The notes beneath the pieces were generated by a model. It was given only the letters and a program-made list of their open reading frames with translations, was not told where the DNA came from and made no database searches. 64,000 nt of DNA, from assembly GCA_001784285.1 (NCBI GenBank), contig MFQC01000011.1:3640-67639 (forward strand), given 5' to 3'. The number at the start of each line of letters is the position of its first letter. Within the stretch, counting starts at the first letter, position 1. Both the position numbers and the translations under genes were made by a program. Below are positions 1-64,000 of the stretch, one piece after another. Origin of the DNA: Candidatus Magasanikbacteria bacterium RIFCSPHIGHO2_02_FULL_48_18. Its GTDB lineage: Bacteria; Patescibacteriota; Patescibacteriia; Magasanikbacterales; UBA922.

Positions 1-352
1 GGCGTGTGGGCGGCGACGCCGGTCGCCGCGTTGCACGAGTCGACCGTGCACAGGTTGCCGTCGTCGATGACGCCGCAATCCTTCTCCTCGACGACGCACT
101 GGCCGACGACGTTGCACGTCATCCCAGACGAACACACGATGTCCGTGTGGATGCAGTCGCCGTCCACGCACACGTCCGTCGTGCACGCGTCGTTGTCGTT
201 GCAGTCCTTGCCGTTGTTGCACTCGGCGGCCGGGGCGGTCGGCCCCGCGTCCGCCTGGGGGGTCGGGGGCACGACGTACGTCGGCCCAGCGTCGTTGGTG
301 TCCCACGTGATGTCTCCCCCCAGACACCCTGAAACGGAAAAGGAGGCGAAGA
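1..352 (-). CDS. Lipoprotein with Cys-rich repeats; N-terminus present (ATG at 352), C-terminus runs off the window start
   Basis: Minus-strand translation MKSNLMIVAAIFASFSVSGC (signal peptide + lipobox) followed by repeated C-x-D-x-N-x-C-T-x-D-x-C...G-C units resembling Myxococcus-type disulfide repeats. AAGGAGAA SD 6 nt upstream. High GC. Not in ORF track because no in-window stop. Confidence 0.55.
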
Positions 353-854
353 TGGCGGCGACGATCATCAGATTGCTCTTCATCGGAATTCTCCTTGGCC
401 CATCGTGGGCCGCGCTAGTGCGGCCCGTTCCCGGGCGCTGTTTGAATCAGTGACAGCGCCGCAGTGGCGCCAGGCTTGAGAATGAGAAAACGAACACTAC
501 GTATCCAGGAGGAAAATGGAATCGTTGTCATGCTGACAAAACGGTATGACAACTATTTTATCCTCTTCTTGGATACGTAGTCTTTCGATAAAGACGTTCA
601 TCCAATTTGTAAAGAGCACGGCAACAATAACAAATATTATTGCCAGACAATGAAACCCTGTCCAGGGTTAGAAATCCGGTTAGGGTGCCATTGTCTTCTT
701 CGAAAGCTATCCACTTGACAAGTGATGACTACCAGGGTACCCTGATATTAGGTGATAATCCTGGTGCACGATTATATCTGCTCCGGATCTTGGAACTCCC
801 TTGGGGAGTTCTTTTGTTTTCCTTCAATTCTTGATATACTATTTTTGGATTGGA

Positions 855-929
855 GGGCGGAGAGCAGGTGGTCCTGCATCTGGGATTATCACCTCAGTTC
901 CAGGGGTTCGAATCCCCCTCCGTCCACCA
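855..929 (+). ncRNA. tRNA-like element (acceptor GGGCGGA/TCCGTCC, T-arm with GGTTCGAATCC, discriminator A, encoded CCA); anticodon arm non-canonical, so a tRNA pseudogene, att remnant or tmRNA-like 3' domain
   Basis: Hand-folded: 7-bp acceptor with one GU, D-arm GCAG/CTGC, T-loop TTCGAAT, terminal CCA at 927-929. Anticodon stem only pairs with an 8-nt loop. Confidence 0.3.
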
Positions 930-931
930 AA

Positions 932-960
932 AGTCCTGAATTTTCAGGACTTTTGTTTTT
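932..960 (+). terminator. Rho-independent terminator
   Basis: AGTCCTGA-ATTT-TCAGGACT hairpin followed by TTTTGTTTTT, directly after the tRNA-like CCA. Confidence 0.6.
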
Positions 961-1183
961 GTAAAGAACAGTTTCCCAAACAATAACTCACAGTATCTCC
1001 CTTCGAAAAAATATTTTTCAAAGAGACAATGCTGTCCCCTTGTCTCAATTCTTTCGAATGAAACAAGGGGGAGCCTCCTTTCCCGCGATCCGGTGGATAC
1101 CGGCGCAGGATCGTGACTTCCCCGACTGGGTCGGGGAACGCAGCGCGTGTCACAGTGCGGATGCGCTGCTTGGAAGGTACGAA

Positions 1184-2214
1184 CTACCACATGGGCAAGT
1201 TGGCCGCCCGCCACATGGCGGGCGGGATGTAGGTGTTGGCTGCCGCTGCTGCCGCAGCTTCAGCCGCCACCTTGGCCTTCTCCCACTGGTTCCTCTCCCC
1301 GTTTCGCACACCTTGTGCGATACCGCAGGAGATCGCCCCGATGCCAGCGCCGGTCAACGCACCAATCCACGCCCCCTCGTCGGCGTGGCCATCCGTGTGC
1401 TTGCCGGGCTCGTCGGCCTGTGGTTGCTCGAAGTGCCCGATGAGGGCCCCTGCGCCGGCACCTCCGGCAGTCGCGGCACCCATCCCGATGAACCACATGG
1501 CCCAATCGGGAAGGTCGTACTGCGGAGGCGGGGGGACGTTGCTCGCCAGGCTGTAGAGGTAGGGGTTGAGCTGGTGTTTGTCAATCTTCACTCGCTCACC
1601 CAACCCGTCCCGGAAGCGGCAGTCGGCGCCGGGCGTCTTGAGGCACATTGCGAGTGCATAATTCGGGTCCAGAACGGCCCGATTCATGCAGTCCTCACAA
1701 GCCTCGACCATGTTTTTGACCGCCTCGGAGTCGACCGTCGTCCCATCCAACGACCGGAGGGTGCCGATGACGGCCGTGCACTGGGCCGCGCAGCCCTGCC
1801 CTGCCGGCGTCGCGAGCCGCTTTTCGATCCTGGCCAGAGTGGCCTGGATCTCGTCGAGCTTCTGGTGCACCGGCCCCAGTTTGACGTCGAGCACGGGGCC
1901 GATCGCCCCGATGACGCCGTCGATGATCCTCTGGATCGACTCGTCGTTGATCCCGACCTCTTTGCAGGCGTTATATACGCGGACCTTCCGCTTCCGGCAG
2001 GCCGCGCTGTCATCGCAGCACTCCTCGCGAAGCTTCTTCAGATCCGCCTCGAGGGCCGCAGTCTGAGCCGCCGACGCGTTCGTCTTCGCCACCATCGCCC
2101 TGATGGTGGCATCCTGGTTCGCCACGGTCGCTTTGACGTTCTGCCCGAACGCCAGGGTGCCGCTGATTGTGAGGGCCAGCAGCACAAGCCCCATGATCGT
2201 CTGGCGAATCATTG
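1184..2214 (-). CDS. Secreted protein with signal peptide, coiled-coil/Cys-rich middle and C-terminal glycine-zipper region
   Basis: GAGGAGAAACGCA-ATG start at 2214. N-terminus MIRQTIMGLVLLALTISGTLAFG. C-terminus GMGAATAGGAGAGALIG / GALTGAGIGAIS motifs. GC-rich codon usage. Confidence 0.55.
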
Positions 2215-2274
2215 CGTTTCTCCTCGACCCTACCCGGGTCACGCGTTGTGAGCCCGGGCAGGGCTCATGGGTTG

Positions 2275-3783
2275 CTACTGGCAGTTGACGCCCGGCATGG
2301 CCGCCGGCTGGCTCGGGTCGATCGAGTGCAGGTTGTCCTGCGACGCGCACGTCGCCAGTTCCACGACGGGGGGCGGTGGGGGTGGGGGTTCCGGGTCACG
2401 CAGAATCAACCACGTAACAAAGACCCCCAACAACGTGCAGAACAGCAGGAACCCGATGGCCGTCGTCCACTGGAAGACCGTGGTCTCCCGCGTGACCGCC
2501 TTCACCCCGTTGAGTGGTGCGTTCACTGTGTTGTTGGCAACCAGCGGCACGCCGCCGGCGCCGACCGCACCCGCACCCCCCGGCAGGGCATTGGCGAAGT
2601 TCGCCAACGCCTGCATGTCGGCCAGTCGCTGGGCCATCGTCGGCTCTGGCGGAGCCACCGGGACGAGACCCTGCAGTTGCTGTACCAGGTCGACCGCGTC
2701 TCCAGCGGTGGGAGCGGCCGGGACCAGACCGTGCAGGGTTGTCACGATCTTTGCCGCCTCGTCGGGGTCTGCCGCCTTGGCCTGCGGCAGGGACTTGAGG
2801 AGCGCGTCGACGAGCGTCGCCGCGCCGTCTCGCTGGTCCTTCGCCATATCCTTTGCGAGCTGCCCCGGGTCCGTGACCTTCGGCAGTACGCCGAGGACGG
2901 CCGTGAGCCGGTCGGCAGCGGCCTTGTCTGCCGCGGCGCCGAGCGTCACGGCGACGCCACCGGTCTCCCGGATCTGCGCCGACGGCGCCTCGGCCTTCGG
3001 AAGCGCCGCAAGGACGGCGTCCAGGCGAGCCTGGGCCGCCTTGTCCGCAGCTCCCCCGAGCTTCGTCGTCATGTCGCCCATCGCGTTGAGCTGGTCCATC
3101 GGGTCGACAGCTTTCGCCATCATCCCCTTGAACATGTCTGCCGCTTCCTTGTAGACCTTTGCCAGGTCGGATTGCGGATTTGCCGCCGCGATCGCCGCGG
3201 GGAGCCCGTTCAGCCTGTCGCCGATCGTTGTCAGCGCTGTGAGGATCTGCGTCGCGGGCACCCCGGCGGTGACGGCGCTCTTCAGCGCCTCCGGGAGTGC
3301 CGTGATCGCCGCCTGGAGGGCGGCGAAGTTTTCTCTTGTCGCCGTTCCCGCCGTGATCAGCGGGAGGAGGACCTTGACAAGGTCCACGATGTCTCGCAGG
3401 TTCATGGTGTCTCCTCCGCCGTCGGGCGGTCTTGTTGTGTCAGTTCTCGTTCTTGTCCGCGGATCGGCCGGCGGCTGGTCAGGGTCCCCGCGCACGAGTT
3501 CAATCGTGCCGGAGGTCGCCTCCCCGGCCGCATCCGTGATCCGGACGCGGACAGGGTTGCGGTGGTCATTCTGGAGGTTCCCCTTGGGAACCACGATGTC
3601 CACCCTTTCGGGCGGACCCGCACTCCAGAACCAACCTTCCCTGCCCAAGGCCGCGGCCTTGGGCACGTCCTTGACCTCACCCCTAATTTCAATTCTCACT
3701 CTCGTCGGCTCTGCCGCGCCGAAGTCACCCTCGACGCGAACCGCCCGATCTCCGATCTTCGTAATGGTTGTGATGGTAGCCAT
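2275..3783 (-). CDS. Repeat-containing protein with beta-rich N-terminal domain, L-x-x-LP-x-A type repeats, C-terminal TM helix and poly-Pro tail
   Basis: Strong GAGGAGG SD 6 nt before ATG at 3783 (MATITTITK...). A second GGAGGAG-ATG occurs in frame at about 3420. Single hydrophobic helix TTAIGFLLFCTLLGVFVTWLIL near the C-terminus. Confidence 0.55.
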   Translation of the reverse strand: MATITTITKIGDRAVRVEGDFGAAEPTRVRIEIRGEVKDVPKAAALGREGWFWSAGPPERVDIVVPKGNLQNDHRNPVRVRITDAAGEATSGTIELVRGDPDQPPADPRTRTRTDTTRPPDGGGDTMNLRDIVDLVKVLLPLITAGTATRENFAALQAAITALPEALKSAVTAGVPATQILTALTTIGDRLNGLPAAIAAANPQSDLAKVYKEAADMFKGMMAKAVDPMDQLNAMGDMTTKLGGAADKAAQARLDAVLAALPKAEAPSAQIRETGGVAVTLGAAADKAAADRLTAVLGVLPKVTDPGQLAKDMAKDQRDGAATLVDALLKSLPQAKAADPDEAAKIVTTLHGLVPAAPTAGDAVDLVQQLQGLVPVAPPEPTMAQRLADMQALANFANALPGGAGAVGAGGVPLVANNTVNAPLNGVKAVTRETTVFQWTTAIGFLLFCTLLGVFVTWLILRDPEPPPPPPPVVELATCASQDNLHSIDPSQPAAMPGVNCQ

Positions 3784-3905
3784 GTGTAGCCTCCTCATTG
3801 CGAAGTCGGTGCGGGTATGCGCCGACGAAAGTGTTGGACCGTACAGGATCCGACCACCACCTCGACCATCGAGGTGAGGTAGTGAGGACCCGGACGGGCC
3901 GTTGT

Positions 3906-3975
3906 ATCTCCCGTTCCCCCTCCTCACCTCCCCCTTTGGGGGAGGGGAAGGGAGGGGGAACGGGAGATCTTTTTC
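3906..3975 (+). repeat. 63-nt GC-rich imperfect palindrome plus T-run (terminator-like) at the GC-content boundary
   Basis: atctcccgttccccctcctcacctccccc / gggggaggggaagggagggggaacgggagat arms around tttggg, then CTTTTT. GC composition switches immediately downstream. Confidence 0.5.
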
Positions 3976-4177
3976 TCTTGTTTTGGCCTTTATTTGTAAT
4001 GAACGGCTGAAAACACCAAAATTAGGCATGTTCAGCACAGAAAAAATCCTGGGAATCCCGGACCTTTTCTTTTCTGAACAGTGCAATAATACTTTAAATA
4101 ATCGCTCTATACAGCCAAATTTTTCTGCTTTTCTCCTTTTTTAGGAGAACTAACTATCATAGCACATTTTGGAGAAC

Positions 4178-4206
4178 TTGTCAAGACACCCCACCCATGA
4201 TATTCT
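4178..4206 (+). promoter_or_regulatory. Sigma70-like promoter TTGTCA-17-TATTCT for the toxin-antitoxin array
   Basis: Hexamers with 17-nt spacer, about 20 nt upstream of HEPN start 4226. Confidence 0.4.
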
Positions 4207-4225
4207 ACCCATATTCTACAATCGT

Positions 4226-4675
4226 ATGACTGATAAAGAAAAAATGAAATATGTCTTCTACTGGTTTGAAGAAGCCAAAATTTCTTTGGATGTCGCAAAA
4301 TCACTGTATAAAAGCAAAAAATACGCAGAAACACTCTTTTTTGGCCATTTAACCTTGGAAAAAATACTCAAAAGTATTGTCGTATTTCAAACAAATAAAC
4401 ACGCACCGTTTACCCACGACTTGGTATCTCTTGCAGAAAAAGGAAGAATGCCTCTTTTAACCGATGCAATTGAAACGTTACAAAAAGTAAATGGCTTTTA
4501 TCTTTCCGGCAGATATGATCAACACAAAATGGATTTTCGGAAAAAATGCACTCCCGAATTTACCAAAAAATACTTTGATGAAATAAAAAATACCTACATA
4601 TGGCTCGAAAAAGAAGCACAAACGCTCTTCCGGTCTTTGTCACCGCAAAAGCCCATGGATACATCCAAACACTAA
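4226..4675 (+). CDS. HEPN domain protein (toxin-like partner of MNT)
   Basis: MTDKEKMKYVFYWFEEAKISLDVAKSL...GRYDQHK motif. Classic HEPN N-terminus. Paired with downstream MNT. Confidence 0.7.
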   Translation: MTDKEKMKYVFYWFEEAKISLDVAKSLYKSKKYAETLFFGHLTLEKILKSIVVFQTNKHAPFTHDLVSLAEKGRMPLLTDAIETLQKVNGFYLSGRYDQHKMDFRKKCTPEFTKKYFDEIKNTYIWLEKEAQTLFRSLSPQKPMDTSKH

Positions 4676-4935
4676 AATCCTCTCGGATACCGATCAATCG
4701 CGCATACATATTCGGTTCGTGGGCAAAACAGAAGGCAGATGATGACAGTGACATTGATCTTGCTATTTTGTCGTCTTCTTTTTCGGATTGGGAAAAACAA
4801 AATAACGCGTTGGCAAAAGCCATGCGCATGGATTTTGCCGGCATTGAACCGCACGGATTTCACCCAAAGGATTTCACACCCGGTGAAAATCTGTTAGTGG
4901 ATGAAATTCTCAAATATGGAATACGGATTGTGTGA
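4600..4935 (+). CDS. Minimal nucleotidyltransferase (MNT, antitoxin-like); start uncertain, 76-nt overlap with HEPN if ATG at 4600
   Basis: IFGSWAKQKADDDSDIDLAIL = GS...DxD nucleotidyltransferase signature. Ends GIRIV*. Confidence 0.7.
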   Translation: MARKRSTNALPVFVTAKAHGYIQTLKSSRIPINRAYIFGSWAKQKADDDSDIDLAILSSSFSDWEKQNNALAKAMRMDFAGIEPHGFHPKDFTPGENLLVDEILKYGIRIV

Positions 4936-4938
4936 TAT

Positions 4939-5220
4939 ATGAAAAAAGAAAACATTATCAAACTTATTGCCCCCATTCTCACGCGCCATCATGTGACGAA
5001 TGCCGCGTTGTTTGGTTCGTTCGCGCGAGGAGAAGAAACGGAAACCAGCGATGTGGATATTCTTATTGACCCACCGCCACACATGTCACTTCTTGATATG
5101 GCACGTCTCAAACATGAACTTGAAGACACCCTTCACAAAAAAGTGGATCTTGTCCCGGAGAGATCACTCTACCCAGATCTCAAACCATACATTGAAAAAG
5201 ATAAACGTCCAATTTTTTAG
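4939..5220 (+). CDS. Minimal nucleotidyltransferase (MntA-like antitoxin)
   Basis: LFGSFARGEETETSDVDILID motif. Confidence 0.8.
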   Translation: MKKENIIKLIAPILTRHHVTNAALFGSFARGEETETSDVDILIDPPPHMSLLDMARLKHELEDTLHKKVDLVPERSLYPDLKPYIEKDKRPIF

Positions 5221-5223
5221 TCT

Positions 5224-5604
5224 ATGGCAACAGATGAACAGCGAGAACCATTGGCATATTTACATGACATACAGGAAAGTATTGAACACATAGAGGCATA
5301 CACACAACCACACACCTTTGAATCGTTTGTAAGAGACCAACAAATACAAGACGCTGTGGTTCGACGAATAGAAATAATCGGCGAGGCAGTAAAACAATTA
5401 CCGCTTGCCATCCGGCATACCTACCCCGAAATCCCATGGCGGGATGTGGCAGGTATGCGTGATATTTTAATTCACGAATATTATCGCGTTGATTTACCGA
5501 CTGCGTGGGAAGTGGCCATTCGTGATTTGCCAAAATTGAAACGGCAAATACAAAACCTCATTAGGCATATTACAATGAATGATAATAAAAATTCTAAGAA
5601 GTAG
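5224..5604 (+). CDS. HepT/DUF86-type HEPN toxin
   Basis: R-DILIHEY (Rx4HxY HEPN motif). 4-nt gap after the MNT gene. Confidence 0.8.
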   Translation: MATDEQREPLAYLHDIQESIEHIEAYTQPHTFESFVRDQQIQDAVVRRIEIIGEAVKQLPLAIRHTYPEIPWRDVAGMRDILIHEYYRVDLPTAWEVAIRDLPKLKRQIQNLIRHITMNDNKNSKK

Positions 5605-5606
5605 GT

Positions 5607-5639
5607 AAAATTCTCAAATACGAAATACGGATTGTGTAA
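5607..5639 (+). pseudogene. 33-nt remnant of an MNT gene 3' end (..KILKYEIRIV*) directly after the hepT stop
   Basis: Near-identical to 4900-4935 (3' end of MNT at 4600-4935). Confidence 0.5.
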
Positions 5640-5657
5640 CTCATTACCATAAAATAA

Positions 5658-6065
5658 ATGGCTAACGAACATATTATCCAATTTTGGAAAAAATCCGCGG
5701 ACAAAAATCACGCGGCCGCCAAGTCATTATTTCGCCTCGGGCATTATGATATGTGCCTCTTCTGTTGCCATCTTGCGATTGAAAAATATCTGAAGGCATA
5801 TTACATAGCACAAACTGGCAAGCTTCCCCCGTACATCCACGATCTCAACCGAATCGCCGAATCACTAAGTCTGCCGCTCACAGATGAACACATAACAGAC
5901 CTCGACACAATGACAAAATTTAACGTCCAAGGGAGATACGACGACGTAAAATTGCGCTTCTACAAAACCGCGACAAAACCATACACCAAACACTATCTTG
6001 AAAAAACCAACCAATTCATTCTATGGCTAAAAAAAGAATCTCAAAAAAAACAGAAAAAAAAATAG
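5658..6065 (+). CDS. HEPN domain protein
   Basis: HAAAKSLFRLGHYDMCLFCCHLAIEKYLKAY...QGRYDD, HEPN-like. Upstream of MNT. Confidence 0.7.
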   Translation: MANEHIIQFWKKSADKNHAAAKSLFRLGHYDMCLFCCHLAIEKYLKAYYIAQTGKLPPYIHDLNRIAESLSLPLTDEHITDLDTMTKFNVQGRYDDVKLRFYKTATKPYTKHYLEKTNQFILWLKKESQKKQKKK

Positions 6066-6349
6066 ATGGTTTTATATCCTCATTAAAAAAAGATGGGACG
6101 CCGATTACGAGTCTCTATCTTTTTGGCTCCCATGCCAAAGGAACCGCGCATGAATGGAGCGACATTGATTTGGCTGTTATTTCTCCGGCATTTGAAACAC
6201 GTATCAAAGATCCGCTGAATTATTTATGGGGGAAAAGGATGGAACTCAAAGAATTTGCCATCGAACCTGTTGGCTTTTCTCCAAAAGATTTTAAAGAAGG
6301 CGGCATGCTGATAAACGAAATTAAGCGGCATGGAATACGGATACTGTAA
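6023..6349 (+). CDS. Minimal nucleotidyltransferase
   Basis: LYLFGSHAKGTAHEWSDIDLAV motif. Ends GIRIL*. Confidence 0.8.
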   Translation: MAKKRISKKTEKKIDGFISSLKKDGTPITSLYLFGSHAKGTAHEWSDIDLAVISPAFETRIKDPLNYLWGKRMELKEFAIEPVGFSPKDFKEGGMLINEIKRHGIRIL

Positions 6350-6414
6350 AACCAAAGAGAAAATAAAAACAAACGCTTCATACATACCATTTTCTCACCC
6401 TAATATATACCTCT

Positions 6415-6636
6415 ATGAGCAACACTACCCCTACCAAACAAAAAAATCCTGACCTAACCAGAGAAATTCAGCTTATGAAAAGCCTGCTCATCAGTCTTGT
6501 CGGTCGAGACAACGAGGGAAACTACCAGCCTGAATTTGCCAAAAAAATACTTCTTGCTTCGGAAGAAAAGCCGACCAAAACATTTAAAGATCCCGCTTCA
6601 TTTTTGCGCGAACTTAAAAATGTTTCAATTTATTGA
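6415..6636 (+). CDS. Hypothetical small protein (73 aa) in cassette-like position
   Basis: ORF only. No SD. Followed by another MNT 3' remnant. Confidence 0.3.
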   Translation: MSNTTPTKQKNPDLTREIQLMKSLLISLVGRDNEGNYQPEFAKKILLASEEKPTKTFKDPASFLRELKNVSIY

Positions 6637-6703
6637 CAGCGAAATAATTCAGCTTCTTCGAGTCGCGCACAGAAAAGACATCTACCTATAATAGTCCCTT
6701 GCT

Positions 6704-6765
6704 TCTTTAAAGAAAACGGAGTACTGATCAATGAAACCAAGCGGCATGGAATACGGATACGGTAA
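6704..6765 (+). pseudogene. Truncated duplicate of an MNT gene 3' end (FKENGVLINETKRHGIRIR*)
   Basis: About 60 nt highly similar to 6290-6349 (3' end of MNT at 6023-6349). No upstream coding continuity. Confidence 0.55.
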
Positions 6766-6831
6766 ATTTGGTGAAAGATGCTGAAACAAGTTCAGCATGA
6801 CAACAAACGAGACTTGAGAGACTTCCAAAGG

Positions 6832-6866
6832 ACCAAAAACGACCGGCACTCACCGATCGTTTTTTA
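6832..6866. terminator. Bidirectional terminator between the TA array and the giant gene
   Basis: AAAACGACCGG-CACTCA-CCGATCGTTTTTT hairpin flanked by A- and T-runs. Giant gene stops at 6869. Confidence 0.45.
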
Positions 6867-6868
6867 AA

Positions 6869-9800
6869 TTACTCTCCAATCTTTGCCGCATCTCCTGCGG
6901 TTGCAGCACTCCCACTCGTCTCCTCCACTTTTACCCCATTTTTAAATTCAACCGGATTATTGGGATCGTCCAAATAGTACCGATTGATGGTATCCCCATC
7001 AACATCGTCTATTGCCGGCCGCAATTTGCCGCCTTCTTCAATAAGCTGAACTTTGCCTTCAATGGTTGCATTTCCTCCGGCAATATCAATTTTTAAATTT
7101 CCTCCCGCAATGTTTGGATTAAAATCCACTGGCATCACCACTTCGAATGGATCTTTCCCTTCCCCTCGAAAGAGAGAAAATCGTTTGATACCAGACACTC
7201 TTGTGGGAAGTTCGACTAACGGTTTGTCCGGTGTCGGTGCCCCTTCGGTTCCGGCAGCTGCTTCTGCCGCAGGAGATGGAATAGGTCCGCCGGATTCGCC
7301 CGCCGGTTCAACTCGAGGCTCTGCTGTTTCCTGGGGTCCAGCCGCAACTTTTGGTTTGGACAAATCCAATCCCGATCGATCTACTCCGGCGGCGCGAGTT
7401 TGGATATCCTCCCCACCTGATTGTGCGGCAGACCCCACGGCGCGTCCAATTGCGTCTCCACGGAACGAAGAAGCATCTGGTCTTGCGCCACTTGTTCGAG
7501 CGGCATCTTCTATCCGTTCCACTTCTGTTTTGACCGCATCAAAGTATGAACCCAGCACATCACGACGAAAGGTTCCCGCTATTTCATTATAACCGGAAAG
7601 ACGTGTCTTCAAAAACTGTTCTGTATATTGTTGCAAGGTTTGTCGTTGCGCCGGAGAAAACTCAAGTATATCTTCCAAATCAATATCGCCTCGAGCGGCC
7701 GCGTCAAGCGATGTCATAAGCAAGCTCACGCCTTTTTGCAATTTTTTGATTTCTGTAACTTCGGCTGCGGACGGCATTTCACTATAATCTCTTCCAATAC
7801 CGCCTTGATAGTCTCCGACACTTCCGCCGATACCTGCTGAACCATACGCTCGCGATTCAGCCGCAGAACCCACACCTCGAGCCACAGCAGAAGACGCTCC
7901 TCCAGTGATCGATTGAAATGGATTCTCGGCATAATGTGTTACCTGCCCGGCGGCATCGGTTACATTGAGCGTGCCATCTCGAAGTAATTCTACTACGCTG
8001 ACATTATTGCCAATTTCATACGTTATACCGTCGAGCGAAATCACTTTGACATTTTTGCCAAGGCCATCCGACGTTTCAATAATGCGTATTTTCCCCGGGC
8101 CGGAAAGCCCTGCTTTGGCTGCGTCCATTGACTGTGATACGTCGGGTCGTCCATGAAGTTCGGCCTTTGTCATAGGTCGTCCATAGCGTACTTCCAAATT
8201 TCTGTCTCCGCCAACTTGGTTGTGATGGAATGTGAGTCTACCTTTTTCATCAAGAGCCGGAAGATAGTGCTGATCGACACCATCTTTCCAATAAACGCCC
8301 TTTAAATAGCGTCCGTCCCGAGTCATAAATCCGGTACGCAATGAAACGCGGTGGGCTTCTCTGCCAATGTGCGTATCCAAATCCACTTTTGCAACATTGG
8401 GATCATACCCAATCATGCTATAAAATTTGGCCTTTTCTTCTCCGGTTAAGGTATCGTCCAAATATCGCATAATTGCAATATACCGGCCTTCCGGGCCGCC
8501 ACCTTTTGGCAACTGCCCATGGTCAAACATTTCTTGCAGAACCTCCGGCTTTTGCAAACTCGGCAATTCATGAGAAATACCTTGCAGGTCTTCTTTTACG
8601 CCACTTTCCAAATTCATGGCATCCCAATCGACCTCAGGCGCTTCCGGAGGAATATCCGCAAAATCTGCCGGCTGTATGTCGGCGGCCTGTTGCCAGCCGG
8701 CAAGACGCGCCAACTCTTGTCTGGTGATGTTAATTTCTTCTTGCAAACCCCCCACAGTCTGTTCGGCTTGAAGACTTTTTCCCATGAGCTCAGCGTGTGC
8801 CGGACTATCCGGAGACACTGCCGCCATTTGATTTTCAATTTCCACATGATGCACATGCGCGTCTGCCAATTGTTGTTCCAATGCCTCCACTTTTGTGGTG
8901 CCATCCATAATCTTTTGGATGTCTTCTGATTTTTTTGCCAAATCACTGGTTGATAATTGAAAGGCTTCGGTTGGGCGACCTTGCATCATGCTTTGCGCGT
9001 ATGCTTTTGCTTCCAAAAATTTTTGGACGTAGCTACCAACCGCAATACCGGCAACGACAGACCCCAGACGTTTTGCCCAACGAAATCCTTTTTCTTTACC
9101 AATTTTTCTTAACGAAATATCAAGAGAGGCATTTTCTTGTTCTATATAGGCCGAGGTATATTTGGCGACATCTAAAGCTGTCGCATCTGGTGATCCTCCC
9201 GCGGCCTCCGGGGTGCCGGACGTGCCGCCTGCCATGTTTTGTACTAAAACCTCCTGAAGAAGGACGTCCCGTTTTTCGTACAAATCCTGATAGACCTCGT
9301 CTTTATTTGGATCTTTATGATCCACCTGCAATTTTGCACGGCGGACACTTAATAAATCGTTCAATGTTTCAAGCCGCGTTGCGGGTGTGTCCCCAAGCTC
9401 ATCAATCATGATATCTTTCCCAGCAAAACCACGACGCAGTATTCCTCGAATTCCGCCTTTCTTTTCTAATTTCGCACACTTTTTCTGGTATTTCTTCGTC
9501 ATGTCGGCTTTTTCTTTACCATATTGAGCCGGTTCCCATTCTTGCGCGGTAGCGCGTGCATGAAGAACTGCCATATCCTGATTGAATTTTGCGTTCAACG
9601 CCGTGGCTCGATATTCTACGATGTCCTTTTCGTCGGTAAACACTCTCCCTTGTTTTCCAAAACGACGCTGGGAATACTCTTGTACTCCGTCCAAAAGACC
9701 TCGCGAACCAAAACCACCTCCAAGCCCGGCCATTGCTGTCCGGGTTGCAATAAATCCACCTGCCTGAAGAACCGATTCAAACCATAAAGGAGCTCCCACC

Positions 9801-12800
9801 AGAGCAGTAGATAATACGGTTCGGACACTGACAACTTTCCCGGCGCCTTTCATAAATCGGCTGGTTTGTTGCCACTGCTTATCCCAAAAGCCGCCCTTAT
9901 TTTTTTCGGTATAGGACTCAAAAAAATTGGACAAATTCATATCACCCAGTTTTCTCCAAGCTGATTGAACTTTGGCAAATGCTTTATTTTCCAATCGTTC
10001 CGAAATGGCCGTATCGAGCTGCCGTGATTCTTCTTTCATCCACGCTTGAATTTCTTGCACCTCAAACTCGGCTTTTTCAAGATAGGCTTTTCTGGCCGCG
10101 TCATAATCAACTTTTGCCTGCTCAAACGCAGGTTCCGCTTTCTTCCCACCAATGAGGCCACGACGTTTTTTGTATAAAAGTGCTAATGTTGCACGTGCGT
10201 CTTCCACATCTAATTCCAAACCGACAAGTTCTTTCTTCTCGTCGGACACTTCCCCCGCCTCCACCTCTCCGCTTGGCGGTTCCCTCTCGTCTTTCGCTGC
10301 CGGCGCGTATGCCTCGGCCGCGGCTTTTTGAAACGCATCGTTCACTTTTCTCTCTAGCTCAGAATCGTCCCACAGCTTTTGCGCCGCGACTGCCGGATCC
10401 GGATTTTGCTTCAATTCTACCGTAAGCCATTTGGGATTATCTTTCAACCAATCACCAATTTCTTTATAGAGTACATCCATGGCTATTGAACTTTTTAAAA
10501 TATTGGAAGCATAGCCCTCCCTGCCAACAAGGGAAGGAAACCCGTCTTGAACACGTTTCCGAAATTCATCAATAACCTGTTCCCAATACTCACGTACTTT
10601 TTCTCTGGATGCGGGGCGAAAACCCATTTTTTTGGATTGTCCAATGGCGGCCAACAACTCAACCTCTATTTCCCCGCCGGTATTAACCATACCATGGGCT
10701 ATGTCAATCATTTTTTTTCTCCCCGCCATTTCTTGCGTTGGCAAATGTGTACCAGATCTATCGGCGCGTGGAATACCTGCTGTTGCAACAGTTCGCTTAA
10801 ACAGAATATCTTCATAATAAGCAACGTCCCCTCGGGGAAACATGGCGCTTGGCCCTCCGGAAAACGAACGTTCTATAACGCCCCCCAAGGCTCCATGCAA
10901 TAAATCATCCACTTGTGTCCTTGCTTCGCGTTCAGAATAGCCAAGCGCAAGAAAATTGGCATACAACCGTTCTTTTGTCGCCTCCACTATTCTCTCTTTC
11001 CACTCGTCAAATGTTCGAACGTGCTCTTCATATGCTTGTATAGAGCCATCAATTTTTGCGGAAAGATCATCCGGAATAATTTTATCCTTATGAAGTTCGA
11101 CCATCACAAGTTTCGCGACCTCCTCGGCTGGCGTGTCAAGTTTACATCTGCCACCGTCTATTAATTTTTTGATTATGTTGTCAGTATTGTATGGATCAAC
11201 CTGTCTTACAACAGCTGTATGTAACTCATCTGAGATTGGCTCCGGTTCTATTGCTTTCCTTATTAAAAATAAAACCACATCTCTTGTTCCATAAATCAAA
11301 TCGGCAAGATCATATTGCTCTTTTATTTTTTTTACCCCCTCTTTGGCACGAGCTTCCGGTTTCATTTTTTTCAGCTCTTTTTCCTCCATCTTTGGATTCA
11401 CGGAATAAAAAATTAACTCAAGGGCGTGTAGGCGGCGATCATTGTTATCTATTTGGCCCACAGCTTCTTTTTCCACTGCTTCTTTAAACGCTGTCCAGTA
11501 TGCTTGCAATTCTGCATTATCAACATCAACGTCTTTCATTTTCTTCTGCCACGCATCTTCCGCGTCTCTCGCCGGATCACGCTCACCAATTTCTTGTGCA
11601 AAACCAAGATCACGCATAATGCCTTTTGCGGCTTCTTTGGGATTATTTCTTACGTCTTCATGAAGAAATCCCAGGTTCTCTGATAAATTTTCAAGCGCAG
11701 GCTGGACACGGTCTTGGACAAATTGGTCAATGTCATCTTCCTTTACATGCCCGCCATCTTTGAGAAGCTGATGTATATGGTCGCGGACATCCTCTTGCAC
11801 CAACTGATCCCACACATGCCTTGAAAACTTCCCAAATTCTTCATCCTCTTTTTCCATTGTCTTTATGGTCTCATAAAAATCAAAATTTTTTGGATCTATT
11901 TTTCTATCAGTCCACAGCCGATCAAACGCCGCATCAAATGCGCCGCCATCGTCAAAACGGGAATCTATACCATGAATTTCCGGATATGTTTCTTCAAGAA
12001 AAGCCCGAAAACGTTGTTTATATTCTTTCTTATACGCTTCGGGGTCTTTTTTCTCTTCCACAATCACCGGCTCGGAATTTTCATCTGCGCGCGCCAACAA
12101 CAATTCCGCCAGCTGTTCCGGAGTGGCTTTTTTGGGGGCATGACGCAAGACATCTTCCACATCTAAATAATGAAAGATGCGATAAAAAAGTTTTTCCCGT
12201 TTCAGAGGGTCGCTCTCCAATCTTGATATCACCCCCAGTGCGGCATGCCAACCCATCTGTGCGGCATGGCGTAATACCGCGAGATCACGTTTTCCTTTAT
12301 TAAAAATCCCAGATAGTTTACTGACCTCCACTGCTCCTATCTTGTCTATACGATCTAAAAATTTAGCTGTTGCTTCACGATTTGCGTCATGCAACGCGCC
12401 ATACGTCATCGATCCGGCTTCCGCGGCAACCGGAGTTGGCTCAACATCAACTGGCCGTTTATCAAGACCTCCGCCTCTTGTTGCACTAAGGGCATCTGAA
12501 ACTTCCAACAAATCTGGTTCGGATTCGACAGGTCGTGCTGGTGGTTGGTCTGGTTCAACGGCAGCCGGAGCCGATTCTGTGCCGCCAGGAACTTCATCAT
12601 CAGCTACTTCTGCTTCCGGTGGTTCATCGTCAGCAAACTCCGCCGTCACCGGTTCTTCGTCATCTACCAACTCGGATTCTGCAATTGGTCCTGTATCGAA
12701 ATATCGCCCAGCTTTTTTATGAGCACCCAAAAATTGTGCCACTCGTTTTGTGGCTTCCAATTCTGGATTCCCTAAAACCAATTCCTCTCCACGTTGATCT

Positions 12801-14665
12801 GATTCCAACTGAGCCCTCAACGCCCTCAAAATATCCAAGGCCTCGGACGAAAGTGGAATAGATTTATCGTCAGGAGTAAGTATTTTAACTGCCGCTTCAA
12901 CTACTTGATCAACGTATTCCTGTGTTTTTTGTTCTTGCCATTTTTCTGTTTCTGTTCTTTCTGTAGGGACAACAGCCGGTACTGCCGACGGTGCTCCTTT
13001 CTCTGTATCTTTAATGTCAGGTATAAGTAGTGGTCCAGATGGTTCATCGTCCAATGAAGAAAGCGTAGGCCCAGGTTCGAAAGGAACTCGTGGTTCTGGT
13101 CCTGATGCCGGCGCCTCCCCCGGTTCATCCTTATGCACTTTTTTCCGAGAAATACCTTTCCCTAACGAACCACCCAATGTTGTTTCTCCCAAAATACCAA
13201 GCCCGCGCGGTCTTTCTGGTAAAGATTCAGCGGCCGGCGTTTCTACGGGTGGTACAGAAGTTTCTTTTTTTACATCGTCTGTGGCAAGAACAGCGCCAGA
13301 CTGTTCACTTTCTCCTGGCACCGACGGCGGCGTGAGCTGTTCCAACCCTTCAACATGATCAGCCGATCCATCGTCTTCTACAATCGTCGCTTCTGCAATC
13401 TTTTCTTCTGCTTCTTCCGGCTGCAATGCAGTGGCTCTCTTTTCTTCCTCCGCCGCAAGCTCACTAAGAAAATCGGGTTTATTTTCTTCATCCGCACCAA
13501 AAGGCAAAGGATGAGTTTCCGGCGCAACGCTTCGCTTGGTCACTTTGGACCATGAAGGAGAGTCGGCTCTTGCGATATGAATTTCCTGCGGATAGGTTGT
13601 CCCATCTTTTCGTGGCAAGTGAACCCGAAATGTTATCGCTCCATCCGCGCGTTTTCCCACAACTTCGCCGGGAACGAGTTTTTTTGGATACTGATATTGA
13701 ATTTGTTCGCCCACCGTAAAGGTGTGCGTACCGAGGGAAACCGTTTCCCCCTCTTTGGCAGTCGCGATTACTCCTGTTTCCGGAGAAGTCGCCGCTTTCT
13801 CTTTTCCTGTTTCACCACGAAATAATGTTCTTCTTAATTGTTCTCTTTTTGGCACTGCCCAATCCGGCATATGCGCCATTGCTTGAACTCCGGGCGGCCC
13901 AAGACGTTTCCCTTCTGAAATAATTCTTCCCCTTTCGTCATCCGTAAGGTCGGCCTCGTCTTTCGCAAGAAGATCGGCAATGGAGGATTCTGGTGACACG
14001 GGAGCTTCTTCTGCTAAAGGAACAACGGACTGAGAAATTGTGCCTTCTTCAGGCACAACCGTATCTTCATGCGTAATGCCTAATTCGTCCTGAACGACGT
14101 CAAGAATATTATTCACGGTGTCAGAAACGTCCCCTGTTTGGAGAAGAACTTCCTCATCTAAGACGCGCATACGAGAAACAAATGCCCTTTGTATGCTCGA
14201 ACGTTGCGCGGCAGGGTAACCATTGAGACAATCGTCCAATCCCCCTAATACGTCTACCCAAAAATCTGCCACTCTCCCACGGACATCACGGTCGGTGACA
14301 CCATTTTTATCAAAAACGGTTTCCAAAAACTGCAAAAATTCCATGGTGTTGTTTCGGCGCAATTCGTGTTCTAGTCTGGCGCGGAACTCTTCATAATCAG
14401 TCTCAAGCGACTCCAATTCTATTGCAATCTGCTCTGCTTCTCCGTCTTTCAATTTTGTTCCGGCATTATCCAAAAAAGACCGAAGCCTCTTATCGAGCCC
14501 CGCCAATTCATTTCCAAAATCCTCACTTCCCTCTTCCAATGTCTTGAGGTGGTCAAATAACGTTGCCATTTCAGCCCGCATGCGATCGGCTCTTTTCACG
14601 ATATTTTCGGCTTCGGGCGTTTGCGATCCTTCTTTTTTTGGTTTTGTTTTGTCTTCTTCAGCCAT
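6869..14665 (-). CDS. Giant protein (2598 aa), function unknown. Acidic coiled-coil N-terminal half, two internal hydrophobic segments, Gly-rich C-terminal region. Weak YD-repeat-like motifs (TRDGRYL, DEKGRLTF)
   Basis: Single uninterrupted ORF. ATG at 14665 is 3 nt after the upstream ORF stop (coupled). Opposite strand carries only short ORFs. Confidence 0.85.
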   Translation of the reverse strand: MAEEDKTKPKKEGSQTPEAENIVKRADRMRAEMATLFDHLKTLEEGSEDFGNELAGLDKRLRSFLDNAGTKLKDGEAEQIAIELESLETDYEEFRARLEHELRRNNTMEFLQFLETVFDKNGVTDRDVRGRVADFWVDVLGGLDDCLNGYPAAQRSSIQRAFVSRMRVLDEEVLLQTGDVSDTVNNILDVVQDELGITHEDTVVPEEGTISQSVVPLAEEAPVSPESSIADLLAKDEADLTDDERGRIISEGKRLGPPGVQAMAHMPDWAVPKREQLRRTLFRGETGKEKAATSPETGVIATAKEGETVSLGTHTFTVGEQIQYQYPKKLVPGEVVGKRADGAITFRVHLPRKDGTTYPQEIHIARADSPSWSKVTKRSVAPETHPLPFGADEENKPDFLSELAAEEEKRATALQPEEAEEKIAEATIVEDDGSADHVEGLEQLTPPSVPGESEQSGAVLATDDVKKETSVPPVETPAAESLPERPRGLGILGETTLGGSLGKGISRKKVHKDEPGEAPASGPEPRVPFEPGPTLSSLDDEPSGPLLIPDIKDTEKGAPSAVPAVVPTERTETEKWQEQKTQEYVDQVVEAAVKILTPDDKSIPLSSEALDILRALRAQLESDQRGEELVLGNPELEATKRVAQFLGAHKKAGRYFDTGPIAESELVDDEEPVTAEFADDEPPEAEVADDEVPGGTESAPAAVEPDQPPARPVESEPDLLEVSDALSATRGGGLDKRPVDVEPTPVAAEAGSMTYGALHDANREATAKFLDRIDKIGAVEVSKLSGIFNKGKRDLAVLRHAAQMGWHAALGVISRLESDPLKREKLFYRIFHYLDVEDVLRHAPKKATPEQLAELLLARADENSEPVIVEEKKDPEAYKKEYKQRFRAFLEETYPEIHGIDSRFDDGGAFDAAFDRLWTDRKIDPKNFDFYETIKTMEKEDEEFGKFSRHVWDQLVQEDVRDHIHQLLKDGGHVKEDDIDQFVQDRVQPALENLSENLGFLHEDVRNNPKEAAKGIMRDLGFAQEIGERDPARDAEDAWQKKMKDVDVDNAELQAYWTAFKEAVEKEAVGQIDNNDRRLHALELIFYSVNPKMEEKELKKMKPEARAKEGVKKIKEQYDLADLIYGTRDVVLFLIRKAIEPEPISDELHTAVVRQVDPYNTDNIIKKLIDGGRCKLDTPAEEVAKLVMVELHKDKIIPDDLSAKIDGSIQAYEEHVRTFDEWKERIVEATKERLYANFLALGYSEREARTQVDDLLHGALGGVIERSFSGGPSAMFPRGDVAYYEDILFKRTVATAGIPRADRSGTHLPTQEMAGRKKMIDIAHGMVNTGGEIEVELLAAIGQSKKMGFRPASREKVREYWEQVIDEFRKRVQDGFPSLVGREGYASNILKSSIAMDVLYKEIGDWLKDNPKWLTVELKQNPDPAVAAQKLWDDSELERKVNDAFQKAAAEAYAPAAKDEREPPSGEVEAGEVSDEKKELVGLELDVEDARATLALLYKKRRGLIGGKKAEPAFEQAKVDYDAARKAYLEKAEFEVQEIQAWMKEESRQLDTAISERLENKAFAKVQSAWRKLGDMNLSNFFESYTEKNKGGFWDKQWQQTSRFMKGAGKVVSVRTVLSTALVGAPLWFESVLQAGGFIATRTAMAGLGGGFGSRGLLDGVQEYSQRRFGKQGRVFTDEKDIVEYRATALNAKFNQDMAVLHARATAQEWEPAQYGKEKADMTKKYQKKCAKLEKKGGIRGILRRGFAGKDIMIDELGDTPATRLETLNDLLSVRRAKLQVDHKDPNKDEVYQDLYEKRDVLLQEVLVQNMAGGTSGTPEAAGGSPDATALDVAKYTSAYIEQENASLDISLRKIGKEKGFRWAKRLGSVVAGIAVGSYVQKFLEAKAYAQSMMQGRPTEAFQLSTSDLAKKSEDIQKIMDGTTKVEALEQQLADAHVHHVEIENQMAAVSPDSPAHAELMGKSLQAEQTVGGLQEEINITRQELARLAGWQQAADIQPADFADIPPEAPEVDWDAMNLESGVKEDLQGISHELPSLQKPEVLQEMFDHGQLPKGGGPEGRYIAIMRYLDDTLTGEEKAKFYSMIGYDPNVAKVDLDTHIGREAHRVSLRTGFMTRDGRYLKGVYWKDGVDQHYLPALDEKGRLTFHHNQVGGDRNLEVRYGRPMTKAELHGRPDVSQSMDAAKAGLSGPGKIRIIETSDGLGKNVKVISLDGITYEIGNNVSVVELLRDGTLNVTDAAGQVTHYAENPFQSITGGASSAVARGVGSAAESRAYGSAGIGGSVGDYQGGIGRDYSEMPSAAEVTEIKKLQKGVSLLMTSLDAAARGDIDLEDILEFSPAQRQTLQQYTEQFLKTRLSGYNEIAGTFRRDVLGSYFDAVKTEVERIEDAARTSGARPDASSFRGDAIGRAVGSAAQSGGEDIQTRAAGVDRSGLDLSKPKVAAGPQETAEPRVEPAGESGGPIPSPAAEAAAGTEGAPTPDKPLVELPTRVSGIKRFSLFRGEGKDPFEVVMPVDFNPNIAGGNLKIDIAGGNATIEGKVQLIEEGGKLRPAIDDVDGDTINRYYLDDPNNPVEFKNGVKVEETSGSAATAGDAAKIGE

Positions 14666-14667
14666 AG

Positions 14668-14883
14668 TTATTTCAATTGCAAAATATGTTGAAGCGCTTC
14701 TTTTACTCTCACTTTATCCTCAAGTTCGAGCACTCGCCGGTGCATCACCGCGTGGCGTTTTTTCAAATCATCAAATTCTTTCCGCAGCTCCTCATAATGA
14801 CTTTTTATCTCTTCGTATTCCGGCGCGGCAGACAATGCCGGCTTTGGTTGCTGCGTTAATTGTGCGCCAAGCGTATCTGCCAT
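14668..14883 (-). CDS. Small coiled-coil protein immediately upstream of the giant gene
   Basis: MADTLGAQL...heptad-rich. Stop 3 nt before the giant gene start. Confidence 0.45.
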   Translation of the reverse strand: MADTLGAQLTQQPKPALSAAPEYEEIKSHYEELRKEFDDLKKRHAVMHRRVLELEDKVRVKEALQHILQLK

Positions 14884-14902
14884 AAAAAACAAAGACTATT
14901 CT

Positions 14903-15235
14903 TTACTGTGAATTTCCTTTTTTATTTTGGATAAAATTCATGAGGCCGGTCTTTACGGCAACGACTTCTTCCTGCAAGATATCCAAAAAATTCGGCACAT
15001 CGTGCCGGATAAATACCTGAAGATCTTCGTCCGTTCCGGTTTCCAATATTTTTTTCAATTCCTCTTGTTTTTCAGAAGATACCAAATCAAACACGCGGAC
15101 CAATAATTTTTTTTGGATAAGCTCGGTCATTTGGTCCAAAAGCTGCGCTTTTTGACTGTCGGGTAAATAATCCAAATTGAGAAGCTGAATAATATGATCA
15201 TGAATGAAATTGGATTGTACCGTGGGTGATGGCAT
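14903..15235 (-). CDS. Hypothetical 110-aa protein
   Basis: ORF in same operon orientation. No recognizable motif. Confidence 0.45.
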   Translation of the reverse strand: MPSPTVQSNFIHDHIIQLLNLDYLPDSQKAQLLDQMTELIQKKLLVRVFDLVSSEKQEELKKILETGTDEDLQVFIRHDVPNFLDILQEEVVAVKTGLMNFIQNKKGNSQ

Positions 15236-15276
15236 AAAGAAAAATTCTAAATATCTAAATGATTACCATGGAAGTG

Positions 15277-15885
15277 TTATTCTCTCCTCTCCCGTTTCAA
15301 CACCACCAGCGCCGCGCCAACCAATCCAACAAAAAATCCAAGCGCCATATTCACGGGTATATTTGGTCTCACCGGCCAACGCGTCGCCACCGGATCATTG
15401 ACCACTTTGAGAACGACATCCTTTCCAATATATTCCCACCCTCTTGTTACCAGCGCGTCGACCGAAGCACGCGCGAGCGCAATGGCTTGGGATTGGCTTC
15501 GTCCGTACAAACTCACATTGAGGATGCCGGTGCCAAACGAAACCGACGAAGAAATGGTTTCTCGCCATCGTTTTCGTTTCACGCGTTCCGACACGTTGGC
15601 AAAATGGCTTTTGTCAATGCCATAGTCGCCCTGAGTCATCACTTTTTGAAAAAAATCATTGGAGGGCAATACTTCGGCAACATTGGATCCAATACGTTCG
15701 GCAGATTTTGCAATGGTGTACGGATCAACTCCTGCCTGACTATTGGGAAGAATAAGAATCTGCGCGTCCGCTCGGTAATAGCGAGGAAAGAAAAAACTCA
15801 CCCCGCCTGCAAGAAGCCCGATGATGACGCCGCCAATGAGGATGAGCCGACTCCGTTTTTTGATAATAGACCAGGGGTAATTCAT
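15277..15885 (-). CDS. Wzz/chain-length-determinant-like protein (two TM helices flanking a periplasmic domain)
   Basis: N-terminal TM (LILIGGVIIGLLAGGVSFF), C-terminal TM (ALGFFVGLVGAALVVL), KRxRRE tail. Typical Wzz/YveK topology. Confidence 0.6.
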   Translation of the reverse strand: MNYPWSIIKKRSRLILIGGVIIGLLAGGVSFFFPRYYRADAQILILPNSQAGVDPYTIAKSAERIGSNVAEVLPSNDFFQKVMTQGDYGIDKSHFANVSERVKRKRWRETISSSVSFGTGILNVSLYGRSQSQAIALARASVDALVTRGWEYIGKDVVLKVVNDPVATRWPVRPNIPVNMALGFFVGLVGAALVVLKRERRE

Positions 15886-15992
15886 ATATGCGTATGTACC
15901 AAATTATAACAGAAGAATCAAAAAATTGCGATATGCGCTCTCTTTTCAATCCGGAAAGAAACAACAAATTATAGCACAAAAATGCCCTGCCG

Positions 15993-17072
15993 TCAAGGTT
16001 CAACCAGTACTTTTGACACCATCACATCAATCTCTTCTTTGCCCCGCAAAATAGTGAGCGTCATAGTTTTGGGAGCGCGCAAGACCTGGTAATGGAGCAA
16101 GAGCGGATCAATTGGCTTTCCTTCGATGCCGATAATCAAATCATTTTTTTGAATTGGCGACGATTTTGGCAACACACCGCCGGTGACCAAAAACCCAAAC
16201 AGCCGATCTTTCGCGTCCTCCGCTGAAAACCCTTCCACCAGCAAACCCGCGTATGGAAGCGCTTCATACAAAAACGTGCCGGTTGTAAGAACCGATTGAA
16301 TCTCGCCAGGAATAAATGTCGCCGGGATAATATGGCCGTCACTCCCGACAAATCCGGCGAATTCGCCAGACAAGGTAAAGAGGATCTGTCCTTCCGAGGC
16401 AGTGGACGAAACGACAAATTCATAATGCGGCTTCCACACGAGAAAACCGGATGGAGATTCAAGCGACACGCGGCTCGACACATCGACGAGCGTCCATTCC
16501 TGTTTTGCAACCGCCCAAAAGATACTCCCCGCGTGCATATTGTCCACATCCGAAAAAGACACCGGCACAAATTGATTGCCGGAAAAACGAAGAAATACCA
16601 GCCCAAAAATATTTTCTTTTTTTACCTCTTCGACAGAAAACGTATTCCCTCGAAAATCAACACCCTCCCAAGAGAGTTCATCGCCGGCCTTGTAGGCCGG
16701 AAGCGCCGCAACGGCCCATCCGTTGTCGGTCAAAAGGACCGCGTCGGCAATCCGCCCATCGGTTTTATACCATGCGGACCCGATTTTCTTTCTCGTATCA
16801 AAAAGACCAATCATCTGTTGCTTCATTTCGTTTTCCAAAAGGGGGTTGGGCATTTCGACCGTTGCGTCTCCGATGGTCCGGCTGACAGGAGTGAACCGGG
16901 ACGCCGGCCCGGCTGGCGGGCTGATCCATGTGATGCTGGCGAGGCCCCCAGAAATACCGGCGAGAAAAGAGAGAAACGCGACAAACAAAAGCAGGGGCAA
17001 CCGTTGCAAACGCTTATGAGTCTGTATATTGCATGTTTTGGGAGGGAGATGAGGAATCTGGGACATATTCAT
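15993..17072 (-). CDS. Membrane-anchored protein with C-terminal PDZ-like domain (HtrA-like architecture, catalytic Ser motif not evident)
   Basis: N-terminal TM. C-terminal LIIGIEGKPI...LTILRGKEEIDV is PDZ-like. Confidence 0.5.
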   Translation of the reverse strand: MNMSQIPHLPPKTCNIQTHKRLQRLPLLLFVAFLSFLAGISGGLASITWISPPAGPASRFTPVSRTIGDATVEMPNPLLENEMKQQMIGLFDTRKKIGSAWYKTDGRIADAVLLTDNGWAVAALPAYKAGDELSWEGVDFRGNTFSVEEVKKENIFGLVFLRFSGNQFVPVSFSDVDNMHAGSIFWAVAKQEWTLVDVSSRVSLESPSGFLVWKPHYEFVVSSTASEGQILFTLSGEFAGFVGSDGHIIPATFIPGEIQSVLTTGTFLYEALPYAGLLVEGFSAEDAKDRLFGFLVTGGVLPKSSPIQKNDLIIGIEGKPIDPLLLHYQVLRAPKTMTLTILRGKEEIDVMVSKVLVEP

Positions 17073-17076
17073 GTTA

Positions 17077-17847
17077 TTATATCCATCGCACAAAAAACAT
17101 ACCGGCGGCAAACAACAACACATTCACAATCAAAAACCACCGCTGTTTGTGCCACACGACGCCCTGATAGTGAATATGGAATCGAATAAACAATTGAACA
17201 ATATACCATATCCACGTGGTAAACAACCCCAAGGCAAGATAGCCGAGCGGAAATATCTGTATGGCGAATGTTATCTCGGTCATAAGCACTGCCACGAATC
17301 CAATCCAAAATAAAAATGTTCGAATGGTTCCCTCAACATACAATCGCCAAATCATCGAGCCGATCACGGCCAAAATAATCCCGTTCAAAAAACTCAATGC
17401 CCAAAACGGAAACGACTGAAAAAAAAGATGAAAGGCAAATACCGTCGTCGTCAAGGCATACGCGTCAAACACCCACACCATCATGCCAATGCGGCGAATC
17501 GATTTTTGCACCGGCACCGGGGCGATACGATGATACAAGAGCAAGACAAACAAAAGACCAATGCATACGCCGCTTAAGACAATAAGAAAATATCGGAGCC
17601 ACAACGCTTCAACCAAGCTCGTAAATCCCAAAAAACCAAAAACCGTCGCGAGAATCAAAAAAAATTGGCGGCGATCCGCATCAATTCTTTTTTCAATAAC
17701 ATGATAGATGCTAAACAATATGCCCACCCACGCAACAAGAACAATCGCAAGCGCTAAGAGATTTGCAAAATGATGAATAAGAAACAGGCAGAGACTGCTC
17801 ACGACTCCGGCAACGGCTCCTATGCCAAACATGACAACACGAATCAT
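17077..17847 (-). CDS. Polytopic membrane protein, unknown function
   Basis: Six or more hydrophobic helices. Confidence 0.5.
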   Translation of the reverse strand: MIRVVMFGIGAVAGVVSSLCLFLIHHFANLLALAIVLVAWVGILFSIYHVIEKRIDADRRQFFLILATVFGFLGFTSLVEALWLRYFLIVLSGVCIGLLFVLLLYHRIAPVPVQKSIRRIGMMVWVFDAYALTTTVFAFHLFFQSFPFWALSFLNGIILAVIGSMIWRLYVEGTIRTFLFWIGFVAVLMTEITFAIQIFPLGYLALGLFTTWIWYIVQLFIRFHIHYQGVVWHKQRWFLIVNVLLFAAGMFFVRWI

Positions 17848-18296
17848 AGGCTGTTGAGAGCGGAAGACAACTCGCGAAGGACGGCCACTGCCTCGGCTTG
17901 GACGGCCGCCATATCGCGCTGATCAGGGTTGGCGCGCAACGCTTGAATTTTTATAAATGTTTCGAGATGCGCGTCCATCATTTCTTTGGGGACAGAAACG
18001 GACAAAAACAAACGATCCGCTTCTTGAAAAAATATCTCCGGGTCAATCGTTTCCGCTTGCGCGATAAAATCCGTCATGCTTGCGCGATACGACGCGGTCA
18101 AGACATCAGGCGTTTTCCCCGCCTCATACGCTTGTTCCACTGCGGATTGAATATCGGCATACGCGCGCTCTCCCACATCCACAATATGCAATCGATTCGC
18201 GACAAATAAAAAAATACTCAAAAAGACAATGAGTCCGCTCGCCGATAAAAGCACAAAAAGTGCCACATCAAGAGGATGTTTTTTTCGCCAGAACAT
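17844..18296 (-). CDS. Membrane-anchored hypothetical protein
   Basis: N-terminal TM then soluble domain. 4-nt overlap with upstream gene. Confidence 0.45.
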   Translation of the reverse strand: MFWRKKHPLDVALFVLLSASGLIVFLSIFLFVANRLHIVDVGERAYADIQSAVEQAYEAGKTPDVLTASYRASMTDFIAQAETIDPEIFFQEADRLFLSVSVPKEMMDAHLETFIKIQALRANPDQRDMAAVQAEAVAVLRELSSALNSL

Positions 18297-19323
18297 CTTG
18301 TAAGACAATGCTTAATGCGGTCGCGACCGGAATCGCAACCAGCACCCCAAGAACGCCAGCCAGACGCGCGCCGATCAAAATGGCAATGATACTGATAATC
18401 GGATTCAAACCGACGGCCTTTTGCATGACCTTGGGAATAAGTAAATGATTTTCGAATTGCTGAATGACAATATACACGACAAGAACGCCGAACATAGTCA
18501 CCGGTCCGCCCTGAGAAAACGCGAGAAACAACGACGGCACGGAGGCAAACACAGGCCCCACATACGGAATAAATTCAAGGAGCGCGGCCAAAAGCGCCAA
18601 AACCAGAGCGTATTTTATTCCCAAAATACTCAACCCGAAAAAGACCAATAATCCAATAATACCGCTCAAAATCAACTGCGCGCGCAACCAATACCCCAAT
18701 TTATCGCTAATTTTTTGAAAAAGAGACAAGACATGAGAAATATATTCGTCCGGAACGACAGAATTGAGTATTTTTTTGAGCGGATCATCCTGAACGACGA
18801 GGTAAAATGTCATAACCAAAATCAATACCAGCGAAAACAGCCCGCCAAAAAAACCGGAAATGGTAGAAAACACGCCAGAAATGGCCGTGTCCACACCGCC
18901 CGACGCGCCAACCGCCTGCCGCCCGGAACCTTCGCTCAGAGAAAAAAACTGTTGCATCTCTTGGACGCCGGCCACAATGCGTTGCCATGTTTCATTTTCT
19001 TGCATCCCTTGCCAGAGGTTGTCAAAATTTTGAACCAGTTGCGGAAGGTCATGCGTTATAACCGGAGCGAGCAAAAGAAGCGCGAGGCCGACAATGCCAA
19101 AGAGAATAATGTAAATGAGAAGGACGGACAAAAACCGAGGAATTTTTCGCTGGTGAAGCCAGCTCGCAAATGGATGGATCAAGGCGGACAAAATCAATGC
19201 GACAAAAAGCAAAAAAAGAATATTCCACACCAAAAAAAGAACATAGACAAATAATCCGAATCCCAAAATTTTAAAAAGGGTTTTCGTGCTTATGTGGACT
19301 TTGACTTCTTGGGACATACGCAA
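18268..19323 (-). CDS. AI-2E family transporter (PerM/YdiK-like)
   Basis: Eight predicted TM segments with the typical AI-2E pattern ...LLEFIPYVGP... Confidence 0.7.
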   Translation of the reverse strand: MRMSQEVKVHISTKTLFKILGFGLFVYVLFLVWNILFLLFVALILSALIHPFASWLHQRKIPRFLSVLLIYIILFGIVGLALLLLAPVITHDLPQLVQNFDNLWQGMQENETWQRIVAGVQEMQQFFSLSEGSGRQAVGASGGVDTAISGVFSTISGFFGGLFSLVLILVMTFYLVVQDDPLKKILNSVVPDEYISHVLSLFQKISDKLGYWLRAQLILSGIIGLLVFFGLSILGIKYALVLALLAALLEFIPYVGPVFASVPSLFLAFSQGGPVTMFGVLVVYIVIQQFENHLLIPKVMQKAVGLNPIISIIAILIGARLAGVLGVLVAIPVATALSIVLQDVLAKKTSS

Positions 19324-19360
19324 ATTGCGTATAGTATACCTTTTTTATTTCGAAAATGCA

Positions 19361-19391
19361 AAAGAAAAAACGGCCTTTTCAAGCCGCTTTT
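19361..19391 (-). terminator. Weak intrinsic terminator after ssrA
   Basis: Short GC stem (GGCC..GCCG region) followed by U7 on the minus strand. Confidence 0.35.
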
Positions 19392-19393
19392 TG

Positions 19394-19789
19394 TGGAGAT
19401 GCCGGGAGTTGAACCCGGGTCTAAACGGGATACCACTGCAGTATACATGTGTAGCCACTTTCTTTGTTGCCCATTGACTCAAAAATGGCAAAACGGCAAT
19501 GGGTAAAGTCTGATAATCTTTCACATAGCGTCCTCAGACAAAAACGCTATCCTACGCTCAATGGGTTGGCACCGCGGTTTCCGTATTGAGTATCTGGAGC
19601 GCGATGGTCCAGGCAATTACGCGAGGACAGGAGCAAAAGCGGGAACGCTGAATGCGCGAGCAATCGCGTTCTTCACTCTGCTAACAACGTTTGCACGTAG
19701 TCGATTGTTCGAGTGATTTGCGAGGATCAAACGGCCTCGACATGAATGCGAATGATACCAGAATCCGTCTATCGAATCCTGTCATCCCC
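19394..19789 (-). ncRNA. ssrA: tmRNA (SsrA)
   Basis: Minus strand starts GGGGATGACAGGATTCGATAGACGG (canonical tmRNA 5' end) and ends ...CCGGGTTCAACTCCCGGCATCTCCA (T-arm + acceptor, CCA not encoded). Candidate tag frame ends ...APVLA-TAA. Adjacent to smpB. Confidence 0.8.
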
Positions 19790-19790
19790 A

Positions 19791-19881
19791 GATATGTACG
19801 AAACTACGAAAGTTGCGAAAATACGAAAAAAATTTTTGGTAAGGTTTCGTAATTTCGTACTGTTCGTACTTTCGTACATAT
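19791..19881. repeat. TTCGTA-repeat palindromic element, copy A (smpB-ssrA spacer, abutting the tmRNA 5' end)
   Basis: Imperfect palindrome with 4-5 TACGAAA/TTTCGTA units per arm spaced 8-9 nt. About 40 nt nearly identical (about 38/41) to copy B at 34642-34749. Confidence 0.55.
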
Positions 19882-20325
19882 TTATCCTTTCATTATTCGA
19901 CGAACCTCTCTTTTGTGTTCTCTCTTTTTTATCGCCGCGCGTTTGTCAAACTTCTTTTTTCCTTGCGCAACGCCAATTGCCACTTTAATGTTGGGCCCCT
20001 TAGTATACACAGAAAGAGGGACAACTGTCAAACCCCTTTCTTGCCTTTTTCCGCGAAGATAATCAATCTGTTTGTGCCGAAGCAATAAGCGACGGGATCG
20101 CTCCGGGTCATACCCGGGCAATGGACCGGCGTGCTTATATGCACTCACGTGCGCATTGATAAGAAACGCCTCATCCCCATGAAATGTGACGTGGGACCCT
20201 TTGAGTTGCATATGGCCGCCCCGGATCGACTTCACCTCTTGGCCGGTCAATTCCAATCCAGCCTCAAGTGTTTCCAGGATGTCATAGTCAAACCGCGCTC
20301 GTTTGTTTGTGGCATATGTAGGCAT
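19882..20325 (-). CDS. smpB: SsrA-binding protein SmpB
   Basis: NKRARFDYDILETLEAGLELTGQEVKSIRGG, diagnostic SmpB motif. Confidence 0.85.
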   Translation of the reverse strand: MPTYATNKRARFDYDILETLEAGLELTGQEVKSIRGGHMQLKGSHVTFHGDEAFLINAHVSAYKHAGPLPGYDPERSRRLLLRHKQIDYLRGKRQERGLTVVPLSVYTKGPNIKVAIGVAQGKKKFDKRAAIKKREHKREVRRIMKG

Positions 20326-20438
20326 AGTGATCTCGGGCATAGTATAGATGATTCTCATGAAGAAATGAACCCCCGCACCGGACTTCGGACGCCAGACCGG
20401 TTGTGTGGGGAGGGATCGGAAGCCTGATGTACAAAACC

Positions 20439-20467
20439 TTGCAAAAAAGCAAAAACCATGGTATCTT
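20439..20467 (+). promoter_or_regulatory. Sigma70-like promoter TTGCAA-17-TATCTT upstream of infC
   Basis: Hexamer spacing. Confidence 0.4.
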
Positions 20468-20507
20468 CTCTTGGTAGAATAATAGCAGTATATACAAAGG
20501 GTTCCCT

Positions 20508-21056
20508 ATGAGAATTTCAAGAAAAAAACGTCCGGAAAAGCCTCTCATTCCTCGGTATAATATCAATGAACGCATCCGAGTGCTCGAGGTGCGGGTGATT
20601 GACGCGGAAGACAACAACCTCGGAGTCATGAGTACTGAGGACGCTATCAGACTTGCCAAAGGACAAGAGCTTGATTTGGTGGAAATCAATCCGAAAGCGA
20701 ATCCCCCGGTCACGCAAATTTTGGATTTTGGCTCTTTCCGATATCAAAAAGAAAAAGAAGCTCGGAAACAAAAAGTAAAATCGCATGTCAGCGATCTCAA
20801 AGGCATTCGCCTTTCCATTCGTATCAGCGGCCACGACATGGATACCAGAAAAATTCAAGCAGAAAAATTTCTCAATAGAGGAGATAAGGTAAAAGCGGAA
20901 ATTGTTCTTCGAGGAAGAGAAAATGCCAAAGCCAACCTTGGATTTGACGTTATCAATCATTTCATCAAACTTCTCGAAGGAGCTATGCCCGTTCGGGTGG
21001 AACAAGAAACCACCAAACAAGGCAACAAAATTACCGCAATTATCGCAAAAAAATAA
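20508..21056 (+). CDS. infC: Translation initiation factor IF-3
   Basis: ERIRVLEVRVIDAEDNNLGVMSTEDAIRLAKGQELDLVEINPKANPPV... Confidence 0.85.
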   Translation: MRISRKKRPEKPLIPRYNINERIRVLEVRVIDAEDNNLGVMSTEDAIRLAKGQELDLVEINPKANPPVTQILDFGSFRYQKEKEARKQKVKSHVSDLKGIRLSIRISGHDMDTRKIQAEKFLNRGDKVKAEIVLRGRENAKANLGFDVINHFIKLLEGAMPVRVEQETTKQGNKITAIIAKK

Positions 21057-21070
21057 AGGCCATCCCCTCC

Positions 21071-21099
21071 TTGACGAAATGGCAAGAGTGGTGTATACT
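21071..21099 (+). promoter_or_regulatory. Sigma70-like promoter TTGACG-17-TATACT for rpmI-rplT
   Basis: Hexamer spacing. 25 nt upstream of rpmI ATG. Confidence 0.4.
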
Positions 21100-21123
21100 T
21101 TTTGACATTCTATAGAATGCACT

Positions 21124-21330
21124 ATGCCAAAGATAAAAACGCACAAAGCAACGGCGAAACGTTTCCAGATCAAAAAATCCAAAAAAGGGATCACCATTTT
21201 AAAACGAGCCGACGGACAGGACCATTTCAATGCGCGCCAGACAGGAAAGAAAAAAAGAAATAAACGATCGGACAACACGGTTTCTATCGCAAACAAACAA
21301 ACCATCCTCCACGCGATCCCCCACAGATAA
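21124..21330 (+). CDS. rpmI: 50S ribosomal protein L35
   Basis: MPKIKTHKATAKRF... Confidence 0.85.
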   Translation: MPKIKTHKATAKRFQIKKSKKGITILKRADGQDHFNARQTGKKKRNKRSDNTVSIANKQTILHAIPHR

Positions 21331-21378
21331 TACGAGAGACGGCGAGATTCGCATAATCTTCATTTTATTTTTTAATGT

Positions 21379-21723
21379 ATGCCAAGAGTAAAACGAGGTG
21401 TCGGCCACCTGAAAAAAAGAAAAAACCTGATGAAACGAGTAAAGGGGTTCAGCCAAGGAAGAAAACACCTGCTCAAACAGGCAAAAATGGCGGATACCCA
21501 TGCCGGAATGCACGCGTACCGCGACCGACGAGTGAAAAAACGAACCATGCGCGGCTTGTGGCAAATTCGTATTAACGGAGCAGTGAGAGAACTGGGTATG
21601 ACGTACAGCACCTTTATCCACGCGCTCAAAGAAAAAAACATCGGATTAAACAGAAAAGTATTGTCCGAAATTGCAGCCCAAAAGCCGGAGATCTTTGAAA
21701 AAATTGTTTCCTTGGTCAAATAA
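21379..21723 (+). CDS. rplT: 50S ribosomal protein L20
   Basis: MPRVKRGVGHLKKRKNLMKRVKGF... Confidence 0.9.
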   Translation: MPRVKRGVGHLKKRKNLMKRVKGFSQGRKHLLKQAKMADTHAGMHAYRDRRVKKRTMRGLWQIRINGAVRELGMTYSTFIHALKEKNIGLNRKVLSEIAAQKPEIFEKIVSLVK

Positions 21724-21729
21724 AACCTC

Positions 21730-21758
21730 TTGACATACGCATTGCGTCCTGCTATAAT
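21730..21758 (+). promoter_or_regulatory. Perfect consensus sigma70 promoter TTGACA-17-TATAAT
   Basis: Exact hexamers, 17-nt spacer. Begins 7 nt after the rplT stop. Confidence 0.55.
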
Positions 21759-21764
21759 ATAGAC

Positions 21765-21859
21765 CGAAAAAGAAAAGACCTTCAGTGTGTTTGGTGCGAG
21801 CGGGGGTGCCCCCTCCTTCACCCCCAATGCAAGCGCCGAACACACCGAGGGTCTTTTTT
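21765..21859 (+). ncRNA. Candidate small RNA (about 95 nt): long GU-containing hairpin with GGGGG/CCCCC apical helices ending in a U6 tract
   Basis: AGACCTTCAGTGTGTTTGG pairs with CCGAACACACCGAGGGTCT. Followed by TTTTTT. Own promoter. No ORF. Confidence 0.4.
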
Positions 21860-21865
21860 ATTCTC

Positions 21866-21894
21866 TTGACAGGCGGATCCTCCCGATATATACT
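21866..21894 (+). promoter_or_regulatory. Sigma70-like promoter TTGACA-17-TATACT
   Basis: Immediately after the sRNA terminator. Confidence 0.45.
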
Positions 21895-21929
21895 GCTCTC
21901 GACTTTTATCTCCATTGACACTCTTTTCT

Positions 21930-22076
21930 ATGGGAATGCGAAAGAAAAAAAATCAACAAATTGCCAAAGAACGAATTGTGGCGAGGTTTACTCGCGCCAA
22001 AAAAGCGATAAAACGCGCGGCCAAAGCAAAAACTGCAGGACAAAAACTGCATGATGCCATGCACGGCAAAAGTTAA
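21930..22076 (+). CDS. Possible small highly basic protein (48 aa: MGMRKKKNQQIAKERIVARFTRAKKAIKRAAKAKTAGQKLHDAMHGKS)
   Basis: ORF below the track cutoff. No clear SD. Lys/Arg-rich like a ribosome-associated peptide. Confidence 0.25.
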   Translation: MGMRKKKNQQIAKERIVARFTRAKKAIKRAAKAKTAGQKLHDAMHGKS

Positions 22077-22087
22077 TCGTAAAAAAT

Positions 22088-22161
22088 GGACCGGTAGTTC
22101 AACTGGTTAGAGCACTGCCCTGTCACGGCAGAAGTTGCGGGTTCGAGTCCCGTCCGGTCCG
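22088..22161 (+). tRNA. tRNA-Asp (GTC)
   Basis: Cloverleaf: acceptor GGACCGG/CCGGTCC, anticodon loop CTGTCAC, T-loop TTCGAGT. CCA not encoded. Confidence 0.85.
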
Positions 22162-22180
22162 CTGAGTATTCTTTTTCATA

Positions 22181-22248
22181 CACAACTGGTTAGAGTATCC
22201 CGATGTCAATCGGGAAAGTTGCGGGTTCCCTGCCTGCCCGCTTTTTTT
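22181..22248 (+). pseudogene. Degenerate tandem partial copy of tRNA-Asp whose T-arm region now forms a terminator hairpin (GCGGG-loop-CCCGC + T7)
   Basis: CACAACTGGTTAGAGTATCCCGATGTCAATCGGGAAAGTTGCGGGTTCC aligns to tRNA-Asp D-arm through T-stem. No acceptor 5' strand. Abnormal anticodon loop. Ends in TTTTTTT. Confidence 0.45.
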
Positions 22249-22263
22249 CTCAAGGAGGATATG

Positions 22264-22407
22264 ATGTGGTTTCTCCCTTACCTATGGGACGGTTTAGTGA
22301 ATTTCTTTTTGGAAAAATACCAGATCCTCAACCCTCCATATCCAGACGGGATTTTTTACGTGGAAAAAAAGACACACCAGAAAAACCACCAGAGATGCCT
22401 TCCGTGA
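22264..22407 (+). CDS. SD-driven upstream ORF (47 aa) overlapping the start of the downstream Tat-secreted peptidase gene
   Basis: AAGGAGG at 22252-22258 then ATGATG. Stop TGA at 22405-22407 overlaps the ATG at 22395 of the main ORF (other frame). Confidence 0.3.
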   Translation: MWFLPYLWDGLVNFFLEKYQILNPPYPDGIFYVEKKTHQKNHQRCLP

Positions 22408-24380
22408 AAAGAAACGATCAACCAAAGATAGCGGAAGAAACACCAAAAGAAAAATTTTCCACAGCAAAGCGTGGTATTTCTCGAAGAGACTTCGGGAAAG
22501 AACTCAGTGCCGGCCTTCTGACCGCCGCAGTATCTGCGTCCCTTTTGGGCGAAGGCTGTGATCCAACCGAACAAGCGGAAAGAGAAAATGTGCCTGATAC
22601 CACATCGCGGTATGAACCAAAACCAGAACAAAAGATACTGAATCCAGAACAAAAACACTACGAACAAAAAGAAAGAGAATTTTTTGCGTTTTTAAAAAAA
22701 TTAGAAACCTTTGAACACTCCTTTGATACACGGCACAGCCTCTCCGGCCCGAACGATCGAAATGCGATGCAGATAGAACAGTTGCACGATGAAACCATAG
22801 AGACATTCATGAAAGAACCTATTGTCGCACAGGTCATAACGGCTCATGAATTGGTTGCGTACCACGCCGCACAAGGGAGACAAACAAATTTTTTGTATGA
22901 TATTTATGAACGGCTCGCGTCCGTTCGTTGCCACGGCATCGTATGCGATACGCTCACCACCTTGAAAGATAAACAAGGAAATCTTATTCAAGGCCATGCC
23001 AAAATAGCCAACACGCTTATCAATCCTGAAACCGATTATTTTTCTATTTTCGTTGAAGATTATTTTCCAAAAGGAGACGACATACAACCTACGGAAATTG
23101 ATCCAAGAATATATTGGGCGTTCCAAAACAGAAACTTTGTACAAGAATTACGCAACCTCCTTAGTACCATACAAGCAACATTGCCAGATACAGCCCAGAA
23201 AGAAGGTCAAGCATGGCAAAATAACATTCTCCGTCTCTACGAGGAAAATAAACTGGGAGAAATCGTCCAGGTAATCAATGACATACCGGGAGGAAAAATA
23301 GCGCCAGAGCATGCCGACCACATAGAAAGACTGTGTAATAACACAAAGGCACAGGAGGTAACCAATGAGACACTAGAAGAAACACCCATGTGGAACTTGA
23401 AAGACATGCAGGCAGATTTCAAACAACTGGTTTCCGACCCATTCTTCCGAAAAATATGTATTGAGAACAAATTCACACTTGCCGAGACGTATTCTTTGGC
23501 AAAATCCGTTATAAATTACCACGCGGATAACCCCGGGGATCAAAAAAATCATGATATTATTGACCAGCTCCTTGCCGCAAGGGCCATAATACAAGAACAA
23601 GAAATTGTTGGACCGAACACCGAACAGTTTATTTCTTTTGTGTATAGGCCAAGAGACCAATCCGGACTCACCGAACCAAAATCAGATCCAGAAAAAAATC
23701 GACAATTCGCAAAAATGGCCGGAGTTCCGGAAAGTGGCATACACATCGCATCAAATGAAGACAAAGATAACGACGGCGGTGGAAAACAAATGAGAGATAG
23801 GCTGAGTGCTCTCATGGAACACTCCAAAGGAAAAACGTGCTTGTATTTTGACACGCATGGCGCATTGAGCGGCATCCAAATAGATACGCAAGGGAATGAA
23901 ATGACTCCGGATGAAATTATAGAATCGCTCGCCAAGCGTTTTATTCGCTGTGCCAAAGAAGGCAAACCCGAGCGTGGCAATTTACAGGATGTGACAATCG
24001 TGTTTGATACATGCCTTGGGTACGATATTATCCTTGCCATGCGCACGCGACTTGATGAATTGAGAAGAGAAAATCCATTCTTGGCGCACATACCGCCGGA
24101 AGATATTGGCATTCCAACCGTGGTGTCGCTCGCAAATGCCGGATCACTGCTCTATGGGAAAAAAGACGTGTCACCAATTGATTATTTTGTCACCCACGGA
24201 CAGTCTATCAAAGATGGAATGACAGGCAAATTTTTGCTCCAGCAATACCAGCCCGACAATTATATTTTTGGGGACACCGCCGTGTTTGCGCCGCAATACG
24301 GTGCAAAAGACCAAATCATGATTGAAGTCGCTAAACGAAAACAAAAAAAAGATGAGTATTCTCTCCCCCTGGCCGCGTAA
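22395..24380 (+). CDS. Tat-signal secreted protein with C-terminal clan-CD (clostripain/caspase-like) cysteine peptidase domain
   Basis: RRDFGKELSAGLLTAAVSASLLG twin-arginine signal. C-terminal LYFDTHGALSG...(49 aa)...IVFDTCLGYD His-Gly/Cys dyad spacing typical of clan CD. Start uncertain (alternatives 22284 or 22203). Confidence 0.5.
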   Translation: MPSVKRNDQPKIAEETPKEKFSTAKRGISRRDFGKELSAGLLTAAVSASLLGEGCDPTEQAERENVPDTTSRYEPKPEQKILNPEQKHYEQKEREFFAFLKKLETFEHSFDTRHSLSGPNDRNAMQIEQLHDETIETFMKEPIVAQVITAHELVAYHAAQGRQTNFLYDIYERLASVRCHGIVCDTLTTLKDKQGNLIQGHAKIANTLINPETDYFSIFVEDYFPKGDDIQPTEIDPRIYWAFQNRNFVQELRNLLSTIQATLPDTAQKEGQAWQNNILRLYEENKLGEIVQVINDIPGGKIAPEHADHIERLCNNTKAQEVTNETLEETPMWNLKDMQADFKQLVSDPFFRKICIENKFTLAETYSLAKSVINYHADNPGDQKNHDIIDQLLAARAIIQEQEIVGPNTEQFISFVYRPRDQSGLTEPKSDPEKNRQFAKMAGVPESGIHIASNEDKDNDGGGKQMRDRLSALMEHSKGKTCLYFDTHGALSGIQIDTQGNEMTPDEIIESLAKRFIRCAKEGKPERGNLQDVTIVFDTCLGYDIILAMRTRLDELRRENPFLAHIPPEDIGIPTVVSLANAGSLLYGKKDVSPIDYFVTHGQSIKDGMTGKFLLQQYQPDNYIFGDTAVFAPQYGAKDQIMIEVAKRKQKKDEYSLPLAA

Positions 24381-24405
24381 ATGGAAGTCTCTATAAAAAT
24401 CGTCA

Positions 24406-27400
24406 TTATTCCGCGTCCTCGGCATCACACACCTCAAACGCATCAGGAATGTCGCAAGGATTCATATATGCAGTGCATGATATGCCGCCGGGTTCTCGAG
24501 CATATGTCACCATTGGCGCGCAGAACCGTTTTTCACGAACATCCCAGTGGCTCACCGACGAAGCAAACGCATCCGACATCCCGGAAAATTGAAATGATTC
24601 CAGGATAGCTTGCGCCTTTTCTCCGACCGCATCTATTTCCATAACGTCTTCTCCAACAGCAATCTCAAAAACAGTCACTTCTTTTCCATCGCTGGTTTTG
24701 GCAATATATTTTTTTGCCGGCTGAGTGCCCAACACGACATCCTGTTTGCTATTGTCCGATACCGGATGGGACACGAGTTGCCGAAAGAGGCTGAGCGTAT
24801 CGCCATTTTCCGCGTGGGAAAGCGTGATGCCGCCAGCCCATGCGTGCACTCCCCACCAGCTCGGATACTCAAGGGAAAAATTCGCGAAGTCGGACACCGA
24901 CAGCGGAGATACCTGACTGTTCAAGGTTTGTTGCGTCTCTGCCAACACTTTTTCGGTAACGCGCTGTCGAATTTCCGCCGGAGAAACACGAGAAATCTCC
25001 GGCTCTGGCGCCGGAGCGGCAAAAGAATTCAGCGTGCTACACCCTGCACCAATCCCTAAAAATCCCGCCGCAAACAGCCCCAAACCGATCACCATGCTCA
25101 ATACTTTGGGATTGGTTTTCTTGCCGGTTTTGCCAACTGTCTTTTCCACATAGGCAATGCGCTGGCGCGTGGAAACAACCGTGTCCGGATTGAGAGAAAT
25201 GCTGTCAATGCCTTCCCGTACCAAAAATTCGGCGAATTCCGGATGGTCGCTCGGCGCCTGGCCGCAGATGCCTATTTTTTTGCCATGTTTATGCGCAACC
25301 GCGATCACGTCTTTGATCAATTTTTTTACCGCCGGATTATTTTCATCAAAAATATGGCTGACAAGGGCTGAATCTCGATCAACCGCCAATGTCAATTGGG
25401 TCAAGTCATTTGACCCAATGCTAAACCCATCAAAAATTTTCGCAAATTCTTCGGCAAGAATGACATTTGAGGGAATTTCACACATGACATAGACCTCGAG
25501 TCCGTGTTCCCCTCGTTTCAAGCCAAATTCTGCCATGGTTTCGAGCACGCGTTCGCCTTCTTCGGGCGTGCGGCAAAACGGAACCATAACCGTGACATTT
25601 TCAAGGCCCCATTCTTCACGAACTTTTTTGATGGCCTTGCATTCGAGCGCAAACCCTTCTTTGTATTCTTTGGAATAATACCGGCTCGCGCCGCGCCAGC
25701 CAATCATGGGATTTTCTTCCTCGGGTTCAAATTCTCTTCCGCCAATCAATGTCGCGTATTCATTGGTTTTAAAATCGCTCATGCGGACAATCACCTGGTG
25801 GGGATACATGGCGGTGGCAATGCGCGCAACGCCTTCAGCGAGCTTGTCCACGCAATAATCGGTTTTATTTTTGTACCCGCGGGTCATTTCTCGAATTTTT
25901 TTCTTGGCGTGTTTATCTTTTAAACGGTCATAATGCACGAGGGCCAACGGATGAATGCGGATAAAATTGGAAAAAATAAACTCCAGCCGAGCAAGCCCAA
26001 CGCCATCGTGGGGCAAAAAGGAAAGATGAAATGCGTGGTCGGGGTCGCCGACAATCATCATGATTTTTGTTTTGGTTTGTTCAATTTCTTTGATTTCGGT
26101 CCGCTTCACTTCAAACGGCAAAATCCCTTTATAGACGATCCCTTCGTCCCCTTTGGCACAGCTTGCAGTCACTTCCTGGCCGGTTTTCAACATCTTCCTC
26201 GCCCCATGCGCTCCGACAATGCAGGGAACGCCCAATTCTCGGCTCACAATGGCCGCATGACTGGTCTTGCCGCCTTGCTCGGTAACAATCGCGGAAGCGA
26301 TCCGCATAATGGGTTCCCAGTCGGGATCCGTAATTCTTGTCACCAACACTTCGCCTTTTTTAAACAATTTCATCTGGGCGGGGTGCTCAATGACACGAAC
26401 CTTGCCCGCGCCAATTTTTTGGCCAACGGCAATACCGTGCAACAACTCGGCGCCCGTCTGTTTGAGTTCATATTTTTCAATAACGAATTCGTCGGAACGG
26501 GCTTTGACGGTTTCCGGACGAGCCTGAACAATATAGAGATCGCCGGTTTTGCCTTCTTTTACCCATTCTATATCCTGCGGCTTGCCATAGTGGGATTCAA
26601 TAATATCGGCCCACCGGCCAAGTTGCAGGACTTCTTCATCTTCAATACAAAATCGGTTGCGCTCTGCCTGGCTGACGGATGCCTGCCGGGTGCCGCCGCG
26701 CTCGCTATACACCAATTTCACCTGTTTAGTTCCAAGAAAACGGCTCATGATGGCCGGCTTTCCTTTGCGAAGACCTTCTTTGAAGATATAAAATTGATCC
26801 GGCACCACACGGCCTTGGACCACATATTCGCCAAGCCCGTAGCTCCCCGTGACAAGGGTGACACCGCGGAATCCGGACTCGGTATCAAGCGTGAACATCA
26901 CCCCGCTTGCGCCGGTGTCTCCTTTCACCATTTGTTGAACGGTGACTGACAATGCCACGCTCATGTGGTCGAATCCTCTTCCTTCCCGATAGGAAATTGC
27001 CCGATTGGTAAAAAGAGAGGCGATGCATCGTCTGACCGATTGTAAGACCGCAGAATTTCCTTGAATATTGAGATAGGTTTCTTGTTGCCCGGCAAAACTC
27101 GCGTCCGGCAAATCTTCGGCGGTTGCGCTTGATCGAATGGCAACAGAAAGATTTTTTTCTGCGTGTTCATCAGAAAGTTTGGCGTATGCCGAAAGAATTT
27201 CTTTTTCAAGCGCGGCAGGAAAATGAGCTTTCAAAATCATTTCCCGGAGCGTCTTTCCAGCTTTGGCAAGCTCTCGCACATTGGCGACATCAAGGTCTTT
27301 CAATATTTTTTTCATTTCGGCTTCAAGCCCGGCATGGTGAAGAAATTCCCAATAGGCATGGGCGGTAATGGCAAATCCATTCGGGACGCGAATGCCCTTA

Positions 27401-27552
27401 TCGGTGAGCTTGGAAAACATTTCCCCCAAAGAGGCGTTTTTCCCGCCGACCAATGGAACGTCGGCAATAGAAATTTCTTTAAACCACAGGATATTCTTCT
27501 CACGACGCGGCGCAGATGGCTGTGTCTCTCCGGTTCGTTTCTTTTTTGTCAT
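24406..27552 (-). CDS. ppsA: Phosphoenolpyruvate synthase with an unusual 244-aa C-terminal extension (signal-peptide-like TM + Cys-containing extracytoplasmic domain)
   Basis: N-terminus ...VGGKNASLGEM and C-terminus ...ISLNPDTVVSTRQRIAYVEK match PpsA. ORF continues in frame through KKTNPKVLS-MVIGLGLFAAGFLGIGAGC... to 24406 with no stop. Confidence 0.75.
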   Translation of the reverse strand: MTKKKRTGETQPSAPRREKNILWFKEISIADVPLVGGKNASLGEMFSKLTDKGIRVPNGFAITAHAYWEFLHHAGLEAEMKKILKDLDVANVRELAKAGKTLREMILKAHFPAALEKEILSAYAKLSDEHAEKNLSVAIRSSATAEDLPDASFAGQQETYLNIQGNSAVLQSVRRCIASLFTNRAISYREGRGFDHMSVALSVTVQQMVKGDTGASGVMFTLDTESGFRGVTLVTGSYGLGEYVVQGRVVPDQFYIFKEGLRKGKPAIMSRFLGTKQVKLVYSERGGTRQASVSQAERNRFCIEDEEVLQLGRWADIIESHYGKPQDIEWVKEGKTGDLYIVQARPETVKARSDEFVIEKYELKQTGAELLHGIAVGQKIGAGKVRVIEHPAQMKLFKKGEVLVTRITDPDWEPIMRIASAIVTEQGGKTSHAAIVSRELGVPCIVGAHGARKMLKTGQEVTASCAKGDEGIVYKGILPFEVKRTEIKEIEQTKTKIMMIVGDPDHAFHLSFLPHDGVGLARLEFIFSNFIRIHPLALVHYDRLKDKHAKKKIREMTRGYKNKTDYCVDKLAEGVARIATAMYPHQVIVRMSDFKTNEYATLIGGREFEPEEENPMIGWRGASRYYSKEYKEGFALECKAIKKVREEWGLENVTVMVPFCRTPEEGERVLETMAEFGLKRGEHGLEVYVMCEIPSNVILAEEFAKIFDGFSIGSNDLTQLTLAVDRDSALVSHIFDENNPAVKKLIKDVIAVAHKHGKKIGICGQAPSDHPEFAEFLVREGIDSISLNPDTVVSTRQRIAYVEKTVGKTGKKTNPKVLSMVIGLGLFAAGFLGIGAGCSTLNSFAAPAPEPEISRVSPAEIRQRVTEKVLAETQQTLNSQVSPLSVSDFANFSLEYPSWWGVHAWAGGITLSHAENGDTLSLFRQLVSHPVSDNSKQDVVLGTQPAKKYIAKTSDGKEVTVFEIAVGEDVMEIDAVGEKAQAILESFQFSGMSDAFASSVSHWDVREKRFCAPMVTYAREPGGISCTAYMNPCDIPDAFEVCDAEDAE

Positions 27553-27645
27553 AACAGAGCAAAAAAAATACTAAGGATCGTTGATGTGGTGTCTAGTATA
27601 TCAAAGGTTTTCCCTATACCAAAATTCGGCTATCCACAAGAAACA

Positions 27646-28428
27646 TCATATCTCATAGACACGCTCAACAACGGAAAAATCAGGAATCGTCCTTTCTGCA
27701 TGATACTCGACAAACTGGTGCGCGATCTTCTGTATTTTTGAACGTTCCGAGTCGTCAAGCGGCCATGACGCCAGCATTTCCCAGCTACCATTGATCATAC
27801 AGAGCATTGTATTCACATTTTTTTCATCACATGGCACGAGTCCCATAACCATTCCTTCATCCTTTGAGGCGCACAAAGGGCATACCATTCCTCCCTCGCG
27901 TATGGAAAAAAAACCGATCCCGTCTCTTGGCGTTTTCCAATGCTCTTGAATCATGGTGTGCATATCTTTTCCACAATGCATGCATGCCCCAAGCAATGGC
28001 CGAAAACCAAGACGATCAAAAAACCGCATAAGAAATGCATCAACCAAAAATGGATGTACCGCTGGCGCCGAATTCAAAAAAAGAAAAAACTCGCGAAAAA
28101 AAGAAAACAGCCCTGCGTCCCCCTGCCCGTCTTCGAGAACGCGATCAATAAGAGAAACAAGGTAGCCGGCAATAACGCGCTTGCGCATATCCGCCTGAAT
28201 CCCCTGAAAAAATATGATCGGTTGCACCTTGATCAGGTGAGATAATTCTTTTCCCGGCACAATCGTCAGATCAACGAAAGAGACAGGTTCAAGATGGCAA
28301 CCGTGCTTGCTTGTTATTTTTTTTACTCCCCGAGCAAGAACCTGTATTTTCCCCTGCTCAACCGTATACGCGGAAATAATTTGATCGTATTCTCGAAAGT
28401 CTTTTCTTGAAAGAATCAGAGATTGCAT
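27646..28428 (-). CDS. recO: DNA repair protein RecO
   Basis: MQSLILSRKDFREYDQIISAYTVEQGKI... and C-terminal Cys cluster. Confidence 0.75.
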   Translation of the reverse strand: MQSLILSRKDFREYDQIISAYTVEQGKIQVLARGVKKITSKHGCHLEPVSFVDLTIVPGKELSHLIKVQPIIFFQGIQADMRKRVIAGYLVSLIDRVLEDGQGDAGLFSFFREFFLFLNSAPAVHPFLVDAFLMRFFDRLGFRPLLGACMHCGKDMHTMIQEHWKTPRDGIGFFSIREGGMVCPLCASKDEGMVMGLVPCDEKNVNTMLCMINGSWEMLASWPLDDSERSKIQKIAHQFVEYHAERTIPDFSVVERVYEI

Positions 28429-28440
28429 ACCGCATCTGCG

Positions 28441-28824
28441 TCAACGCTTTCTTTGATCGAGATAGCTTTGTAAAATAACCATGGCGGATTTTTCATCACG
28501 GCTTGCCTCTCCGCCCATGGCATCCGCATACTGCGACGTAAGCCGCTCATCCATATAGTCGCAAGGTATATGGATAACCCGAGACACCGACGACCCAAAC
28601 TGTCGAACCACAGCCGTGTTGGCATTTTCCGATCCATCAAGCCCAAGAGGAAGACCAATCACAATTTTTCCAATGCGCTGATCGCGGACAAGCTGATCCA
28701 GATCACCTAATACCATCTCTTTTTTATTCATGAGAACACCAAAGGGGAGGACCACCCCCAAACCATCATCCACCCAAGCTAAACCGATTCGTTTTTGGCC
28801 GTAATCAATACCAAGAAGATTCAT
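28441..28824 (-). CDS. ruvX: Holliday junction resolvase-like protein YqgF/RuvX
   Basis: MNLLGIDYGQKRIGLAWVDD... Confidence 0.8.
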   Translation of the reverse strand: MNLLGIDYGQKRIGLAWVDDGLGVVLPFGVLMNKKEMVLGDLDQLVRDQRIGKIVIGLPLGLDGSENANTAVVRQFGSSVSRVIHIPCDYMDERLTSQYADAMGGEASRDEKSAMVILQSYLDQRKR

Positions 28825-28836
28825 AGAAATATCTCA

Positions 28837-29676
28837 TCATGTCATCGCATGTTTTTCTCCCGGCCGCCTCGTCACCACGACAGGCCCCCCTTCTGTTATG
28901 GCAATGGTGTGTTCAAAATGCGCACTCAAACTTTTATCTTGGGGCGAAATAGTCCATCCATCGGAAGCGGTTTCAATGAAACGGCTCCCCAAACTGATCA
29001 TGGGTTCTATAGCAATAACGACACCTGGCCGTATCACCCAACTCTCAAACTCAGCATCATAATAATTGGGTACGCGGGGTTCTTCGTGGACGCTGTGCCC
29101 CACGCCGTGGCCGACCAACTCTTCAATAATACCATAGGCGCCCTGCGAACGGACATACGCTTCAATAGCGCGGCCAATATCGGCGATGGTATTTCCCGGC
29201 CGGGTTTCCCGAATACCAACTTCCAATGCCTCCTGCGTCACCTCAATCAATTTCTGAACTTCTTTCGGAATGCCACCCACCGCAACGGTTATCGCTGTAT
29301 CAGTAAAGTATCCCCTGGACGCGCCGGCCGAAGCCCCAATGGCCGTCGGGACAGAAACGGGCCATTCCATGCCAATATCAATGCTGAAAATATCCCCTTC
29401 ATGAAGTATTTTTTCTTTCGTAGCGATGCCATGCACCAATTCATGATTGATTGAGGCGCAAATGGTCGAAGGAAAGGGAGGATCACTGGGACGTGTTTTA
29501 TATCCTTTAAATGCCGGCCGTCCACCCGCCGCGACAATCAAACGCTCCGCTGATTGGTCAATCTCAAAACAGGACACTCCGGGCCCGACCATATGCGTCA
29601 GCTGTTCAAGAATGGCGCCAAGAAGCGCGCCTCCTTCGACGATGAGTGCGATTTCTTGCGGTTTTTTGATATACAC
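28837..29676 (-). CDS. map: Methionine aminopeptidase type I
   Basis: ...FKGYKTRPSDPPFPSTICASINHELVHG...HGVGHSVHEEP... Confidence 0.85.
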   Translation of the reverse strand: MYIKKPQEIALIVEGGALLGAILEQLTHMVGPGVSCFEIDQSAERLIVAAGGRPAFKGYKTRPSDPPFPSTICASINHELVHGIATKEKILHEGDIFSIDIGMEWPVSVPTAIGASAGASRGYFTDTAITVAVGGIPKEVQKLIEVTQEALEVGIRETRPGNTIADIGRAIEAYVRSQGAYGIIEELVGHGVGHSVHEEPRVPNYYDAEFESWVIRPGVVIAIEPMISLGSRFIETASDGWTISPQDKSLSAHFEHTIAITEGGPVVVTRRPGEKHAMT

Positions 29677-29706
29677 AAAAAAAACTCAAAAATGAAAATG
29701 TAAAAG

Positions 29707-30378
29707 TCAAAGATGGGATGTCTCCAATATGTTTCTTACTTCTCTATCAACCACGTCAATCGGCCGTTCGCCATCAACGGAAACAAGCACACTCAAAGAC
29801 TCATAATACGCAATAATGGGCGAGAGCATCTGGTTTCCCTGTTTTTCCAGCCGCGCGGCGATAGTCTCGGGGGTGTCATCCGCGCGTACGACCAATACTC
29901 CCCCGCATTTCTCACAACGCTGTTTTTCCTCATTATCCGGAGCATACGGAATAATATGACCGCAGGCGGAACAAATTTTTCTTTTTGTCAGCCGTTTGAA
30001 AGCGGTATCATTCGAGAGTTTCATTTCAAACACAATCACGTCACCCGAAAGGCCGTGTCCGTCAAAAAATTTTTGATATGCTTCCGCTTGCATGACGCTC
30101 CGTATGGCGCCATCGAGCACGACGCCCTTTCCTTGCGCGAGCGATGCGTCAATGGCCCGAAATGCCAGCCGATAAATTAAGGCATCGGCGACCAATTTTC
30201 CTTCTTTCATGTCTTTGAGCATTTGGCGGTCTTCTGGATTTGCTCGCTGGTCCGCATCCAAGGCGCGGAGCAAATCACCGGTCGAGACGTGCGTATATCC
30301 GTACGTTTCGGCCAAGAGTCGCGCCTGCGTTCCTTTGCCGCTTCCCGGTATGCCAAGAAGAATAATGATTTTTTTCAT
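29707..30378 (-). CDS. adk: Adenylate kinase (Zn-finger lid type)
   Basis: MKKIIILLGIPGSGKGTQA P-loop. CSACGH...CEKCGG lid. Confidence 0.9.
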   Translation of the reverse strand: MKKIIILLGIPGSGKGTQARLLAETYGYTHVSTGDLLRALDADQRANPEDRQMLKDMKEGKLVADALIYRLAFRAIDASLAQGKGVVLDGAIRSVMQAEAYQKFFDGHGLSGDVIVFEMKLSNDTAFKRLTKRKICSACGHIIPYAPDNEEKQRCEKCGGVLVVRADDTPETIAARLEKQGNQMLSPIIAYYESLSVLVSVDGERPIDVVDREVRNILETSHL

Positions 30379-30396
30379 AACACCAATAACAAGGAC

Positions 30397-30708
30397 TTAT
30401 TGCTCAAATTTTTTAAAATACTCTTCAAAAATTTTCATCAATGACTGATAATCCGGAGAAGTAATTCTGCGCGTATTTTTGAGACGGCGGAGGGTCTCAT
30501 GAACCCGAAACAGCGATATGTTTCCATCTCCCATTCGCGCGCGAGCGAGCGCTTCCTCAACCGCTTGTTCCTCATGCGCGCGCAACGTTCGTATGGATGC
30601 GCGAGAAACAAGGCGCCGTATCTCCGCTTCGGGGAGAGGGTGCTGATCATGAGAATAGTGCGCGGCGTTTCCGGAAAATGCGCTTAAAAAATCTTGAAAA
30701 AGAGACAT
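30397..30708 (-). CDS. Hypothetical protein between secY and adk
   Basis: ORF only. Start ambiguous (30759 or 30708). Confidence 0.35.
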   Translation of the reverse strand: MSLFQDFLSAFSGNAAHYSHDQHPLPEAEIRRLVSRASIRTLRAHEEQAVEEALARARMGDGNISLFRVHETLRRLKNTRRITSPDYQSLMKIFEEYFKKFEQ

Positions 30709-30824
30709 AGAGCCGATGTGATATGCGCGTACTATAGCAAAAGCAATCGTCCCAATCAACAGAAAAAGCCTTTATGATAAAGGCTTTTCTTCAAAAAACA
30801 AAGGAAATGCCGGAGAAAAACCAT

Positions 30825-32117
30825 TTAGACGTGGTCATATTTATGCATGGTGACCTGCGCTTCGATTTGTTTTGTGGTTTCAATCGCCACGCTTACCACG
30901 ATCAAAAGACTGGTTCCCCCAATAACCAGGGATTGGGAATCGGTGAAGAAGCGCATCAATAACGGAAGGACCGCGATCGCGCCCAAAAACAGAGCACCGG
31001 GAAACACCAGCTTTTGCATTGTTTTTGACAGATATTCTTCTGTTTGTTTTCCCGGACGGATTCCCGGGATAAACCCGCCTTGGCGCTGAAGATTTTCAGC
31101 GATTTTCTCGGGTTTGAAAATAACCGCAGTATAAAAATAGGTAAAACCGAATACCAGAACAAAATAGAGAACCGCATAAAAGAGCTGGTTGTTGAAAAGG
31201 CGAATCACGCCCCCGGCAATCTGTGCCGACCACCCGGCGCCATTGACAAAAAATTGCGCAATCACCGATGGAAAAAGAATAATGGAAATGGCGAAAATAA
31301 TCGGAATAACCCCTGCCATATTGACTCTCAAGGGGAGATGAGACTGCGCGCCGCCTTGCGTGCGCAATCCTCGTATTTGTTTTGCGTACGTGATCGGGAT
31401 ATTTCGTTGTCCTTCGGAAATAATCACCACGCCAACGACGGTCAAAAGCGCAATGCCAATAAACAAGAGATACTGGAATAAATCAGAGGGAATATAGTTG
31501 ACAATGGCATTGCGCACCGCGGTCGGAAGGGCCGCGACGATACCTGCAAAAATAAGCAAAGAAATGCCGTTTCCAATATTTTTTTCCGTGATGAGTTCGC
31601 CAATCCACATGAGAAAAATGGTTCCCGCGGTGACAGAAATGAGAATGGCGACAAATGAAAAAGTTTGGACATTTGTCAGGATATCGCCCTGTGATTGGCG
31701 AAGCAGTTGAATAAGGCCAAACGCCTGAAGAAGGGCGAGAGGAATCGTGGACAAGCGCGTATATTGATTGATTTTTTGCTGTCCGCTTTCCCCTTCTTTG
31801 GATAACTCCTCGAGTTGCGGAACCACCATGACCAGCAATTGAAAAATAATGGATGCCGTAATGTACGGGGCCACGCCAAGCATGACAAGAGAAAAATTTT
31901 CAATAGTGCCGCCGGAAAAAATGTTCAACAGCCCCAAAATTTGGTTGCCGGACAAAAATGCCTGCAAATTTTCTGGGTTAATTCCCGGGACGGGAATATG
32001 CGCCGCAACGCGAAAAATAACAAGCATGCCCAACACAAACAATACTTTCTGTCGGATATCTTTGATCATCCAAATCTGGCGCAATTTATCCCACATAGCA
32101 ATAGGTTTAAAAGACAA
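30825..32117 (-). CDS. secY: Preprotein translocase SecY
   Basis: 10-TM pattern, ...GIPGSGKGT-like SecY loops (VPGINPEN...). Confidence 0.85.
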   Translation of the reverse strand: MSFKPIAMWDKLRQIWMIKDIRQKVLFVLGMLVIFRVAAHIPVPGINPENLQAFLSGNQILGLLNIFSGGTIENFSLVMLGVAPYITASIIFQLLVMVVPQLEELSKEGESGQQKINQYTRLSTIPLALLQAFGLIQLLRQSQGDILTNVQTFSFVAILISVTAGTIFLMWIGELITEKNIGNGISLLIFAGIVAALPTAVRNAIVNYIPSDLFQYLLFIGIALLTVVGVVIISEGQRNIPITYAKQIRGLRTQGGAQSHLPLRVNMAGVIPIIFAISIILFPSVIAQFFVNGAGWSAQIAGGVIRLFNNQLFYAVLYFVLVFGFTYFYTAVIFKPEKIAENLQRQGGFIPGIRPGKQTEEYLSKTMQKLVFPGALFLGAIAVLPLLMRFFTDSQSLVIGGTSLLIVVSVAIETTKQIEAQVTMHKYDHV

Positions 32118-32550
32118 CCTTGCCTCCCGCCTTTTCTATCAATGTTATCGCTTTTTTACTGAGAAGACAATCGCGAACCGTGACCGCATGCGTCAAAGTG
32201 CCGGTCGCAACAATTTTGACGCCCCGATCGGCCCGCGCAATCAATCTTTTTTCTTTGAGCGTTTGCGGAGACACGACGTCGTTCAAAACGGTTTTCTTTT
32301 CCAGGACCGATAACGAAATAGTCTGCTTTGGCACAAAAGCACTGTGGAATCCTCGCGATTTGGGAACCTTTTGCAAGGCTTTTTTGAATCCTCGTCTTTG
32401 CCCGCCGGCTTTTCCGCCGGAACGAGCGCGCTGGCCTTTCAATCCTCGGGCTGAATAGGTGCCCTTTCCGGATGAATTGCCACGTCCCACTCTTTTGGTT
32501 TTCCGTTTGGAGCCTTGCGCAGGATGAATTGTGTGTGCTTGAAGAGTCAT
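32107..32550 (-). CDS. rplO: 50S ribosomal protein L15
   Basis: KRVGRGNSSGKGTYSARGLKGQ... Confidence 0.85.
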   Translation of the reverse strand: MTLQAHTIHPAQGSKRKTKRVGRGNSSGKGTYSARGLKGQRARSGGKAGGQRRGFKKALQKVPKSRGFHSAFVPKQTISLSVLEKKTVLNDVVSPQTLKEKRLIARADRGVKIVATGTLTHAVTVRDCLLSKKAITLIEKAGGKVVF

Positions 32551-32556
32551 ACGTCC

Positions 32557-33219
32557 TTATGATGCGTCAGGAGATGGCGCCTTTTTTTCTAAAACTGATT
32601 TCTTGGTTGTTTTTTTGGATTGTTGGTCCGCGTTCTTCGGTGGGACATCTTGCTTTGACGCAACGGCAAGTACGGCAGGCCCAGCCGTGCTCGGACGGCC
32701 GCGAAGCGACCGAACGGCTTCTGGTTTGAACAATGACAGCGCTTTAAATGCCGCTTTGATATTGGTGATTTTATTGTTGGTCTTCCCCAAAATTTTTGAC
32801 ACGGCATTCGGCACACCGGCAAGTTCGAGAATGGTGCGAACAGAACTCCCCGCGATAATCCCCGACCCGCGAGGCGCCGGCTTAATCATGATCTTGGCCG
32901 CTTTGAATTTTGCTTCCACGCGATGAGGAATCGTATCGCGGACAATGGGAATGGAAAACAAATTTTTCTTTGCTTGATTCACGGCTTTTTCTACCGCGAT
33001 CTGCACGTCTTTCCCTTTTTCAACGCCATATCCCACCCGCCCTTTTCGGTCCCCAATCAAAACACACGCGCGAAAGCTCAGTTGCTTTCCTCCGGCAGTG
33101 ACACGTGTGACACGCGCCAAATCCACAATATTCTGGTCAAACTCAGGTTTTTCTTTTTTCGCAAAAAATTTTCCTCGTTCTTTTCCCTTTTCCATACGCA
33201 CATGGGTCTCAACGACCAT
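32557..33219 (-). CDS. rpsE: 30S ribosomal protein S5 (adjacent to L15; no L30 gene between)
   Basis: ...RVTRVTAGGKQLSFRACVLIGDRKGRVGYG... Confidence 0.85.
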   Translation of the reverse strand: MVVETHVRMEKGKERGKFFAKKEKPEFDQNIVDLARVTRVTAGGKQLSFRACVLIGDRKGRVGYGVEKGKDVQIAVEKAVNQAKKNLFSIPIVRDTIPHRVEAKFKAAKIMIKPAPRGSGIIAGSSVRTILELAGVPNAVSKILGKTNNKITNIKAAFKALSLFKPEAVRSLRGRPSTAGPAVLAVASKQDVPPKNADQQSKKTTKKSVLEKKAPSPDAS

Positions 33220-33232
33220 TAATAATACGAGA

Positions 33233-33610
33233 TTAAAAAACTAAACCGCCATCACGCGCGCCGTCCGCCGCGGCCTTCACACGGCCATGATAGCGATATC
33301 CGCCGCGATCAAACACAATTTCCCGGATGCCAAGAACGGCCGCTTTTGCCGCGAGAGCCTTGCCCAAAAGATAACTCTCCGCAATTTTCCCTTTCCGATC
33401 ACCTGCATCATTGTTTCCGGCAATATCCTTTTTAGTATGCGCGCTTGCCAGGGTTTTTCCGTTCGCATCGTCAATCAGCTGAAGAAACAGAGAATAATTG
33501 CTTCGAAATACCGAAAGACGCGGACGTTCGGCAGTGCCGTGCACGGTGGCGCGAATGCGACGACGGCGACGGGCTCGCTGGAGAGATGGATTTGTGGTTG
33601 CATGACTCAT
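33233..33610 (-). CDS. rplR: 50S ribosomal protein L18
   Basis: RARRRRRIRATVHGTAERPRLSVFRSN... Confidence 0.8.
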   Translation of the reverse strand: MSHATTNPSLQRARRRRRIRATVHGTAERPRLSVFRSNYSLFLQLIDDANGKTLASAHTKKDIAGNNDAGDRKGKIAESYLLGKALAAKAAVLGIREIVFDRGGYRYHGRVKAAADGARDGGLVF

Positions 33611-33637
33611 ATATGCCTGAAAAAAGGGAATCAACGA

Positions 33638-34183
33638 TTAACTGGATGACTTTGCTGTCTTCCCGGCTTTGCGACGAATAGTTTCTTCGACATATTTAAT
33701 ACCTTTTCCTTTATATGGCTCCGGCTTTCTGACCGAGCGGATTTTTGCCGCGGTTTGCCCCAAGAGTTCTTTATCAGTGCTCACAAGCGTCATCATATTT
33801 TTTTCCACAGAAGCAGTAACACCCTCCGGAATGGCAAAAATAACCGGATGAGAAAAACCTACTTCTATTTTTAAATCTTTTCCCTGCATCGCCACGCGAT
33901 ACCCGACGCCATTAATTTCCAATTTTTGAGAAAATCCATTGGTTACACCCACAATCATATTTTTCAGATGAGATGCGTATGTTCCCCACAGCGCGGCCTG
34001 GTTTTTGATCGTGGCATCGTCGACCGTGACACGCGCGCCCTCGTCAGCCACCGTCACATGCACGGTTGGGGGGAACGGCCGGCTCAATGAGCCTTTTGGA
34101 CCTTTCACGGTCACAGTGCCATTCTGAAACGACACGGTAGTGCCGGTTGGGAGCGCCATAAGTTGTTTTCCAATACGGGACAT
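33638..34183 (-). CDS. rplF: 50S ribosomal protein L6
   Basis: MSRIGKQLMALPTGTTVSFQNGTVTVKGPKG... Confidence 0.85.
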   Translation of the reverse strand: MSRIGKQLMALPTGTTVSFQNGTVTVKGPKGSLSRPFPPTVHVTVADEGARVTVDDATIKNQAALWGTYASHLKNMIVGVTNGFSQKLEINGVGYRVAMQGKDLKIEVGFSHPVIFAIPEGVTASVEKNMMTLVSTDKELLGQTAAKIRSVRKPEPYKGKGIKYVEETIRRKAGKTAKSSS

Positions 34184-34214
34184 AGAACCACGAAAGTAAT
34201 CACGAATTAAAACA

Positions 34215-34604
34215 CTAAAAAACAGAACACAACAATTCGCCGCCAATGCCTTTTTCACGAGCCATTTTATTCGTCATGATGCCATAAGAGGTTGACACAA
34301 TGGCAATGCCATACCCATTCAAGACGTTGGGCAATTCTTTGGCTTTTTGATATTTTCGATGACCCGGAGCGCTCTCTCGCTTGATGGATTGAATCGCAGG
34401 CCGTTTTCCATAATACTTCAAGGTCAACAAAAGCACCGCAGGCTTCGCCTCTTTTTTTTCAACGCCTTCGATATACCCTTCTTCCAATAAGATATGCGCA
34501 ATGGCTTCTTTGGTTTTGGAAAGAGGAATTTCTACACGATCTTTCCGCGCCATCTGGGCATTTCGAATGCGGGTGAGCATGTCAGCGATGGGATCCGTCA
34601 TCAT
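34215..34604 (-). CDS. rpsH: 30S ribosomal protein S8
   Basis: MMTDPIADMLTRIRNAQMARKDRVEIP... Confidence 0.85.
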   Translation of the reverse strand: MMTDPIADMLTRIRNAQMARKDRVEIPLSKTKEAIAHILLEEGYIEGVEKKEAKPAVLLLTLKYYGKRPAIQSIKRESAPGHRKYQKAKELPNVLNGYGIAIVSTSYGIMTNKMAREKGIGGELLCSVF

Positions 34605-34641
34605 AATAATAGTGTGCTTATAATACAATATTCTCAAGAGA

Positions 34642-34749
34642 ATGTGCGAACATACGAACAGTACGCCTGCCTGCCGGCAGGCAGGAACGTACGAACAAAT
34701 GTTGATCAAAATTTCGTATTTTCGTAATTTTCGTATGTTCGTACATATC
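34642..34749. repeat. TTCGTA-repeat palindromic element, copy B (rpsN-rpsH spacer) with central perfect palindrome CCTGCCTGCCGGCAGGCAGG
   Basis: Arms ATGTGCGAACATACGAACAGTACG / CGTAATTTTCGTATGTTCGTACATAT. About 40-nt module matches copy A (19791-19881) in inverted orientation. Confidence 0.55.
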
Positions 34750-34935
34750 TCACCAGCTTGATTTTCGAACGCCCGGCAATTTTCCGTCGTTCGCCAATTC
34801 TCGAAAGCAAATACGGCACAATCCGAACTTTCGCATAAATGAACGCTTTCTGCCGCACTTCCAGCACCGTCGAACAAGGCGAGTGGAAAATTTTGGTTTT
34901 CTTTTTGATTTTACAATTTGTGCTTGCGTTGCCAT
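34750..34935 (-). CDS. rpsN: 30S ribosomal protein S14, Zn-binding type Z
   Basis: 61 aa. CWKCGRK...CRICFRE. Confidence 0.85.
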
Positions 34936-34956
34936 ACGATAAAAAACGTCAAATAA

Positions 34957-35514
34957 TCAGGCCGTTTTCCCACTTTCTTGAATCGGCATACCCAATGCTT
35001 TCAACAATGCCCGGCCCTCGTCGTTTGTTTTTGCATTTGTGACAATAGTAATTTCAAGGCCATGAATATGCTCCAAGAGATCAGCAGAAATTTCAGGGAA
35101 TGCAATAACTTCTTTGAGTCCGATGCTGAAATTTCCTTTGGAATCAAACGCCTTTGGAGACAATCCTCGAAAATCGCGCACGCGGGGAAGCGCAAGATGG
35201 ATAAGCCGGTACAAAAAATCATACATGCGATCACCTCGCAACAGAACCGATACGCCCACATTCATGCCTTTGCGCGTTTTAAAGTTGGAAATAGATTTCT
35301 TTGCCGCGTTATGAACCGGTTTTTGCCCGGTGATTGTCGCAAGATTTTTTTCGATAAGGTCAATAAAAGATTTGTCTTTCACATGACGCCCATACCCAAC
35401 ATTGACCACCACTTTTTGCACGCGGGGAACTTGCATGACGCTCGCGTACCCAAACTGCGCTTTCAGCGATGGCACAACCTGTGTTTTGTATTGTCTATAT
35501 AACGGAGATGGCAT
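34957..35514 (-). CDS. rplE: 50S ribosomal protein L5
   Basis: ...VMQVPRVQKVVVNVGYG... Confidence 0.85.
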   Translation of the reverse strand: MPSPLYRQYKTQVVPSLKAQFGYASVMQVPRVQKVVVNVGYGRHVKDKSFIDLIEKNLATITGQKPVHNAAKKSISNFKTRKGMNVGVSVLLRGDRMYDFLYRLIHLALPRVRDFRGLSPKAFDSKGNFSIGLKEVIAFPEISADLLEHIHGLEITIVTNAKTNDEGRALLKALGMPIQESGKTA

Positions 35515-35531
35515 ACAACGATTCAAGAAAC

Positions 35532-35855
35532 CTATAGGTCAATAAATTCGCCGCTTTTTTTCGCAATTCTTTTTTTGTCACTTCCTTCTTTTTTGTATCC
35601 AATGCGGGTAGTTGTTCCTGTTTTGGGATCAAGAAGAAGGACATTGCTGTGATCAATCGGCGCAGGCAACTCAATAATCTGTCCCTTCTGACCTCGGTCG
35701 CGCGGACGAAGATGTTTCTTCAAAAGGTTGGCACCTTCAACCACAACAGACACCCGCCCGTTCCGTTTGTTGGCCAATACTTGGATGACTTTTCCGGTTT
35801 TCCCCCGATCTTTCCCGGAAAGAATCTTTACATTGTCGCCTGTTTTTATTTTCAT
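35532..35855 (-). CDS. rplX: 50S ribosomal protein L24
   Basis: MKIKTGDNVKILSGKDRGKTGKV... Confidence 0.85.
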   Translation of the reverse strand: MKIKTGDNVKILSGKDRGKTGKVIQVLANKRNGRVSVVVEGANLLKKHLRPRDRGQKGQIIELPAPIDHSNVLLLDPKTGTTTRIGYKKEGSDKKRIAKKSGEFIDL

Positions 35856-35930
35856 AATGCTTCATTCAGAGTGTGGAGTTCTTCGTCCAGAGTCCGTTCA
35901 GTTTCCTACAGACGTTGAACGATACACTGA

Positions 35931-36302
35931 TTACAATACTTCCGGAGCCAAAGAAATAATCTTTTGATACCCTTTGGCGCGGAGTTCGCGCGCAATCGGT
36001 CCAAAAATACGCGTCGCTTTCGGTTCTTTGTTTTTTTTATCAATGACGACGGCGGCATTTTCATCAAAACGAATATACGTCCCGTCTTTTCGCCGCAATT
36101 CCTTTCGTTGTCGAACAATGACGGCATGCACCACGTCGCCTTTCTTGATTGGAGCGCGCGGATCCGCCTGCTTGACAGCGCAGGTGATAATATCGCCAAT
36201 CATGGCATACCGTTTTTTGTAGCCTCCGAGAACGCGGATACACATCAATTTTTTTGCGCCCGAATTATCCGCAACAGTCAGCATTGTTCTGTGTTGAATC
36301 AT
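35931..36302 (-). CDS. rplN: 50S ribosomal protein L14
   Basis: [27 protein letters not shown]... Confidence 0.9.
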
Positions 36303-36308
36303 AGACGT

Positions 36309-36575
36309 CTAAGAACGAATAATCTGCTTCAGATACCAACGTTTTGTTTTGCTCAAGGGACGGCATTCCTCAAATACAACGGTATCGCCGAGAGCCGCTT
36401 GTTTTTTTTCGTCATGCACCGCGTATGTTTTGGTGGTATCAAAATGCTTCCGATATTTGGGATGCAGTTTCTGAACCGTTACGGCCACATGAATCGTTTT
36501 ATCTTCTTTGGCACTCACCACAACGCCCGTAAACATTCGATGCATTTTTGGGGATTGTTTCTGGGATACTGTCAT
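36309..36575 (-). CDS. rpsQ: 30S ribosomal protein S17
   Basis: ...FTGVVVSAKEDKTIHVAV... Confidence 0.85.
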   Translation of the reverse strand: MTVSQKQSPKMHRMFTGVVVSAKEDKTIHVAVTVQKLHPKYRKHFDTTKTYAVHDEKKQAALGDTVVFEECRPLSKTKRWYLKQIIRS

Positions 36576-36592
36576 AGAACTATCAGGTTGAT

Positions 36593-36805
36593 TTATCGGC
36601 TGGTATCGCCGATGTTTTGCTGTTGTTTATTATGGAGCACAGTCGAAATTTGACCGATGTCCTTTCGTGTTTTTCGAATTGCGCGCACATTATGGAGTTG
36701 GCGTTGAAATACTTTCATTCTCAATGCGTGGAGCTCCTTCTGTTTCTCTTCTACAAGAAGAGAAAGCTCTTGCTCGGTTTTTTGAATTAACTCTTTCACA
36801 TCCAT
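36593..36805 (-). CDS. rpmC: 50S ribosomal protein L29
   Basis: MDVKELIQKTEQELSLLVEEKQKELHALRMK... Confidence 0.8.
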   Translation of the reverse strand: MDVKELIQKTEQELSLLVEEKQKELHALRMKVFQRQLHNVRAIRKTRKDIGQISTVLHNKQQQNIGDTSR

Positions 36806-36816
36806 ACGGCGAACAA

Positions 36817-37230
36817 TTATTTTTTATCAACGACTTTTGATTTCACGGATAATTTATGCCCTGCCAATTTCAGCGCCTCCGTTGCGTTTTTAGGGGAAAT
36901 ACCGCCGATTTCAAACATGATACTGCCCGGCTTTATGGTGCACACGTACTGTTCCGGAGCGCCTTTTCCTCCACCCATGGGCAATTCGTTTCCCTTTTTG
37001 GTAATGGGGCGATCAGGAAAAATGCGAATCCATACTTTTCCTCCGCGACGCACATATCGTGTCAGCACCCGGCGGGCGGCTTCAATCTGGCGGGATGTCA
37101 CCCACCCGTGGGACTGCGCCGATAATCCAAAATCGCCAAACGCAACAGAGGTAAAACGAGTTGCAACCCCTTGTCCTCTGCGACGGAGCTTGTGCCATTT
37201 TCTGTGTTTGACTTTTTTTGGTAACAACAT
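36817..37230 (-). CDS. rplP: 50S ribosomal protein L16
   Basis: [20 protein letters not shown]... Confidence 0.9.
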
Positions 37231-37245
37231 ACAAACGCGTGAGAA

Positions 37246-37971
37246 TTATTCGTGATGCTCTTTTGCACGAATCCGGGTTCGTTTCTTTTTTTCCGGTTCT
37301 TTTTCTTCTCCCCCTTGTTTTTCAAATATATCTTTTCGGCCAAACACCTCTCCTTGGTACACCCATACCTTCACGCCAATTTTTCCATAAATCGTATTTG
37401 CTTCGACAAAGCCATAATCCACGTCGCTTCGCAGGGTGATCAGCGGAATTTTTCCCATGGAGAGCGTTTCTTCGCGGGCAATTTCAACACCATTCAACCG
37501 GCCGGACATTTGAATTTTAATACCACGGGCTCCAGCCTTCATGGTGCGCTCAATGGCTTGCTTCATCACGCGACGAAAGGGAATGCGGCGTTCTGTCTCA
37601 GAGGCGATACCTTGGGCGACAATCCTGGGCGACAACGCGGGGGATCGGACTTCTTGAACGTTGAGCTTCGCCTTCGTCGACATTTTTAAAATTGAGCGTT
37701 CAATATACTTGCGGACTTCGTCAAGCCCCTTTCCGCCGCGGCCAATAATAAATCCTGGTTTTGCGGCAAAAAGCGTAATGGTCATATTTTTGGGACCGCG
37801 TTCAACACTCACACTATCAATATGCGCGTCTTTGAATTTACGCGCCAAATACTCGCGGATCAAAATATCTTGCTCGGCGCACGCCGCATAATTTTTTCTG
37901 GAAAACCATTTTGAATCCCACGTATAAATAATCTGCGTTCGATGGATTCTTGGATGCACTTTATGTCCCAT
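37246..37971 (-). CDS. rpsC: 30S ribosomal protein S3
   Basis: MGHKVHPRIHRTQIIYTWDSKWF... KH domain. Confidence 0.9.
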   Translation of the reverse strand: MGHKVHPRIHRTQIIYTWDSKWFSRKNYAACAEQDILIREYLARKFKDAHIDSVSVERGPKNMTITLFAAKPGFIIGRGGKGLDEVRKYIERSILKMSTKAKLNVQEVRSPALSPRIVAQGIASETERRIPFRRVMKQAIERTMKAGARGIKIQMSGRLNGVEIAREETLSMGKIPLITLRSDVDYGFVEANTIYGKIGVKVWVYQGEVFGRKDIFEKQGGEEKEPEKKKRTRIRAKEHHE

Positions 37972-37987
37972 ATCATGAATATCAAAA

Positions 37988-38380
37988 TTATGACGCTTGA
38001 ACTTTTGTGGCGTCCGGCGCCTTCTTTTTTACCCCGTCATCCACCTCTCCGGAAAGCACAATCGTAATGTGGCTGGTTCTTTTTCGAATGTGCGACGCGC
38101 GACCAAATGCCCGAGGCATCCATCGATACAAAATGGGGCCGCCATCAACAAATGCGGACGAGACGACCAGACTTTCTTTTTTCAAAGCGCTATTTTGAAC
38201 AGCGTTCGCCATTGCGGAGCGCAACAATTTCAATACGGGCGCTGATGCTTTTTTGTTCAAAAATTGCAACTGAACTTCGGCTTCCTTGGCATTCATGCCA
38301 CGAATCACATCGATAATCAAGCGCACCTTTCGCGGGCTCATCCGAAAAAATCTCAATTGTGCTCGTGCGTTTCCTTGCAT
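37988..38380 (-). CDS. rplV: 50S ribosomal protein L22
   Basis: ...RMSPRKVRLIIDVIRGMNAKEAEVQL... Confidence 0.85.
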   Translation of the reverse strand: MQGNARAQLRFFRMSPRKVRLIIDVIRGMNAKEAEVQLQFLNKKASAPVLKLLRSAMANAVQNSALKKESLVVSSAFVDGGPILYRWMPRAFGRASHIRKRTSHITIVLSGEVDDGVKKKAPDATKVQAS

Positions 38381-38407
38381 ACCCTAAAACAAAATCGTAT
38401 AAAATAA

Positions 38408-38701
38408 TTATTTGCTTTCTTCTTTTGATTGGGCCTTTGCCATTTTTCCTCCATGACTCCGGAATGTTCTTGTCGGAGAAAACTCGCCCAATTTGTGACC
38501 CACCATATTTTCTTCCACAAAGATATCCGTAAATGTTCGTCCATTATGGACCAGAAAATGCATACCGACCATATCCGGCGTAATCGTGCTCGCTCGCGCC
38601 CATGTTTTAATAGGCTTGCGGTCTCCCATTTGCAGGGCTTTCCGGACTTTTTCGGCAAGTTTGGAATCAATGTATGGGCCTTTTTTTAAACTTCGGGACA
38701 T
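38408..38701 (-). CDS. rpsS: 30S ribosomal protein S19
   Basis: [15 protein letters not shown]... Confidence 0.9.
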
Positions 38702-38734
38702 AATACTAAAATTTGCTAAGTATCCTGAGACAAC

Positions 38735-39577
38735 TTATTTCTTCTTTTTTCTTGTTTGAATAATAAATTTATTGCTCCATTTTCCATGTTTTCTGGTTTT
38801 GACACCCAGCGCTTTCTTTCCCCACGGCGTCTTTGGGCCGCCTTTCAATCCAATCGGGTTTGATCCTTCTCCGCCGCCATGCGGGTGATCAACCGGGTTC
38901 ATAACCTTTCCGCGGACGGTTGGCCTCCAGCCTCGGTGGCGCATGCGTCCGGCCTTTCCGATGCGCACCAATTTGTAATCGGAATTCCCCATACTGCCAA
39001 CGGACGCCATGCATTTTTTTTGGATGAGACGAACTTCTCCGGATGGAAGTTTGATCTGCGCATACTCGCCTTCCAGCACCTGGAGTTGCGCCCCAAGTCC
39101 GGCGCCTCGAACCAATTGACCGCCCTTCCCCGGGACCAATTCAATATTATACACAAACAATCCAACGGGGATATGCTCAAGCGGCATGCGGTTGCCTGTT
39201 TTGGCTTCAATTTTTTTCTGCGAAGAAAGAACCACATCGCCAACGCCCAAACCTTTGGGGGCCAACATATATGATTTTTGACCGTTGTGGTACTGAATGA
39301 GCGCAATGCGAGGACCGCGATTGGGATCATATTCTATCGCTTGAACCGTCGCCGGGACATCGTACATGGTTTGCCGGAAATCAATGGTCCGATACAGTTG
39401 TTTGGCGCCGCCGCCGCGATGACGGACCGTGATCTTTCCGGTATTGTTTCGGCCGCTGTGCTTTTTTAATCGGCGAGTCAATGCCTTTTCCGGTTTGCGT
39501 TTTGTGATATCAGAAAAATCCTGCACACTTGATTTGCGTCTTCCGGGCGTTGTGGGTTTGTATTTTTTTATAGGCAT
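38735..39577 (-). CDS. rplB: 50S ribosomal protein L2
   Basis: ...MNPVDHPHGGGEG... Confidence 0.9.
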   Translation of the reverse strand: MPIKKYKPTTPGRRKSSVQDFSDITKRKPEKALTRRLKKHSGRNNTGKITVRHRGGGAKQLYRTIDFRQTMYDVPATVQAIEYDPNRGPRIALIQYHNGQKSYMLAPKGLGVGDVVLSSQKKIEAKTGNRMPLEHIPVGLFVYNIELVPGKGGQLVRGAGLGAQLQVLEGEYAQIKLPSGEVRLIQKKCMASVGSMGNSDYKLVRIGKAGRMRHRGWRPTVRGKVMNPVDHPHGGGEGSNPIGLKGGPKTPWGKKALGVKTRKHGKWSNKFIIQTRKKKK

Positions 39578-39602
39578 ATCGTGCTGTGTTCAGACGTCCA
39601 TT

Positions 39603-40085
39603 TTACACTCCCTCATGAATATGAATAGTTTTGCCTTTTGGGAGAGAAACCACCGCTTTTTTCCAATCGCTACGTTTTCCGCGATTGCGTCCAAAACGCA
39701 ATCGTTTTCCTTCCATGCACAGCATGGAGACTCGCTTTGGCAGAATGCCATACTGCTGTTTTATAGCGAATTTCACATCAATCTTCGTCGCCGAATTTGA
39801 AACCGCAAAAGTATATATACCCTGGCTTTCCGCGAGCGTCGCTTTTTCGCTGATAATAGGGTGGAGTACCACGGTGCGAAACTTCGGTGACTGTTCATGT
39901 GCGGAAACCGTGTCCGATGCGCTCGTGCCAGAAGGCGTTGCCATGCCCGCTTCCTGAGGCGCCGATACTGTCTTTGCATCTGTCTTTTTTTCCGAATCAG
40001 AAGCAGAACTCCGGACAGCCTTGAGTTGTTCTTGTTCTTTCTTTTTTGACCAGCGATTCAGGAGTCCCATAGGATAATAATGCAA
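39603..40085 (-). CDS. rplW: 50S ribosomal protein L23 with about 65-aa low-complexity N-terminal extension (start could instead be 39944)
   Basis: Core ...FRTVVLHPIISEKATLAE...KIDVKFAIKQ. ATG at 40085 is 7 nt after the rplD stop. Confidence 0.75.
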   Translation of the reverse strand: MHYYPMGLLNRWSKKKEQEQLKAVRSSASDSEKKTDAKTVSAPQEAGMATPSGTSASDTVSAHEQSPKFRTVVLHPIISEKATLAESQGIYTFAVSNSATKIDVKFAIKQQYGILPKRVSMLCMEGKRLRFGRNRGKRSDWKKAVVSLPKGKTIHIHEGV

Positions 40086-40091
40086 TGCTGT

Positions 40092-40721
40092 TTATGAGGC
40101 AAAACGTTTTTCCAAGGCGGCAATTCCTTCCTTGGTGGTTATCACATACTGATGGTGCAGTAAATCGCGCACATTCACGTCACTCACTCGTGCTATGTCG
40201 AACGAAGGCACGTTCTGTATGGATTGTTGAAGCATGTGATCGTTGGCCGATGTCAAAAACACTGCGGTTTTTCCTTCCCCGGGCAATCGTTTTCGAAGTC
40301 CGGCCATGGTTTTGGTCTTTCCGTCATTGACGATATCAGACACCACAATCAATGCGCCGTCTTGGACTTTTCCAGATAAACACATCCGGACGGCAAGCGC
40401 ATTCATTTTTTTATTGATTTTTTGTTTATAATTTCGTATGGATAACGGCCCAAACGTTACACCGCCGCCCGCCCAAATGGGCGACCGTGTTGATCCGTGG
40501 CGCGCTCGGCCTGTTCCTTTTTGTTTCCACGGCTTTCGTCCGCCGCCACGAACTTCGCCTCGATCTTTGGTGTCAGCCCACGGCTGTCTCGCGTTTGCTT
40601 CAAGCGCGCGATATACCTGGTGGATCACGGACTTCTTTGGCGCAATGCCAAAAATCGCATCGGAAAGTTCATAATTTCCTTCGGCCGCTCCTGCTTGGTT
40701 GTAGATTGGTACGGTGACCAT
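40092..40721 (-). CDS. rplD: 50S ribosomal protein L4
   Basis: ...YELSDAIFG...RGGGRKPWKQKGTGRAR... Confidence 0.85.
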   Translation of the reverse strand: MVTVPIYNQAGAAEGNYELSDAIFGIAPKKSVIHQVYRALEANARQPWADTKDRGEVRGGGRKPWKQKGTGRARHGSTRSPIWAGGGVTFGPLSIRNYKQKINKKMNALAVRMCLSGKVQDGALIVVSDIVNDGKTKTMAGLRKRLPGEGKTAVFLTSANDHMLQQSIQNVPSFDIARVSDVNVRDLLHHQYVITTKEGIAALEKRFAS

Positions 40722-40743
40722 AAAGAAATAACAAAAGGAAATC

Positions 40744-41391
40744 CTATATTTCAATATCTCCCTGTGTCGTCGAGATCAAGACGAGTCCGCCTCGAGCGCC
40801 CGGAATCGCTCCTTTAATCAAGAGCTCATGGTCGTCTGGACGAACTTCCACCACTTCCAAATTCTTCACCGTCACCCGGTCATCCCCCATGTGTCCGGCC
40901 ATGCGGATGCCTTTAAACACCCGCTGGGGACCGGTTGAGCCAATACTTCCCGGCATGCGAAGCTGATCTTTGTGACCATGGGTGGCGAGCGATCCGGCAA
41001 ATTTGTGGCGTTTGACAACGCCTTGAAACCCTTTTCCTTTTGATTGGCCAACCACCTTCACTTTTTCACCTGGCTCAAAAATTTGTACCGTATATACTTG
41101 GCCTTTTTGCAATGGAGATTCTTGCGGCACTCGAAAATCACGCACATATCGGACGGTAACAGCCTTATCTCCAAATGGAATTCCTTTGAAATGTCCTTTT
41201 TGCGCTTTTGGAACGCGAAAAATTTTTTGTGTTCCAAAACCAATTTGTACGGCGTGAACTCCGTCTTTTCCTTCGTGCTTTACTTGGGTCACGACACATG
41301 GGCCAGCCTGAACGCGCGTGACCGGAACAACCGTGCCGTCGGGTCGAAATACCTGTGTCATGCCAATTTTTTTTCCAAGAATAAATTTCAT
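40744..41391 (-). CDS. rplC: 50S ribosomal protein L3
   Basis: MKFILGKKIGMTQVF... Confidence 0.9.
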   Translation of the reverse strand: MKFILGKKIGMTQVFRPDGTVVPVTRVQAGPCVVTQVKHEGKDGVHAVQIGFGTQKIFRVPKAQKGHFKGIPFGDKAVTVRYVRDFRVPQESPLQKGQVYTVQIFEPGEKVKVVGQSKGKGFQGVVKRHKFAGSLATHGHKDQLRMPGSIGSTGPQRVFKGIRMAGHMGDDRVTVKNLEVVEVRPDDHELLIKGAIPGARGGLVLISTTQGDIEI

Positions 41392-41439
41392 ACGAAACCA
41401 GGATATCGCTCAAAATGCTCAGACTTCTTCTCTTGATAC

Positions 41440-41518
41440 AAAAAACTAGAAAGAAAAAACACATGATGGAGAACCGAATGCGTGAAGCAGTGGAACACAA
41501 TGTGTCTTTTCTTTCTAG
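41440..41518 (-). terminator. Attenuator/terminator-like hairpin (19-bp stem, 1 mismatch, 35-nt loop) plus U6 in the rpsJ-rplC leader
   Basis: ctagaaagaaaaaacacat (41446-41464) pairs with atgtgtcttttctttctag (41500-41518). On the minus transcript followed by TTTTTTG, 45 nt before the rplC ATG. Confidence 0.45.
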
Positions 41519-41679
41519 CCTTTATTGGTAAAAAGAAATAGCTTTTGTATATTGAAAAATGTTACACGTTTTTTTCCTTTTTTCCATGATTTTTTCCTCT
41601 CAAATGTTTTCCCCGCAGGGGATCTTATTTGGGTGAAAAAACACGGGATTACAGGCCAAACAGATGTAATTCAGCACCA

Positions 41680-41708
41680 TTGTATACAAGTTGCTGTTGT
41701 TTGTCAAG
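41680..41708 (-). promoter_or_regulatory. Internal sigma70-like promoter TTGACA-17-TACAAT on the minus strand between rpsJ and rplC
   Basis: Reverse complement of 41680-41708 reads CTTGACAaacaacagcaacttgtaTACAAT. Begins about 30 nt after the rpsJ stop. Confidence 0.45.
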
Positions 41709-41739
41709 AACCAAAAAAACCACTCATGCACAGGCGCGT

Positions 41740-42144
41740 TTAACCCATTTTTATTTCCACGTCAACTCCACTCGGTAAATTCAAATTCATCAAGGCGTCA
41801 ATCGCTTTTGGAGAAAGACCATAAATATCAATAAGACGTTTATGGGTTCTCATTTCGTATTGCTCTTGAGCCGTTTTGTGAATAAATGTCGCTCGGTTAA
41901 CACTAAATTTATTTTTTTCAATTGGAAGAGGGACGGGGCCGACAACCTTGGCATTATGGCGCTCCGCGGTTTCCACGATCGTCTTCGTGGCGCTGTCAAT
42001 GATTTTGTGGTCGTACGCGCGGATTTTAATGCGAACACGAGGGCCGGCATCATCCTGTGTTTTTGAATGCGGAACAGGTGTTTTTATTTTCGGCGCCTGC
42101 GTTGTGTCTTGGTCGACATCGACTTTCTTCGTCTCGGTTGTCAT
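41740..42144 (-). CDS. rpsJ: 30S ribosomal protein S10 with about 35-aa N-terminal extension
   Basis: Core RVRIKIRAYDHKIIDSATKTIVETAERHNAKVVGPVPLP... No alternative in-frame start near the core. Confidence 0.8.
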   Translation of the reverse strand: MTTETKKVDVDQDTTQAPKIKTPVPHSKTQDDAGPRVRIKIRAYDHKIIDSATKTIVETAERHNAKVVGPVPLPIEKNKFSVNRATFIHKTAQEQYEMRTHKRLIDIYGLSPKAIDALMNLNLPSGVDVEIKMG

Positions 42145-42165
42145 ACGAAAGAAAAATGAACAAAT

Positions 42166-42187
42166 CCCCCCTCTCGCGAGAGGGGGG
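42166..42187 (-). terminator. 22-nt perfect GC palindrome (CCCCCCTCTCGCGAGAGGGGGG) between tuf and rpsJ; partial terminator or processing site
   Basis: Perfect palindrome followed on the minus strand by ATTTGTTCATTTTT. Confidence 0.4.
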
Positions 42188-42197
42188 ACATCAAATA

Positions 42198-43391
42198 TTA
42201 TTTAAGAATTTTGGTTACCACGCCAGCGCCAACGGTTCGTCCGCCCTCACGAATGGCAAAACGCATTTTTTCTTCCATGGCGACAGGGACAATCAACTTG
42301 ATAATCAAATTGACGGTGTCTCCCGGCATGACCATTTCCGTGCCTTGCGGCAAAGTCACATCCCCTGTGACATCGGTTGTTCGAATGTAAAACTGAGGCT
42401 TATAGCCGGAAAAGAATGGTTTGTGGCGTCCGCCTTCTTCTTTTGTTAACGAATAGACTTCGGCTTCAAATTCGGTATGAGGAGTAATGGTTCCCGGTTT
42501 CGCCAATACTTGTCCTCGCTGTACTTCCTCTTTTTTGGTGCCGCGAAGCAGGACGCCTGCGTTATCTCCCGCCTGGCCCTGATCTAGACTCTTGTTAAAC
42601 ATTTCAATGCCCGTGACCGTGGTTTTTGCCACTTCGGCTCCCATGCCGACAATTGCAACTTCATCTCCAATTTTTACCACACCGCGTTCAACACGGCCAG
42701 TGACGACGGTGCCGCGCCCTTCGATGGAAAATACATCCTCAATCGGCATAAGGAAGTCCTTGTCCAAAGCACGTTGCGGCTCTGGAATATATTCATCCAA
42801 TGTCTTCAAAAGATCCAAAATAGGCTTTGACGCGGCGTCATCGTTTGGATTTTCCAACGCCTTCAGCGCAGAACCGCGAATAATTGGCGTGGTGTCTCCG
42901 GGAAATTCATATTTTTTCAACAAATCCCGGATTTCTTCTTCCACCAAATCGATGAGCTCTGGGTCAGACACCTGATCCACTTTGTTCAAAAAGACAACAA
43001 TATACGGGACACCAACCTGGCGAGCAAGGAGAATGTGCTCACGGGTTTGAGGCATTGGGCCATCGGCCGCGGAAACAACCAAAATAGCGCCGTCCATCTG
43101 CGCCGCGCCGGTGATCATGTTTTTTACATAATCGGCATGACCCGGACAGTCAACGTGGGCATAGTGCCGGTTTTCGGTTTGGTATTCGACATGAGCGGTT
43201 GCAATGGTAATTCCTCGCGCTCTTTCCTCCGGCGCTGAATCGATCTCTGAAACACTTTTTGTTTGTGCGACAAGACCATGCGCGCCAGCAACTTTTAAGA
43301 TTGAGGCGGTCAACGTTGTCTTCCCATGGTCAACGTGACCAATGGTACCGACGTTTATATGCGGTTTTGTTCGTTGGAATTGCTCTGCCAT
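42198..43391 (-). CDS. tuf: Elongation factor Tu
   Basis: [29 protein letters not shown]... Confidence 0.95.
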
Positions 43392-43593
43392 ACAACGAAA
43401 ACGTGGCCGCGCCAAATCGAGTGGTCGATTCAGTTTTGTAATCCAGCGGCGTTTTTTTAAATAAAATAAAAAATATTCTATGGAAAAAATAGCTTCTCTT
43501 TTGGATAACTAAAAAAAGAAAATGCGTGATGATTATAAAGAAAAAATGAAAATTCGTCAAGTGGCACCCCTGGGGATAGCGGCGCCGCGCATC

Positions 43594-44100
43594 CTAGAGC
43601 GGCTCTTCCAAAAAAACCGGCTCATCATCGTCAAGCGGTTCATTTGGCGCCGTAAACATGACGTTAGAAGCGTGCGCCCCCGCTTCCTCTCTGATGGGAG
43701 AAAGCGACGTGTGTTCATCGAAAGAACCGGAAGAGGCCATGCTCGCCATGCTTGACGCCGTTTCCTCATGAGACGCGCGACTGTCAGTTTCCGGTAGAGA
43801 CCGTTCGGGATACTGCCGTTCCAAAACATCTTTCGTCTGCACCCATGTGCCTTCTTCTTGTTCTTTTTGGGTTCTCCAAAGCGCAATATCACGATTGATC
43901 CGATCAATAAATTCATCGCTCGATAATCCTCGAATATCTTCTTTCCGCGCAAAAGAAACATCCGGCGCGCCGCGCTGGTCCAACAGCGCCTCATAGTCAT
44001 CAACATCCAAAAGAACAATATCCCGTCCATTGAAAGGGTCATGAACCACGAGACGGTCGCCCGTTCGTTGGGCAAGATCGATAAGTCGTTCGAGAGACAT
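43594..44100 (-). CDS. Hypothetical protein with acidic C-terminal half
   Basis: MSLERLIDLAQRTGDRLVVHDPFNGRDIVLLDVDDYEALLD... N-terminus loosely reminiscent of Phd/YefM-type antitoxin fold (weak). Confidence 0.4.
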   Translation of the reverse strand: MSLERLIDLAQRTGDRLVVHDPFNGRDIVLLDVDDYEALLDQRGAPDVSFARKEDIRGLSSDEFIDRINRDIALWRTQKEQEEGTWVQTKDVLERQYPERSLPETDSRASHEETASSMASMASSGSFDEHTSLSPIREEAGAHASNVMFTAPNEPLDDDEPVFLEEPL

Positions 44101-44178
44101 ATAAAAAAAGAAAAACAAGGACAGACACACGAGAGAGTATATCGTTCTTCCAAGGAAAACGTCAAGGAAAAATGCCAC

Positions 44179-44201
44179 AAAAAAATTCCCCGGCCGGAGA
44201 A
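44179..44201 (-). terminator. Intrinsic terminator downstream of 16S rRNA (no 23S/5S follows)
   Basis: Minus strand TTCTCCGGCCGGGGAA hairpin followed by TTTTTTT. Confidence 0.5.
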
Positions 44202-45390
44202 TTTTTGATGTATTTCACGATACAAATGTGACAAGAAACCAAGAGCATCTATTTTCTGATAATTTCATCCTGTACCAAGGATGATTTCCCCGACTACGTC
44301 GGGAAATCGACTGAAGGTCACCCCGCTTTCGCGGGGAGTTTCTCCAGAAAGGAGGTGATCCATCCACAGCTTCCGCTACGGATGCCTTGTTACGACTTTA
44401 CCCTGATTACTGACCTCACCTTGGTCCCCTTGCGGAGCCTTCGGGTGCTGCCAACTTTCGTGGTATGACGGGCGGTGAGTACAAGACCCGAGAACGTATT
44501 CAACGCGCCGTAGCTGATGCGCGTTTACTAGTAAATCCAGCTTCATGAAGACGAGTTGCAGCCTTCAATCCGTACTGAGACCAGTTTTTTGGGATTAGCT
44601 CCGCCTTGCGACTTGGCAACCCTTTGTACTGATCATTGTATCATGTGTGTAGCCCTGGACGTAAGAGCCATGCTGATTTGACGTCGTCCCCACCTTCCTC
44701 CCGGTTGCCCGGGCAGTCCCCCGAGTACATTTAACTCAGGGCAAGGGTTGCGCTCGTTACCCCACTTAAGGGTACACCTCACGGCACGAGCTGACGGCAA
44801 CCATGCAGCACCTATCGAGCACCTTCGAAAGCGTCCCCGATTTCTCGGGGCTTGCAGCTCGTAGTTGAGCCCAGGTAAGGTTCGCCGCGTACCATCGAAT
44901 TAAACCACATGATCCTCTACTTGTGCGGGTCCCCGTCTATTCCTTTGAGTTTTAACCTTGCGATCGTACTCCCCAGGTGGCGCACTTAACGCGTTTGCTT
45001 TTTTAAACGGCACTGAGAGGGTCGATACTCCCAATACCTAGTGCGCATTGTTTAGGGCGTGGACTACTGGGGTATCTAATCCCATTCGCTCCCCACGCTT
45101 TCGTCCATGAGTGTCAGGCACGTTCCAGCAAGCTGCCTTCGCCTTTGGTGTTCCTATCGATATCAGCGCTTATTACGACTACACCGATAGTTCCGCTTGC
45201 CTATCCCGGCCTCAAGTGAATCAGTATTGACAGCAGTCCCGATGTTAAGCATCGGGATTTAACCACCAACTTGATTTACCACCTGCGGACGCTTTACACC
45301 CAATAAATCCGGACAACGTTTGAGGTCTCTGTATTACCGCTGCTGCTGGCACAGAGTTAGCAACCTCTTATTCATGTGGTACCGTCACAA

Positions 45391-45700
45391 CCCCACACCT
45401 TTTATGCTTCATTAATGCTGTTCAAAATTCGCTTTTTCAATTGCGCGTACCCTTTTGCGAATTGCTTCAATCTCTTTTCCCGAATTTCAGCATCTTTCCA
45501 CGAAAGATATGCTTCGTAGTACACCAGTTTCAGTGGCCGGCGATATGCTGTTGATTTCGTTTTGCCATCAGTATGTTCCTGAAATCGTCTGCGCAAATCA
45601 TCGGTAACACCAATGTACAATTGTGCATCTTTCATGCTTTTGAGAATGTATACATAATACATAGTATCGAAGTATACCATAAAGCATAAAAGGTGTGGGG
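45391..45700 (-). mobile_element. ORF-bearing insertion within 16S rRNA bounded by perfect 19-bp inverted repeats (CCCCACACCTTTTATGCTT / AAGCATAAAAGGTGTGGGG)
   Basis: Arms at 45391-45409 and 45682-45700 would extend a 16S helix. The 272 nt between them is essentially all ORF. Confidence 0.6.
45402..45680 (-). CDS. GIY-YIG nuclease, YhbQ/COG2827-like (URI domain), encoded inside the 16S insertion
   Basis: YYVYILKSMKDAQLYIGVTDDLRRRFQEH...KLVYYE...REKRLK matches the GIY-YIG/URI signature. In-frame start alternatives at 45713, 45680, 45662. Confidence 0.6.
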   Translation of the reverse strand: MVYFDTMYYVYILKSMKDAQLYIGVTDDLRRRFQEHTDGKTKSTAYRRPLKLVYYEAYLSWKDAEIREKRLKQFAKGYAQLKKRILNSINEA

Positions 45701-46726
45701 ATTCTTCCCACATAAAAGCAGTTTACACCCCGAAGGGCGTCTTCCTGCACGCGGCGTCGCTCCGTCAGCCTTTCGGCCATTGCGGAATATTCTTGACTGC
45801 AGCCTCCCGTAGGAGTCTGGGCAGTATCTCAGTCCCAGTGAGGCAGGTCACGCTCTCACGCCTGCTACTGATCGGTGCCTTGGTAGGCCATTACCCTACC
45901 AACAAGCTAATCAGACATAGGCCCCTCTCCGAGCCAAAAAAGATTTACATGGGAATGTCATACGACCCCCCATGACCATCGGGTATTAATCCACCTTTCG
46001 GTGGGCTATGCCCGTCTCGGAGGCAGGTTACCAGTGTGTTACTCACCCGTTTGCCGCTAGATTCCGACCGAAATCGGAACCACGCTCGACTTGCATGCCT
46101 TAGACACGCCGCCAACGTTCGTCCTGAGCCAGGATCAAACTCTCAATAAAGAGATGAGCGAAGCGAGTCCTTTATTGAGCCCTGAGCACACTCCGACAAA
46201 GTCGGAGGGCGAAGGGCCATTTGGACTCACATACGTTCATCAGTTGTTGTCTCTCGACAACAGAAGAGTTCACCTTTTTTGATTGCTCAAAAAAGATATG
46301 CTCAAAATTTGGATAATAGACGTCTTTGTCTTTCTTTTTACAGAAAGACCGGTTCTTGTCACATTTGTATTGTGAATGTTGTGGTAAATTGTAACGAACA
46401 TTCTTCCGCTAGAAAGAAAAAAGAGAAACCTTTTTATTCCCAGTGTTCTGTTCAATATCTGCAGATAGAAGATCTACACCATACGGACACAAGACGGGAC
46501 AACGGTTGCTCTTTTTTCTTCCCAGTTCCCCGATGTCCATCGGGGCTTGAGAAAAGTATAGATTGTTATGGTATAGAACCGAGCATGAGTATATAGGGAG
46601 CGCTTTTCTTTGTCAAGGGCGTTTCTTGTGGAGAAGGTGGGGATAAAATACGGGAACAAAAACAACATGAGCCAAAGGGTTTCCTTCAGCTCGTTTTACC
46701 TCCTTTGTATATGATTTTTTTTCTTT

Positions 46727-47803
46727 TCATCGTGCTGCCGTGACGACAGTCACGATCTTTGCTCCGGCCTGGCCTCTTTGCGCCTGCCGCTCGGCAATCC
46801 TCATGGCAATAAACATGTTCGCGCCCGCGGATTCAACCGCGGAGATCCCATGTTTGCTCAGAGCCAGGACACCCTGAGCCGCCTGCTCATCCGTAATGAT
46901 CTCTACCCGCGTCAGCTTCCGAAGATGCTTGAGGATGAGCTTTGTCGGGTTGCCAACCCCGAGGCCCTCAATGCCGAGAGTTCCGCTCATGTCTGCCGGA
47001 AAGTCGACGGTGATATCGAACCACCCATCCGGATCTGCCTCCGGAAAGCAGGTGAGTTTCGTGACCATCCCGGCGTTGCGGTATTGAACGAGAGCCCGTT
47101 CAATCGCCGCTCGCTCTTTCTCAAACCCTTGCCCTTTGACGCGCAGATACGCGTGCCACAGAGACAGGGTTGACCCAACGCCCTCGAGCCCGATGATCTT
47201 AATTCCGGGATAGAGCTGCCGCGCTCCATAACTGAGTCCGAACAGTGTCCCACCGGTTCCCACACCGGCGACAAGATGCGTGGGTGGAGTGCCATCATTT
47301 TCCAACTCTTCGTCGATCCGGAGTCCGAGAGTCTGGCACTGGATATCTACGATGAGGGGCTCCTCATGTTGCTCGAGCGGAACATAGGCGGGGTTGTCCC
47401 GCCAGAGTTCCAGCACCGTTCCCTTTCTGCCCTCTTGTCCTTGGCTCCGGGTCGGTCCTGAAACGACGCGGATGCCGCGCGCGAGGAGCCGGTCGCGTAC
47501 ACGCCGGCTCGTCTCCTCGTACACGACAGCGATGACCTCAAGGCGGCGCCGCCGTTCCTGCACGGCCTCGTGCACTGCCGTGACCGTGTTCCCCGCACCC
47601 TGGACAACGAGCGCGCGGGTTTTATGAGTAATCTGTCCTCTGTCGATGGCGAGGGCCACGAGAGCGCGCCCGATTGCCGTTTTCACGCCGGCCGCCAACT
47701 GGTCGGCACGAAACAAAACGATCTCACTTCCCTCGTACGCGATCCTCGTCAGCGGGACCTTTTTGGCCCGCTGATATTCCCTTTCAAGTGTTTTTTCGTA
47801 CAT
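46727..47803 (-). CDS. PLP-dependent enzyme, fold type II (Trp-synthase-beta/cysteine-synthase/threonine-dehydratase superfamily)
   Basis: GVKTAIGRA lysine motif and GVGTGGTLFG phosphate-binding loop. Gene is conspicuously GC-rich compared with neighbours. Confidence 0.6.
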   Translation of the reverse strand: MYEKTLEREYQRAKKVPLTRIAYEGSEIVLFRADQLAAGVKTAIGRALVALAIDRGQITHKTRALVVQGAGNTVTAVHEAVQERRRRLEVIAVVYEETSRRVRDRLLARGIRVVSGPTRSQGQEGRKGTVLELWRDNPAYVPLEQHEEPLIVDIQCQTLGLRIDEELENDGTPPTHLVAGVGTGGTLFGLSYGARQLYPGIKIIGLEGVGSTLSLWHAYLRVKGQGFEKERAAIERALVQYRNAGMVTKLTCFPEADPDGWFDITVDFPADMSGTLGIEGLGVGNPTKLILKHLRKLTRVEIITDEQAAQGVLALSKHGISAVESAGANMFIAMRIAERQAQRGQAGAKIVTVVTAAR

Positions 47804-48107
47804 TTTCTTTTTCTCTCTTTTTCTTTTTGTTTTTTGAGGAATCAAGGGACAGGCGCCGGTGCGATAAATCGCCCCGGCGCCCCGCGTTCCCGCCGGCCGA
47901 ACGCGGCCTAGTGGCGGTGAACGTGGACGTGCGTGTGCACGTTGCCCTGCGCGATGCGAATACGCATGGCACTCTCCTTGCAAAAACGCGGGGAATGCTC
48001 CCCGTGGCCGACCCAGCAGACAGAACGTTTAAGAAAACAACGTTCGCCGGGCCATTCAAATATTCTTCACAAAAAAAATTTGAACGGAACGACGAAACCA
48101 TACTGCT

Positions 48108-49238
48108 TTATACATATAGCCGCTGTACTTTCTCCGGAATCCGACTCAGACATTGATACACATTTTGATTTGTCAGGCGGCAAACATCCTCTAATGGAAT
48201 TTCTGCTTCATTTTGTTTCCCAAATATTACAACTTCATCATTGACAGCCACATCGTCTTCCAGGCCGACATCGGCAAAACAATTCGTGGCCGAGATACCA
48301 CCGACGAGTGGATATTTCTTTCCTTTGATCAATACTGATCCACCGTTCACGAGTTTTGGATCCAAACCATATGAATATCCAGGCAGTAAAATGGCAATTC
48401 GTTTTTTTTGTTTTGCAACATATGTTTGCCGATAAAACATTCCTTCGCCAGCCTCTATTTCTTTGATACACGCAACACGCGTTTTATAGGTCACGGTTGG
48501 TTCGAGAATTACTTTTTTTGTCGCTCGAGCTCCTTCCGATGGATAATAACCAAGCAGTGAAATGCCAAGCCGCATCATGTCGAGATTCGCCTCTGGAAAA
48601 AGAAAAACGGATTCGCTTGACCCAATGCTCCAAATCGGAACCAAAATATTTTCCTTACCACATGCCTCTCTCACAGAGAGAAACCGTTGCAATTGTTCTT
48701 GGTCAAATGATATATCTTCACTGAGCGTACTTGAGACCCCTGCCAGAGTAATGCTTGGGTACGCATTTGCCTTTTTGATCCACGCAGCTGCTTCTTGATA
48801 TGGAATTCCCAGACGAACAAGGCCGGTGTCTACCTTTATCCACACCGGCACGCGACGATTCATTTTTTTTGCCTGACGATTGAAATTATCAAAGTCCCCA
48901 GAAGTAAAAAGGCTCGGGGCAATATCATTTTCTATGAGCGCTCCCGCGTCTTCCGACGTATAGATGCCTAAATTGACAATTGTTTTTTGTACGCCTCCTG
49001 CTCGGAGCGAGAGCGCTTCTGCTACTCCCACAACGCCAAAGGCATCAACATTTTCTTCAATCGTTCGCGCGACACCAACACTTCCCAAGCCATATGCGTT
49101 TGCTTTTACAACCGCCATTATTTTGGTGTTGCCAATAAATTGTTTCATTGTTTGAACATTTTTTTTTAACGCCTGTGTGTTGATTTCCATCCAAACCAGC
49201 GGCTTTTTGAGCTGGGTGGTGGTACTCATTATTTTCAT
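48108..49238 (-). CDS. alr: Alanine racemase
   Basis: AVVKANAYGLG PLP-lysine motif. Confidence 0.85.
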   Translation of the reverse strand: MKIMSTTTQLKKPLVWMEINTQALKKNVQTMKQFIGNTKIMAVVKANAYGLGSVGVARTIEENVDAFGVVGVAEALSLRAGGVQKTIVNLGIYTSEDAGALIENDIAPSLFTSGDFDNFNRQAKKMNRRVPVWIKVDTGLVRLGIPYQEAAAWIKKANAYPSITLAGVSSTLSEDISFDQEQLQRFLSVREACGKENILVPIWSIGSSESVFLFPEANLDMMRLGISLLGYYPSEGARATKKVILEPTVTYKTRVACIKEIEAGEGMFYRQTYVAKQKKRIAILLPGYSYGLDPKLVNGGSVLIKGKKYPLVGGISATNCFADVGLEDDVAVNDEVVIFGKQNEAEIPLEDVCRLTNQNVYQCLSRIPEKVQRLYV

Positions 49239-49309
49239 ATGTGAATGCAGTTTAAAAACAAAAAACCCTCACTGCTTTTGAGGAGGGTTCGACCTATGAA
49301 AAAACATCA

Positions 49310-49657
49310 TCACGGCAAACTCTTCTCAAAAACAGAAGAAACATGATGATGTGCATGGACCGTATTTTGGACCAATGCTAACCGGCCGAGAACAAGACGA
49401 TATCCGCCTTTTCCTTTTTGAAGCCATTTCGAAATTCGAGCAATCGTGGTTGAACTCAAGGATGTTTTCTTTTGGATGTCAACATACGGGACACGATTGG
49501 CGAGCATGCGAGCCGCCAGCCAACGGTTACCAAATTCAATAATTTCAGACTCGGTTAAGAGATCACGTAAAAAACGTCGTGCTTCAGAACGATTTTCCAG
49601 CTGTAAAATGGCCTCAATCAAGGCATCCGTATTTTTGTTGTTCCATTGTTTGGTCAT
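49310..49657 (-). CDS. TrpR-like YerC/YecD family protein
   Basis: ...TESEIIEFGNRWLAARML...SLSSTTIARISKWL... HTH pattern. Confidence 0.6.
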   Translation of the reverse strand: MTKQWNNKNTDALIEAILQLENRSEARRFLRDLLTESEIIEFGNRWLAARMLANRVPYVDIQKKTSLSSTTIARISKWLQKGKGGYRLVLGRLALVQNTVHAHHHVSSVFEKSLP

Positions 49658-49804
49658 ACAGAGAATACTTTAGTTAACTAAAGTGTACCAAAGAAAAAAG
49701 ATAGTGTCAAGAGTGAAAATATTCAAGTTATCCACAAAATAAAAATGGATGAAGCGGACTTGAAAATACCTGAAAGATCCCCTACACTACGTGCATACTT
49801 ATTT

Positions 49805-51262
49805 ATGGACACCCCCATTGTTATCCTCGGTGCCGGACCGGCAGGCATGGCTGCCGCCATGACACTCTCTGACGCAGGAAAAAATGCAATCGTTATCGAA
49901 AAAGACACCCAGGTGGGCGGCCTTGCAAAAACACTTCTCTTCCAAGAAGGAGACGACTTGTTTCGGACCGACATCGGTCCGCATCGTTTTTTTTCAAAAA
50001 ATCCATTCCTCTATCAATTTGTGGAAAATATTCTCCATGAGCAATGGGTTGAAGTGCCCCGTCAAACTCGTCAATATATTGACGGAAAATTTTATGCCTA
50101 CCCCATTATTCCCCTCCAAGCGCTCAAAAATATCGGCCCGCTTCGGGCGTGCGGCATGGGTTTTTCCTATTTGAAAGGCGCGGCAGAATTTGGATTATTC
50201 AAAAAACCAATCCGAACGTTTGAAGATTATATTATCCGTCATTTTGGAAAAAAACTTGGCTCGTTCAACATGCTTAATTACACGGAAAAAATTTGGGGCA
50301 TCCCGTGCGCCGCCATCCATCCGGATTGGGCAAAGCAAAGAATTAAAGGGCTGAATGTGAGGAGTGCCCTCAAAAACGCATTCAAAAAAAATAACAAAAA
50401 ACAGCCAAAATCCTTGGTGGATTCTTTTTTTTATCCTCAGTACGGCACCGGCCTTATTTATGAAACGATTCAAAAAAAAATTGAAACGCGAGGCAGTACT
50501 GTCTATACAAAAAGTACGCCGGCACAGATACGCCACAAAAACGGAACGATTACAGAAGTCATTATAGAAACAGACCGTGGCGGATCAATGACGGTCTCCC
50601 CCGCTCATCTCGTGAATTCCATTCCTATCCAGCAGTTCATTTCACTTCTCCATCCGGCGGCTCCGGAAGAGATACAGCATGCGGCAAACCAATTGAAATG
50701 GCGATCACAAGTCTATCTTTTTATCACCTTCAATAAACCATCCATAATGCGCGATAACTGGATTTATTTCCCGGATACCCATATCCCATTCGGACGAATT
50801 TCTGAGATGAAAAACTTTAGCGCCGACATGAGTCCGCAAGATAAAACCTCACTCTTTATAGAATTTTTTGTCACCAAAGGAAACACCCTCTGGAACATGG
50901 AAAACAATGCATTATTTTCTCTCACCATGGATCATTTGGAAAAAATTGGCATCTGTTCGCGAACCGACGTGCGAGCATATTACACGTTTAAAAAAAGTCA
51001 TGTGTACCCGGTGTATGATTTGACATATAAAACACACCTTGAGACGGTAACATCATACCTTGATTCATTGACCAACCTCTACACCATAGGGCGGCCGGGA
51101 CGATTTAAATATACCAACCAGGACCATAGCCTGGAAATGGGTATCGCCGCGGCAAAAAGTATTTTGGAAAACAAAAAATATGATCTGGAACATGCAGGAT
51201 CAGAAGATGACTATTTTGAATCAGGAACTCTTGCGGGGATGCAAGCTCACACACACCAATAA
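49805..51262 (+). CDS. FAD-dependent oxidoreductase (amine-oxidase/UDP-galactopyranose-mutase-like)
   Basis: IVILGAGPAGMAAAMTL...EKDTQVGGL dinucleotide-binding motif. Confidence 0.65.
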   Translation: MDTPIVILGAGPAGMAAAMTLSDAGKNAIVIEKDTQVGGLAKTLLFQEGDDLFRTDIGPHRFFSKNPFLYQFVENILHEQWVEVPRQTRQYIDGKFYAYPIIPLQALKNIGPLRACGMGFSYLKGAAEFGLFKKPIRTFEDYIIRHFGKKLGSFNMLNYTEKIWGIPCAAIHPDWAKQRIKGLNVRSALKNAFKKNNKKQPKSLVDSFFYPQYGTGLIYETIQKKIETRGSTVYTKSTPAQIRHKNGTITEVIIETDRGGSMTVSPAHLVNSIPIQQFISLLHPAAPEEIQHAANQLKWRSQVYLFITFNKPSIMRDNWIYFPDTHIPFGRISEMKNFSADMSPQDKTSLFIEFFVTKGNTLWNMENNALFSLTMDHLEKIGICSRTDVRAYYTFKKSHVYPVYDLTYKTHLETVTSYLDSLTNLYTIGRPGRFKYTNQDHSLEMGIAAAKSILENKKYDLEHAGSEDDYFESGTLAGMQAHTHQ

Positions 51263-52348
51263 TCACGATGCAACGCCAAATCCAACTTCAACGAAAACAC
51301 TGACCATATTGACCATTGCGTACGCGGCGAGAATAAGGAAAGGAGCAGAATACGCATATCGAGGAAAGAATGTCTTGGTCACCCACCGTATCCCAAGGGA
51401 CGCAAACATAATCGCAAAAAGCGCAATCATAAATGTGAGGCGGCTTTCGGACGCGGGCCACAAAAGAAAAGAAAAAGAAGGAAGAATAAAAGCGGCCGCC
51501 ACAGGATACAGATGCCGGTATTGTTTTGTTTTTTGAAAAATCCACAGACCAACACCGCCAAACACCCAACCAACGAGATGAAGCGCCTGGAAAAGACCGT
51601 AGAGATGAAGCAACAAAAGAGAGCCGATTCCACTTTGGTCAACATAGGTTGTTTTATTATACAGGAACCAATCAAGATAGGTATACGAAAAGTTGACATG
51701 CATAAAAATCTGAAAAAGGACGATTGGAATCAAAAAAACAACAGCGGCAAGAAAAAATATCCCTGTCTTTTTCTTCAATGAACGTTGATGAGAGAGCAGA
51801 ATAAGACCGCACAAAAAAAGAATCCCCATTCCTCCGTTTTCTTTCATCAACACTCCCGCGCTTGAAACAAATGCGGCAACAACCGCGAATAATACGTTAT
51901 CCTTTTCTCGATAGAGAAGCGCCAAAAAAACAGAAAAAAGATAAAAAAACCAAGCGCCCATATCGGTGAGATACCCCAATCCAAATTTAAGAACGGGCAT
52001 TGCGGAAAAAAACAACACCGACGCATAGAGCGCCTGTTTTTGATCATGGAACAGCCGGTTAATAATCAAAAATACCAAACCGACACTGAAAAAATAGAAA
52101 AAAATATTTTGAATAAGAAGCCCTGCCCCGAGCCCAATAAACTCAAACGGCACGGCAAGAAGCGGCCCGAGCGGCCGCAGGAGCCGATGGAGATGAACCG
52201 GCGCGTCCGGATCCCCAAGAAAAAAACGGATGGTGTCCACATATTGCTGACTGTCCAAAAAAACCAAAAATCCAAAAAAAATAAGAACGGACCCCAAATT
52301 GAGTGTGGCAAGCGTCAGTGTGAACAACAGGTACCGAAAGCGTTTCAT
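51263..52348 (-). CDS. Polytopic membrane protein (possible glycan polymerase/ligase-like)
   Basis: Ten or more hydrophobic helices. Confidence 0.5.
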   Translation of the reverse strand: MKRFRYLLFTLTLATLNLGSVLIFFGFLVFLDSQQYVDTIRFFLGDPDAPVHLHRLLRPLGPLLAVPFEFIGLGAGLLIQNIFFYFFSVGLVFLIINRLFHDQKQALYASVLFFSAMPVLKFGLGYLTDMGAWFFYLFSVFLALLYREKDNVLFAVVAAFVSSAGVLMKENGGMGILFLCGLILLSHQRSLKKKTGIFFLAAVVFLIPIVLFQIFMHVNFSYTYLDWFLYNKTTYVDQSGIGSLLLLHLYGLFQALHLVGWVFGGVGLWIFQKTKQYRHLYPVAAAFILPSFSFLLWPASESRLTFMIALFAIMFASLGIRWVTKTFFPRYAYSAPFLILAAYAMVNMVSVFVEVGFGVAS

Positions 52349-52350
52349 AG

Positions 52351-53070
52351 CTATGTCCTGTGTTTTTTTCGCCAGTCTGCAATGCGTTTATGGTCGCCGC
52401 TCAATAAAACAGAAGGAACCTCCCAGCCACGAAATGTGTCCGGCTTGGTGTACTGCGGATATTCTTTTTCCTCCTCTGTATGGTCCCTCTTTTGCGATAA
52501 AGAAAATGTTTCTTCTTTGAGTGACTCCTCGTTGCCCAAAACTCCAGGAATAAGGCGGCTCACGGCTTCGATAATGACGAGTGCGCCAAGCTCTCCTCCG
52601 GCCAAGACATATGGACCAATAGAAATTTCTTCGTCTACCATGTGGTCGGCAACGCGCTGATCCATGCCTTCGTACCGGCCGCAGATCAACACCAGTTCAT
52701 TGAGCTTGGACCACTCACGCGCCACCTGTTGGTCAAATTGACGTCCGCGAGGCGATAAGAGAATCGTTCGTTTTTTTTGCTTGATATTTCCGAAAAAAAT
52801 TTTCTTCACTTTGGACAAACCGTCCGCCTTATGAAATGGAATGCCGTCAATACTCCTCAGCGCCTCGTACACCGGCTCCGGCTTCATCACCATACCCGGG
52901 CCACCCCCATACGGGGTGTCGTCCACGGTTTTGTGTTTGTCATGCGTAAAATCACGGATGTTGATGGAACGAATCTGTATAACCCCTGCTTTTTGACCGC
53001 GCAAAAGAATGGACTCCTGACAATAGGAGTCAATAATGTGGGGAAAAAGTGTGAGAACGGAAAAACGCAT
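52351..53070 (-). CDS. trmD: tRNA (guanine37-N1)-methyltransferase
   Basis: MRFSVLTLFP...DDTPYGGGPGMVMKPEP... Confidence 0.85.
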   Translation of the reverse strand: MRFSVLTLFPHIIDSYCQESILLRGQKAGVIQIRSINIRDFTHDKHKTVDDTPYGGGPGMVMKPEPVYEALRSIDGIPFHKADGLSKVKKIFFGNIKQKKRTILLSPRGRQFDQQVAREWSKLNELVLICGRYEGMDQRVADHMVDEEISIGPYVLAGGELGALVIIEAVSRLIPGVLGNEESLKEETFSLSQKRDHTEEEKEYPQYTKPDTFRGWEVPSVLLSGDHKRIADWRKKHRT

Positions 53071-53077
53071 AGGAACA

Positions 53078-54358
53078 TCATCTTTTGGTATATTTTTGAA
53101 CCAAGAAAAAAATACCACCTATGAAGACCAACCCGAGAGCGATAATCGCTACAATGACCATGGCACTCAACCCAACATGAAATGTTGTTGCGTTGCCGGC
53201 AACAACGACATCATTGAGCGCAATGGTCGCATAGACTGTATATGTGCCTCGTTCTGCCTTTTTGGGGATATCAATGTTGTATGATTTTTCCCATTGGGGG
53301 CCGACCAATACCACATTCTCTTCAAATTCCGTGAGAAGCCCATGAGACGGATCTTCCACATGGTACGCCAGGTGGAGCAACGTTTGCGATTGTTCTTCGA
53401 GCGTGCTTGCGTCATCAGACAGCCGCACGATAAAAGGAAGGCTTGAACCGCCCCGAACACGATCCTCTGAAGCCAGAACATCAATCTGAAACAATGTCTC
53501 GCGGACATCGTTATTCACTACCTCAATATCAAAAAGATCGATATCTTGGAGGGTAGGATATTGAGGATGCGTCGCCGACATGAGCACGTGATATACGCCG
53601 GGCAATAGAATGTCCGGAAGTTCCCACTCCCATGTGCCCTCGCCGCCTGCGCGCACATTTGCGCTGAGAAGCCCGCTGTCAACAGAAAAACGAATGGTTG
53701 CCCCCGGAATATTGGTCGTCCCGCGAAGAATAGGGGGATCACCCCGAAAAAGCGAGGATGTGCTTATGTCATTCCGTATAAAAAGAACCCTGTCGCCAAC
53801 AATCAATTCGGAAACGGAATCTTTCGCAATAATCGGTGCGTCCGAATCCTTGGATTTTTGCTCCTCTGTACGAATGGTATAGTAAGAATCATCCGTAAAA
53901 AAAGGCATGTGCTGGCCGCCGACCGATAGCGCGGTGAGCGATTTTTGGAAAGAAAAAACCGCGCCTCCTTTTTGTTTCGGCAACAATGTTATGGTCGCAA
54001 ACGCCATGGATTCACGAACGGGCTCTCCTACTGTAGCCGTCAGGCTGAATGTGCCGTCTTCATTGTTGACCTCGTAGTTCGAATCAACGTCGTTTATAGA
54101 TTCATGAAATACAACCAACGATATTTCCAAAAAATCTTCCAGAAAAAATGCATGAACCGTAAGAGTGTCAACGGGGACATCTCCCGGCTTGACCCATAGA
54201 GAAATAGAAAATGGGTGGCCGACAATGGCAGTATCCCGTACTGGAGAAAAATAGAGCAATGCTGAACCAGACCCTGCAAAAACAGACGGGATAGCATAAA
54301 AAAAATGTATACTGGCAAAAACGAAAAAAAGCAATAAAGAAAATCGCTGGCGCGTCAT
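53078..54358 (-). CDS. Secreted protein with C-terminal membrane anchor
   Basis: Signal peptide, C-terminal TM MVIVAIIALGLVFIGGIFFLV. Confidence 0.55.
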   Translation of the reverse strand: MTRQRFSLLLFFVFASIHFFYAIPSVFAGSGSALLYFSPVRDTAIVGHPFSISLWVKPGDVPVDTLTVHAFFLEDFLEISLVVFHESINDVDSNYEVNNEDGTFSLTATVGEPVRESMAFATITLLPKQKGGAVFSFQKSLTALSVGGQHMPFFTDDSYYTIRTEEQKSKDSDAPIIAKDSVSELIVGDRVLFIRNDISTSSLFRGDPPILRGTTNIPGATIRFSVDSGLLSANVRAGGEGTWEWELPDILLPGVYHVLMSATHPQYPTLQDIDLFDIEVVNNDVRETLFQIDVLASEDRVRGGSSLPFIVRLSDDASTLEEQSQTLLHLAYHVEDPSHGLLTEFEENVVLVGPQWEKSYNIDIPKKAERGTYTVYATIALNDVVVAGNATTFHVGLSAMVIVAIIALGLVFIGGIFFLVQKYTKR

Positions 54359-54456
54359 AAAAAATTTGAAGAGAAAAGAATGTTTTTGTTGACAAAGTAT
54401 ACCACAGAAAAAAAGAAGACTCCATTGCGGAATCTTCTTTTGACTATGATGGTGTA

Positions 54457-55512
54457 TTATTCAATATCTGGTCCGTCTTCGTATACTTCGGAATCAAGAA
54501 CAGTGACAACACGATCGAAACGATACCCGAGCTCTTTGAAGGCTTCTTCCGTGGTAATCCAGCTCTTTTTTCCTTCAAGGAGTTTGTACACTTTTGGAGA
54601 ATTTTTGTATTTGATCAAGGTGTTATCCGGGTGTTTGCTGGTGTCGGTGATTTCTCCCGCGGTTTCATATTTGTCCAATAGCGCCTTGTCAATATCTTCA
54701 ATCCAATCCCATTGATATTTGAGCGAAGTAAAGACCGTTTCATCCGTAATCCAATATTTTTTGTTTCCGAGAAGCAGATACACTTTTGGATCTTTCACGA
54801 TTTTTACCAATGCGCCATATTTTGGATCAAACTTTGGACCAAATGGCATAAAGTCCAATGGATCGTTCTTGAGGCTTCCCAATTTTGTGGTCACCTTGAC
54901 CTCATTCCAAGAGTTGAAATATGTATAGAAAACTGTTGGGTTCTTGAATGGCACTTTGGTACAATCATCGGTCACATAAAAGACTCCATATGAGCTTGAT
55001 GTTTTGTATGCTGATCCTGGCGTAAGGGCACATCCGTCTGTCGCTTCATCTTCAACAGAATCTTTAGATGTTTCCGGCTCTGCTTTTGCTTCCTCTTGGG
55101 GGCTTTCCAAAGAAACCAATATAATTTTCCCACTCACGACTTCTGTGGTTTTCCCTGTTCCAGAGCTTCGAAATTTCACATATACTGTTTTACTGCCTGC
55201 CCCTGGCTGAAGAACCCAAGAAGCGGTTTCTGCATACTTCTCCCATGAGCTGTCCTTAAAATCCGAATAGTTGGAGATGGCCATTTGGTCACCACTCGTT
55301 TTTGGGAGTTTTAGGGTGACATCGGTCGTGGCAGTAGTTGCCGCGCCATTGTTGATAACAACTTTTACCTCAGCCTCCTTTGAACCCTCTGAAGGACTAA
55401 CAGTGGGGGCTGGAGCAGATGAAGACCCGCCTCCACCGTACTGGGCAAGGGCTACACCGGGAACCACCATTGCCAAAAGCACGAAGAAGGAGACAAACGA
55501 ACGCTTTTGCAT
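54457..55512 (-). CDS. Secreted protein with two C-terminal approximately 35-aa repeats
   Basis: Signal peptide MQKRSFVSFFVLLAMVVPGVALA. Repeats KVYLLLGNKKYWITDETVF / KVYKLLEGKKSWITTEEAF. Confidence 0.6.
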   Translation of the reverse strand: MQKRSFVSFFVLLAMVVPGVALAQYGGGGSSSAPAPTVSPSEGSKEAEVKVVINNGAATTATTDVTLKLPKTSGDQMAISNYSDFKDSSWEKYAETASWVLQPGAGSKTVYVKFRSSGTGKTTEVVSGKIILVSLESPQEEAKAEPETSKDSVEDEATDGCALTPGSAYKTSSSYGVFYVTDDCTKVPFKNPTVFYTYFNSWNEVKVTTKLGSLKNDPLDFMPFGPKFDPKYGALVKIVKDPKVYLLLGNKKYWITDETVFTSLKYQWDWIEDIDKALLDKYETAGEITDTSKHPDNTLIKYKNSPKVYKLLEGKKSWITTEEAFKELGYRFDRVVTVLDSEVYEDGPDIE

Positions 55513-55647
55513 ACAAACGGATGAATTAAAAAAATAATTTAAGATAAAAAATAAAAAGAAAGAGTTGATAGTGCATTACACGCACAATTGTGCTAAAATG
55601 AGAGTAAAATGTGGTAACATTTTTATCTATCATTTTTGCACAATTGT

Positions 55648-56064
55648 ATGCGCAACAAGAACTATCCACAGGAGGTCGTTATTCGTAAATTGCCGGTCAA
55701 GGTGGGATTGAAGGACTTCAAGACCTACATTGATCCATATCTCTCGCGAAGCCGCAGCGGGCCGAAACAAAAGATTTCTCGCTGCAAGATTTTTAACTAC
55801 ATTCTGTACGTCCTCCACACCGGCATCCAATGGAACCAACTCAGAACGTATCACAATGAAATTCATTGGACCAACGTATACAAGTGGCACAATCGGTGGA
55901 GCCGAAATGGCAGTTACCAGAATCTGTTCGAAACCTCGGTGAAAATATTGTGTGAAAGGAGCACGCTCGATCTTTCCATTCTGCATGGTGATGCCAGTAA
56001 TACCGTGGCCAAAAAAGGGGCTACGGAATCGGGTACTCCGGGCACAAACATCAGAAAGGATTAA
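55648..56064 (+). CDS. IS5-family transposase orfA (N-terminal DNA-binding part)
   Basis: See mobile element. Confidence 0.6.
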   Translation: MRNKNYPQEVVIRKLPVKVGLKDFKTYIDPYLSRSRSGPKQKISRCKIFNYILYVLHTGIQWNQLRTYHNEIHWTNVYKWHNRWSRNGSYQNLFETSVKILCERSTLDLSILHGDASNTVAKKGATESGTPGTNIRKD

Positions 56065-56525
56065 AAGAGCTGACCATAGCGGATAATCACGGATTCGTGA
56101 TTGCCCCACTTATCGTCAGACCTGTTAATGAACATGATACCATATTACTGCGAGAGGGGGTGGACGGACTCGCTGATTTCGCGTCGCTCATTGGGCTTGA
56201 TTTGCAAGACTCGTATATGACACTTGGTTCCGGATTTGATTCAGTATACAACAAGTGGTTGATCCGCTCTCATGACATGATTCCGGTCATCAAACCGAAT
56301 CGACGAGGAACCAAAGACGAGCAGAAGCTCGAACAGATGTACGCGGATTTTAATGAACCAATCTACCAACAACGCTTCAAAATTGAACGCACCTTTGCTT
56401 GGCAAGACACCTATCGCAAATTGGTTATACGGTACGAGAAGCTTGAGGCGACCCATACCGGGTTCAAATACCTGGCGTACAGTATGATCAATCTGCGAGC
56501 GGTGTTTGGGGGAAACTCGCTATGA
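56001..56525 (+). CDS. IS5-family transposase orfB (DDE domain), expressed by -1 frameshift from orfA
   Basis: Frame open from 56001. Annotated GTG at 56097. Confidence 0.55.
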   Translation, partial: YRGQKRGYGIGYSGHKHQKGLKELTIADNHGFVIAPLIVRPVNEHDTILLREGVDGLADFASLIGLDLQDSYMTLGSGFDSVYNKWLIRSHDMIPVIKPNRRGTKDEQKLEQMYADFNEPIYQQRFKIERTFAWQDTYRKLVIRYEKLEATHTGFKYLAYSMINLRAVFGGNSL

Positions 56526-56601
56526 GTTCAAATATTAAACAGAGTATAGCACTTTTTTTTCATTATGACAATAGGGCAATTCGTGCTGTGGATAACTGCC
56601 C

Positions 56602-57573
56602 TTACGATTCCTTTCTTTCCCCAATAATAATGCGGATATCGTGAGGAATATTGGCATTTTGTTCTATAATTACAAAAAAAATACTATCCAATTCTGCCTT
56701 TATTTTTTGCGCTTTTTCTGTACTATCGCGATATTGCACGACCGTCTCCACGTACTCTTTACTCGGTTCATTGCCAATCGAGAGAACTCCATACCCTTTT
56801 TTGCTGAGGTCATTCTTGAGAGCTGACGCCGCTCCAGCGACCTGCGTCCCATTTAAAATATCCATGGTAATATCTTGCGGCAAAATCTCCTCTGCATCCA
56901 TATCCTCCGACGACGGAGAAGATATTGTAGACGACGGATATTCTTTGGTCGAGAGAGAGACCAGCGCAACGGCTTCCATGAGTTGTTCTTTCAAAGCAGT
57001 CAATTCAGGGTCTTCGCCGGTCATATCAAATCCGGCCAAGCGATCAATCATTCCTTGTTGGATTCTGATCTTTGCGCTCATCATATGAAATAACATATAA
57101 AACCCAACAATCGTAAAGAGAATGCTTAAAAGAGCAATAAGAACGGGAGGAGAAAACAAAGGGTGGCCTGGGCGTGCGAAATTCTCCTCTGACGTTTTCT
57201 CCCGCGCGGCGCGCATGCCATAACGAATGCACATCACAGCAAGGCCTATTCCCACAACGCCATATGCATAGCGAATCATGGCATTCCCCCAATAGGGATC
57301 TCGAATCAGCAAAAAGAAAAGCGCGCCGGCAAGGAAAAAAAAACCAACATGAAGAAATATTTTTCCGCTCCATCGAAAAAAAAGCGCGGCTATCCCAAGA
57401 ACGACCACCGCCGACGTGAGCGGATCATCAAACAAAAAATATATGAGAAGGAAAAGCAAAAAACTGATGAGCGTTTTTAGAGTATCTTCTTTGAGGTCGG
57501 CATGAACGCGGCTGACCACGGAAAGATAGACACCCCATATTTTTTTCCAATACACAAAAAGAGATGTTTTCAT
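56602..57573 (-). CDS. Membrane protein with LytR_C-like C-terminal domain
   Basis: N-terminal TMs. C-terminal ...ILNGTQVAGAASALKNDLSKKGYGV... Confidence 0.5.
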   Translation of the reverse strand: MKTSLFVYWKKIWGVYLSVVSRVHADLKEDTLKTLISFLLFLLIYFLFDDPLTSAVVVLGIAALFFRWSGKIFLHVGFFFLAGALFFLLIRDPYWGNAMIRYAYGVVGIGLAVMCIRYGMRAAREKTSEENFARPGHPLFSPPVLIALLSILFTIVGFYMLFHMMSAKIRIQQGMIDRLAGFDMTGEDPELTALKEQLMEAVALVSLSTKEYPSSTISSPSSEDMDAEEILPQDITMDILNGTQVAGAASALKNDLSKKGYGVLSIGNEPSKEYVETVVQYRDSTEKAQKIKAELDSIFFVIIEQNANIPHDIRIIIGERKES

Positions 57574-57614
57574 GGCAAACCAGAAAAAAAGAAAACAATA
57601 CCAATGAACGCACG

Positions 57615-58841
57615 CTAGAGTTCTTTAACAAAAAAGTCGTCAAAGACCGTCCATCCATTGCCGTCAATAACGGTAATTCCCAAACCGCCCGATCGAAACT
57701 CACTATCTTTAATTTCCTGGATATCAATATATTCTGTTCCGTTGAGTGACAGAAGAAACCGCATTTGCGGCCCTTTGGCTTCCACGCGCACAATATAATC
57801 CTTGTCGTCTTGAATCGTATTGTTGCCCAATGTTCCGCTTGCGAGCGTGTCCCATCCGGCAGGATTGAATTTTAATATCTGCCATTGGTTATCCCCGACG
57901 CCGCCAACCAAAAAATAATACCCATACCCGTTGGTATAATTGCCACGCACAAACAAACCGCTCCGGCTTGCCGATTGTGGGGAAACTGTGGCCGAATAAA
58001 CAAAATCATTTTCATTTTTCAGATTGCCCAAAATGGCTCTGTTCAGACCAGTATTTCGCGCTGAAAGACGCATCTTGCCATTATGCAGATACAAATTAAA
58101 AAATTGCTCTTTATCGCCGCCCGGCACTTTCCAATCTTTTCCAAATTCATCCGGCATATTGACCACATTCAACCGATCAAGCCGCACCGTAAAAACCGAA
58201 TCAAAACGGGAAAGCAGGGTAAATTGGGTGCGCTGTATTTTGGTCCAGTCAAACGACGCATCGGACGCAATAAACGGAACAAACTGATCTCTGGGAATTT
58301 TGACAAAATTCCATCCATTTTGAAGGTTCGAAAAACTGTATGCATAATAATTTTGCAACTCGACATCTCCAAACGCAAGCTCCATGGATTCAAACGCGGA
58401 AAAATCCGAAATATGCATCATAAAGGCGACATAATTCATCTGCGACAAATCGATATCCTTTTTGAAATAGGCAAGCGCCTCATTCCGATCCACGCTGACG
58501 AGCCCCAAACTGCGCTCCCCTTCAAACACGACATTTGTATCGTACAGCGCCTGGCCCTGCCATTTTTGATTTTCTCCCTCTTCAAAATAACTAATTGGCT
58601 GAACTGCGTTCGGCGGGTAGATGCTACTGTCCAAAGAAAAATTACTATTGTCTTTGGTGAGAGCCTCGACCGACACAATGCGGTCAGCAATCGAGGACAT
58701 TGTCTGCTTTTCTTTGTTGCCGCCGACAGGAGAAGATGAAAAAAAGAAAAAAAGCCCCGCCCCGACAGCCAAAAGAAAAATCACGCCTACACCAATCAAT
58801 AATTTTCCACTCTTTTTTTTTGCAGGTTCAGAAGAACTCAT
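57615..58841 (-). CDS. Membrane-anchored extracytoplasmic protein with C-terminal jelly-roll (DUF1080/LamG-like) domain
   Basis: N-terminal TM. C-terminus ...GNGWTVFDDFFVKEL. Confidence 0.45.
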   Translation of the reverse strand: MSSSEPAKKKSGKLLIGVGVIFLLAVGAGLFFFFSSSPVGGNKEKQTMSSIADRIVSVEALTKDNSNFSLDSSIYPPNAVQPISYFEEGENQKWQGQALYDTNVVFEGERSLGLVSVDRNEALAYFKKDIDLSQMNYVAFMMHISDFSAFESMELAFGDVELQNYYAYSFSNLQNGWNFVKIPRDQFVPFIASDASFDWTKIQRTQFTLLSRFDSVFTVRLDRLNVVNMPDEFGKDWKVPGGDKEQFFNLYLHNGKMRLSARNTGLNRAILGNLKNENDFVYSATVSPQSASRSGLFVRGNYTNGYGYYFLVGGVGDNQWQILKFNPAGWDTLASGTLGNNTIQDDKDYIVRVEAKGPQMRFLLSLNGTEYIDIQEIKDSEFRSGGLGITVIDGNGWTVFDDFFVKEL

Positions 58842-58948
58842 ATAAAAAAAATAAAGTAATATATGCGATAAAAAATATATGCCACATGTATACTATCCAT
58901 AAATTAGCATAAAAAGAAAAGAAAGTAAACACATCTCTTTCATTTCTC

Positions 58949-60790
58949 TCAAGAATTTTTACCAGAAAATTCTCTATTCAAAAATACCGCCACTTGATCA
59001 TCTTGGTACACCGCCTCAAATGATTCTTCTTGAATCAGCCAGAGATATTGAGAAAAATCATATTCCAAGGCAAGAATAACGTATTTGACACCCATGCCAT
59101 CGAGAAAAAACGCAACGTCGCCGTGCGGAATCTGTTCGCGGACAATGGCCCACTCAATCTCTTTTGATTCTGGCCGCAGGCTGGTGGTATAGATGCTCCC
59201 CTTTTCAATATTATCGCCGGCAATCACTTTTTTGCCAAAAAAAACACCCGCCGGATTTCCAACGACGCGATACTCGGTGAAACTCAAGGGGAGATACCGG
59301 TGCCATGGCAAAAAAAGAACACGATATGACGATTCATCCTTTACCAAAATGTCACGCGCCGCATACCAACCCTTAGGATAAACCGAGGCGCTTATTTGGC
59401 CGCCAAACCCAAAAAACATGAGGGGCATCAAAAAAAATGGCAAAAAAACAAGAAAAAATCGAAAAAAATGGAGCCCCACCCCGCAGAGCGGGGTGGTACC
59501 AGTTGTCACCGCCCGGTGGGGCGGAATCCGCCGACCAACCGACTCCACGGCTAAAACCATGGCATCATTTGGCGGATGACGCTGAAAAAATGGAAAAATA
59601 ATCTCGATGCCTGCGCTTCCCACATACGCGAGAGAAAGCGCCAAAAGCGCCTGCCATTTTTGGGTGTCGCGCAGTCCTTCATAAAACGGAATATGCGTAA
59701 AAAGCCAGTACGTCATACGTCCGCTCGCTGGGTGGCCGATACCGAGCGCCAATATCGTACTTACGAGCATAAGGAAAAAAAACGCTCCGACCAGCCATAT
59801 ACGCGCTATCGGGGACGGTTCTTTGCTTGTTTTTATCGAACCAAAACGGAGACAACGGAGACATCTTCTTAAAAATATAAAAATAGGTACAAAACACAAC
59901 GCCAACAGCAGAAGATGCCACACAGTCCATCCGGGAACGACATTCCGCGGCAAGAGATATCGGAAGTCGCGCTCGCCCCAAAAACCATGCAAAGAAAAAA
60001 TGGTAGATATGGAAGATCCTAAATTGCCATAAGACGGAACTTCTGTTCCAAATTCAATAAAATCATTCCAGGTGATATGTGCGAGCGTTTGCTCCACACG
60101 CCCGTAGCGAACTATCGCTCCGGCCCAAACAAGAAAAATAACAGCGCACAAAACAATCAGATAGCGCCCTAGATATTTTTTTCCGTGCGCCATGACCATG
60201 TGTCTATTCTGCCGCATGCAAAAAAAAGAACAGGACAACATGCCAACAAGCAAAACAACCAGCGGAAAAATATGAATGCTTGCGCCAAGGACAAGTGCGC
60301 TCCACACAAGCAGTCTTCCTCCGGAACGCCATCGGGGATGTTCCAAAAAATCGACGAATGCGGAAACGAGAAAAGGAAGCAATGCGTAGGCGAGCAAAAA
60401 ATTCATTTGCCCGAAGAAAAATCGCGCGTAGACAAACGCATTCCATCCATAAAAGAACCCTGCAAACAATTTTGCCGGCAAAGAAAAACGGACAAATCGG
60501 TGCATGCCGTATGCGCCCAAAAAAAGAATGCCGGCAAAATATACTTTTTCCAAGAGCCAAAGAGGAAGCCCAAAGCCCGAATGAAATATATAAAAAAACC
60601 ACACGCCAAGATGCGGAAAAAACAATCCGGGCCGTTCGGCAACGATCGGCGTTGTCCAATCCAAAAGAAAAATATCCCCCGGACGTAGCCACGGAGCGAT
60701 GACCAAAAATGCCAATGCTCCATACAGAAAAAATGGGAGAGAACGGACAAAAAACATTGATTTTTTTGGCTCCAGCCGAGAAAACAACAT
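58949..60790 (-). CDS. Large polytopic membrane protein, GT-C-like glycosyltransferase candidate
   Basis: More than 12 TM helices then a soluble C-terminal domain. Start ambiguous (60790/60757). Confidence 0.5.
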   Translation of the reverse strand: MLFSRLEPKKSMFFVRSLPFFLYGALAFLVIAPWLRPGDIFLLDWTTPIVAERPGLFFPHLGVWFFYIFHSGFGLPLWLLEKVYFAGILFLGAYGMHRFVRFSLPAKLFAGFFYGWNAFVYARFFFGQMNFLLAYALLPFLVSAFVDFLEHPRWRSGGRLLVWSALVLGASIHIFPLVVLLVGMLSCSFFCMRQNRHMVMAHGKKYLGRYLIVLCAVIFLVWAGAIVRYGRVEQTLAHITWNDFIEFGTEVPSYGNLGSSISTIFSLHGFWGERDFRYLLPRNVVPGWTVWHLLLLALCFVPIFIFLRRCLRCLRFGSIKTSKEPSPIARIWLVGAFFFLMLVSTILALGIGHPASGRMTYWLFTHIPFYEGLRDTQKWQALLALSLAYVGSAGIEIIFPFFQRHPPNDAMVLAVESVGRRIPPHRAVTTGTTPLCGVGLHFFRFFLVFLPFFLMPLMFFGFGGQISASVYPKGWYAARDILVKDESSYRVLFLPWHRYLPLSFTEYRVVGNPAGVFFGKKVIAGDNIEKGSIYTTSLRPESKEIEWAIVREQIPHGDVAFFLDGMGVKYVILALEYDFSQYLWLIQEESFEAVYQDDQVAVFLNREFSGKNS

Positions 60791-60821
60791 AAAAAAACTG
60801 AAAGAGTGCGAGGTTGCTTCC

Positions 60822-61211
60822 TCACGTCTTTGCCTTTTTAAGGTGAGCCCACCATCGCCGGGCAATAAGAAAGAGTACCCCCGCCATAGTACTGCCCCCA
60901 ACACAGAAAAAAATAGAGAGCGGACTCACGGGAAGCCCCAAATAATTCGCAGAAAAAATAATCAACGGCACAATTGCAAACGACAATCCGATAGAAAGCA
61001 CCAACCGTTCGAGCATGTCAATTTTTTTTTCTGATCCGGGGAACAGAATATAACTCAACACAAGCCCCGGGAGAACAGTTATATATATGAGGCCGAAAAC
61101 AATACGAAAACCTTTCACAACCCCGGTTGCCATAATACCCAACCAAAGCGAAAAAACGACCAACACGGATAAAAGAATAATAACCAAACCAATCTTCTGT
61201 TTCATATGCAT
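60822..61211 (-). CDS. Small membrane protein
   Basis: Four hydrophobic helices. Confidence 0.4.
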   Translation of the reverse strand: MHMKQKIGLVIILLSVLVVFSLWLGIMATGVVKGFRIVFGLIYITVLPGLVLSYILFPGSEKKIDMLERLVLSIGLSFAIVPLIIFSANYLGLPVSPLSIFFCVGGSTMAGVLFLIARRWWAHLKKAKT

Positions 61212-61215
61212 GGCG

Positions 61216-61659
61216 CTATGGAGATGCGTCTTCCTCGAAAAAAAAGAGTGATAAAAGAATGGCAAGAATCGTGGCGCCAACACTATACATCCAGCGAATC
61301 CACCCCGCTTGATCTATTATCAAATAGACCATAAGCCCGGTGAACAGCCCCATGCCGAGCACGTACCCCCCCTCCCATTTTGCCCGGTGTTCTCTCTTCT
61401 CTTGGCAAGAGAGATTTTTTTTAGTATACTCGGTTTGCTTTTCCGTTCGGGCATCTCCTGATTGGGGGGGATACACAAAAGAAAAAAATATCAAAAAAAG
61501 CCCCCAGGCGATACACCAACTGAAGAAAACAGGGACAAACACGCGAGAGAGCTGAAAAAATTTTTCATGAAAAAAACCAATAAAAATCAACACTACATAG
61601 AGAAAAAACGAGGCATAGAATACATATTGTATCAAAGAAAAAATGGATTTTTTCAACAT
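61216..61659 (-). CDS. Small membrane protein
   Basis: Hydrophobic helices. Confidence 0.4.
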   Translation of the reverse strand: MLKKSIFSLIQYVFYASFFLYVVLIFIGFFHEKFFQLSRVFVPVFFSWCIAWGLFLIFFSFVYPPQSGDARTEKQTEYTKKNLSCQEKREHRAKWEGGYVLGMGLFTGLMVYLIIDQAGWIRWMYSVGATILAILLSLFFFEEDASP

Positions 61660-61747
61660 ATCCCGGCTATAACATCGAAACGAGTATAGCAAGAAAAAAA
61701 ATCCCTGACCATAGATACATACGAGTAATTGATTCCTATCTTATTGT

Positions 61748-62677
61748 ATGTCCATACTGATTACCGGCGGAGCCGGCTTCCAGGGGAGCCACCTTGCGGA
61801 GCGTCTTATACACGAAGGCCACCATGTCACCATTCTCGGCACCGATTCGGAGCGCGCGGAAAAAAATATCGCGGCAATCGGCGGACCGGTCACATGGATC
61901 CGCGGAAGCATTACGGACCAAGAAATTGTGGAAAAAACGGTTCGCAATTGCGATACGGTTATTCACTTGGCCGCCCATATCCATGTTGATGAATCCATCA
62001 AAAATCCAAGGGCGACAGTAGAGGTCAACGTGATGGGAACGCTGAACGTTCTTGAAGCGGCGAGAAAATATGGCAAACGGCTCATCCACGGCAGCAGTTG
62101 CGAAGTATATGGCGCCATGAAAGAGGGCGACGCAAGCATGGATGAAACGTATGAACTCCGCCCTTTCAGCCCGTATGCCGCGTCCAAAGCCGCAGTGGAC
62201 CGGCTGTGTTTTGCCTATGTGAAGACGTACGACATGGACATCGCAATCGTCCGCCCATTCAATGTATTTGGCGAACGCCAGAAAGACGGACCCGGCGGCG
62301 CGCTTATTCCTATTTTGGTTTCACGCGCGCTTGAAGGAGAACCGCTCACCATCTATGGAGACGGCGAACAAAAACGGGATTATATTTATATCAGCGATCT
62401 TATTGACGCCTATGTTCTCGTGTTGCGCACGCCAAACCTCAAAGGACAGGTAATCAATTTTGGGACCGGCTCTGCAACCTCGATCAAAGATATTGCCACC
62501 TATATCGGAAAAAAGCTCAACGCGCCAATCATACACGGCCCCGCGCGCCCGGGCGAAGTTTCCAATTTTGTCGCCAACATTGAAAAAGCGAAACACCTTG
62601 GCTTTTCCCCTAAAATTTCCATCTGGGAAGGCATTGACCGATACATCGCATGGAAGACACAAACCGATGCCGTATGA
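61748..62677 (+). CDS. NAD-dependent epimerase/dehydratase (SDR family)
   Basis: ILITGGAGFQGSHL Rossmann motif, YxxxK region present. Confidence 0.8.
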   Translation: MSILITGGAGFQGSHLAERLIHEGHHVTILGTDSERAEKNIAAIGGPVTWIRGSITDQEIVEKTVRNCDTVIHLAAHIHVDESIKNPRATVEVNVMGTLNVLEAARKYGKRLIHGSSCEVYGAMKEGDASMDETYELRPFSPYAASKAAVDRLCFAYVKTYDMDIAIVRPFNVFGERQKDGPGGALIPILVSRALEGEPLTIYGDGEQKRDYIYISDLIDAYVLVLRTPNLKGQVINFGTGSATSIKDIATYIGKKLNAPIIHGPARPGEVSNFVANIEKAKHLGFSPKISIWEGIDRYIAWKTQTDAV

Positions 62678-63330
62678 AAACGATTGCGGTTATTCCGGCA
62701 TATAACGAAGCAAAACACATCGCAGAGATTGTGAGCGAAGTAAAAAAATATGTCCCGGATGTGCTCGTGATTGACGACGCATCAGCCGATGCGACGCGGG
62801 AGCTGGCGAAAAGAGCCGGCGCCACCGTGCTTCGGCATCCAATCAATCTGGGGAAAGCCGGAGCCATCAAAACAGGTTGCGACGCCGCTCTGTCTCTTCA
62901 AGCGGAAATCATTATTTTGCTTGACGGAGACGGCCAGCATGACCCCAAACATATCCCTGAATTCCTTGCCGCGTTGGACGAACAGACAGATATTGTTTTT
63001 GGTTCACGCAACGATTTGAACTCCATGCCGTTTGTCCGAAGGCTGGGGACGAAAATGCTTGAAATAAGCATGAAACGTCTTTTTCATGTCAATATTCTTG
63101 ATATGCAATGCGGATACCGCGCCTTTCGCACTCGAGTCTATGCTCTTTTGCAATGGAACTCAAACAATTATCATGCGGATGCGGAAATCACCGCGCGGGT
63201 TGGAAAAAACAACCTCCGCTATAAAGAAATTTTTATTGACACCATTTATCATGATTCATACAAAGGCATGACCATCATTGACGGCCTGACGCTTCTTGGA
63301 AAAATATTCATTTGGAAATTAACGCTATGA
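62674..63330 (+). CDS. Glycosyltransferase family 2 (polyprenol-phosphate sugar transferase-like)
   Basis: KTIAVIPAYNE...VIDDASAD...DGDGQHDP motifs. Confidence 0.8.
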   Translation: MKTIAVIPAYNEAKHIAEIVSEVKKYVPDVLVIDDASADATRELAKRAGATVLRHPINLGKAGAIKTGCDAALSLQAEIIILLDGDGQHDPKHIPEFLAALDEQTDIVFGSRNDLNSMPFVRRLGTKMLEISMKRLFHVNILDMQCGYRAFRTRVYALLQWNSNNYHADAEITARVGKNNLRYKEIFIDTIYHDSYKGMTIIDGLTLLGKIFIWKLTL

Positions 63331-63659
63331 TTACCATCCAGCTTTTCGGCGTGATTATTGGACTCAGCGCTCTGCACCTCACGCATCTGTATTATAAACG
63401 AAAACATTTTACCAAAAAGGAGCTCATTTTCTGGCTTCTCATCTGGTTTGGATTTCTCTTTATTGCGATATTTCCCATGAGTGTCCGCCCCATCGTGGGG
63501 TATTTGCATCTCAATCGGTCCATGGACCTTATCATGATTATCGCGTTTGTCATTATTTTCGGGCTTTCGTTTCACAATTATGTCATGAACCGGAGACAGT
63601 GCGACAAACTCGAACGCTTGGTTCGGGAGCTGACCATGAAAGACATAACGAAAAAATAA
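63312..63659 (+). CDS. DUF2304-like small membrane protein commonly paired with GT2
   Basis: Three TMs. Gene order GT2 then small membrane protein. Confidence 0.5.
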   Translation: MEINAMITIQLFGVIIGLSALHLTHLYYKRKHFTKKELIFWLLIWFGFLFIAIFPMSVRPIVGYLHLNRSMDLIMIIAFVIIFGLSFHNYVMNRRQCDKLERLVRELTMKDITKK

Positions 63660-63686
63660 AAACTATACTTGGACGATACAGCATAT

Positions 63687-64000
63687 ATGAAAAAAAACAA
63701 TTTTTTTTTCACGGTTGATGTCGAAGAATGGTTTGCCTCGACAAAAATTCTTTCTCTCGACAAAAACGCCGTCTATGAAAATTCCAGTGATACTGTGGAA
63801 ACAATGACATGGCTTATCCACCTTCTCAACAAATATAATATACGCGGAACATTTTTTTTTATTACCACCATTGCAAAACGCCATCCTGAACTAGTCCATA
63901 TGCTCTTGGAAAAAGGACACGAAATTGCACTTCATGGGATGACTCATGAACACTTGAACCACGTAACCTCTGATGCATTTGCGTCAATGGTGCGCCAGGC
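63687..64000 (+). CDS. Polysaccharide deacetylase (NodB homology), C-terminus off window
   Basis: FFFTVDVEEWF...FFITTIAKRHPELVHMLLEKGHEIALHGMTHEHL. Not in ORF track (no in-window stop). Confidence 0.65.
   Translation, partial: MKKNNFFFTVDVEEWFASTKILSLDKNAVYENSSDTVETMTWLIHLLNKYNIRGTFFFITTIAKRHPELVHMLLEKGHEIALHGMTHEHLNHVTSDAFASMVRQ

Follow-up and report, generated by a model that had tools for sequence, protein, structure and literature searches.

Does a stretch of GC-rich DNA in the genome of a Magasanikbacteria bacterium belong where it was assembled and, if so, where did it come from? In a sequence-only reading, positions 1-3975 of the window (the whole stretch of 64,000 nt that was analyzed) had been taken either for a foreign island, set apart by composition and codon usage, or for an assembly chimera. 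The anomaly itself is plain. The GC content is 66.3% over positions 1-460, 42.7% over 461-1050, and 66.1% over 1051-3900, as against 46.2% in the rest of the window (3976-64000); 200-nt windows outside the block have a mean of 0.462 (sd 0.055), and about 30 consecutive 200-nt windows inside it lie at 0.60-0.74. The four genes of the island have GC3 values of 0.82, 0.84, 0.89, and 0.89, the genes flanking it 0.30-0.52, and the other open reading frames of the window 0.30-0.60, with PALP as an outlier at 0.65; overall, 82-89% in island genes stands against 35-58% in backbone genes. The non-coding ends of the blocks are likewise GC-rich (60-66%, reaching 60-140 nt beyond the genes), and the edges are sharp, the GC content changing within 50 nt. 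Both findings argue that the anomaly belongs to the DNA segments and not to the codons.

Window position 1 is not the start of the block, as had been supposed; in the source genome the block reaches another 4.5 kb to the left. The whole island, present in a 21-kb locus (L004, positions 8245-16700), measures 8.45 kb, and window positions 1-3975 are its right-hand 4 kb. It is composed of three sharp-edged blocks of 60-69% GC with four same-strand genes, whose products are a tail-anchored Ala-rich protein, a secreted Gly-zipper protein, and two Cys-rich (Dicty_CTDC) lipoproteins; between the blocks lie two AT-rich modules (43% GC, about 0.6 kb each) that are paralogous to each other. The island is bracketed by HEPN/nucleotidyltransferase toxin-antitoxin genes, lies 2.3 kb from a Wzy_C gene, and has low-GC host DNA on both sides in longer contigs.

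Could the high-GC contig of another organism have been joined to a CPR contig at the palindrome that bounds the block? The composition step does fall exactly at a strong hairpin, and the assembly of sample ERZ4903125 did break there, contig L016 ending 55 nt past the hairpin and contig L003 of the same sample beginning with a 72-nt fold-back. However, at least six contigs, assembled from several samples, contain the same sequence, and the join recurs in no fewer than five further assemblies, whose naming schemes differ (assemblies sharing it are JGI 3300025308, ERZ27254842, ERZ978281, GCA_003485625.1, ERZ27254754, and ERZ28563660). The junctions are identical in JGI, ENA, and NCBI contigs L001-L008 and L014, and both island/backbone junctions as well as the four internal GC/AT transitions are found at 98.8-100% identity across several samples and assemblers. 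Moreover, in contigs of 85-199 kb the block lies in the interior, flanked left and right by CPR-type DNA, and it is interrupted by two modules whose RNA pair occurs otherwise in CPR genomes. A chimera would require six misjoins in agreement with one another, and we regard it as exceedingly improbable: the high-GC stretch is a real island rather than a misassembly, and of the original alternative it is the foreign-island half that is supported. Its features in the window are as follows.

1-383, minus strand: 5' part (127 codons) of the gene for the 472-aa Cys-rich lipoprotein (translation, Pfam, full open reading frame)
384-453, minus strand: untranslated 5' stretch of the lipoprotein gene; Shine-Dalgarno sequence AAGGAG (64% GC; edge of GC-rich block B)
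454-1062, no strand: AT-rich module 1 (609 nt, 43% GC)
493-584, no strand: imperfect hairpin with 39-nt arms, in module 1 only (inverted repeat I1)
636-664, minus strand: sigma-70-like promoter TGGACA-17-AATAAT (10/12 matches; L004 plus strand 11549-11577)
715-743, plus strand: small-RNA promoter TTGACA-17-TACCCT (sequence, alignment)
750-820, plus strand: small RNA of about 70 nt (complementarity, covariation, terminator-like site)
832-840, plus strand: extended -10 element TGaTATACT close to the tRNA-like gene (conserved across CPR units)
855-929, plus strand: tRNA(Ala)-like RNA, 75 nt (alignment, covariation)
928-965, plus strand: intrinsic terminator of the tRNA-like gene, 12-bp stem and T-run (L004 minus strand 11285-11258)
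1063-1183, minus strand: non-coding stretch 3' of the 342-aa gene (64.5% GC; edge of GC-rich block A)
1184-2212, minus strand: gene for the 342-aa orphan protein (open reading frame; GC3 0.84)
2275-3783, minus strand: gene for the 502-aa orphan protein (translation; GC3 0.82)
3784-3905, minus strand: 5' untranslated region of the 502-aa/342-aa operon; Shine-Dalgarno sequence GAGGAGG (61.5% GC)
3906-3968, no strand: 63-nt imperfect palindrome (inverted-repeat search; arms of 29 nt, 5 nt between)
4156-4184, minus strand: near-consensus sigma-70 promoter TTGACA-17-TGnTATGAT (11/12 matches, TG present)

The three genes do have strong ribosome-binding sites: those at 1-383, 1184-2212, and 2275-3783, all on the minus strand, are each preceded by a GGAG-type Shine-Dalgarno sequence. 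In the 502-aa protein, about 100 residues of a beta-rich N-terminal region are followed by a long helical region rich in Ala; a single transmembrane helix lies close to the C terminus, and the tail is Pro-rich and contains two Cys. The AlphaFold2 model of this protein (pLDDT 45) is unusable. One database search gave nothing but self hits, and an exhaustive phmmer search of 1.84e9 representatives returned the protein itself and one weak 41-residue hit. The 342-aa protein exhibits an N-terminal signal peptide, a coiled-coil, Cys-containing middle, and a Gly-zipper-like hydrophobic C-terminal region; among 5.8e9 proteins it hit itself alone, and it has no match in Pfam, NCBIfam, PHROGs, PADLOC, or PDB. 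Gly, Ala, Arg, and Pro make up 36-39% of the two orphan proteins as against 25.6% of host proteins, and Phe, Tyr, Met, Ile, Asn, and Lys are depleted in both. The promoter at 4156-4184 (L004 plus strand 8029-8057), which lies in host-type AT-rich DNA and faces the island, likely drives their operon.

The gene cut by the window edge is complete at L004 11830-13248 (GC3 0.89). Its 472-aa product has a signal peptide ending in the lipobox VSGC, followed by Dicty_CTDC-type C-x-D-x-N-x-C-T-x-D-x-C repeats. That such repeats are of a myxobacterial type was correctly recognized: the part at 1-383 matches Pfam Dicty_CTDC above threshold (E = 7e-8, 32.5 bits, cutoff 27), and the repeat-level relatives, which number thousands, are, where named, mostly from Deltaproteobacteria, Myxococcota, or Polyangiaceae and sit in uniformly 59-75% GC, non-CPR contexts. 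The second Cys-rich lipoprotein of the island has 798 aa, and its gene contains internal repeats of 75-84% identity. Matches of the Cys-rich proteins to other proteins are at the level of the repeats alone (identity at most 47%), the closest non-self match being 35% identical over 92% of the length (P0004), and no NCBIfam family was matched. The 472-aa lipoprotein has no Arg and the 798-aa lipoprotein a K/(K+R) of 0.89, a near-absence of Arg that is atypical for proteins of high-GC genomes.

The AT-rich structured segment that interrupts the block is present, as described, but it is not a mere structural curiosity. Module 1 is paralogous over about 400 nt to module 2 (L004 13391-14040; 76% mean column identity), and both contain host-type promoters and encode two RNAs, a small one of about 70 nt and a tRNA(Ala)-like one of 75 nt. 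The promoter at 636-664 faces the lipoprotein gene and lies within a stretch conserved in both modules. The tRNA-like RNA has a 7-bp acceptor stem with G2:C71 and G3:U70, A73, and an encoded CCA; the D arm is replaced by a 5-bp hairpin whose loop is UGGU, the T arm is canonical, and the "anticodon" arm carries an 8-nt loop, AUUAUCAC. G2:C71, G3:U70, and the discriminator A73 are identity elements for AlaRS. In the alignment, 96.1% of cells are paired, 12 of the 21 pairs have compensatory changes, and G3:U70 is found in 11/11. ARAGORN made no tRNA call on this RNA.

Meanwhile, the 5' end of the small RNA (GGUGAUAAUCC, 751-761) is complementary to the loop and the 5' stem strand of the tRNA-like RNA, with a perfect 12-nt complement 105 nt upstream, and its 3' end is a hairpin (792-812) followed by a U-run. 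Of the 15 pairs between the two RNAs, 7 show compensatory changes (95.3% paired). A -35 TTGACA with a (T)GATATAAT-type -10 is conserved at the promoter position in 11 units from 9 CPR genomes; for the second copy, the promoter scan gives TTGACC-18-TACACT at the place that matches the extended -10 element. The pair recurs with covariation in about ten CPR genomes, in most of them among housekeeping genes of normal composition, and matches none of the Rfam families. The genes of the pair are native to CPR, and an alanine-tRNA-like RNA with a pairing small RNA is apparently undescribed so far.

At the right-hand edge, the 63-nt palindrome at 3906-3968 and the T-run behind it do lie where the GC content drops, within 50 nt. 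The 101-nt palindrome stretch folds at -65 kcal/mol (z = -5.7); on the plus strand the T-rich run after it gives a terminator-like arrangement, and, read on the minus strand, it belongs to the 5' untranslated region of the first operon (502-aa/342-aa), where it is a boundary hairpin. A second copy, for which a search had been suggested, is absent from the window and from L004, and we rejected the palindrome as a repeated att-like site. Two contigs break or fold back at it. Strain identity also breaks down there: in the variant L016 the backbone is 99.9% identical and divergence sets in on the island side.

GC-rich Cys-rich genes adjoin Wzy_C in three CPR genomes: the present one, an Azambacteria genome, and L039. 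In Azambacteria, the GC-rich genes of the locus (GC3 0.58 to 0.85) extend over about 16 kb, with AT gaps between them. L039 combines a Cys-rich gene of 69% GC, a tRNA-like gene, and an orthologous Wzy_C (48% identity to the one here, E = 9e-134) in a backbone of 55-58% GC (GC3 0.64-0.75). The glycan-assembly cluster of the relatives comprises Wzy_C, glycosyltransferases, and RmlD. No empty-site genome was found, and a Wzy_C scan of species representatives gave nothing.

It is probable, in our judgment, that the mosaic 8.45-kb island is horizontally acquired surface-protein DNA in a variable cell-envelope locus with native promoters. The GC-rich blocks would have evolved for long in a high-GC genome, the candidate donors being a CPR relative richer in GC or Myxococcota-like bacteria, with whose composition the Cys-rich family agrees, and would occupy a strain-variable locus analogous to O-antigen and capsule loci exchanged between conserved flanks. 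Native promoters of the sigma-70 type would drive transcription: one upstream of the palindrome, in the left flank, and a further one in each AT module, directed at the lipoprotein gene downstream of it. The translations show signal peptides, lipoboxes, and transmembrane segments, and the products would accordingly be surface proteins; they could plausibly act as adhesins in an episymbiotic lifestyle and might be glycosylated via the neighboring Wzy_C-family enzyme. The palindrome would serve as a stable 5' hairpin of the operon, may insulate the HEPN gene from antisense read-through in the opposite direction, and may mark a recombination boundary. A recent acquisition from a high-GC donor, as originally proposed, is plausible but too simple: two of the four proteins have no homologue, the Cys-rich ones match through repeats only, at most 47% identical, and a similar gene stands beside Wzy_C in two other CPR genomes. 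No donor was found. The divergence of the modules (about 76% identity) and the Cys-rich genes beside a distant relative's Wzy_C suggest long residence, which is hard to reconcile with an almost un-ameliorated GC3. The scarcity of arginine in the two lipoproteins, the lack of integrase or transposase genes and of repeats at the edges, and the fruitless search for an empty site also count against acquisition.

A variant of this explanation differs in the donor only: the whole island, RNA modules included, would have been imported by homologous recombination from a GC-richer CPR relative and not from Myxococcota. The CPR-specific RNA genes inside the island, the gene/tRNA-like/Wzy_C arrangement shared with L039, two orphan genes that would fit a poorly sampled CPR gene pool, and a strain variant that diverges exactly at the island edge are all in keeping with it; yet the modules, at 43% GC, resemble the recipient rather than a donor of 57% GC, the GC3 of 0.82-0.89 exceeds even that of the L039 backbone, and a single relative of this kind was seen, so we hold this variant possible but doubtful. 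Residence could instead be vertical, the locus having been kept GC-rich while the genome drifted toward AT, by selection or by GC-biased gene conversion among repeat-rich, often recombining surface genes. Its position by Wzy_C in both relatives, including one whose Wzy_C is merely 48% identical, the age implied by the module divergence, the internal repeats of the 798-aa gene, which could recombine, and the two proteins without outside homologues speak for this. But the GC-rich state extends 60-140 nt into non-coding ends and then stops within 50 nt, the non-repetitive orphan genes are as GC-rich (GC3 0.82-0.84) as the repeat-rich ones, and the orphan proteins are shifted in amino-acid composition as in high-GC genomes; the contrast in L039 is small given its backbone, and the spread of GC3 in Azambacteria is that expected from acquisitions of differing ages. 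We consider vertical inheritance unlikely. Still less probable is an integrated element (prophage remnant, integrative element, or cassette array) that targets tRNA-like genes. GC-rich DNA does lie 3' of each tRNA-like gene here and in L039, three tandem paralogous genes in L018, each ending 17 nt from a convergent tRNA-like gene, resemble a cassette array, and many tRNA-like hits lie near a locus start, which may reflect contig ends left by assembly breaks beside variable DNA. Against this, the island contains no integrase, transposase, or phage or defence family, there is no full or partial copy of the tRNA-like 3' end and no direct or inverted repeat of at least 9 nt at block or island edges, a search of viral contigs gave nothing related, and the RNA pair mostly resides among normal-composition housekeeping genes.

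How does the island compare with known systems? Its Cys-rich proteins resemble those of Myxococcota in their repeats, which exceed the threshold of Pfam PF00526 (Dicty_CTDC), a family related to the "Myxococcus cysteine-rich repeat", and in their lipoprotein signal peptides; they differ in being nearly devoid of arginine and in residing in CPR genomes (Magasanikbacteria, Azambacteria, L039). The tRNA-like RNA shares with tRNA-Ala and the tRNA-like domain of tmRNA the acceptor-stem elements G2:C71, G3:U70, and A73, the canonical T arm GGTTCGAnTCC, and an encoded or addable CCA end, and it gives a weak, sub-threshold Rfam hit to tmRNA. Unlike them, it has an 8-nt loop (N-U-U-A-U-C-A-C) without purine-37 geometry, its D arm is replaced by a 5-bp hairpin whose tetraloop is UGGY, and, unlike tmRNA, it has neither a tag reading frame nor pseudoknots. 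A normal tmRNA gene lies elsewhere in the window (19391-19789). The RNA pair recalls T-box leaders and antisense-RNA pairs in that one partner resembles a leader, carries a terminator hairpin, and pairs with the anticodon loop of the other, which is shaped like a tRNA; this pairing covaries between genomes. However, the pairing involves 9-14 nt (loop and 5' stem strand) rather than the 3-4 nt of a T-box specifier, the small RNA has no Stem I platform, T-box sequence, or Rfam T-box hit, and the gene downstream is the tRNA-like RNA itself, with its own promoter.

Finally, O-antigen (rfb) and capsule loci are surface-antigen islands of atypical GC content that are exchanged between conserved flanking genes. 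Like them, the present island has a sharp composition and codon anomaly limited to a block of cell-surface genes, stands at the edge of a glycan-assembly cluster, has no mobility genes, and shows strain divergence that begins exactly at the block edge beside an identical backbone. Alternative alleles or empty sites were not retrieved for it. The usual anomaly of surface-antigen loci is low GC, whereas here it is high GC in a low-GC genome; the cargo consists of secreted or lipid-anchored proteins instead of sugar-pathway enzymes, and native RNA-gene modules are interspersed in the block, which makes it a mosaic.

The GC content of the window changes in steps, from 66.3% over nucleotides 1-460 to 42.7% over 461-1050, back to 66.1% over 1051-3900, and finally to 46.2% over 3976-64000. 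About 30 consecutive 200-nt windows within the block have GC contents of 0.60-0.74, as against a mean of 0.462 (sd 0.055) for such windows outside it, and GC3 is 0.82-0.89 in the genes of the block versus 0.30-0.52 in the flanking genes and 0.30-0.60 in the other ORFs of the window, with the exception of one outlier described below. The deviation from the host in composition and codon usage is sharp, its edges being complete within 50 nt. The sequence-only reading of a GC-rich block with its own codon usage (66% GC versus 46%) was thus correct, as was its description of three minus-strand genes with strong Shine-Dalgarno sequences, all of which are present:

1-383, minus strand, Cys-rich gene running off the window edge, GGAG-type Shine-Dalgarno sequence
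1184-2212, minus strand, gene for a 342-aa protein, GGAG-type Shine-Dalgarno sequence
2275-3783, minus strand, gene for a 502-aa protein, GGAG-type Shine-Dalgarno sequence

The remainder of the window is a CPR-type (Patescibacteria) genome, with a normal tmRNA gene and a 16S rRNA gene that carries a 306-nt insertion; one database source assigns the 342-aa protein to Candidatus Magasanikbacteria. The 16S rRNA gene (44348-46150, minus strand) has no adjoining 23S gene; its insertion follows approximately model position 455, at about 45330-45715, and contains a 103-codon ORF (45402-45713). Next to it lies a second compositional outlier, a gene for a 418-aa PLP-dependent PALP (cysteine-synthase-like) protein (46727-47983, minus strand) of 60% GC, and up to 68% locally, whose GC3 of 0.65 stands out among the ORFs of the window that are not in the block.

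The sequence-only reading had left a choice between a chimeric contig and a recent horizontal acquisition. An exact look-up of the 502-aa and 342-aa proteins in JGI, ENA, and NCBI retrieved contigs L001-L008, and L014 later, which are 98.8-100% identical to one another across the region. The junctions between the block and the backbone are reproduced in L001, L002, L004, L005, and L006, and the inner junctions in L007 as well. Contigs of 85-199 kb run on into low-GC sequence at either end of the GC-rich DNA, which is thus internal; in L004 it is an island of 8.45 kb (8245-16700), of which the window covers only the right-hand 4 kb (the L004 position being 12213 minus the window position). A chimera would require that the same six GC/AT joins had been mis-made in every assembly, and we therefore reject it: the junctions recur in independent assemblies and the block is not terminal on its contig. 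Two small contigs from one sample (ERZ4903125), both assembled with MEGAHIT, are indeed broken or folded back where the palindrome marks the GC drop. In one (L003) the first 72 nt (1-72) are part of the 502-aa gene folded back as its reverse complement; the other (L016) has diverged island-side sequence (about 75% identical) at 1-60 and then ends. What these events show is that the hairpin is hard to assemble; they are no evidence of a false join. The region illustrates cleanly that a sudden GC step at a hairpin deserves a check before it is put down to mis-assembly.

In L004 the island consists of three GC-rich blocks that together hold four genes, all on one strand. Two of these encode the 502-aa and 342-aa proteins, and the other two encode Cys-rich lipoproteins:

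L004 8245-11150, GC-rich block A
L004 11760-13390, GC-rich block B
L004 14041-16700, GC-rich block C
L004 11830-13248, gene for the 472-aa Cys-rich lipoprotein (12.9% Cys)
L004 14162-16558, gene for the 798-aa Cys-rich lipoprotein (14.0% Cys)

The 60-140-nt non-coding ends of each block are likewise 60-66% GC, and every transition is accomplished within 50 nt; the anomaly therefore belongs to DNA segments and not to codon choice alone. In the predicted 502-aa protein a β-rich N-terminal part is followed by a long Ala-rich helical region, and a single transmembrane helix lies at the C-terminal end; the 342-aa protein combines a signal peptide with a coiled coil and a C terminus that resembles a Gly zipper. 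An AlphaFold2 model of the former, made with no alignment, was unusable (pLDDT 45). Gly, Ala, Arg, and Pro make up 36-39% of these two orphan proteins versus 25.6% of host proteins, a shift that is the outcome expected of long evolution in a high-GC genome. The earlier identification of a Cys-repeat lipoprotein also held, in that the product of the fragment at 1-383 passes the Pfam threshold for Dicty_CTDC (PF00526, 32.5 bits, cutoff 27); the same family is precomputed on the full-length Cys-rich proteins and their relatives. By eye, its translation shows a lipobox Cys after the signal peptide, directly following MKSNLMIVAAIFASFSVSG, and a further lipobox was read in the same way, with Cys after IILALGFTFG. 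Arginine is nearly absent from both lipoproteins despite a GC content of 65-69%, there being none in the 472 residues of the smaller and a K/(K+R) of 0.89 in the larger. Within the gene for the larger there are also DNA repeats that are 75-84% identical (L004 15560-16340).

Toxin-antitoxin genes of 35-43% GC (HEPN and nucleotidyltransferase pairs) flank the island on one side, and on the other are more toxin-antitoxin pairs followed by a Wzy_C gene and a radical-SAM gene. The arrays of HEPN/nucleotidyltransferase (MNT) and HepT-like genes on the two sides are mirrored in orientation (window 4169-6350, plus strand, and L004 16794-18812). At the blastn level they are not inverted DNA repeats, being paralogues at the protein level only; they have host composition and are toxin-antitoxin genes outside the island. 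Toxins of this HEPN class are reported to cut tRNA 3' ends, which may or may not be linked to the tRNA-like RNAs of the island described below. Just to the right of the array in the window is a giant ORF for 2598 aa (6869-14665, minus strand), of host composition and without a recorded Pfam domain.

Where do the GC-rich genes come from? The 502-aa and 342-aa proteins matched only themselves in a search of 5.8e9 proteins and nothing in Pfam, NCBIfam, PHROGs, PADLOC, or the PDB, and an exhaustive phmmer search of 1.84e9 representatives returned no homologue of the 502-aa protein. The 798-aa lipoprotein, on the other hand, has more than 3000 repeat-level relatives, none above 47% identity, and those that are named come mostly from Deltaproteobacteria, Myxococcota, or Polyangiaceae. 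All five relatives that we inspected in context lie among non-CPR genes, such as those for Mfd, NusG, and sigma-54 activators, and the four with available DNA (L011-L013 and L041) have surroundings of uniformly 59-75% GC. In composition, high-GC bacteria are therefore the natural home of the Cys-rich family, which is foreign to its present setting. The other two genes are orphans, and no specific donor can be named.

A comparable island is present in the Candidatus Azambacteria genome that encodes P0013, a Cys-rich relative. There, about 16 kb of genes of 58-70% GC (GC3 0.58-0.85), interrupted by gaps of 29-44% GC, include four genes for Cys-rich lipoproteins together with genes for Ala/Pro-rich secreted proteins, and the whole lies between RelB/ParE-like genes and genes for Wzy_C and a glycosyltransferase. 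The non-Cys proteins of the two islands show no mutual similarity, and their Wzy_C proteins are only marginally similar. In L039, a contig labelled Gammaproteobacteria with a backbone of 55-58% GC, a Cys-rich gene of 69% GC is followed by a gene for a tRNA-like RNA, a Wzy_C gene, and glycan genes; the Wzy_C protein is 48% identical over its full length to that located 2.3 kb from our island (E = 9e-134). Finally, the strain variant in ERZ4903125 (L016) is 99.9% identical in the backbone and drops to about 75% identity exactly from the island side of the palindrome, 55 nt before the contig ends. Taken together, these results point to a variable cell-envelope locus that has repeatedly held high-GC surface-protein genes. 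A scan for Wzy_C among GTDB species representatives, made to find an empty site, yielded no confirmed relative, and literature searches found no description of the island.

The recurrence and variability of the locus do not fit a single recent accident. Of the proposal of a recent acquisition from a high-GC donor, we therefore retain the foreign composition and abandon the single event. The evidence supports instead a mosaic, strain-variable surface-protein island at an envelope-glycan locus, probably expressed from native promoters. We give some weight to its main rival, a native locus that has stayed GC-rich. In favour of this alternative, the position of the locus is conserved and the island's internal modules have diverged; the high-GC, non-CPR contexts of the lipoprotein relatives speak for the mosaic. 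A prophage or defence island is not supported: the four island proteins have no PHROGs or PADLOC match, and scans of viral contigs with the tRNA-like pattern and two island proteins were empty. Integrase and transposase families are likewise absent from the island (Pfam, NCBIfam, PHROGs), and its edges share no repeats of 9 nt or longer, no target duplications, no att-type repeats, and no partial copy of the 3' end of the tRNA-like gene. Because integrase, att repeats, and phage genes are all missing, we infer that the GC-rich DNA of the mosaic would have entered by homologous exchange between conserved flanks, in the manner of O-antigen or capsule loci.

The palindrome was confirmed as 63 nt at window 3906-3968, with a very stable fold (z = -5.7). 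The proposed search for a second copy was empty in the window and in L004, and the far edge of the island has no counterpart. The AT-rich flank contains one further element:

4156-4184, minus strand, near-consensus promoter pointing into the island

Given this orientation, the hairpin lies in the 5' untranslated region of the 502-aa/342-aa operon. A T-run follows it on the opposite strand, as in an intrinsic terminator. We read the palindrome as a boundary and insulator hairpin and recombination breakpoint, and not as an att or attC site.

The GC-rich blocks are separated by two AT-rich modules, at window 454-1062 and L004 13391-14040, which are paralogous (76% mean column identity over a central alignment of about 480 columns). 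The first is the AT-rich structured segment noted earlier inside the block. Each module has, in this order, a promoter facing the downstream lipoprotein gene and then, on the opposite strand, a promoter of the form TTGACA-17-TAnnnT, a small RNA, an extended -10 element, and a tRNA-like gene with its own terminator. The copies of the two-RNA unit are as follows:

window 715-965, plus strand, two-RNA unit of the first module
L004 13570-13880, minus strand, two-RNA unit of the second module

The same unit occurs at eight other loci (L017, L018, L026, L027, L030, L032, L038, and L039). The small RNA is about 70 nt, starts with GGUGAUAAnCC, and ends in a hairpin and U-run. The tRNA-like RNA is 75 nt, with a canonical T arm, an atypical D arm (5-bp stem, 4-nt loop), and an 8-nt "anticodon" loop, NUUAUCAC or AUUAUCAC. 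Across 11 long-type copies 96.1% of the cells of the cloverleaf are paired and 12 of 21 pairs show compensatory changes, and none of 500 shuffles did as well. Pairs 4:69 and 5:68 covary, and G2:C71, G3:U70, and the discriminator A73 are invariant in all 11 copies. These three features are the alanine identity set, so that the RNA carries the identity elements of an AlaRS substrate and is predicted from its sequence to accept alanine. It is not a canonical tRNA, as it lacks a 7-nt loop with U33 and a purine at 37, and ARAGORN called none of the long-type copies. A role as decoder of GC-rich Ala codons was also rejected, since the loop is without an Ala anticodon. Both island tRNA-like genes encode CCA; an ordinary tRNA-Asp gene of the window (22088-22162, plus strand) does not. 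Between the 472-aa gene and the second tRNA-like copy is a long imperfect palindrome (L004 13391-13566) of the "tgtcattgcgag...cgcaatgaca" type, which we take to belong to widespread REP-like repeats that are read as "RFARNDK" in spurious ORFs.

The two RNAs appear to be partners. In each of the 11 long-type copies, the upstream small RNA carries at its 5' end a stretch of 9-14 nt that matches, without a mispair, the loop and 5' stem strand of the tRNA-like RNA. This complementary stretch sits at a fixed distance, and its sequence covaries with that of the loop. Across 15 base pairs, pairing was 95% and seven pairs had double changes; slid controls gave 27-55%. In addition, GGUGGA, which is conserved in the leader of the tRNA-like RNA, is complementary to the 3' end, UCCACC.

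With a loose pattern, a scan of genome_contigs (one genome per species) found 24 tRNA-like loci, some 15 of them labelled Patescibacteria, and a covariance model confirmed about 20 copies, none called a normal tRNA by ARAGORN. A strict pattern applied to JGI metagenomes recovered the same organism only. In most genomes the RNA pair has ordinary neighbours whose composition is normal. The modules are thus stretches of native CPR DNA inside the island, which accounts for their AT-rich composition and suggests a role as the source of promoters for the foreign genes. A model of the tRNA-like RNA had no match in the Azambacteria island, and the pair is thus not a universal part of such islands.

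In a shorter relative of the tRNA-like RNA (about 71 nt), G3:U70 is retained, the D stem is missing, and the "anticodon" stem is 9-10 bp long. Its copies are often tandem, 0.7-1.3 kb apart, have no complementary small RNA upstream, and are followed 3' by TTGACA promoters in place of terminators; extra copies bear the loops UUGUCA or UUGCCA. They were found at these positions, and also in L024, L025, L033, L035, and L037:

L020 1578-1648 and 2312-2382, short tRNA-like copies
L029 1989-2059 and 2712-2782, short tRNA-like copies
L034 3740-3810 and 5016-5086, short tRNA-like copies

Contig JAHJKD010000014.1 presents a different arrangement. At 820-6600 of locus L018 it encodes three tandem paralogous proteins of about 550 aa with N-terminal Zn-ribbon motifs. 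Of the three genes, the last two (2964-4646 and 4887-6509) each stop 17 nt short of a convergent tRNA-like gene, and no such gene was seen after the first (820-2505). Another tRNA-like copy (L032) is on the same contig, and the layout resembles a cassette array. GC-rich or cassette-like genes thus lie 3' of a tRNA-like gene in the Magasanikbacteria island, in L039, and in L018, and many tRNA-like matches are close to the start of their own locus, where the contig may end. Both observations point towards the modules as possible recombination anchors. It is conceivable, though we think it improbable, that the two-RNA system serves as a landing pad or recombination anchor, and as a promoter donor, when CPR bacteria capture foreign high-GC genes for surface proteins and express them. 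If so, the captured genes might come from the bacteria to which CPR cells attach, and the composition of an island would point to the host.

Attachment to other cells is the presumed way of life of CPR bacteria, and little is known of how they recognize their partners. Strain-variable lipoproteins and membrane proteins of foreign composition, located beside envelope-glycan genes and recurring in three CPR lineages, make the island a concrete candidate for an attachment apparatus. It may also record how genes have flowed from partner organisms. The two-RNA system is CPR-wide and appears to be undescribed: it is not in Rfam 15, and a literature search found no paper on the pair. A tRNA(Ala)-like RNA and a small RNA that pairs with it, with covariation in about ten genomes, would constitute a new RNA family in a radiation known for its reduced translation machinery. 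In Rfam the tRNA-like RNA has no match to the tRNA model and only sub-threshold matches to Tymo_tRNA-like (24.5 and 33.7 bits) and tmRNA. A tmRNA fragment serving as an att site was rejected as its identity because the genuine tmRNA gene is elsewhere in the window (19391-19789) and is different. Indeed, the score against the tmRNA model (RF00023) is 16.6 bits, as compared with a gathering threshold of 47, and whereas tmRNA has a tag reading frame and pseudoknots, the tRNA-like RNA is a 75-nt molecule without a reading frame.

Follow-up and report, generated by a model that had tools for sequence, protein, structure and literature searches.

Within the window, the whole stretch of 64,000 nucleotides that was analysed, a low-GC toxin-antitoxin (TA) island consists of two composite blocks with all genes on the + strand. 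In both blocks, a stretch running across the stop codon of a minimal nucleotidyltransferase (MNT) gene is present twice in direct orientation, with a second TA module enclosed between the two copies. The best explanation, which we hold to be somewhat probable, is that TA modules were inserted with long target duplication, the repeats being the footprint of these insertions and not a dedicated recombination site. The island contains the following features.

4226-4675, + strand: HEPN_A, presumed toxin of module A (Pfam PF05168, E 1e-11)
4600-4935, + strand: MNT_A, intact minimal nucleotidyltransferase, presumed antitoxin (Pfam Polbeta/NTP_transf_2)
4896-4935, + strand: copy 1, coding 3' end and stop codon of MNT_A, encoding VDEILKYGIRIV and the stop; reference of repeat family D1
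4939-5220, + strand: MntA-like nucleotidyltransferase, 93 aa, partner of HepT (Pfam NTP_transf_2, PF01909, E 4e-14)
5224-5604, + strand: HepT-like (DUF86) RNase toxin (Pfam PF01934, E 1e-28)
5600-5639, + strand: copy 2, non-coding relic of an MNT_A-type 3' end, 87% identity over 38 nt
5658-6065, + strand: HEPN_B, HEPN-domain protein of module B (Pfam PF05168, E 3e-20)
6023-6349, + strand: MNT_B, intact minimal nucleotidyltransferase (Pfam NTP_transf_2, E 3e-14)
6290-6350, + strand: copy 3, coding 3' end and stop codon of MNT_B; reference of repeat family D2
6415-6636, + strand: orf73, 73 aa, DUF2683-like antitoxin of a RelE/ParE-type module without a working toxin
6621-6691, + strand: RelE/ParE-family toxin remnant, a start codon followed directly, in frame, by the 22 final codons, MFQFIDSEIIQLLRVAHRKDIYL and stop
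6706-6768, + strand: copy 4, non-coding relic of an MNT_B-type 3' end, 84% identity over 61 nt

Block A is composed of the HEPN_A-MNT_A module, the MntA-like/HepT module and a 38-nt relic derived from the 3' end of an MNT_A-type gene. Block B comprises HEPN_B-MNT_B, a DUF2683-like antitoxin with a 5'-deleted RelE/ParE toxin, and a 61-nt MNT_B-type 3'-end relic. An earlier, sequence-only reading had divided the island into four equivalent units; a better description is a pair of HEPN-MNT modules, with another TA module and then a stranded MNT tail behind each of them. The three HEPN/MNT-type pairs which that reading placed on one strand are confirmed by Pfam. In modules A and B, the HEPN and MNT genes overlap and both domains are present. 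Inspection by eye for the Rx4-6H motif gave GRYDDVKLRF in HEPN_B, where the His is absent, and GRYDQHK in HEPN_A, with a spacing of x3. MNT_A keeps every family-invariant residue, and the homologues of MNT_B (n=129) belong for the most part to Patescibacteria. The MntA-like and HepT genes are 3 nt apart, and this adjacency of a DUF86 RNase and a minimal nucleotidyltransferase suggests a type VII module, but the NCBIfam equivalog cut-off of 60 bits is missed by both (MntA 46, HepT 40). Domain content and gene order match all three module types concerned, namely type VII HepT-MntA, HEPN-MNT and RelE/ParE type II.

The GC content of the island is 38-42%, compared with 41-52% in nearly all of the remaining window, and neighbouring genes include SecY, EF-Tu and SmpB. 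The host is a groundwater bacterium. An assembly artefact was ruled out by 19 matching contigs from independent assemblies made with different assemblers, 18 of which are identical to the window over the stretch that each covers and one of which is at 99.7%; 12 of them span the whole 2.9-kb region at 100%. Neither population variation nor an empty site was observed among the contigs carrying the same proteins.

The four copies of the MNT tail (core written as GGAATACGGAT) are real and lie near the positions given in the sequence-only reading. They form two pairs, each made of an intact MNT 3' end and a decaying relic. Copies 1 and 2 are identical at 33 of 38 positions (ungapped score 25.5) and copies 3 and 4 at 51 of 61 (score 36), both far above the simulated maximum ungapped score of 12.8 ± 1.2. 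In contrast, copy 1 compared with copy 3 or 4 scores 13, which is the chance level. The likeness across the pairs is explained by coding constraint alone: MNT_A and MNT_B are paralogues (42% identical). Their C-terminal L-I-x-E-I-K-x-x-G-I-x-I is a protein motif found throughout the MNT family, and the tail codons that they have in common (5/6) do not exceed the gene-wide rate (24/45). With up to 2 mismatches, the 13-mer ATGGAATACGGAT occurs at 7 sites in the 64-kb window; four are the copies, and the other three all carry 2 mismatches (chance expectation 1.9), the MNT-tail motif being otherwise absent from the window. Moreover, at E<1e-3 and a distance of 150-6000 nt, the window contains no dispersed direct repeats other than these two pairs, which are both confined to the 2.6-kb island. 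What had been read as one conserved motif serving as a recombination site is therefore resolved into two target-derived pairs. The same reading had named the outcome that would count against it, a motif absent elsewhere with similarity limited to coding constraint in the true MNT genes. The orphans do resemble the tail of their partner MNT gene significantly, but the motif is indeed absent elsewhere in the window and the cross-pair likeness is coding-only. Short relics of gene ends can pass for conserved motifs, which calls for caution.

In an integron-like or other site-specific system, the ~35-nt tail motif would act as an att/attC-type site at which a recombinase shuffles TA cassettes. The four copies on one strand each end a small unit, and lengths of 416 and 704 nt for such units are in keeping with cassettes. 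Integron cassettes are likewise small units, mostly without a promoter, that stand in tandem on one strand and have a repeat behind each of them; TA cassettes are common in chromosomal integrons (PMC8876359). However, attC sites are defined by imperfect inverted repeats from which a single strand forms a hairpin (review PMC8876359), and none of the four copies, on either strand, forms a significant one (DNA folding z -0.8 to +1.5; an equal or better fold was given by 42-194 of 200 shuffles). Neither intI, attI nor Pc was found, and Pfam detected no recombinase domain in the 20 window ORFs scanned, both neighbours included. The repeats copy the end of the neighbouring gene and do not form a gene-independent site family: similarity across the pairs is at coding level, the motif is missing from the rest of the window, and the bracketing repeats of TA modules from other genomes have no sequence in common. 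Against 86 full-length homologues, the 80 loci and the window stretch together gave only three tail-only relics, two of them in the window. With no hairpin, no integrase among the ORFs scanned and no common site, the integron reading was rejected and has very little chance of being right. An XerC/D dif-like site, as in pdif modules, was looked for by eye and also discarded, no 11-6-11 partial palindrome being seen. The idea that the repeats mark unit boundaries fared better, as they do bound two small TA units; the view of these units as cassette-like and repeat-bounded is partly supported, without the repeats being a recombination site.

Copies 2 and 4 are relics. Both translate in frame, stop codon included, into VGKILKYEIRIV and FKENGVLINETKRHGIRIR, and both are devoid of a start codon. 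In copy 2, the family-invariant Gly is mutated to Glu. A possible extension of copy 2 upstream into the hepT tail has 14 of 22 positions matching beyond an 8-nt gap, but the length of the C-terminus differs among HepT proteins. The stop codon of hepT (TAG, 5602-5604) is located inside copy 2. This contribution, together with the AATACGGAT core and stop codon retained in both orphans, might suggest that the orphan copies are functional now and kept by selection, for instance as a regulatory RNA element, a terminator or a decoy binding MNT or HEPN. Such a role is highly improbable in view of the lack of a stable fold, the absence of a terminator-like site at both orphan copies, the 13-16% divergence with loss of the invariant Gly codon, and the unrelated sequences of equivalent relics elsewhere.

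The sequence-only reading had taken the 73-aa ORF for a cassette-borne and possibly novel gene. It is indeed a module-borne antitoxin, but it is not novel: whereas a word-index search returned only orf73 itself, an exhaustive phmmer search yielded a family of 146 cluster representatives (E<=1e-3) with RelE/ParE partners. Pfam DUF2683 is matched by 26 of 50 family members, and viral contigs gave no match to orf73. In ~25 of the 30 loci listed, an 87-89-aa toxin lies directly downstream of the orf73-family gene (gap -20 to +12 nt), the antitoxin-upstream-of-toxin order of RelE/ParE type II systems, and the partner toxins match Pfam HigB-like/ParE above cut-off. The antitoxin differs from those of RelE/ParE type II systems in being a DUF2683-like protein, predicted to have three helices (pLDDT 76), that matches no named family: the model has no fold match in PDB, a profile search of PDB gave only CopG at E 0.7, and NCBIfam gave no match.

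The module in the window also differs by its truncated toxin. Instead of an intact toxin (~85-95 aa), orf73 is accompanied by a remnant from which ~64 codons have been deleted. In a six-frame search of the window, an HMM of 20 partner toxins matched over profile positions 65-86 of 87 only (E 1.5e-6); the 23-aa remnant, too short for this purpose, had no Pfam match. The last five codons of orf73 (NVSIY) correspond to read-through beyond the usual end of the family.

Insertion with long target duplication is described for restriction-modification (R-M) gene complexes in the account of Furuta, Abe & Kobayashi 2010 (PMC2853133), which cites Nobusato et al. 2000. There, the repeats are longer than 30 bp and variable in length, often lie across the start or stop of a flanking gene and come without mobility genes; in one example, a 46-bp repeat overlaps 15 bp of the 3' end of a gene (PMC2853133). 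The island shows the same traits. Its inserts are flanked by repeats of 38 nt (87%) and 61 nt (84%). They agree with a complete system of less than 20 kb carrying no mobility gene, with no other ORF family inside: ~0.66 kb for the complete MntA-like/HepT module and ~0.36 kb for the antitoxin with its truncated toxin. The repeats are specific to the locus and do not form a dispersed family within the 64-kb window. As with R-M insertions, each unit is small and addictive, its repeats derive from the target, and the flanking gene is left intact. On the other hand, the cargo here is TA modules with RNase toxins where R-M systems cleave DNA, the hosts are Patescibacteria (CPR), the flanking gene is the antitoxin gene of another TA module, and the window repeats (84-87%) are more diverged than most published ones. 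The published cases also had an empty-site genome. Here, neither a flanking-gene scan of GTDB genomes, made for synteny through the C-terminus of the 2598-aa neighbour, nor the 19 locus-carrying contigs revealed an empty-site relative, which leaves the insertion a proposal.

Some integrative elements target the 3' terminus of tRNA or protein genes and bring a replacement for it. The island recalls them by its intact gene, its insert and the displaced original 3' end as a direct repeat. Unlike these elements, which have their own integrase and a fixed att core, the inserts measure 0.36-0.66 kb and have no integrase and no common core.

We infer the direction of the events and the recombination route as follows. 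Donor DNA from a relative would have carried an MNT gene with an extra TA module behind it, and would have recombined homologously inside the resident MNT gene. The other side would have been joined illegitimately, at a point some tens of bases before the resident stop codon. The outcome would be an intact antitoxin gene, which the cell would need to survive the HEPN protein, and an original 3' end stranded downstream, where it would decay neutrally. In block B, an in-frame deletion, presumably later, removed ~64 codons of the RelE-type toxin and left the antitoxin orphaned. The one-sided homologous step is drawn from what is generally known of homology-facilitated illegitimate recombination, reportedly described in 2002 during natural transformation by de Vries and Wackernagel and by Prudhomme et al. 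The proposed events resemble it in having one homologous anchor and one illegitimate joint, no element enzyme, and a site set by the anchor gene, but its outcomes are said to be mostly insertion with deletion, not duplication. No donor was identified. For block B, no donor-like arrangement was seen, since none of 41 DUF2683-like/RelE loci adjoins this MNT family.

Related loci show that such repeats are not peculiar to the island. Across 104 related non-redundant loci, direct repeats of 30-135 nt enclose TA modules at a much higher frequency than they do other genes. Bracketing was found for 11 of 68 TA units versus 4 of 246 size-matched non-TA units (odds ratio 11.7, p 1.6e-5), and, of 47 two-copy repeat pairs, 17 closely enclose a TA module versus 2.7 ± 1.5 by random placement, in loci that were selected for carrying TA genes and with crudely defined ORF units. 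The bracketing repeats share no sequence between loci and derive from the target, such as an efp 3' end or a promoter-like stretch. In one locus (L118), a DUF2683-like/RelE module stands between two copies of the final 44 nt of efp. The efp gene encodes an essential translation factor, and a second copy is not expected. In two others (L047 and L076), an MNT tail with the sequence downstream of it flanks other TA modules on both sides; in L047 the repeat has 100% identity and reaches the contig end, so that it may reflect assembly ambiguity. A further locus (L124), with a piece of smpB upstream of the module, is at odds with a simple insertion model. Block A is collinear with a locus, L048, at 49/51/57/57% amino-acid identity (49% for HEPN_A), where the relic after HepT is absent. 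The relics are thus younger than the gene order, the block A relic in the window being still 87% identical to the tail of its neighbour. A literature search on TA modules in Patescibacteria or on repeat-flanked TA modules returned nothing directly relevant.

The relics could alternatively be the remains of two further HEPN-MNT paralogues, A' and B', tandem duplicates almost wholly deleted with other TA modules between. Deletion decay does occur here, as the RelE toxin has lost ~64 codons. In addition, another Magasanikbacteria genome (L020) has two HEPN-MNT modules 1.6 kb apart, whose last 87 nt are 97-100% identical and whose centres are 55-75% identical; a single deletion there would yield a relic like those of the window. 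Yet duplication and deletion would be required twice, each time sparing only the last 12-20 codons, and no longer MNT fragments were seen in the 80 loci. This scenario also fails for the duplications of an efp 3' end, of promoter-like sequence and of hairpin-containing intergenic sequence around TA modules elsewhere, and we consider it unlikely, while giving it some weight.

Another route would have cassettes excise as circles through their flanking repeats and re-enter at a homologous gene end elsewhere by a single RecA-dependent (Campbell-type) crossover, regenerating the repeats. The succession of gene tail, module and gene tail is the topology expected of insertion-duplication, and repeats of 38-135 nt are near or above the RecA pairing minimum. 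The L118 relic also has two variants found in the efp allele of another locus, L123, which fits alleles from two lineages. Nevertheless, the origin of the first repeat-flanked copy would be unexplained, 84-87% identity over 38-61 nt makes a poor substrate, and the 19 contigs contain neither circle junctions nor alternative cargo at the site. We therefore regard circle re-entry as distinctly improbable.

For R-M systems, DNA breakage by the inserted genes was the proposed route to insertion with long target duplication. For the insertions proposed in the island, such breakage would not be needed, because the toxins here cut RNA, not DNA. We tentatively propose, as a possibility short of being probable, a general host pathway, for example DNA uptake and one-sided homologous recombination, through which the ends of indispensable genes would be favoured as places where addictive genes become fixed.

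How chromosomal TA modules move without a mobility gene is an old open question. Two adjacent events in this island, with similar ones in other candidate-phyla bacteria, give it a concrete footprint, in which the end of the flanking gene is rebuilt and the original end is stranded, as already described for restriction-modification genes. If upheld by empty-site comparisons, this would mean that addictive genes of two classes share a single insertion route, and repeats longer than 30 nt that span a stop codon would become a signature with which TA acquisitions could be dated and counted in uncultured bacteria.

The region is a toxin-antitoxin (TA) island of known module types, namely HEPN-MNT twice, MntA-like/HepT, and a DUF2683-like antitoxin with a decayed RelE/ParE toxin, and it carries two recombination scars. 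The HEPN/MNT/HepT pairs that the sequence-only reading had assigned to one strand are correct, all of them on the + strand:

4226-4675, + strand: HEPN_A, overlapping MNT_A
4600-4935, + strand: MNT_A, overlapped by HEPN_A
4939-5220, + strand: MntA-like nucleotidyltransferase, 93 aa
5224-5604, + strand: HepT
5658-6065, + strand: HEPN_B, overlapping MNT_B
6023-6349, + strand: MNT_B, overlapped by HEPN_B
6415-6636, + strand: orf73, 73-aa ORF

Downstream of each of the two intact MNT genes come a second TA module and, beyond it, a relic of that gene's 3' end. In block A, the order is MNT_A tail, MntA-like/HepT (664 nt) and relic A'; in block B, it is MNT_B tail, antitoxin with toxin remnant (355 nt) and relic B'. 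The repeat copies are located as follows:

4896-4935: copy 1, coding end of MNT_A
5600-5639: copy 2, orphan, relic A'
6290-6350: copy 3, coding end of MNT_B
6706-6768: copy 4, orphan, relic B'

All four had been read as one conserved motif closing each unit. They do exist at these sites but are not equal copies of one motif; they form two pairs. Copies 1 and 2 are 87% identical over 38 nt, copies 3 and 4 are 84% identical over 61 nt, and the corresponding ungapped scores (25.5 and 36) compare with a simulated maximum of 12.8 +/- 1.2 (100 sequences), whereas copy 1 scores 13 against copy 3 or 4, no more than chance gives. MNT_A and MNT_B are paralogues (42% identical), and their C-terminal L-I-x-E-I-K-x-x-G-I-x-I is conserved at the protein level across 38 MNT family members; codon sharing between them (5/6 in the tail, 24/45 in the rest of the gene) is not judged higher in the tail. 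Hence, the "motif" is no more than the ends of two intact genes, each end having a relic of itself close by. On the right, tail and relic cease to resemble each other no more than 1-2 nt from the stop codon, and on the left 12-13 (A) and 19-20 (B) codons before it. At E<1e-3, the 64-kb window has no dispersed direct repeats other than these two pairs. The earlier observation was real but over-read.

Both orphans are relics of MNT gene ends. They are still in the MNT frame and still carry a stop codon (VGKILKYEIRIV* and FKENGVLINETKRHGIRIR*), and they lack a start codon; in copy 2, a family-invariant glycine is replaced by glutamate. A present function for the relics is very improbable: on both strands, none of copies 1-4 folds better than shuffled sequence, and no terminator-like site is found at either orphan copy. 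The locus occurs in 19 contigs from different samples and assemblers, all of which match over the stretch covered, 18 of them at 100%. Such agreement rules out an assembly artefact as the source of the repeat structure, and the 19 contigs offer no population variation to exploit. The TAG stop codon of hepT (5602-5604) lies inside copy 2, 3-5 nt into relic A', and exists only because of a G-to-A difference between copies 2 and 1; the HepT C-terminus is about 5-14 aa longer than in most homologues. Inspection by eye shows no histidine in HEPN_B (GRYDDVKLRF) where the Rx4-6H motif of HEPN RNases should have one, and an unusual spacing (RYDQH) in HEPN_A. This histidine is also absent from several HEPN homologues (L020, L048), and judging from sequence the window HEPN proteins may not be canonical RNases.

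The 73-aa ORF had been proposed as a possible novel toxin or antitoxin. A word-index search returned only orf73 itself, and an exhaustive phmmer search gave 146 cluster representatives at E<=1e-3, with the core L-R-S-x-x-I-S...D-x-E-G-x-Y-R-P-E-F-V; 26 of 50 family members reach Pfam DUF2683. In 41 metagenome loci with an orf73 homologue, an 87-89-aa ORF almost always lies downstream (gap -20 to +12 nt). Its C-terminus reads ...RVIFQF-x5-I-x-L-I-x-V-x-HRKDIYR*, and these partners match the Pfam HigB-like and ParE toxin families above cut-off. A profile of 20 partner toxins has a sole match in the window, at 6620-6685 (profile positions 65-86 of 87, E 1.5e-6). The partner families and this partial match therefore indicate that the window holds the antitoxin of a RelE/ParE-type module. 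An in-frame deletion took about 64 codons of the toxin, leaving MFQFIDSEIIQLLRVAHRKDIYL*, and the odd orf73 C-terminus (NVSIY) is read-through across the deletion junction. The predicted structure is a three-helix protein (pLDDT 76), with neither a PDB match nor an NCBIfam name. Overall, orf73 is an antitoxin by association only, and its family is a known one.

The window matches contig MFQL01000005.1 (GCA_001783045.1; Candidatus Magasanikbacteria, Patescibacteria/CPR, groundwater). GC content is 38-42% in the TA region and 41-52% in nearly all the rest. Chromosomal housekeeping genes, such as those for SecY, EF-Tu and SmpB, are also present in the window. On one side, the island adjoins a 63-68% GC segment (window 1-4000) with a 584-603-aa low-complexity ORF (- strand, no Pfam match) and, at about 3905-3975, a long imperfect palindrome (CCCGTTCCCCCTCC...GGAGGGGGAACGGG) with a T-rich run after it. 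On the other, an opposite-strand 2598-aa ORF (6869-14665, - strand) converges on the island; it has no Pfam family recorded, and its C-terminal 400 aa found no relative among GTDB species representatives.

Among 80 GTDB loci with MNT homologues, tail-only relics are rare, and no longer MNT fragments were found. In L047 (Doudnabacteria), the last 14 MNT codons and at least 65 nt downstream are repeated 1.9 kb further on, bracketing MNT-HepT and MNT-HEPN modules; the second copy is 100% identical and reaches the contig end. In L076, two decayed TA modules lie between copies of a segment made up of the last 5 MNT codons and 97 nt. L048 (4630-6053), from a distant Patescibacteria genome, shows HEPN-MNT-MNT-HepT in the same order as window 4226-5604, at 49/51/57/57% aa identity, with no relic downstream of HepT. 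Since relic A' is still 87% identical to its neighbour, the gene order is much older than the relic. Relic A' is thus more plausibly what is left of the end of a resident allele that was displaced than a mark of the very first MNT-HepT insertion. This conserved order also suggests that HEPN-MNT and MNT-HepT modules appear to travel or persist together. L020 (2932-5333), another Magasanikbacteria genome, holds two mosaic HEPN-MNT modules. Their identity is about 100% at the 5' end of HEPN, falls to 55-75% in the middle, returns to 97-100% across the final 87 nt of MNT and ends directly after the MNT stop codon; recombination at module ends therefore occurs in this lineage. The stretch between the two modules contains a tandem repeat of a GATTAA-like hexamer and an ORF of 186 aa without Pfam match.

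The bracketing pattern is not MNT-specific. In L118, a DUF2683-like/RelE module separates efp from 44 nt that repeat the gene's 3' end (91% identical, stop codon included) and abut the convergent rplK gene. That the relics are instead remains of deleted paralogous modules agrees with L020 and with the decay that is evident here, but it requires more steps and leaves such efp-type cases unexplained, and we consider it unlikely. A set of 104 non-redundant loci contains 47 two-copy direct-repeat pairs (30-150 nt, >=80% identity, 250-3000 nt apart). Of these, 17 closely enclose a TA module, against 2.7 +/- 1.5 (maximum 8) in 1000 trials of random placement. For gene units of 400-1500 nt, bracketing concerns 11/68 TA units versus 4/246 others (odds ratio 11.7, p 1.6e-5), in loci chosen for carrying TA genes, with crude ORF units and copies counted within fetched stretches. 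Across L020-L140, TA modules, HEPN-MNT pairs especially, are bracketed by 30-135-nt direct repeats, for example:

L025, 4519-5377: bracketed TA module
L043, 4451-5523: bracketed TA module
L055, 4529-5406: bracketed TA module
L064, 816-1835: bracketed TA module
L071, 1463-2387: bracketed TA module
L118, 2894-3485: bracketed TA module

By eye, the L064 repeat holds a promoter-like stretch and that of L025 a hairpin, then a T-run. In L124 (1359-1396, 1987-2024; also L125), a 100% identical 38-nt smpB piece (codons 23-35) lies upstream of a DUF2683-like/RelE module, with intact smpB downstream, a mirror-image arrangement that fits no simple model. In L024 (Komeilibacteria; 1163-1213, 2659-2709), a 51-nt palindromic element (TTTCCTTTTCTGAAA...TTTCGGAAAAGG, copies 98% identical) flanks a stretch with a HEPN-MNT module; it looks hairpin-forming, unlike the window repeats. 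In L105 (788-976, 2497-2605; related L104, L106-L110), two GrpE C-terminal fragments (109 nt, 84% identical) adjoin a DUF2683-like/RelE module and genes that, by eye, are HicAB-like. The stretch viewed shows no complete grpE; serial insertions may have occurred at one gene end.

The motif had been taken for a shared recombination or cassette boundary. There is no hairpin, no recombinase among the scanned ORFs, and no sequence in common between loci, so that, within the reach of these analyses, a site-specific system common to the loci is excluded; an integron-like site is the least probable of the readings. Campbell-type re-insertion of excised circles is doubtful as well, more so than deletion of paralogues. 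This leaves a process that does not depend on sequence, in which a small addictive unit comes to lie between duplicates of 30-135 nt of target and the flanking gene tends to stay intact. The route we favour, which is inferred, would combine homologous recombination on the MNT side with illegitimate recombination on the other, possibly as homology-facilitated illegitimate recombination or as break repair templated by a relative's DNA. Duplication would then cover the sequence from the illegitimate joint to the point where shared homology ends. Because an event that left the antitoxin gene broken would release the HEPN protein, only events with a rebuilt gene would be seen.

Just such a process has been described for restriction-modification (R-M) systems as "insertion with long target duplication", with unique repeats of variable length (>30 bp) that frequently cover the flanking gene's start or stop, no mobility gene, and most cases from naturally competent species (PMC2853133). 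A limited literature search found no report of it for TA modules. The scars are of modest interest because a footprint familiar from R-M systems is here extended to the TA modules of uncultured candidate-phyla bacteria.

Follow-up and report, generated by a model that had tools for sequence, protein, structure and literature searches.

The LXG polymorphic toxins of the type VIIb secretion systems of Firmicutes are accompanied by the small partner proteins Lap1 and Lap2 (DUF3130/DUF3958), and MapZ/LocZ and RodZ are bitopic envelope scaffolds in which a single transmembrane helix joins a cytoplasmic domain to a domain that faces the wall outside the membrane, MapZ being a substrate of StkP/PhpP. 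The locus described here, on the chromosome of a Candidatus Magasanikbacteria bacterium (CPR/Patescibacteria), resembles the LXG/Lap loci in its layout: genes for two small all-helical proteins, always in the same order, directly precede the gene for a large protein that is helical at its N-terminus and variable elsewhere. However, neither an LXG or toxin domain nor an immunity gene or EssC-type ATPase was found here, the conserved core combines a membrane hairpin with a transmembrane helix and a juxtamembrane domain, and the small proteins (a DUF5663 protein and a coiled coil of 61–73 aa) belong to unrelated families. Like MapZ/LocZ and RodZ, the large protein is predicted to be oriented N-in/C-out, its cytoplasmic region being long and disordered in part and its compact conserved domain lying just outside the membrane; as for MapZ, there is also a link to a PP2C-type phosphatase, which here is fused to the protein in two relatives. 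No sequence or fold similarity to these scaffolds was detected, however, and the present protein is 5–8 times larger, contains a membrane hairpin that they lack, and comes with two small partner genes of its own.

Unusually long ORFs in ultra-small, probably host-associated bacteria are also represented by the giant genes of Omnitrophota, which encode far larger proteins (compared with the ~40,000-aa titin) that are implicated in cell-wall degradation (bioRxiv 10.1101/2023.11.21.568195). The abstract of that report touches on CPR bacteria in passing only, and the 2598-aa protein described here differs in having no recognisable domains and in belonging to a separate, smaller family. The features of the locus are as follows, numbered along the window, i.e. 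the whole 64,000-nt stretch of DNA that was analysed.

6835..6864, minus strand: intrinsic-terminator-like hairpin (A-tract, 13-bp stem, U-tract), 5 nt past the stop of the giant gene.
6869..14665, minus strand: giant gene, ATG start, 2598 aa, intact (7797-nt ORF, 0 internal stops).
6872..8140, minus strand: C-terminal tail of the giant protein, aa ~2176–2598 (sequence and composition).
8141..8656, minus strand: module B, aa ~2004–2175, a small α/β domain directly after the transmembrane helix (alignment of relatives, AF2).
8966..10288, minus strand: module A, aa ~1460–1900 (exhaustive phmmer and family alignment).
9011..9079, minus strand: predicted transmembrane helix H3, aa 1863–1885, KRLGSVVAGIAVGSYVQKFLEAK (conserved hydrophobic run).
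9707..9835, minus strand: Gly-rich hydrophobic hairpin H1/H2, aa 1611–1653, VVSVRTVLSTALVGAPLWFESVLQAGGFIATRTAMAGLGGGFG (Kyte–Doolittle profile and conserved alignment columns).
10469..14665, minus strand: N-terminal ~1400 aa of the giant protein (composition and charge profile, coiled-coil heuristic).
14668..14883, minus strand: 71-aa coiled-coil ORF, the second conserved partner (ATG at 14883, stop 14668..14670).
14903..15235, minus strand: 110-aa DUF5663-type small helical protein, the first conserved partner (PF18908, homologues).
15277..15885, minus strand: Wzz-like (PCP-2b/CpsC-like) gene, 202 aa (Pfam Wzz, PF02706, residues 6–84).
15968..15996, minus strand: promoter-like site, TTGACG–17 nt–TATAAT with a TG extension, 83 nt upstream of the Wzz-like start.

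The giant ORF and its neighbours were found at the positions given by the first-pass annotation, and a chance origin of the open frame is excluded because a frame of 2598 codons is so long in DNA of 45% GC. That the frame might be a mis-assembly fusion, or the gene really frameshifted, is suggested by GenBank contig MFQO01000045.1, in which a 1-nt deletion at window position 7799 leads to the gene being called as two products of 2312 and 302 aa; the deletion falls inside the Gly-rich stretch of the tail (aa ~2255–2295). Against this one contig stand six other assemblies, from different runs and pipelines, that carry the uninterrupted 7797-nt ORF at 100% identity; therefore, the gene is not a pseudogene, although a frameshift had been named in advance as a possible sign of one. 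The C-terminal elements of one relative, P0003, also follow in the same order across the site of the discrepancy, as judged by eye and not by statistics. An artefact or pseudogene is thus barely conceivable, and the giant gene is a genuine, intact, expressed-type chromosomal gene.

The giant protein had no match in Pfam, NCBIfam, PHROGs or the PDB, and its sole match in PADLOC, to Cas5f, was at chance level (E = 0.029). The YD-repeat-like motifs that had been suspected were not recovered: RHS/YD families gave 0 matches at E ≤ 0.1 in Pfam and NCBIfam, and self-BLASTP was free of internal repeats. An exhaustive HMMER phmmer search with aa 1400–2598 against 1.84 billion representatives identified 14 distant relatives of 688–2136 aa, with E-values down to 7e-46, which have module A and/or module B in common with the giant protein. 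Those with a name come from Patescibacteria or Candidatus Kuenenbacteria, and all are annotated as 'hypothetical'. With 2598 aa, the giant protein exceeds in length every other known member of this undescribed family of large, predicted bitopic membrane proteins; no link to any described family or system is detectable, and no new mechanism is demonstrated.

Module A matches 11 of the relatives in the exhaustive search, with E-values from 7e-46 to 4e-4, and in the alignment it is paired with 12 relatives. It comprises, in order, a juxtamembrane coiled coil, a W-R-K-L-G-D-M-N-L motif, the hydrophobic hairpin, a helical loop of ~200 aa and the transmembrane helix; residues G135, R176, R203, G210 and Y353 are invariant in the family alignment (A1). 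Four signatures define module A of the family, all of which are present in the giant protein: (a) W-[RK]-[RK]-[LM]-G-x-x-[NS]-[LIVFA], (b) an S-[VAL]-R...G hydrophobic hairpin, (c) G-x-G-x-x-[FTM]-G-[ST]-[RY] and (d) a transmembrane helix, usually with K-R at its opening. The AF2 model of the module is all-helical, at low confidence (pLDDT 59).

The two internal hydrophobic segments that had been noticed earlier correspond to aa 1611–1653 and 1863–1885, and both are Gly-rich and moderately hydrophobic. The H1/H2 hairpin contains the sole 19-aa window of the protein with a Kyte–Doolittle mean above 1.4 (maximum 1.49); its hydrophobic run is conserved in the alignment columns across the family, with K/R on both flanks. 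Around H3, 3–6 K/R occur in the preceding 15 aa versus 0–1 in the following 15 aa among members with both flanks readable. From this charge asymmetry the N-terminal side of H3 is predicted by the positive-inside rule to be cytoplasmic and the C-terminal side to be outside; the same rule underlies the assignment of one segment as a hairpin and the other as a membrane-spanning helix, and hence the putative N-in/C-out topology. In two relatives (P0013 and P0016) a PP2C domain lies N-terminal to module A, which fits a cytoplasmic N-terminal side.

Module B is 36–40% identical to the corresponding region of P0003, P0004 and P0014, and it aligns with a 'KGDGLERVLQRQL...WAGH..A...KYFVY..Q..VL' domain of seven further relatives and of locus L018 (alignment A6). 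In the AF2 model, aa 2041–2150 form helices and a β-hairpin with a pLDDT of 58–94 (75–94 for the first 70 residues); module B alone is confident, the C-terminal part having a pLDDT of 49 overall. When the 558-residue model, confident in module B only, was compared with the PDB by Foldseek, 0 matches fell below E = 0.1, and the best match in BFVD (E = 5e-3) was accompanied by TM-scores of ≤0.13. A kinship with PG_binding_1-like peptidoglycan-binding domains, considered by eye, found no support, with 0 matches in Pfam and nothing below E = 1 in a profile search of the PDB with alignment A6; a wall-binding fold was likewise not recognised in the Foldseek comparison with the PDB, a comparison in which weak kinship could be missed. 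The tail that follows, at pLDDT <50, comprises, from sequence and composition, a beta-rich part, the Gly-rich stretch, a helical part, an Ala/Gly/Pro-rich linker and a terminal beta-rich stretch. The C-terminal Gly-rich region of the first-pass annotation is present, with stretches in aa 2200–2300 and 2400–2598.

The N-terminal half is less uniform than had been described. It is acidic, with a net charge of −3 to −17 per 100 aa, and is predicted to form a coiled coil only in parts (~aa 18–115 and 569–596); aa ~200–780 are mostly acidic, Pro/Glu/Asp-rich low-complexity sequence enclosing a small stretch read as beta-rich (aa ~300–375), and aa ~780–1440 appear by eye to be an aromatic-rich, probably helical globular region. 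A signal peptide is absent, as had been claimed, and the N-terminus (MAEEDKTKPKKEGSQ) is hydrophilic, as are the N-termini of the other family members. None of the 14 relatives shares the N-terminal ~1400 aa: full-length phmmer gave no match before aa ~1354. For this part the database comparison comprised a word-indexed search and family libraries, the exhaustive search having used aa 1400–2598.

The junction between the 71-aa ORF and the giant gene reads TAA-ct-ATG, a 2-nt spacer that places the giant start 3 nt past the last base of the stop, just as had been reported, and a gap of 19 nt separates the 71-aa ORF from the DUF5663-type ORF. The mechanical start of the 71-aa ORF is a TTG at 14892. 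From the 2-nt spacer, in a genome without Shine–Dalgarno motifs, translational coupling of the small ORF and the giant gene is plausible. The 71-aa protein has only generic leucine-zipper or coiled-coil matches in Pfam and a weak match in PHROGs (phrog_17025, E = 1.3e-4, a family with no assigned function); it is 39% identical to a 67-aa ORF of locus L012 (E = 3e-10). The 110-aa protein, which is without a hydrophobic segment, reaches 23.4 bits against PF18908 (E = 9e-5), 0.3 bit short of the gathering threshold of 23.7 in the Pfam copy used, and in the precomputed annotation an identical protein carries PF18908 with no 'weak' flag. The 110-aa protein has 51% identity with its L012 homologue (34.3 bits to PF18908) and 36–44% with five other homologues that pass the cutoff; in all, seven of its ten positional homologues pass. 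By these comparisons the ORF is clearly homologous to DUF5663 members above the threshold; between loci, DUF5663 ORFs show 51% and 38% identity.

The first-pass annotation had proposed asking whether the small ORFs stay beside homologous giant genes. The order DUF5663 gene, coiled-coil ORF of 61–73 aa and large gene is found in all nine module-A lineages with readable upstream DNA, at gaps of 1–19 nt with one exception of 98 nt; two further lineages have the DUF5663 gene and the large gene only. Since 9/9 lineages keep this order and homology between the loci extends to the small proteins, there is good support for a functional three-gene module.

This conserved linkage is the part of the earlier chaperone/adaptor-plus-effector proposal that stands. 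On such a reading, the giant protein would act as an effector that is exported or delivered by contact, while binding of the small proteins to its helical N-terminal region would serve to target or stabilise it. Besides the two small helical ORFs directly upstream, the hydrophilic coiled-coil region with which the large proteins open is in keeping with such a role, as is their fast divergence beyond modules A and B, often seen in surface or conflict proteins: the window's Wzz-like protein is 44% identical to its neighbour in L019, yet the large proteins of these two loci align over ~100 aa only. The effector itself, however, finds no counterpart in the sequence. No LXG, RHS/YD or toxin domain was found across all 2598 aa with Pfam and NCBIfam. 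What the family conserves is a membrane anchor with a juxtamembrane domain and not an N-terminal targeting, delivery or toxin domain; in some members the PP2C phosphatase occupies the place where a targeting domain would be expected. SecY is the sole secretion component among the scanned window ORFs of at least 250 aa, with no EssC/FtsK-type or other dedicated secretion ATPase among them, and neither such an ATPase nor an immunity gene was present in the ~22-kb source contig or in ten related loci. The genes downstream include no conserved immunity-like gene, and the nearby HEPN/MNT pairs are on the other strand and are missing from other lineages. Each examined locus has one copy of the large gene in conserved housekeeping synteny. 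An effector module analogous to the LXG/Lap loci is an unlikely reading.

The 202-aa gene and the 110-aa ORF lie upstream on the same strand, as had been stated. The 202-aa protein exceeds the Pfam cutoff for Wzz (29.7 bits versus 25.5), has a partial GNVR match below cutoff (22.7 bits versus 27.7), matches TIGR01006 with E = 8e-8 (32 bits, far under the cutoff of 296) and carries an N-terminal (LILIGGVIIGLLAGGVSFFF) and a C-terminal (MALGFFVGLVGAALVVL) hydrophobic segment. With its Wzz domain, partial, below-cutoff GNVR motif, two terminal hydrophobic segments and ~200 aa, this gene, and only this gene of the locus, resembles PCP-2b (CpsC/Wzd-type) co-polymerases, from which its setting differs in that no tyrosine kinase or polymerase gene adjoins it; no Wzy-type polymerase, flippase or BY-kinase is found next to it. 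The protein from the same position in L019 matches it with E = 4e-57, and a Wzz gene is also found there in L015. Since this adjacency holds in three of 11 lineages, the Wzz-like gene is a lineage-specific neighbour and not a core part.

The site at 15968..15996 is the best consensus match (11/12) in 6000..20000 and a candidate operon promoter; it is a consensus match only, and the total of such sites in the region is not above the shuffled expectation. The hairpin at 6835..6864 folds at −17 kcal/mol (z = −4.6, 0/200 shuffles fold as well) and could act in both directions between convergent genes. The position of the best promoter-like site upstream and of a strong terminator-like hairpin behind the giant gene is in keeping with a putative operon from the Wzz-like gene to the giant gene.

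The core setting of the locus comprises SecY, a ribosomal operon, EF-Tu, 16S rRNA, smpB/tmRNA and infC, and the window ORFs of at least 250 aa are housekeeping genes or without a match. Neighbours of envelope type are an AI-2E transporter, the Wzz-like gene and unannotated ORFs with hydrophobic stretches (by eye); the L015 counterpart of one neighbour has a faint PDZ match. A Beta_propel gene lies downstream of the large gene in three other lineages. Across lineages, the large gene lies next to smpB, infC, rplT or rplY, and the module's housekeeping synteny is conserved in divergent genomes. This argues against a mobile-element remnant, a reading that would make the giant protein a conjugation protein or a relative of phage tape measures, with two small chaperone ORFs upstream. 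The resemblance to tape-measure proteins (very long, mostly helical, internal Gly-rich hydrophobic segments, two small ORFs before the gene) is superficial, and the phrog_17025 match of the coiled-coil ORF is weak; the HEPN/MNT toxin–antitoxin pairs and an abrupt GC shift lie near the locus. The giant gene, however, has no PHROG match, tblastn against 50,697 phage genomes and 72,556 plasmids was negative, IMG/VR contains no relatives of module A or DUF5663, and the scanned window ORFs include no other phage or conjugation genes. A tape-measure protein was accordingly rejected, the neighbours being cellular genes, and a mobile origin in general is highly improbable.

A trans-membrane signalling receptor was also considered: module B would sense a wall or surface cue outside, the output would come from the cytoplasmic N-terminal region, and the small proteins would have a regulatory role. 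The PP2C fusions in P0013 and P0016 and the CHASE2–guanylate cyclase gene directly upstream of the DUF5663 gene in L020 and L025 are consistent with it, and the layout, in which one transmembrane helix separates a conserved domain outside from a variable part in the cytoplasm, resembles that of bitopic sensors. However, the 500–1600 cytoplasmic residues of the window protein and most relatives contain no recognisable enzymatic or output domain, and the very long acidic, disordered and coiled-coil region suits a scaffold better than a signalling output. A receptor also seems unlikely.

In the family, PDB, phage and plasmid searches, no homology points to a function for any of the three proteins. 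The explanation that we favour, with moderate confidence, is that the large protein is a scaffold or transducer of the envelope, anchored in the membrane in N-in/C-out orientation, and that the two small proteins are its cytoplasmic partners. The long acidic N-terminal region (~1600 aa, partly coiled-coil and lineage-variable), being without a signal peptide, would remain cytoplasmic; the conserved Gly-rich helical hairpin would enter the membrane from the inside, the ~200-aa helical loop would go back into the cytoplasm, and the single transmembrane helix would take the last ~700 aa outside, directing the conserved module B and the variable Gly- and beta-rich tail toward the cell envelope. 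The DUF5663-type and coiled-coil proteins would share a transcript with the large protein, with translation probably coupled, and as small soluble helical proteins both may bind a coiled-coil stretch on its cytoplasmic side, serving as assembly or adaptor subunits. The trio would thereby make up a trans-membrane scaffold or transducer connecting the cell wall or surface to a lineage-specific cytoplasmic platform, which in some relatives carries a PP2C phosphatase.

In summary, an isolated 'giant hypothetical protein' becomes a defined family with two modules, diagnostic motifs, a predicted topology and a DUF5663 context, the three-gene order being the first genomic context for this Pfam family. 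CPR/Patescibacteria account for a large share of bacterial diversity, have tiny genomes, and their lineage-specific genes are mostly unannotated. Because the giant gene occupies 7.8 kb in such a genome, is intact and identical across samples and has kept its two partners across deep divergence, it is very likely important to the cell. More tentatively, the trio may be a CPR-specific trans-envelope apparatus built on a platform anchored in the membrane, with a fast-evolving cytoplasmic arm (~1600 aa here) and a surface-exposed C-terminal arm, with folds that have no described relatives, coupling the inside of the ultra-small episymbiotic cell to the wall or to the host-cell interface. If this is true, the apparatus might serve in the organisation of attachment sites, the marking of division sites or contact signalling.

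The giant gene is the last of four closely spaced genes on the minus strand, and the arrangement described in the first-pass annotation, in which the 2598-aa ORF is preceded by two small ORFs and a Wzz-like gene, was confirmed by the coordinates and by gaps of 41, 19 and 2 nt from the Wzz-like gene to the giant gene. The cluster and its flanking signals are as follows.

83 nt upstream of the Wzz-like gene: sigma-70-like site TTGACG-17-TATAAT, 11/12 consensus, the top match in the region
15277..15885 (-): Wzz-like ORF, 202 aa
14903..15235 (-): DUF5663-type ORF, 110 aa
14668..14892 (-): mini coiled-coil ORF, 71 aa counted from the ATG at 14883
6869..14665 (-): giant ORF, 2598 codons, uninterrupted
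5 nt past the giant stop: 13-bp hairpin with an A-tract and a U-tract on its flanks, -17 kcal/mol, z=-4.6

The junction between the mini-ORF and the giant gene reads TAA-ct-ATG, and its 2-nt spacer would be compatible with coupling by reinitiation, without being proof of it. Shine-Dalgarno-like motifs are absent within 18 nt at about 23 of the 26 gene starts inspected across the window (for example 17072, 15885 and 19317, all on the minus strand), so that the lack of a ribosome-binding site ahead of the giant gene is a genome-wide trait; despite this scarcity, the 3' end of the 16S rRNA carries CCUCC and reads ...GGAUCACCUCCUUUCU. A TATAAT-like box lies just 5-22 nt before several gene starts in the window, which suggests leaderless or very-short-leader mRNAs.

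The integrity of the giant gene was assessed from other assemblies of the same strain. A word-indexed search with the whole protein returned a sole close match, a 2312-aa 'hypothetical protein' of Candidatus Magasanikbacteria bacterium RIFCSPLOWO2_12_FULL. The corresponding contig, MFQO01000045.1, is the same as window positions 2630..24591 but for three substitutions and one base absent at window position 7799, and the giant gene is therefore annotated there as two proteins of 2312 and 302 aa. The complete 7797-nt ORF, 100% identical to that of the window, is present in six contigs of the strain (an ENA assembly, a second NCBI genome, an ENA groundwater assembly, a JGI metagenome and two Logan assemblies), two further same-strain contigs stop within the gene, and no polymorphism in it was found among the same-strain assemblies. 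The frameshifted record is thus an outlier, and a pseudogene reading was dropped. A word-indexed search with the DUF5663-type protein returned its own entry alone, with the identical protein on 24 contigs of the same strain.

The window is core chromosome, with genes for SecY, ribosomal proteins, EF-Tu, 16S rRNA, tmRNA/smpB, infC-rpmI-rplT, RecO, alanine racemase and TrmD. Its GC content is 59-67% over positions 1..~3950 and drops within about 100 nt, at ~3900-4000, to the 30-45% seen elsewhere in the window; the same junction occurs in MFQO01000045.1, and would mark a foreign island or else a chimeric join. Pfam gave no match for the high-GC ORFs 2275..4086 (-) (603 aa) and 1184..2350 (-) (388 aa), and for the former PHROG and tblastn against phage genomes were negative too. 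Three toxin-antitoxin-like HEPN/nucleotidyltransferase pairs of the MNT-HepT type lie in a row at 4169..6349 (+), convergent with the 3' end of the giant gene, and are missing at the homologous loci of other lineages. The 16S rRNA match at 44348..46150 (-) spans 1803 nt against a 1533-nt model, so the gene contains about 270 nt of inserted sequence; insertions in rRNA genes are often reported for CPR bacteria. Beside tRNA-Asp, a 725-aa ORF (22203..24380, +) without a Pfam match is called in every same-strain assembly whose contig extends there.

No signal peptide was found in the giant protein, in agreement with the first-pass annotation. Along its length, the following regions were distinguished.

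aa ~18-115: coiled-coil-like
aa ~200-780: low-complexity, Pro-rich and acidic, holding one small beta-rich stretch
aa ~780-1440: aromatic-rich, probably helical and globular as judged by eye from the sequence
aa 1611-1653: hydrophobic, Gly-rich stretch
aa 1863-1885: second hydrophobic stretch
C-terminal 700 aa: alternating beta-rich, Gly-rich, helical and Ala/Gly/Pro-rich stretches

Faint YD-repeat-like motifs had also been noted, but self-comparison revealed no internal repeats and no RHS/YD profile matched, and assignment as a YD/RHS protein was dropped. Searches with the giant protein gave no matches in Pfam, NCBIfam, PHROGs or PDB sequences, and in PADLOC just a chance-level match to Cas5f (E=0.029).

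An exhaustive phmmer search of 1.84 billion cluster representatives with aa 1400-2598 yielded 14 relatives of 688-2136 aa (E 7e-46 to 4e-4); those with names belong to Patescibacteria or Candidatus Kuenenbacteria and are all annotated as hypothetical. A profile search (A4) of GTDB genomes returned only the already found locus L014, and one of JGI metagenomes (A5) added a single lineage, L018/L017. The N-terminal 1400 aa are matched in none of the 14 relatives, and it is this unshared region that accounts for the exceptional size of the giant protein. Two parts of the remainder are shared. The first, module A (aa ~1460-1900), consists of a coiled coil, the motif W-R-K-L-G-x-M-N-L, a hydrophobic hairpin, the motif R-R-F-G-x-R-G, a helical loop and a second hydrophobic helix. 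R176, R203 and G210 (numbering of the module-A alignment) are invariant in the hairpin, the loop, of about 200 aa, contains an invariant Tyr, and R-W-x-K-R precedes the second helix. The second, module B (aa ~2004-2175), is 36-40% identical to three relatives and aligns, with the same key positions, with the 'KGDGLERVLQRQL...WAGH..A...KYFVY' domain of seven others and one further locus, and is thus present in most family members examined. Two relatives, P0013 (L023 4605..7688) and P0016, have a PP2C-type phosphatase domain on the N-terminal side of module A, where the window protein has its long acidic region.

Gene order was examined in the DNA surrounding eleven diverged members of the family. 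Upstream sequence was available for nine module-A lineages (the window, L012, L014, L018, L020, L022, L023, L024 and L025), and in each of them a DUF5663-type ORF of 99-111 aa is followed by an ORF of 61-73 aa and then by the large gene, with gaps of 1-19 nt and a single exception of 98 nt; both small ORFs are therefore kept beside the homologous large genes, so that the synteny check proposed in the first-pass annotation had a positive outcome. The DUF5663 proteins of other loci are 51% and 38% identical to the window copy, and seven of ten proteins pass the Pfam threshold for DUF5663, the window copy scoring 23.4 bits against the required 23.7; no mention of this domain was found in the literature searched. 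The mini-ORFs are likewise homologous (closest pair 39% identity, E=3e-10), with the common pattern L...E...L...R...L..K...I. In L025, whose contig is 771 kb long, the large gene (4730..8778) is broken into three ORFs of 207, 70 and 925 aa downstream of the genes for DUF5663 and the 68-aa protein, a split that likely reflects assembly frameshift errors or a degraded copy.

Two loci, L015 and L019, have only module B in common with the giant protein. Their order is that of the window (rplT-infC-smpB ... Wzz-like gene, small ORF, large gene). They lack the mini-ORF, their small ORF being diverged DUF5663-like and directly adjoining the large gene. Only for L015 are an AI-2E transporter and a faint PDZ match recorded. 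The Wzz-like gene adjoins the trio or large gene in only three of the eleven lineages, so the link proposed for it is lineage-specific, and it was not retained among the core components of the module. In other lineages the trio sits after a UvrC or CHASE2-cyclase gene and before Beta_propel or rplY genes. A gene of 687-697 aa follows the large module-A gene at L014 (9503..11593), L018 (13455..15548) and L025 (8799..10862); it is annotated as Beta_propel (PF09826) in L014 and L025, where it begins 3-20 nt after the large gene and precedes rplY (L25), and was assigned from size and position only in L018, where the distance is ~950 nt and a 232-aa ORF of matching size lies at the position of rplY. 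The 687-697-aa protein may be a fourth partner, absent from the window locus.

AlphaFold2 (AF2) modelled module A (13 sequences) as all-helical with low confidence (pLDDT 59), and the C-terminal 558 aa (11 sequences) poorly overall (pLDDT 49). Within the latter, module B was confidently predicted as three or four helices and then a beta-hairpin (pLDDT 75-94 for the initial 70 residues, 58-80 for the 40 that come after). Foldseek gave nothing at E<=0.001 and only TM-scores <0.2 when both models were compared with the PDB and the C-terminal one also with BFVD, and PDB-sequence profile searches with the alignments of module A (A1) and module B (A6) and with DUF5663 gave nothing meaningful. A by-eye likeness of module B to PG_binding_1 was backed by no search and was set aside.

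In members with both flanks readable, the second hydrophobic helix has 3-6 Lys/Arg in the preceding 15 residues and 0-1 in the following 15; the first hydrophobic stretch has Lys/Arg on either flank. By the positive-inside rule, this charge pattern, together with the hydrophilic N-termini and the PP2C fusions, suggests an N-in topology with a hairpin, a cytoplasmic loop, a single crossing and the C-terminal part outside. The N-terminus of the large protein would be cytoplasmic, aa 1611-1653 would be inserted in the membrane as a re-entrant segment or hairpin, and the helical loop that follows would again be cytoplasmic; the membrane would be crossed once, at aa 1863-1885, and module B and the tail would lie on its outer side. 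Both small proteins lack a hydrophobic segment and are presumably cytoplasmic. Since they are strictly co-linear with the large gene, the simplest reading is that they may be subunits or assembly factors that bind the large protein at one of its coiled-coil parts.

From this topology and the co-linear small partners, the trio is interpreted as a scaffold or transducer anchored in the membrane and acting across the envelope, a reading to which we would give an even chance. A gene for a CHASE2 and guanylate/adenylate cyclase protein lies immediately 5' of the DUF5663 gene at L020 (5667..7427) and L025 (2405..4166), which hints at a signalling context for these two trios; a signalling variant of the scaffold or transducer, one of two main rivals, is rather unlikely. 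The other, a secreted effector, recalls the first-pass proposal of a chaperone/adaptor-plus-effector module. LXG toxins with Lap partner proteins are among the nearest systems by layout, but their defining features, tested within the reach of the available tools, were not found here; the effector part of that proposal is unsupported, and we regard a secreted effector as equally unlikely. Bitopic envelope scaffolds such as MapZ or RodZ and phage tape-measure genes with chaperone ORFs are also among the nearest by layout, and their defining features, tested within the same limits, were not found either. A phage or plasmid origin was dropped because tblastn of the giant protein found nothing in 50,697 phage genomes and 72,556 plasmids and IMG/VR yielded no relatives of either DUF5663 or module A.

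In conclusion, this protein family and its three-gene module are undescribed, real and conserved, and have to date been seen in Patescibacteria alone; the module is open to testing.
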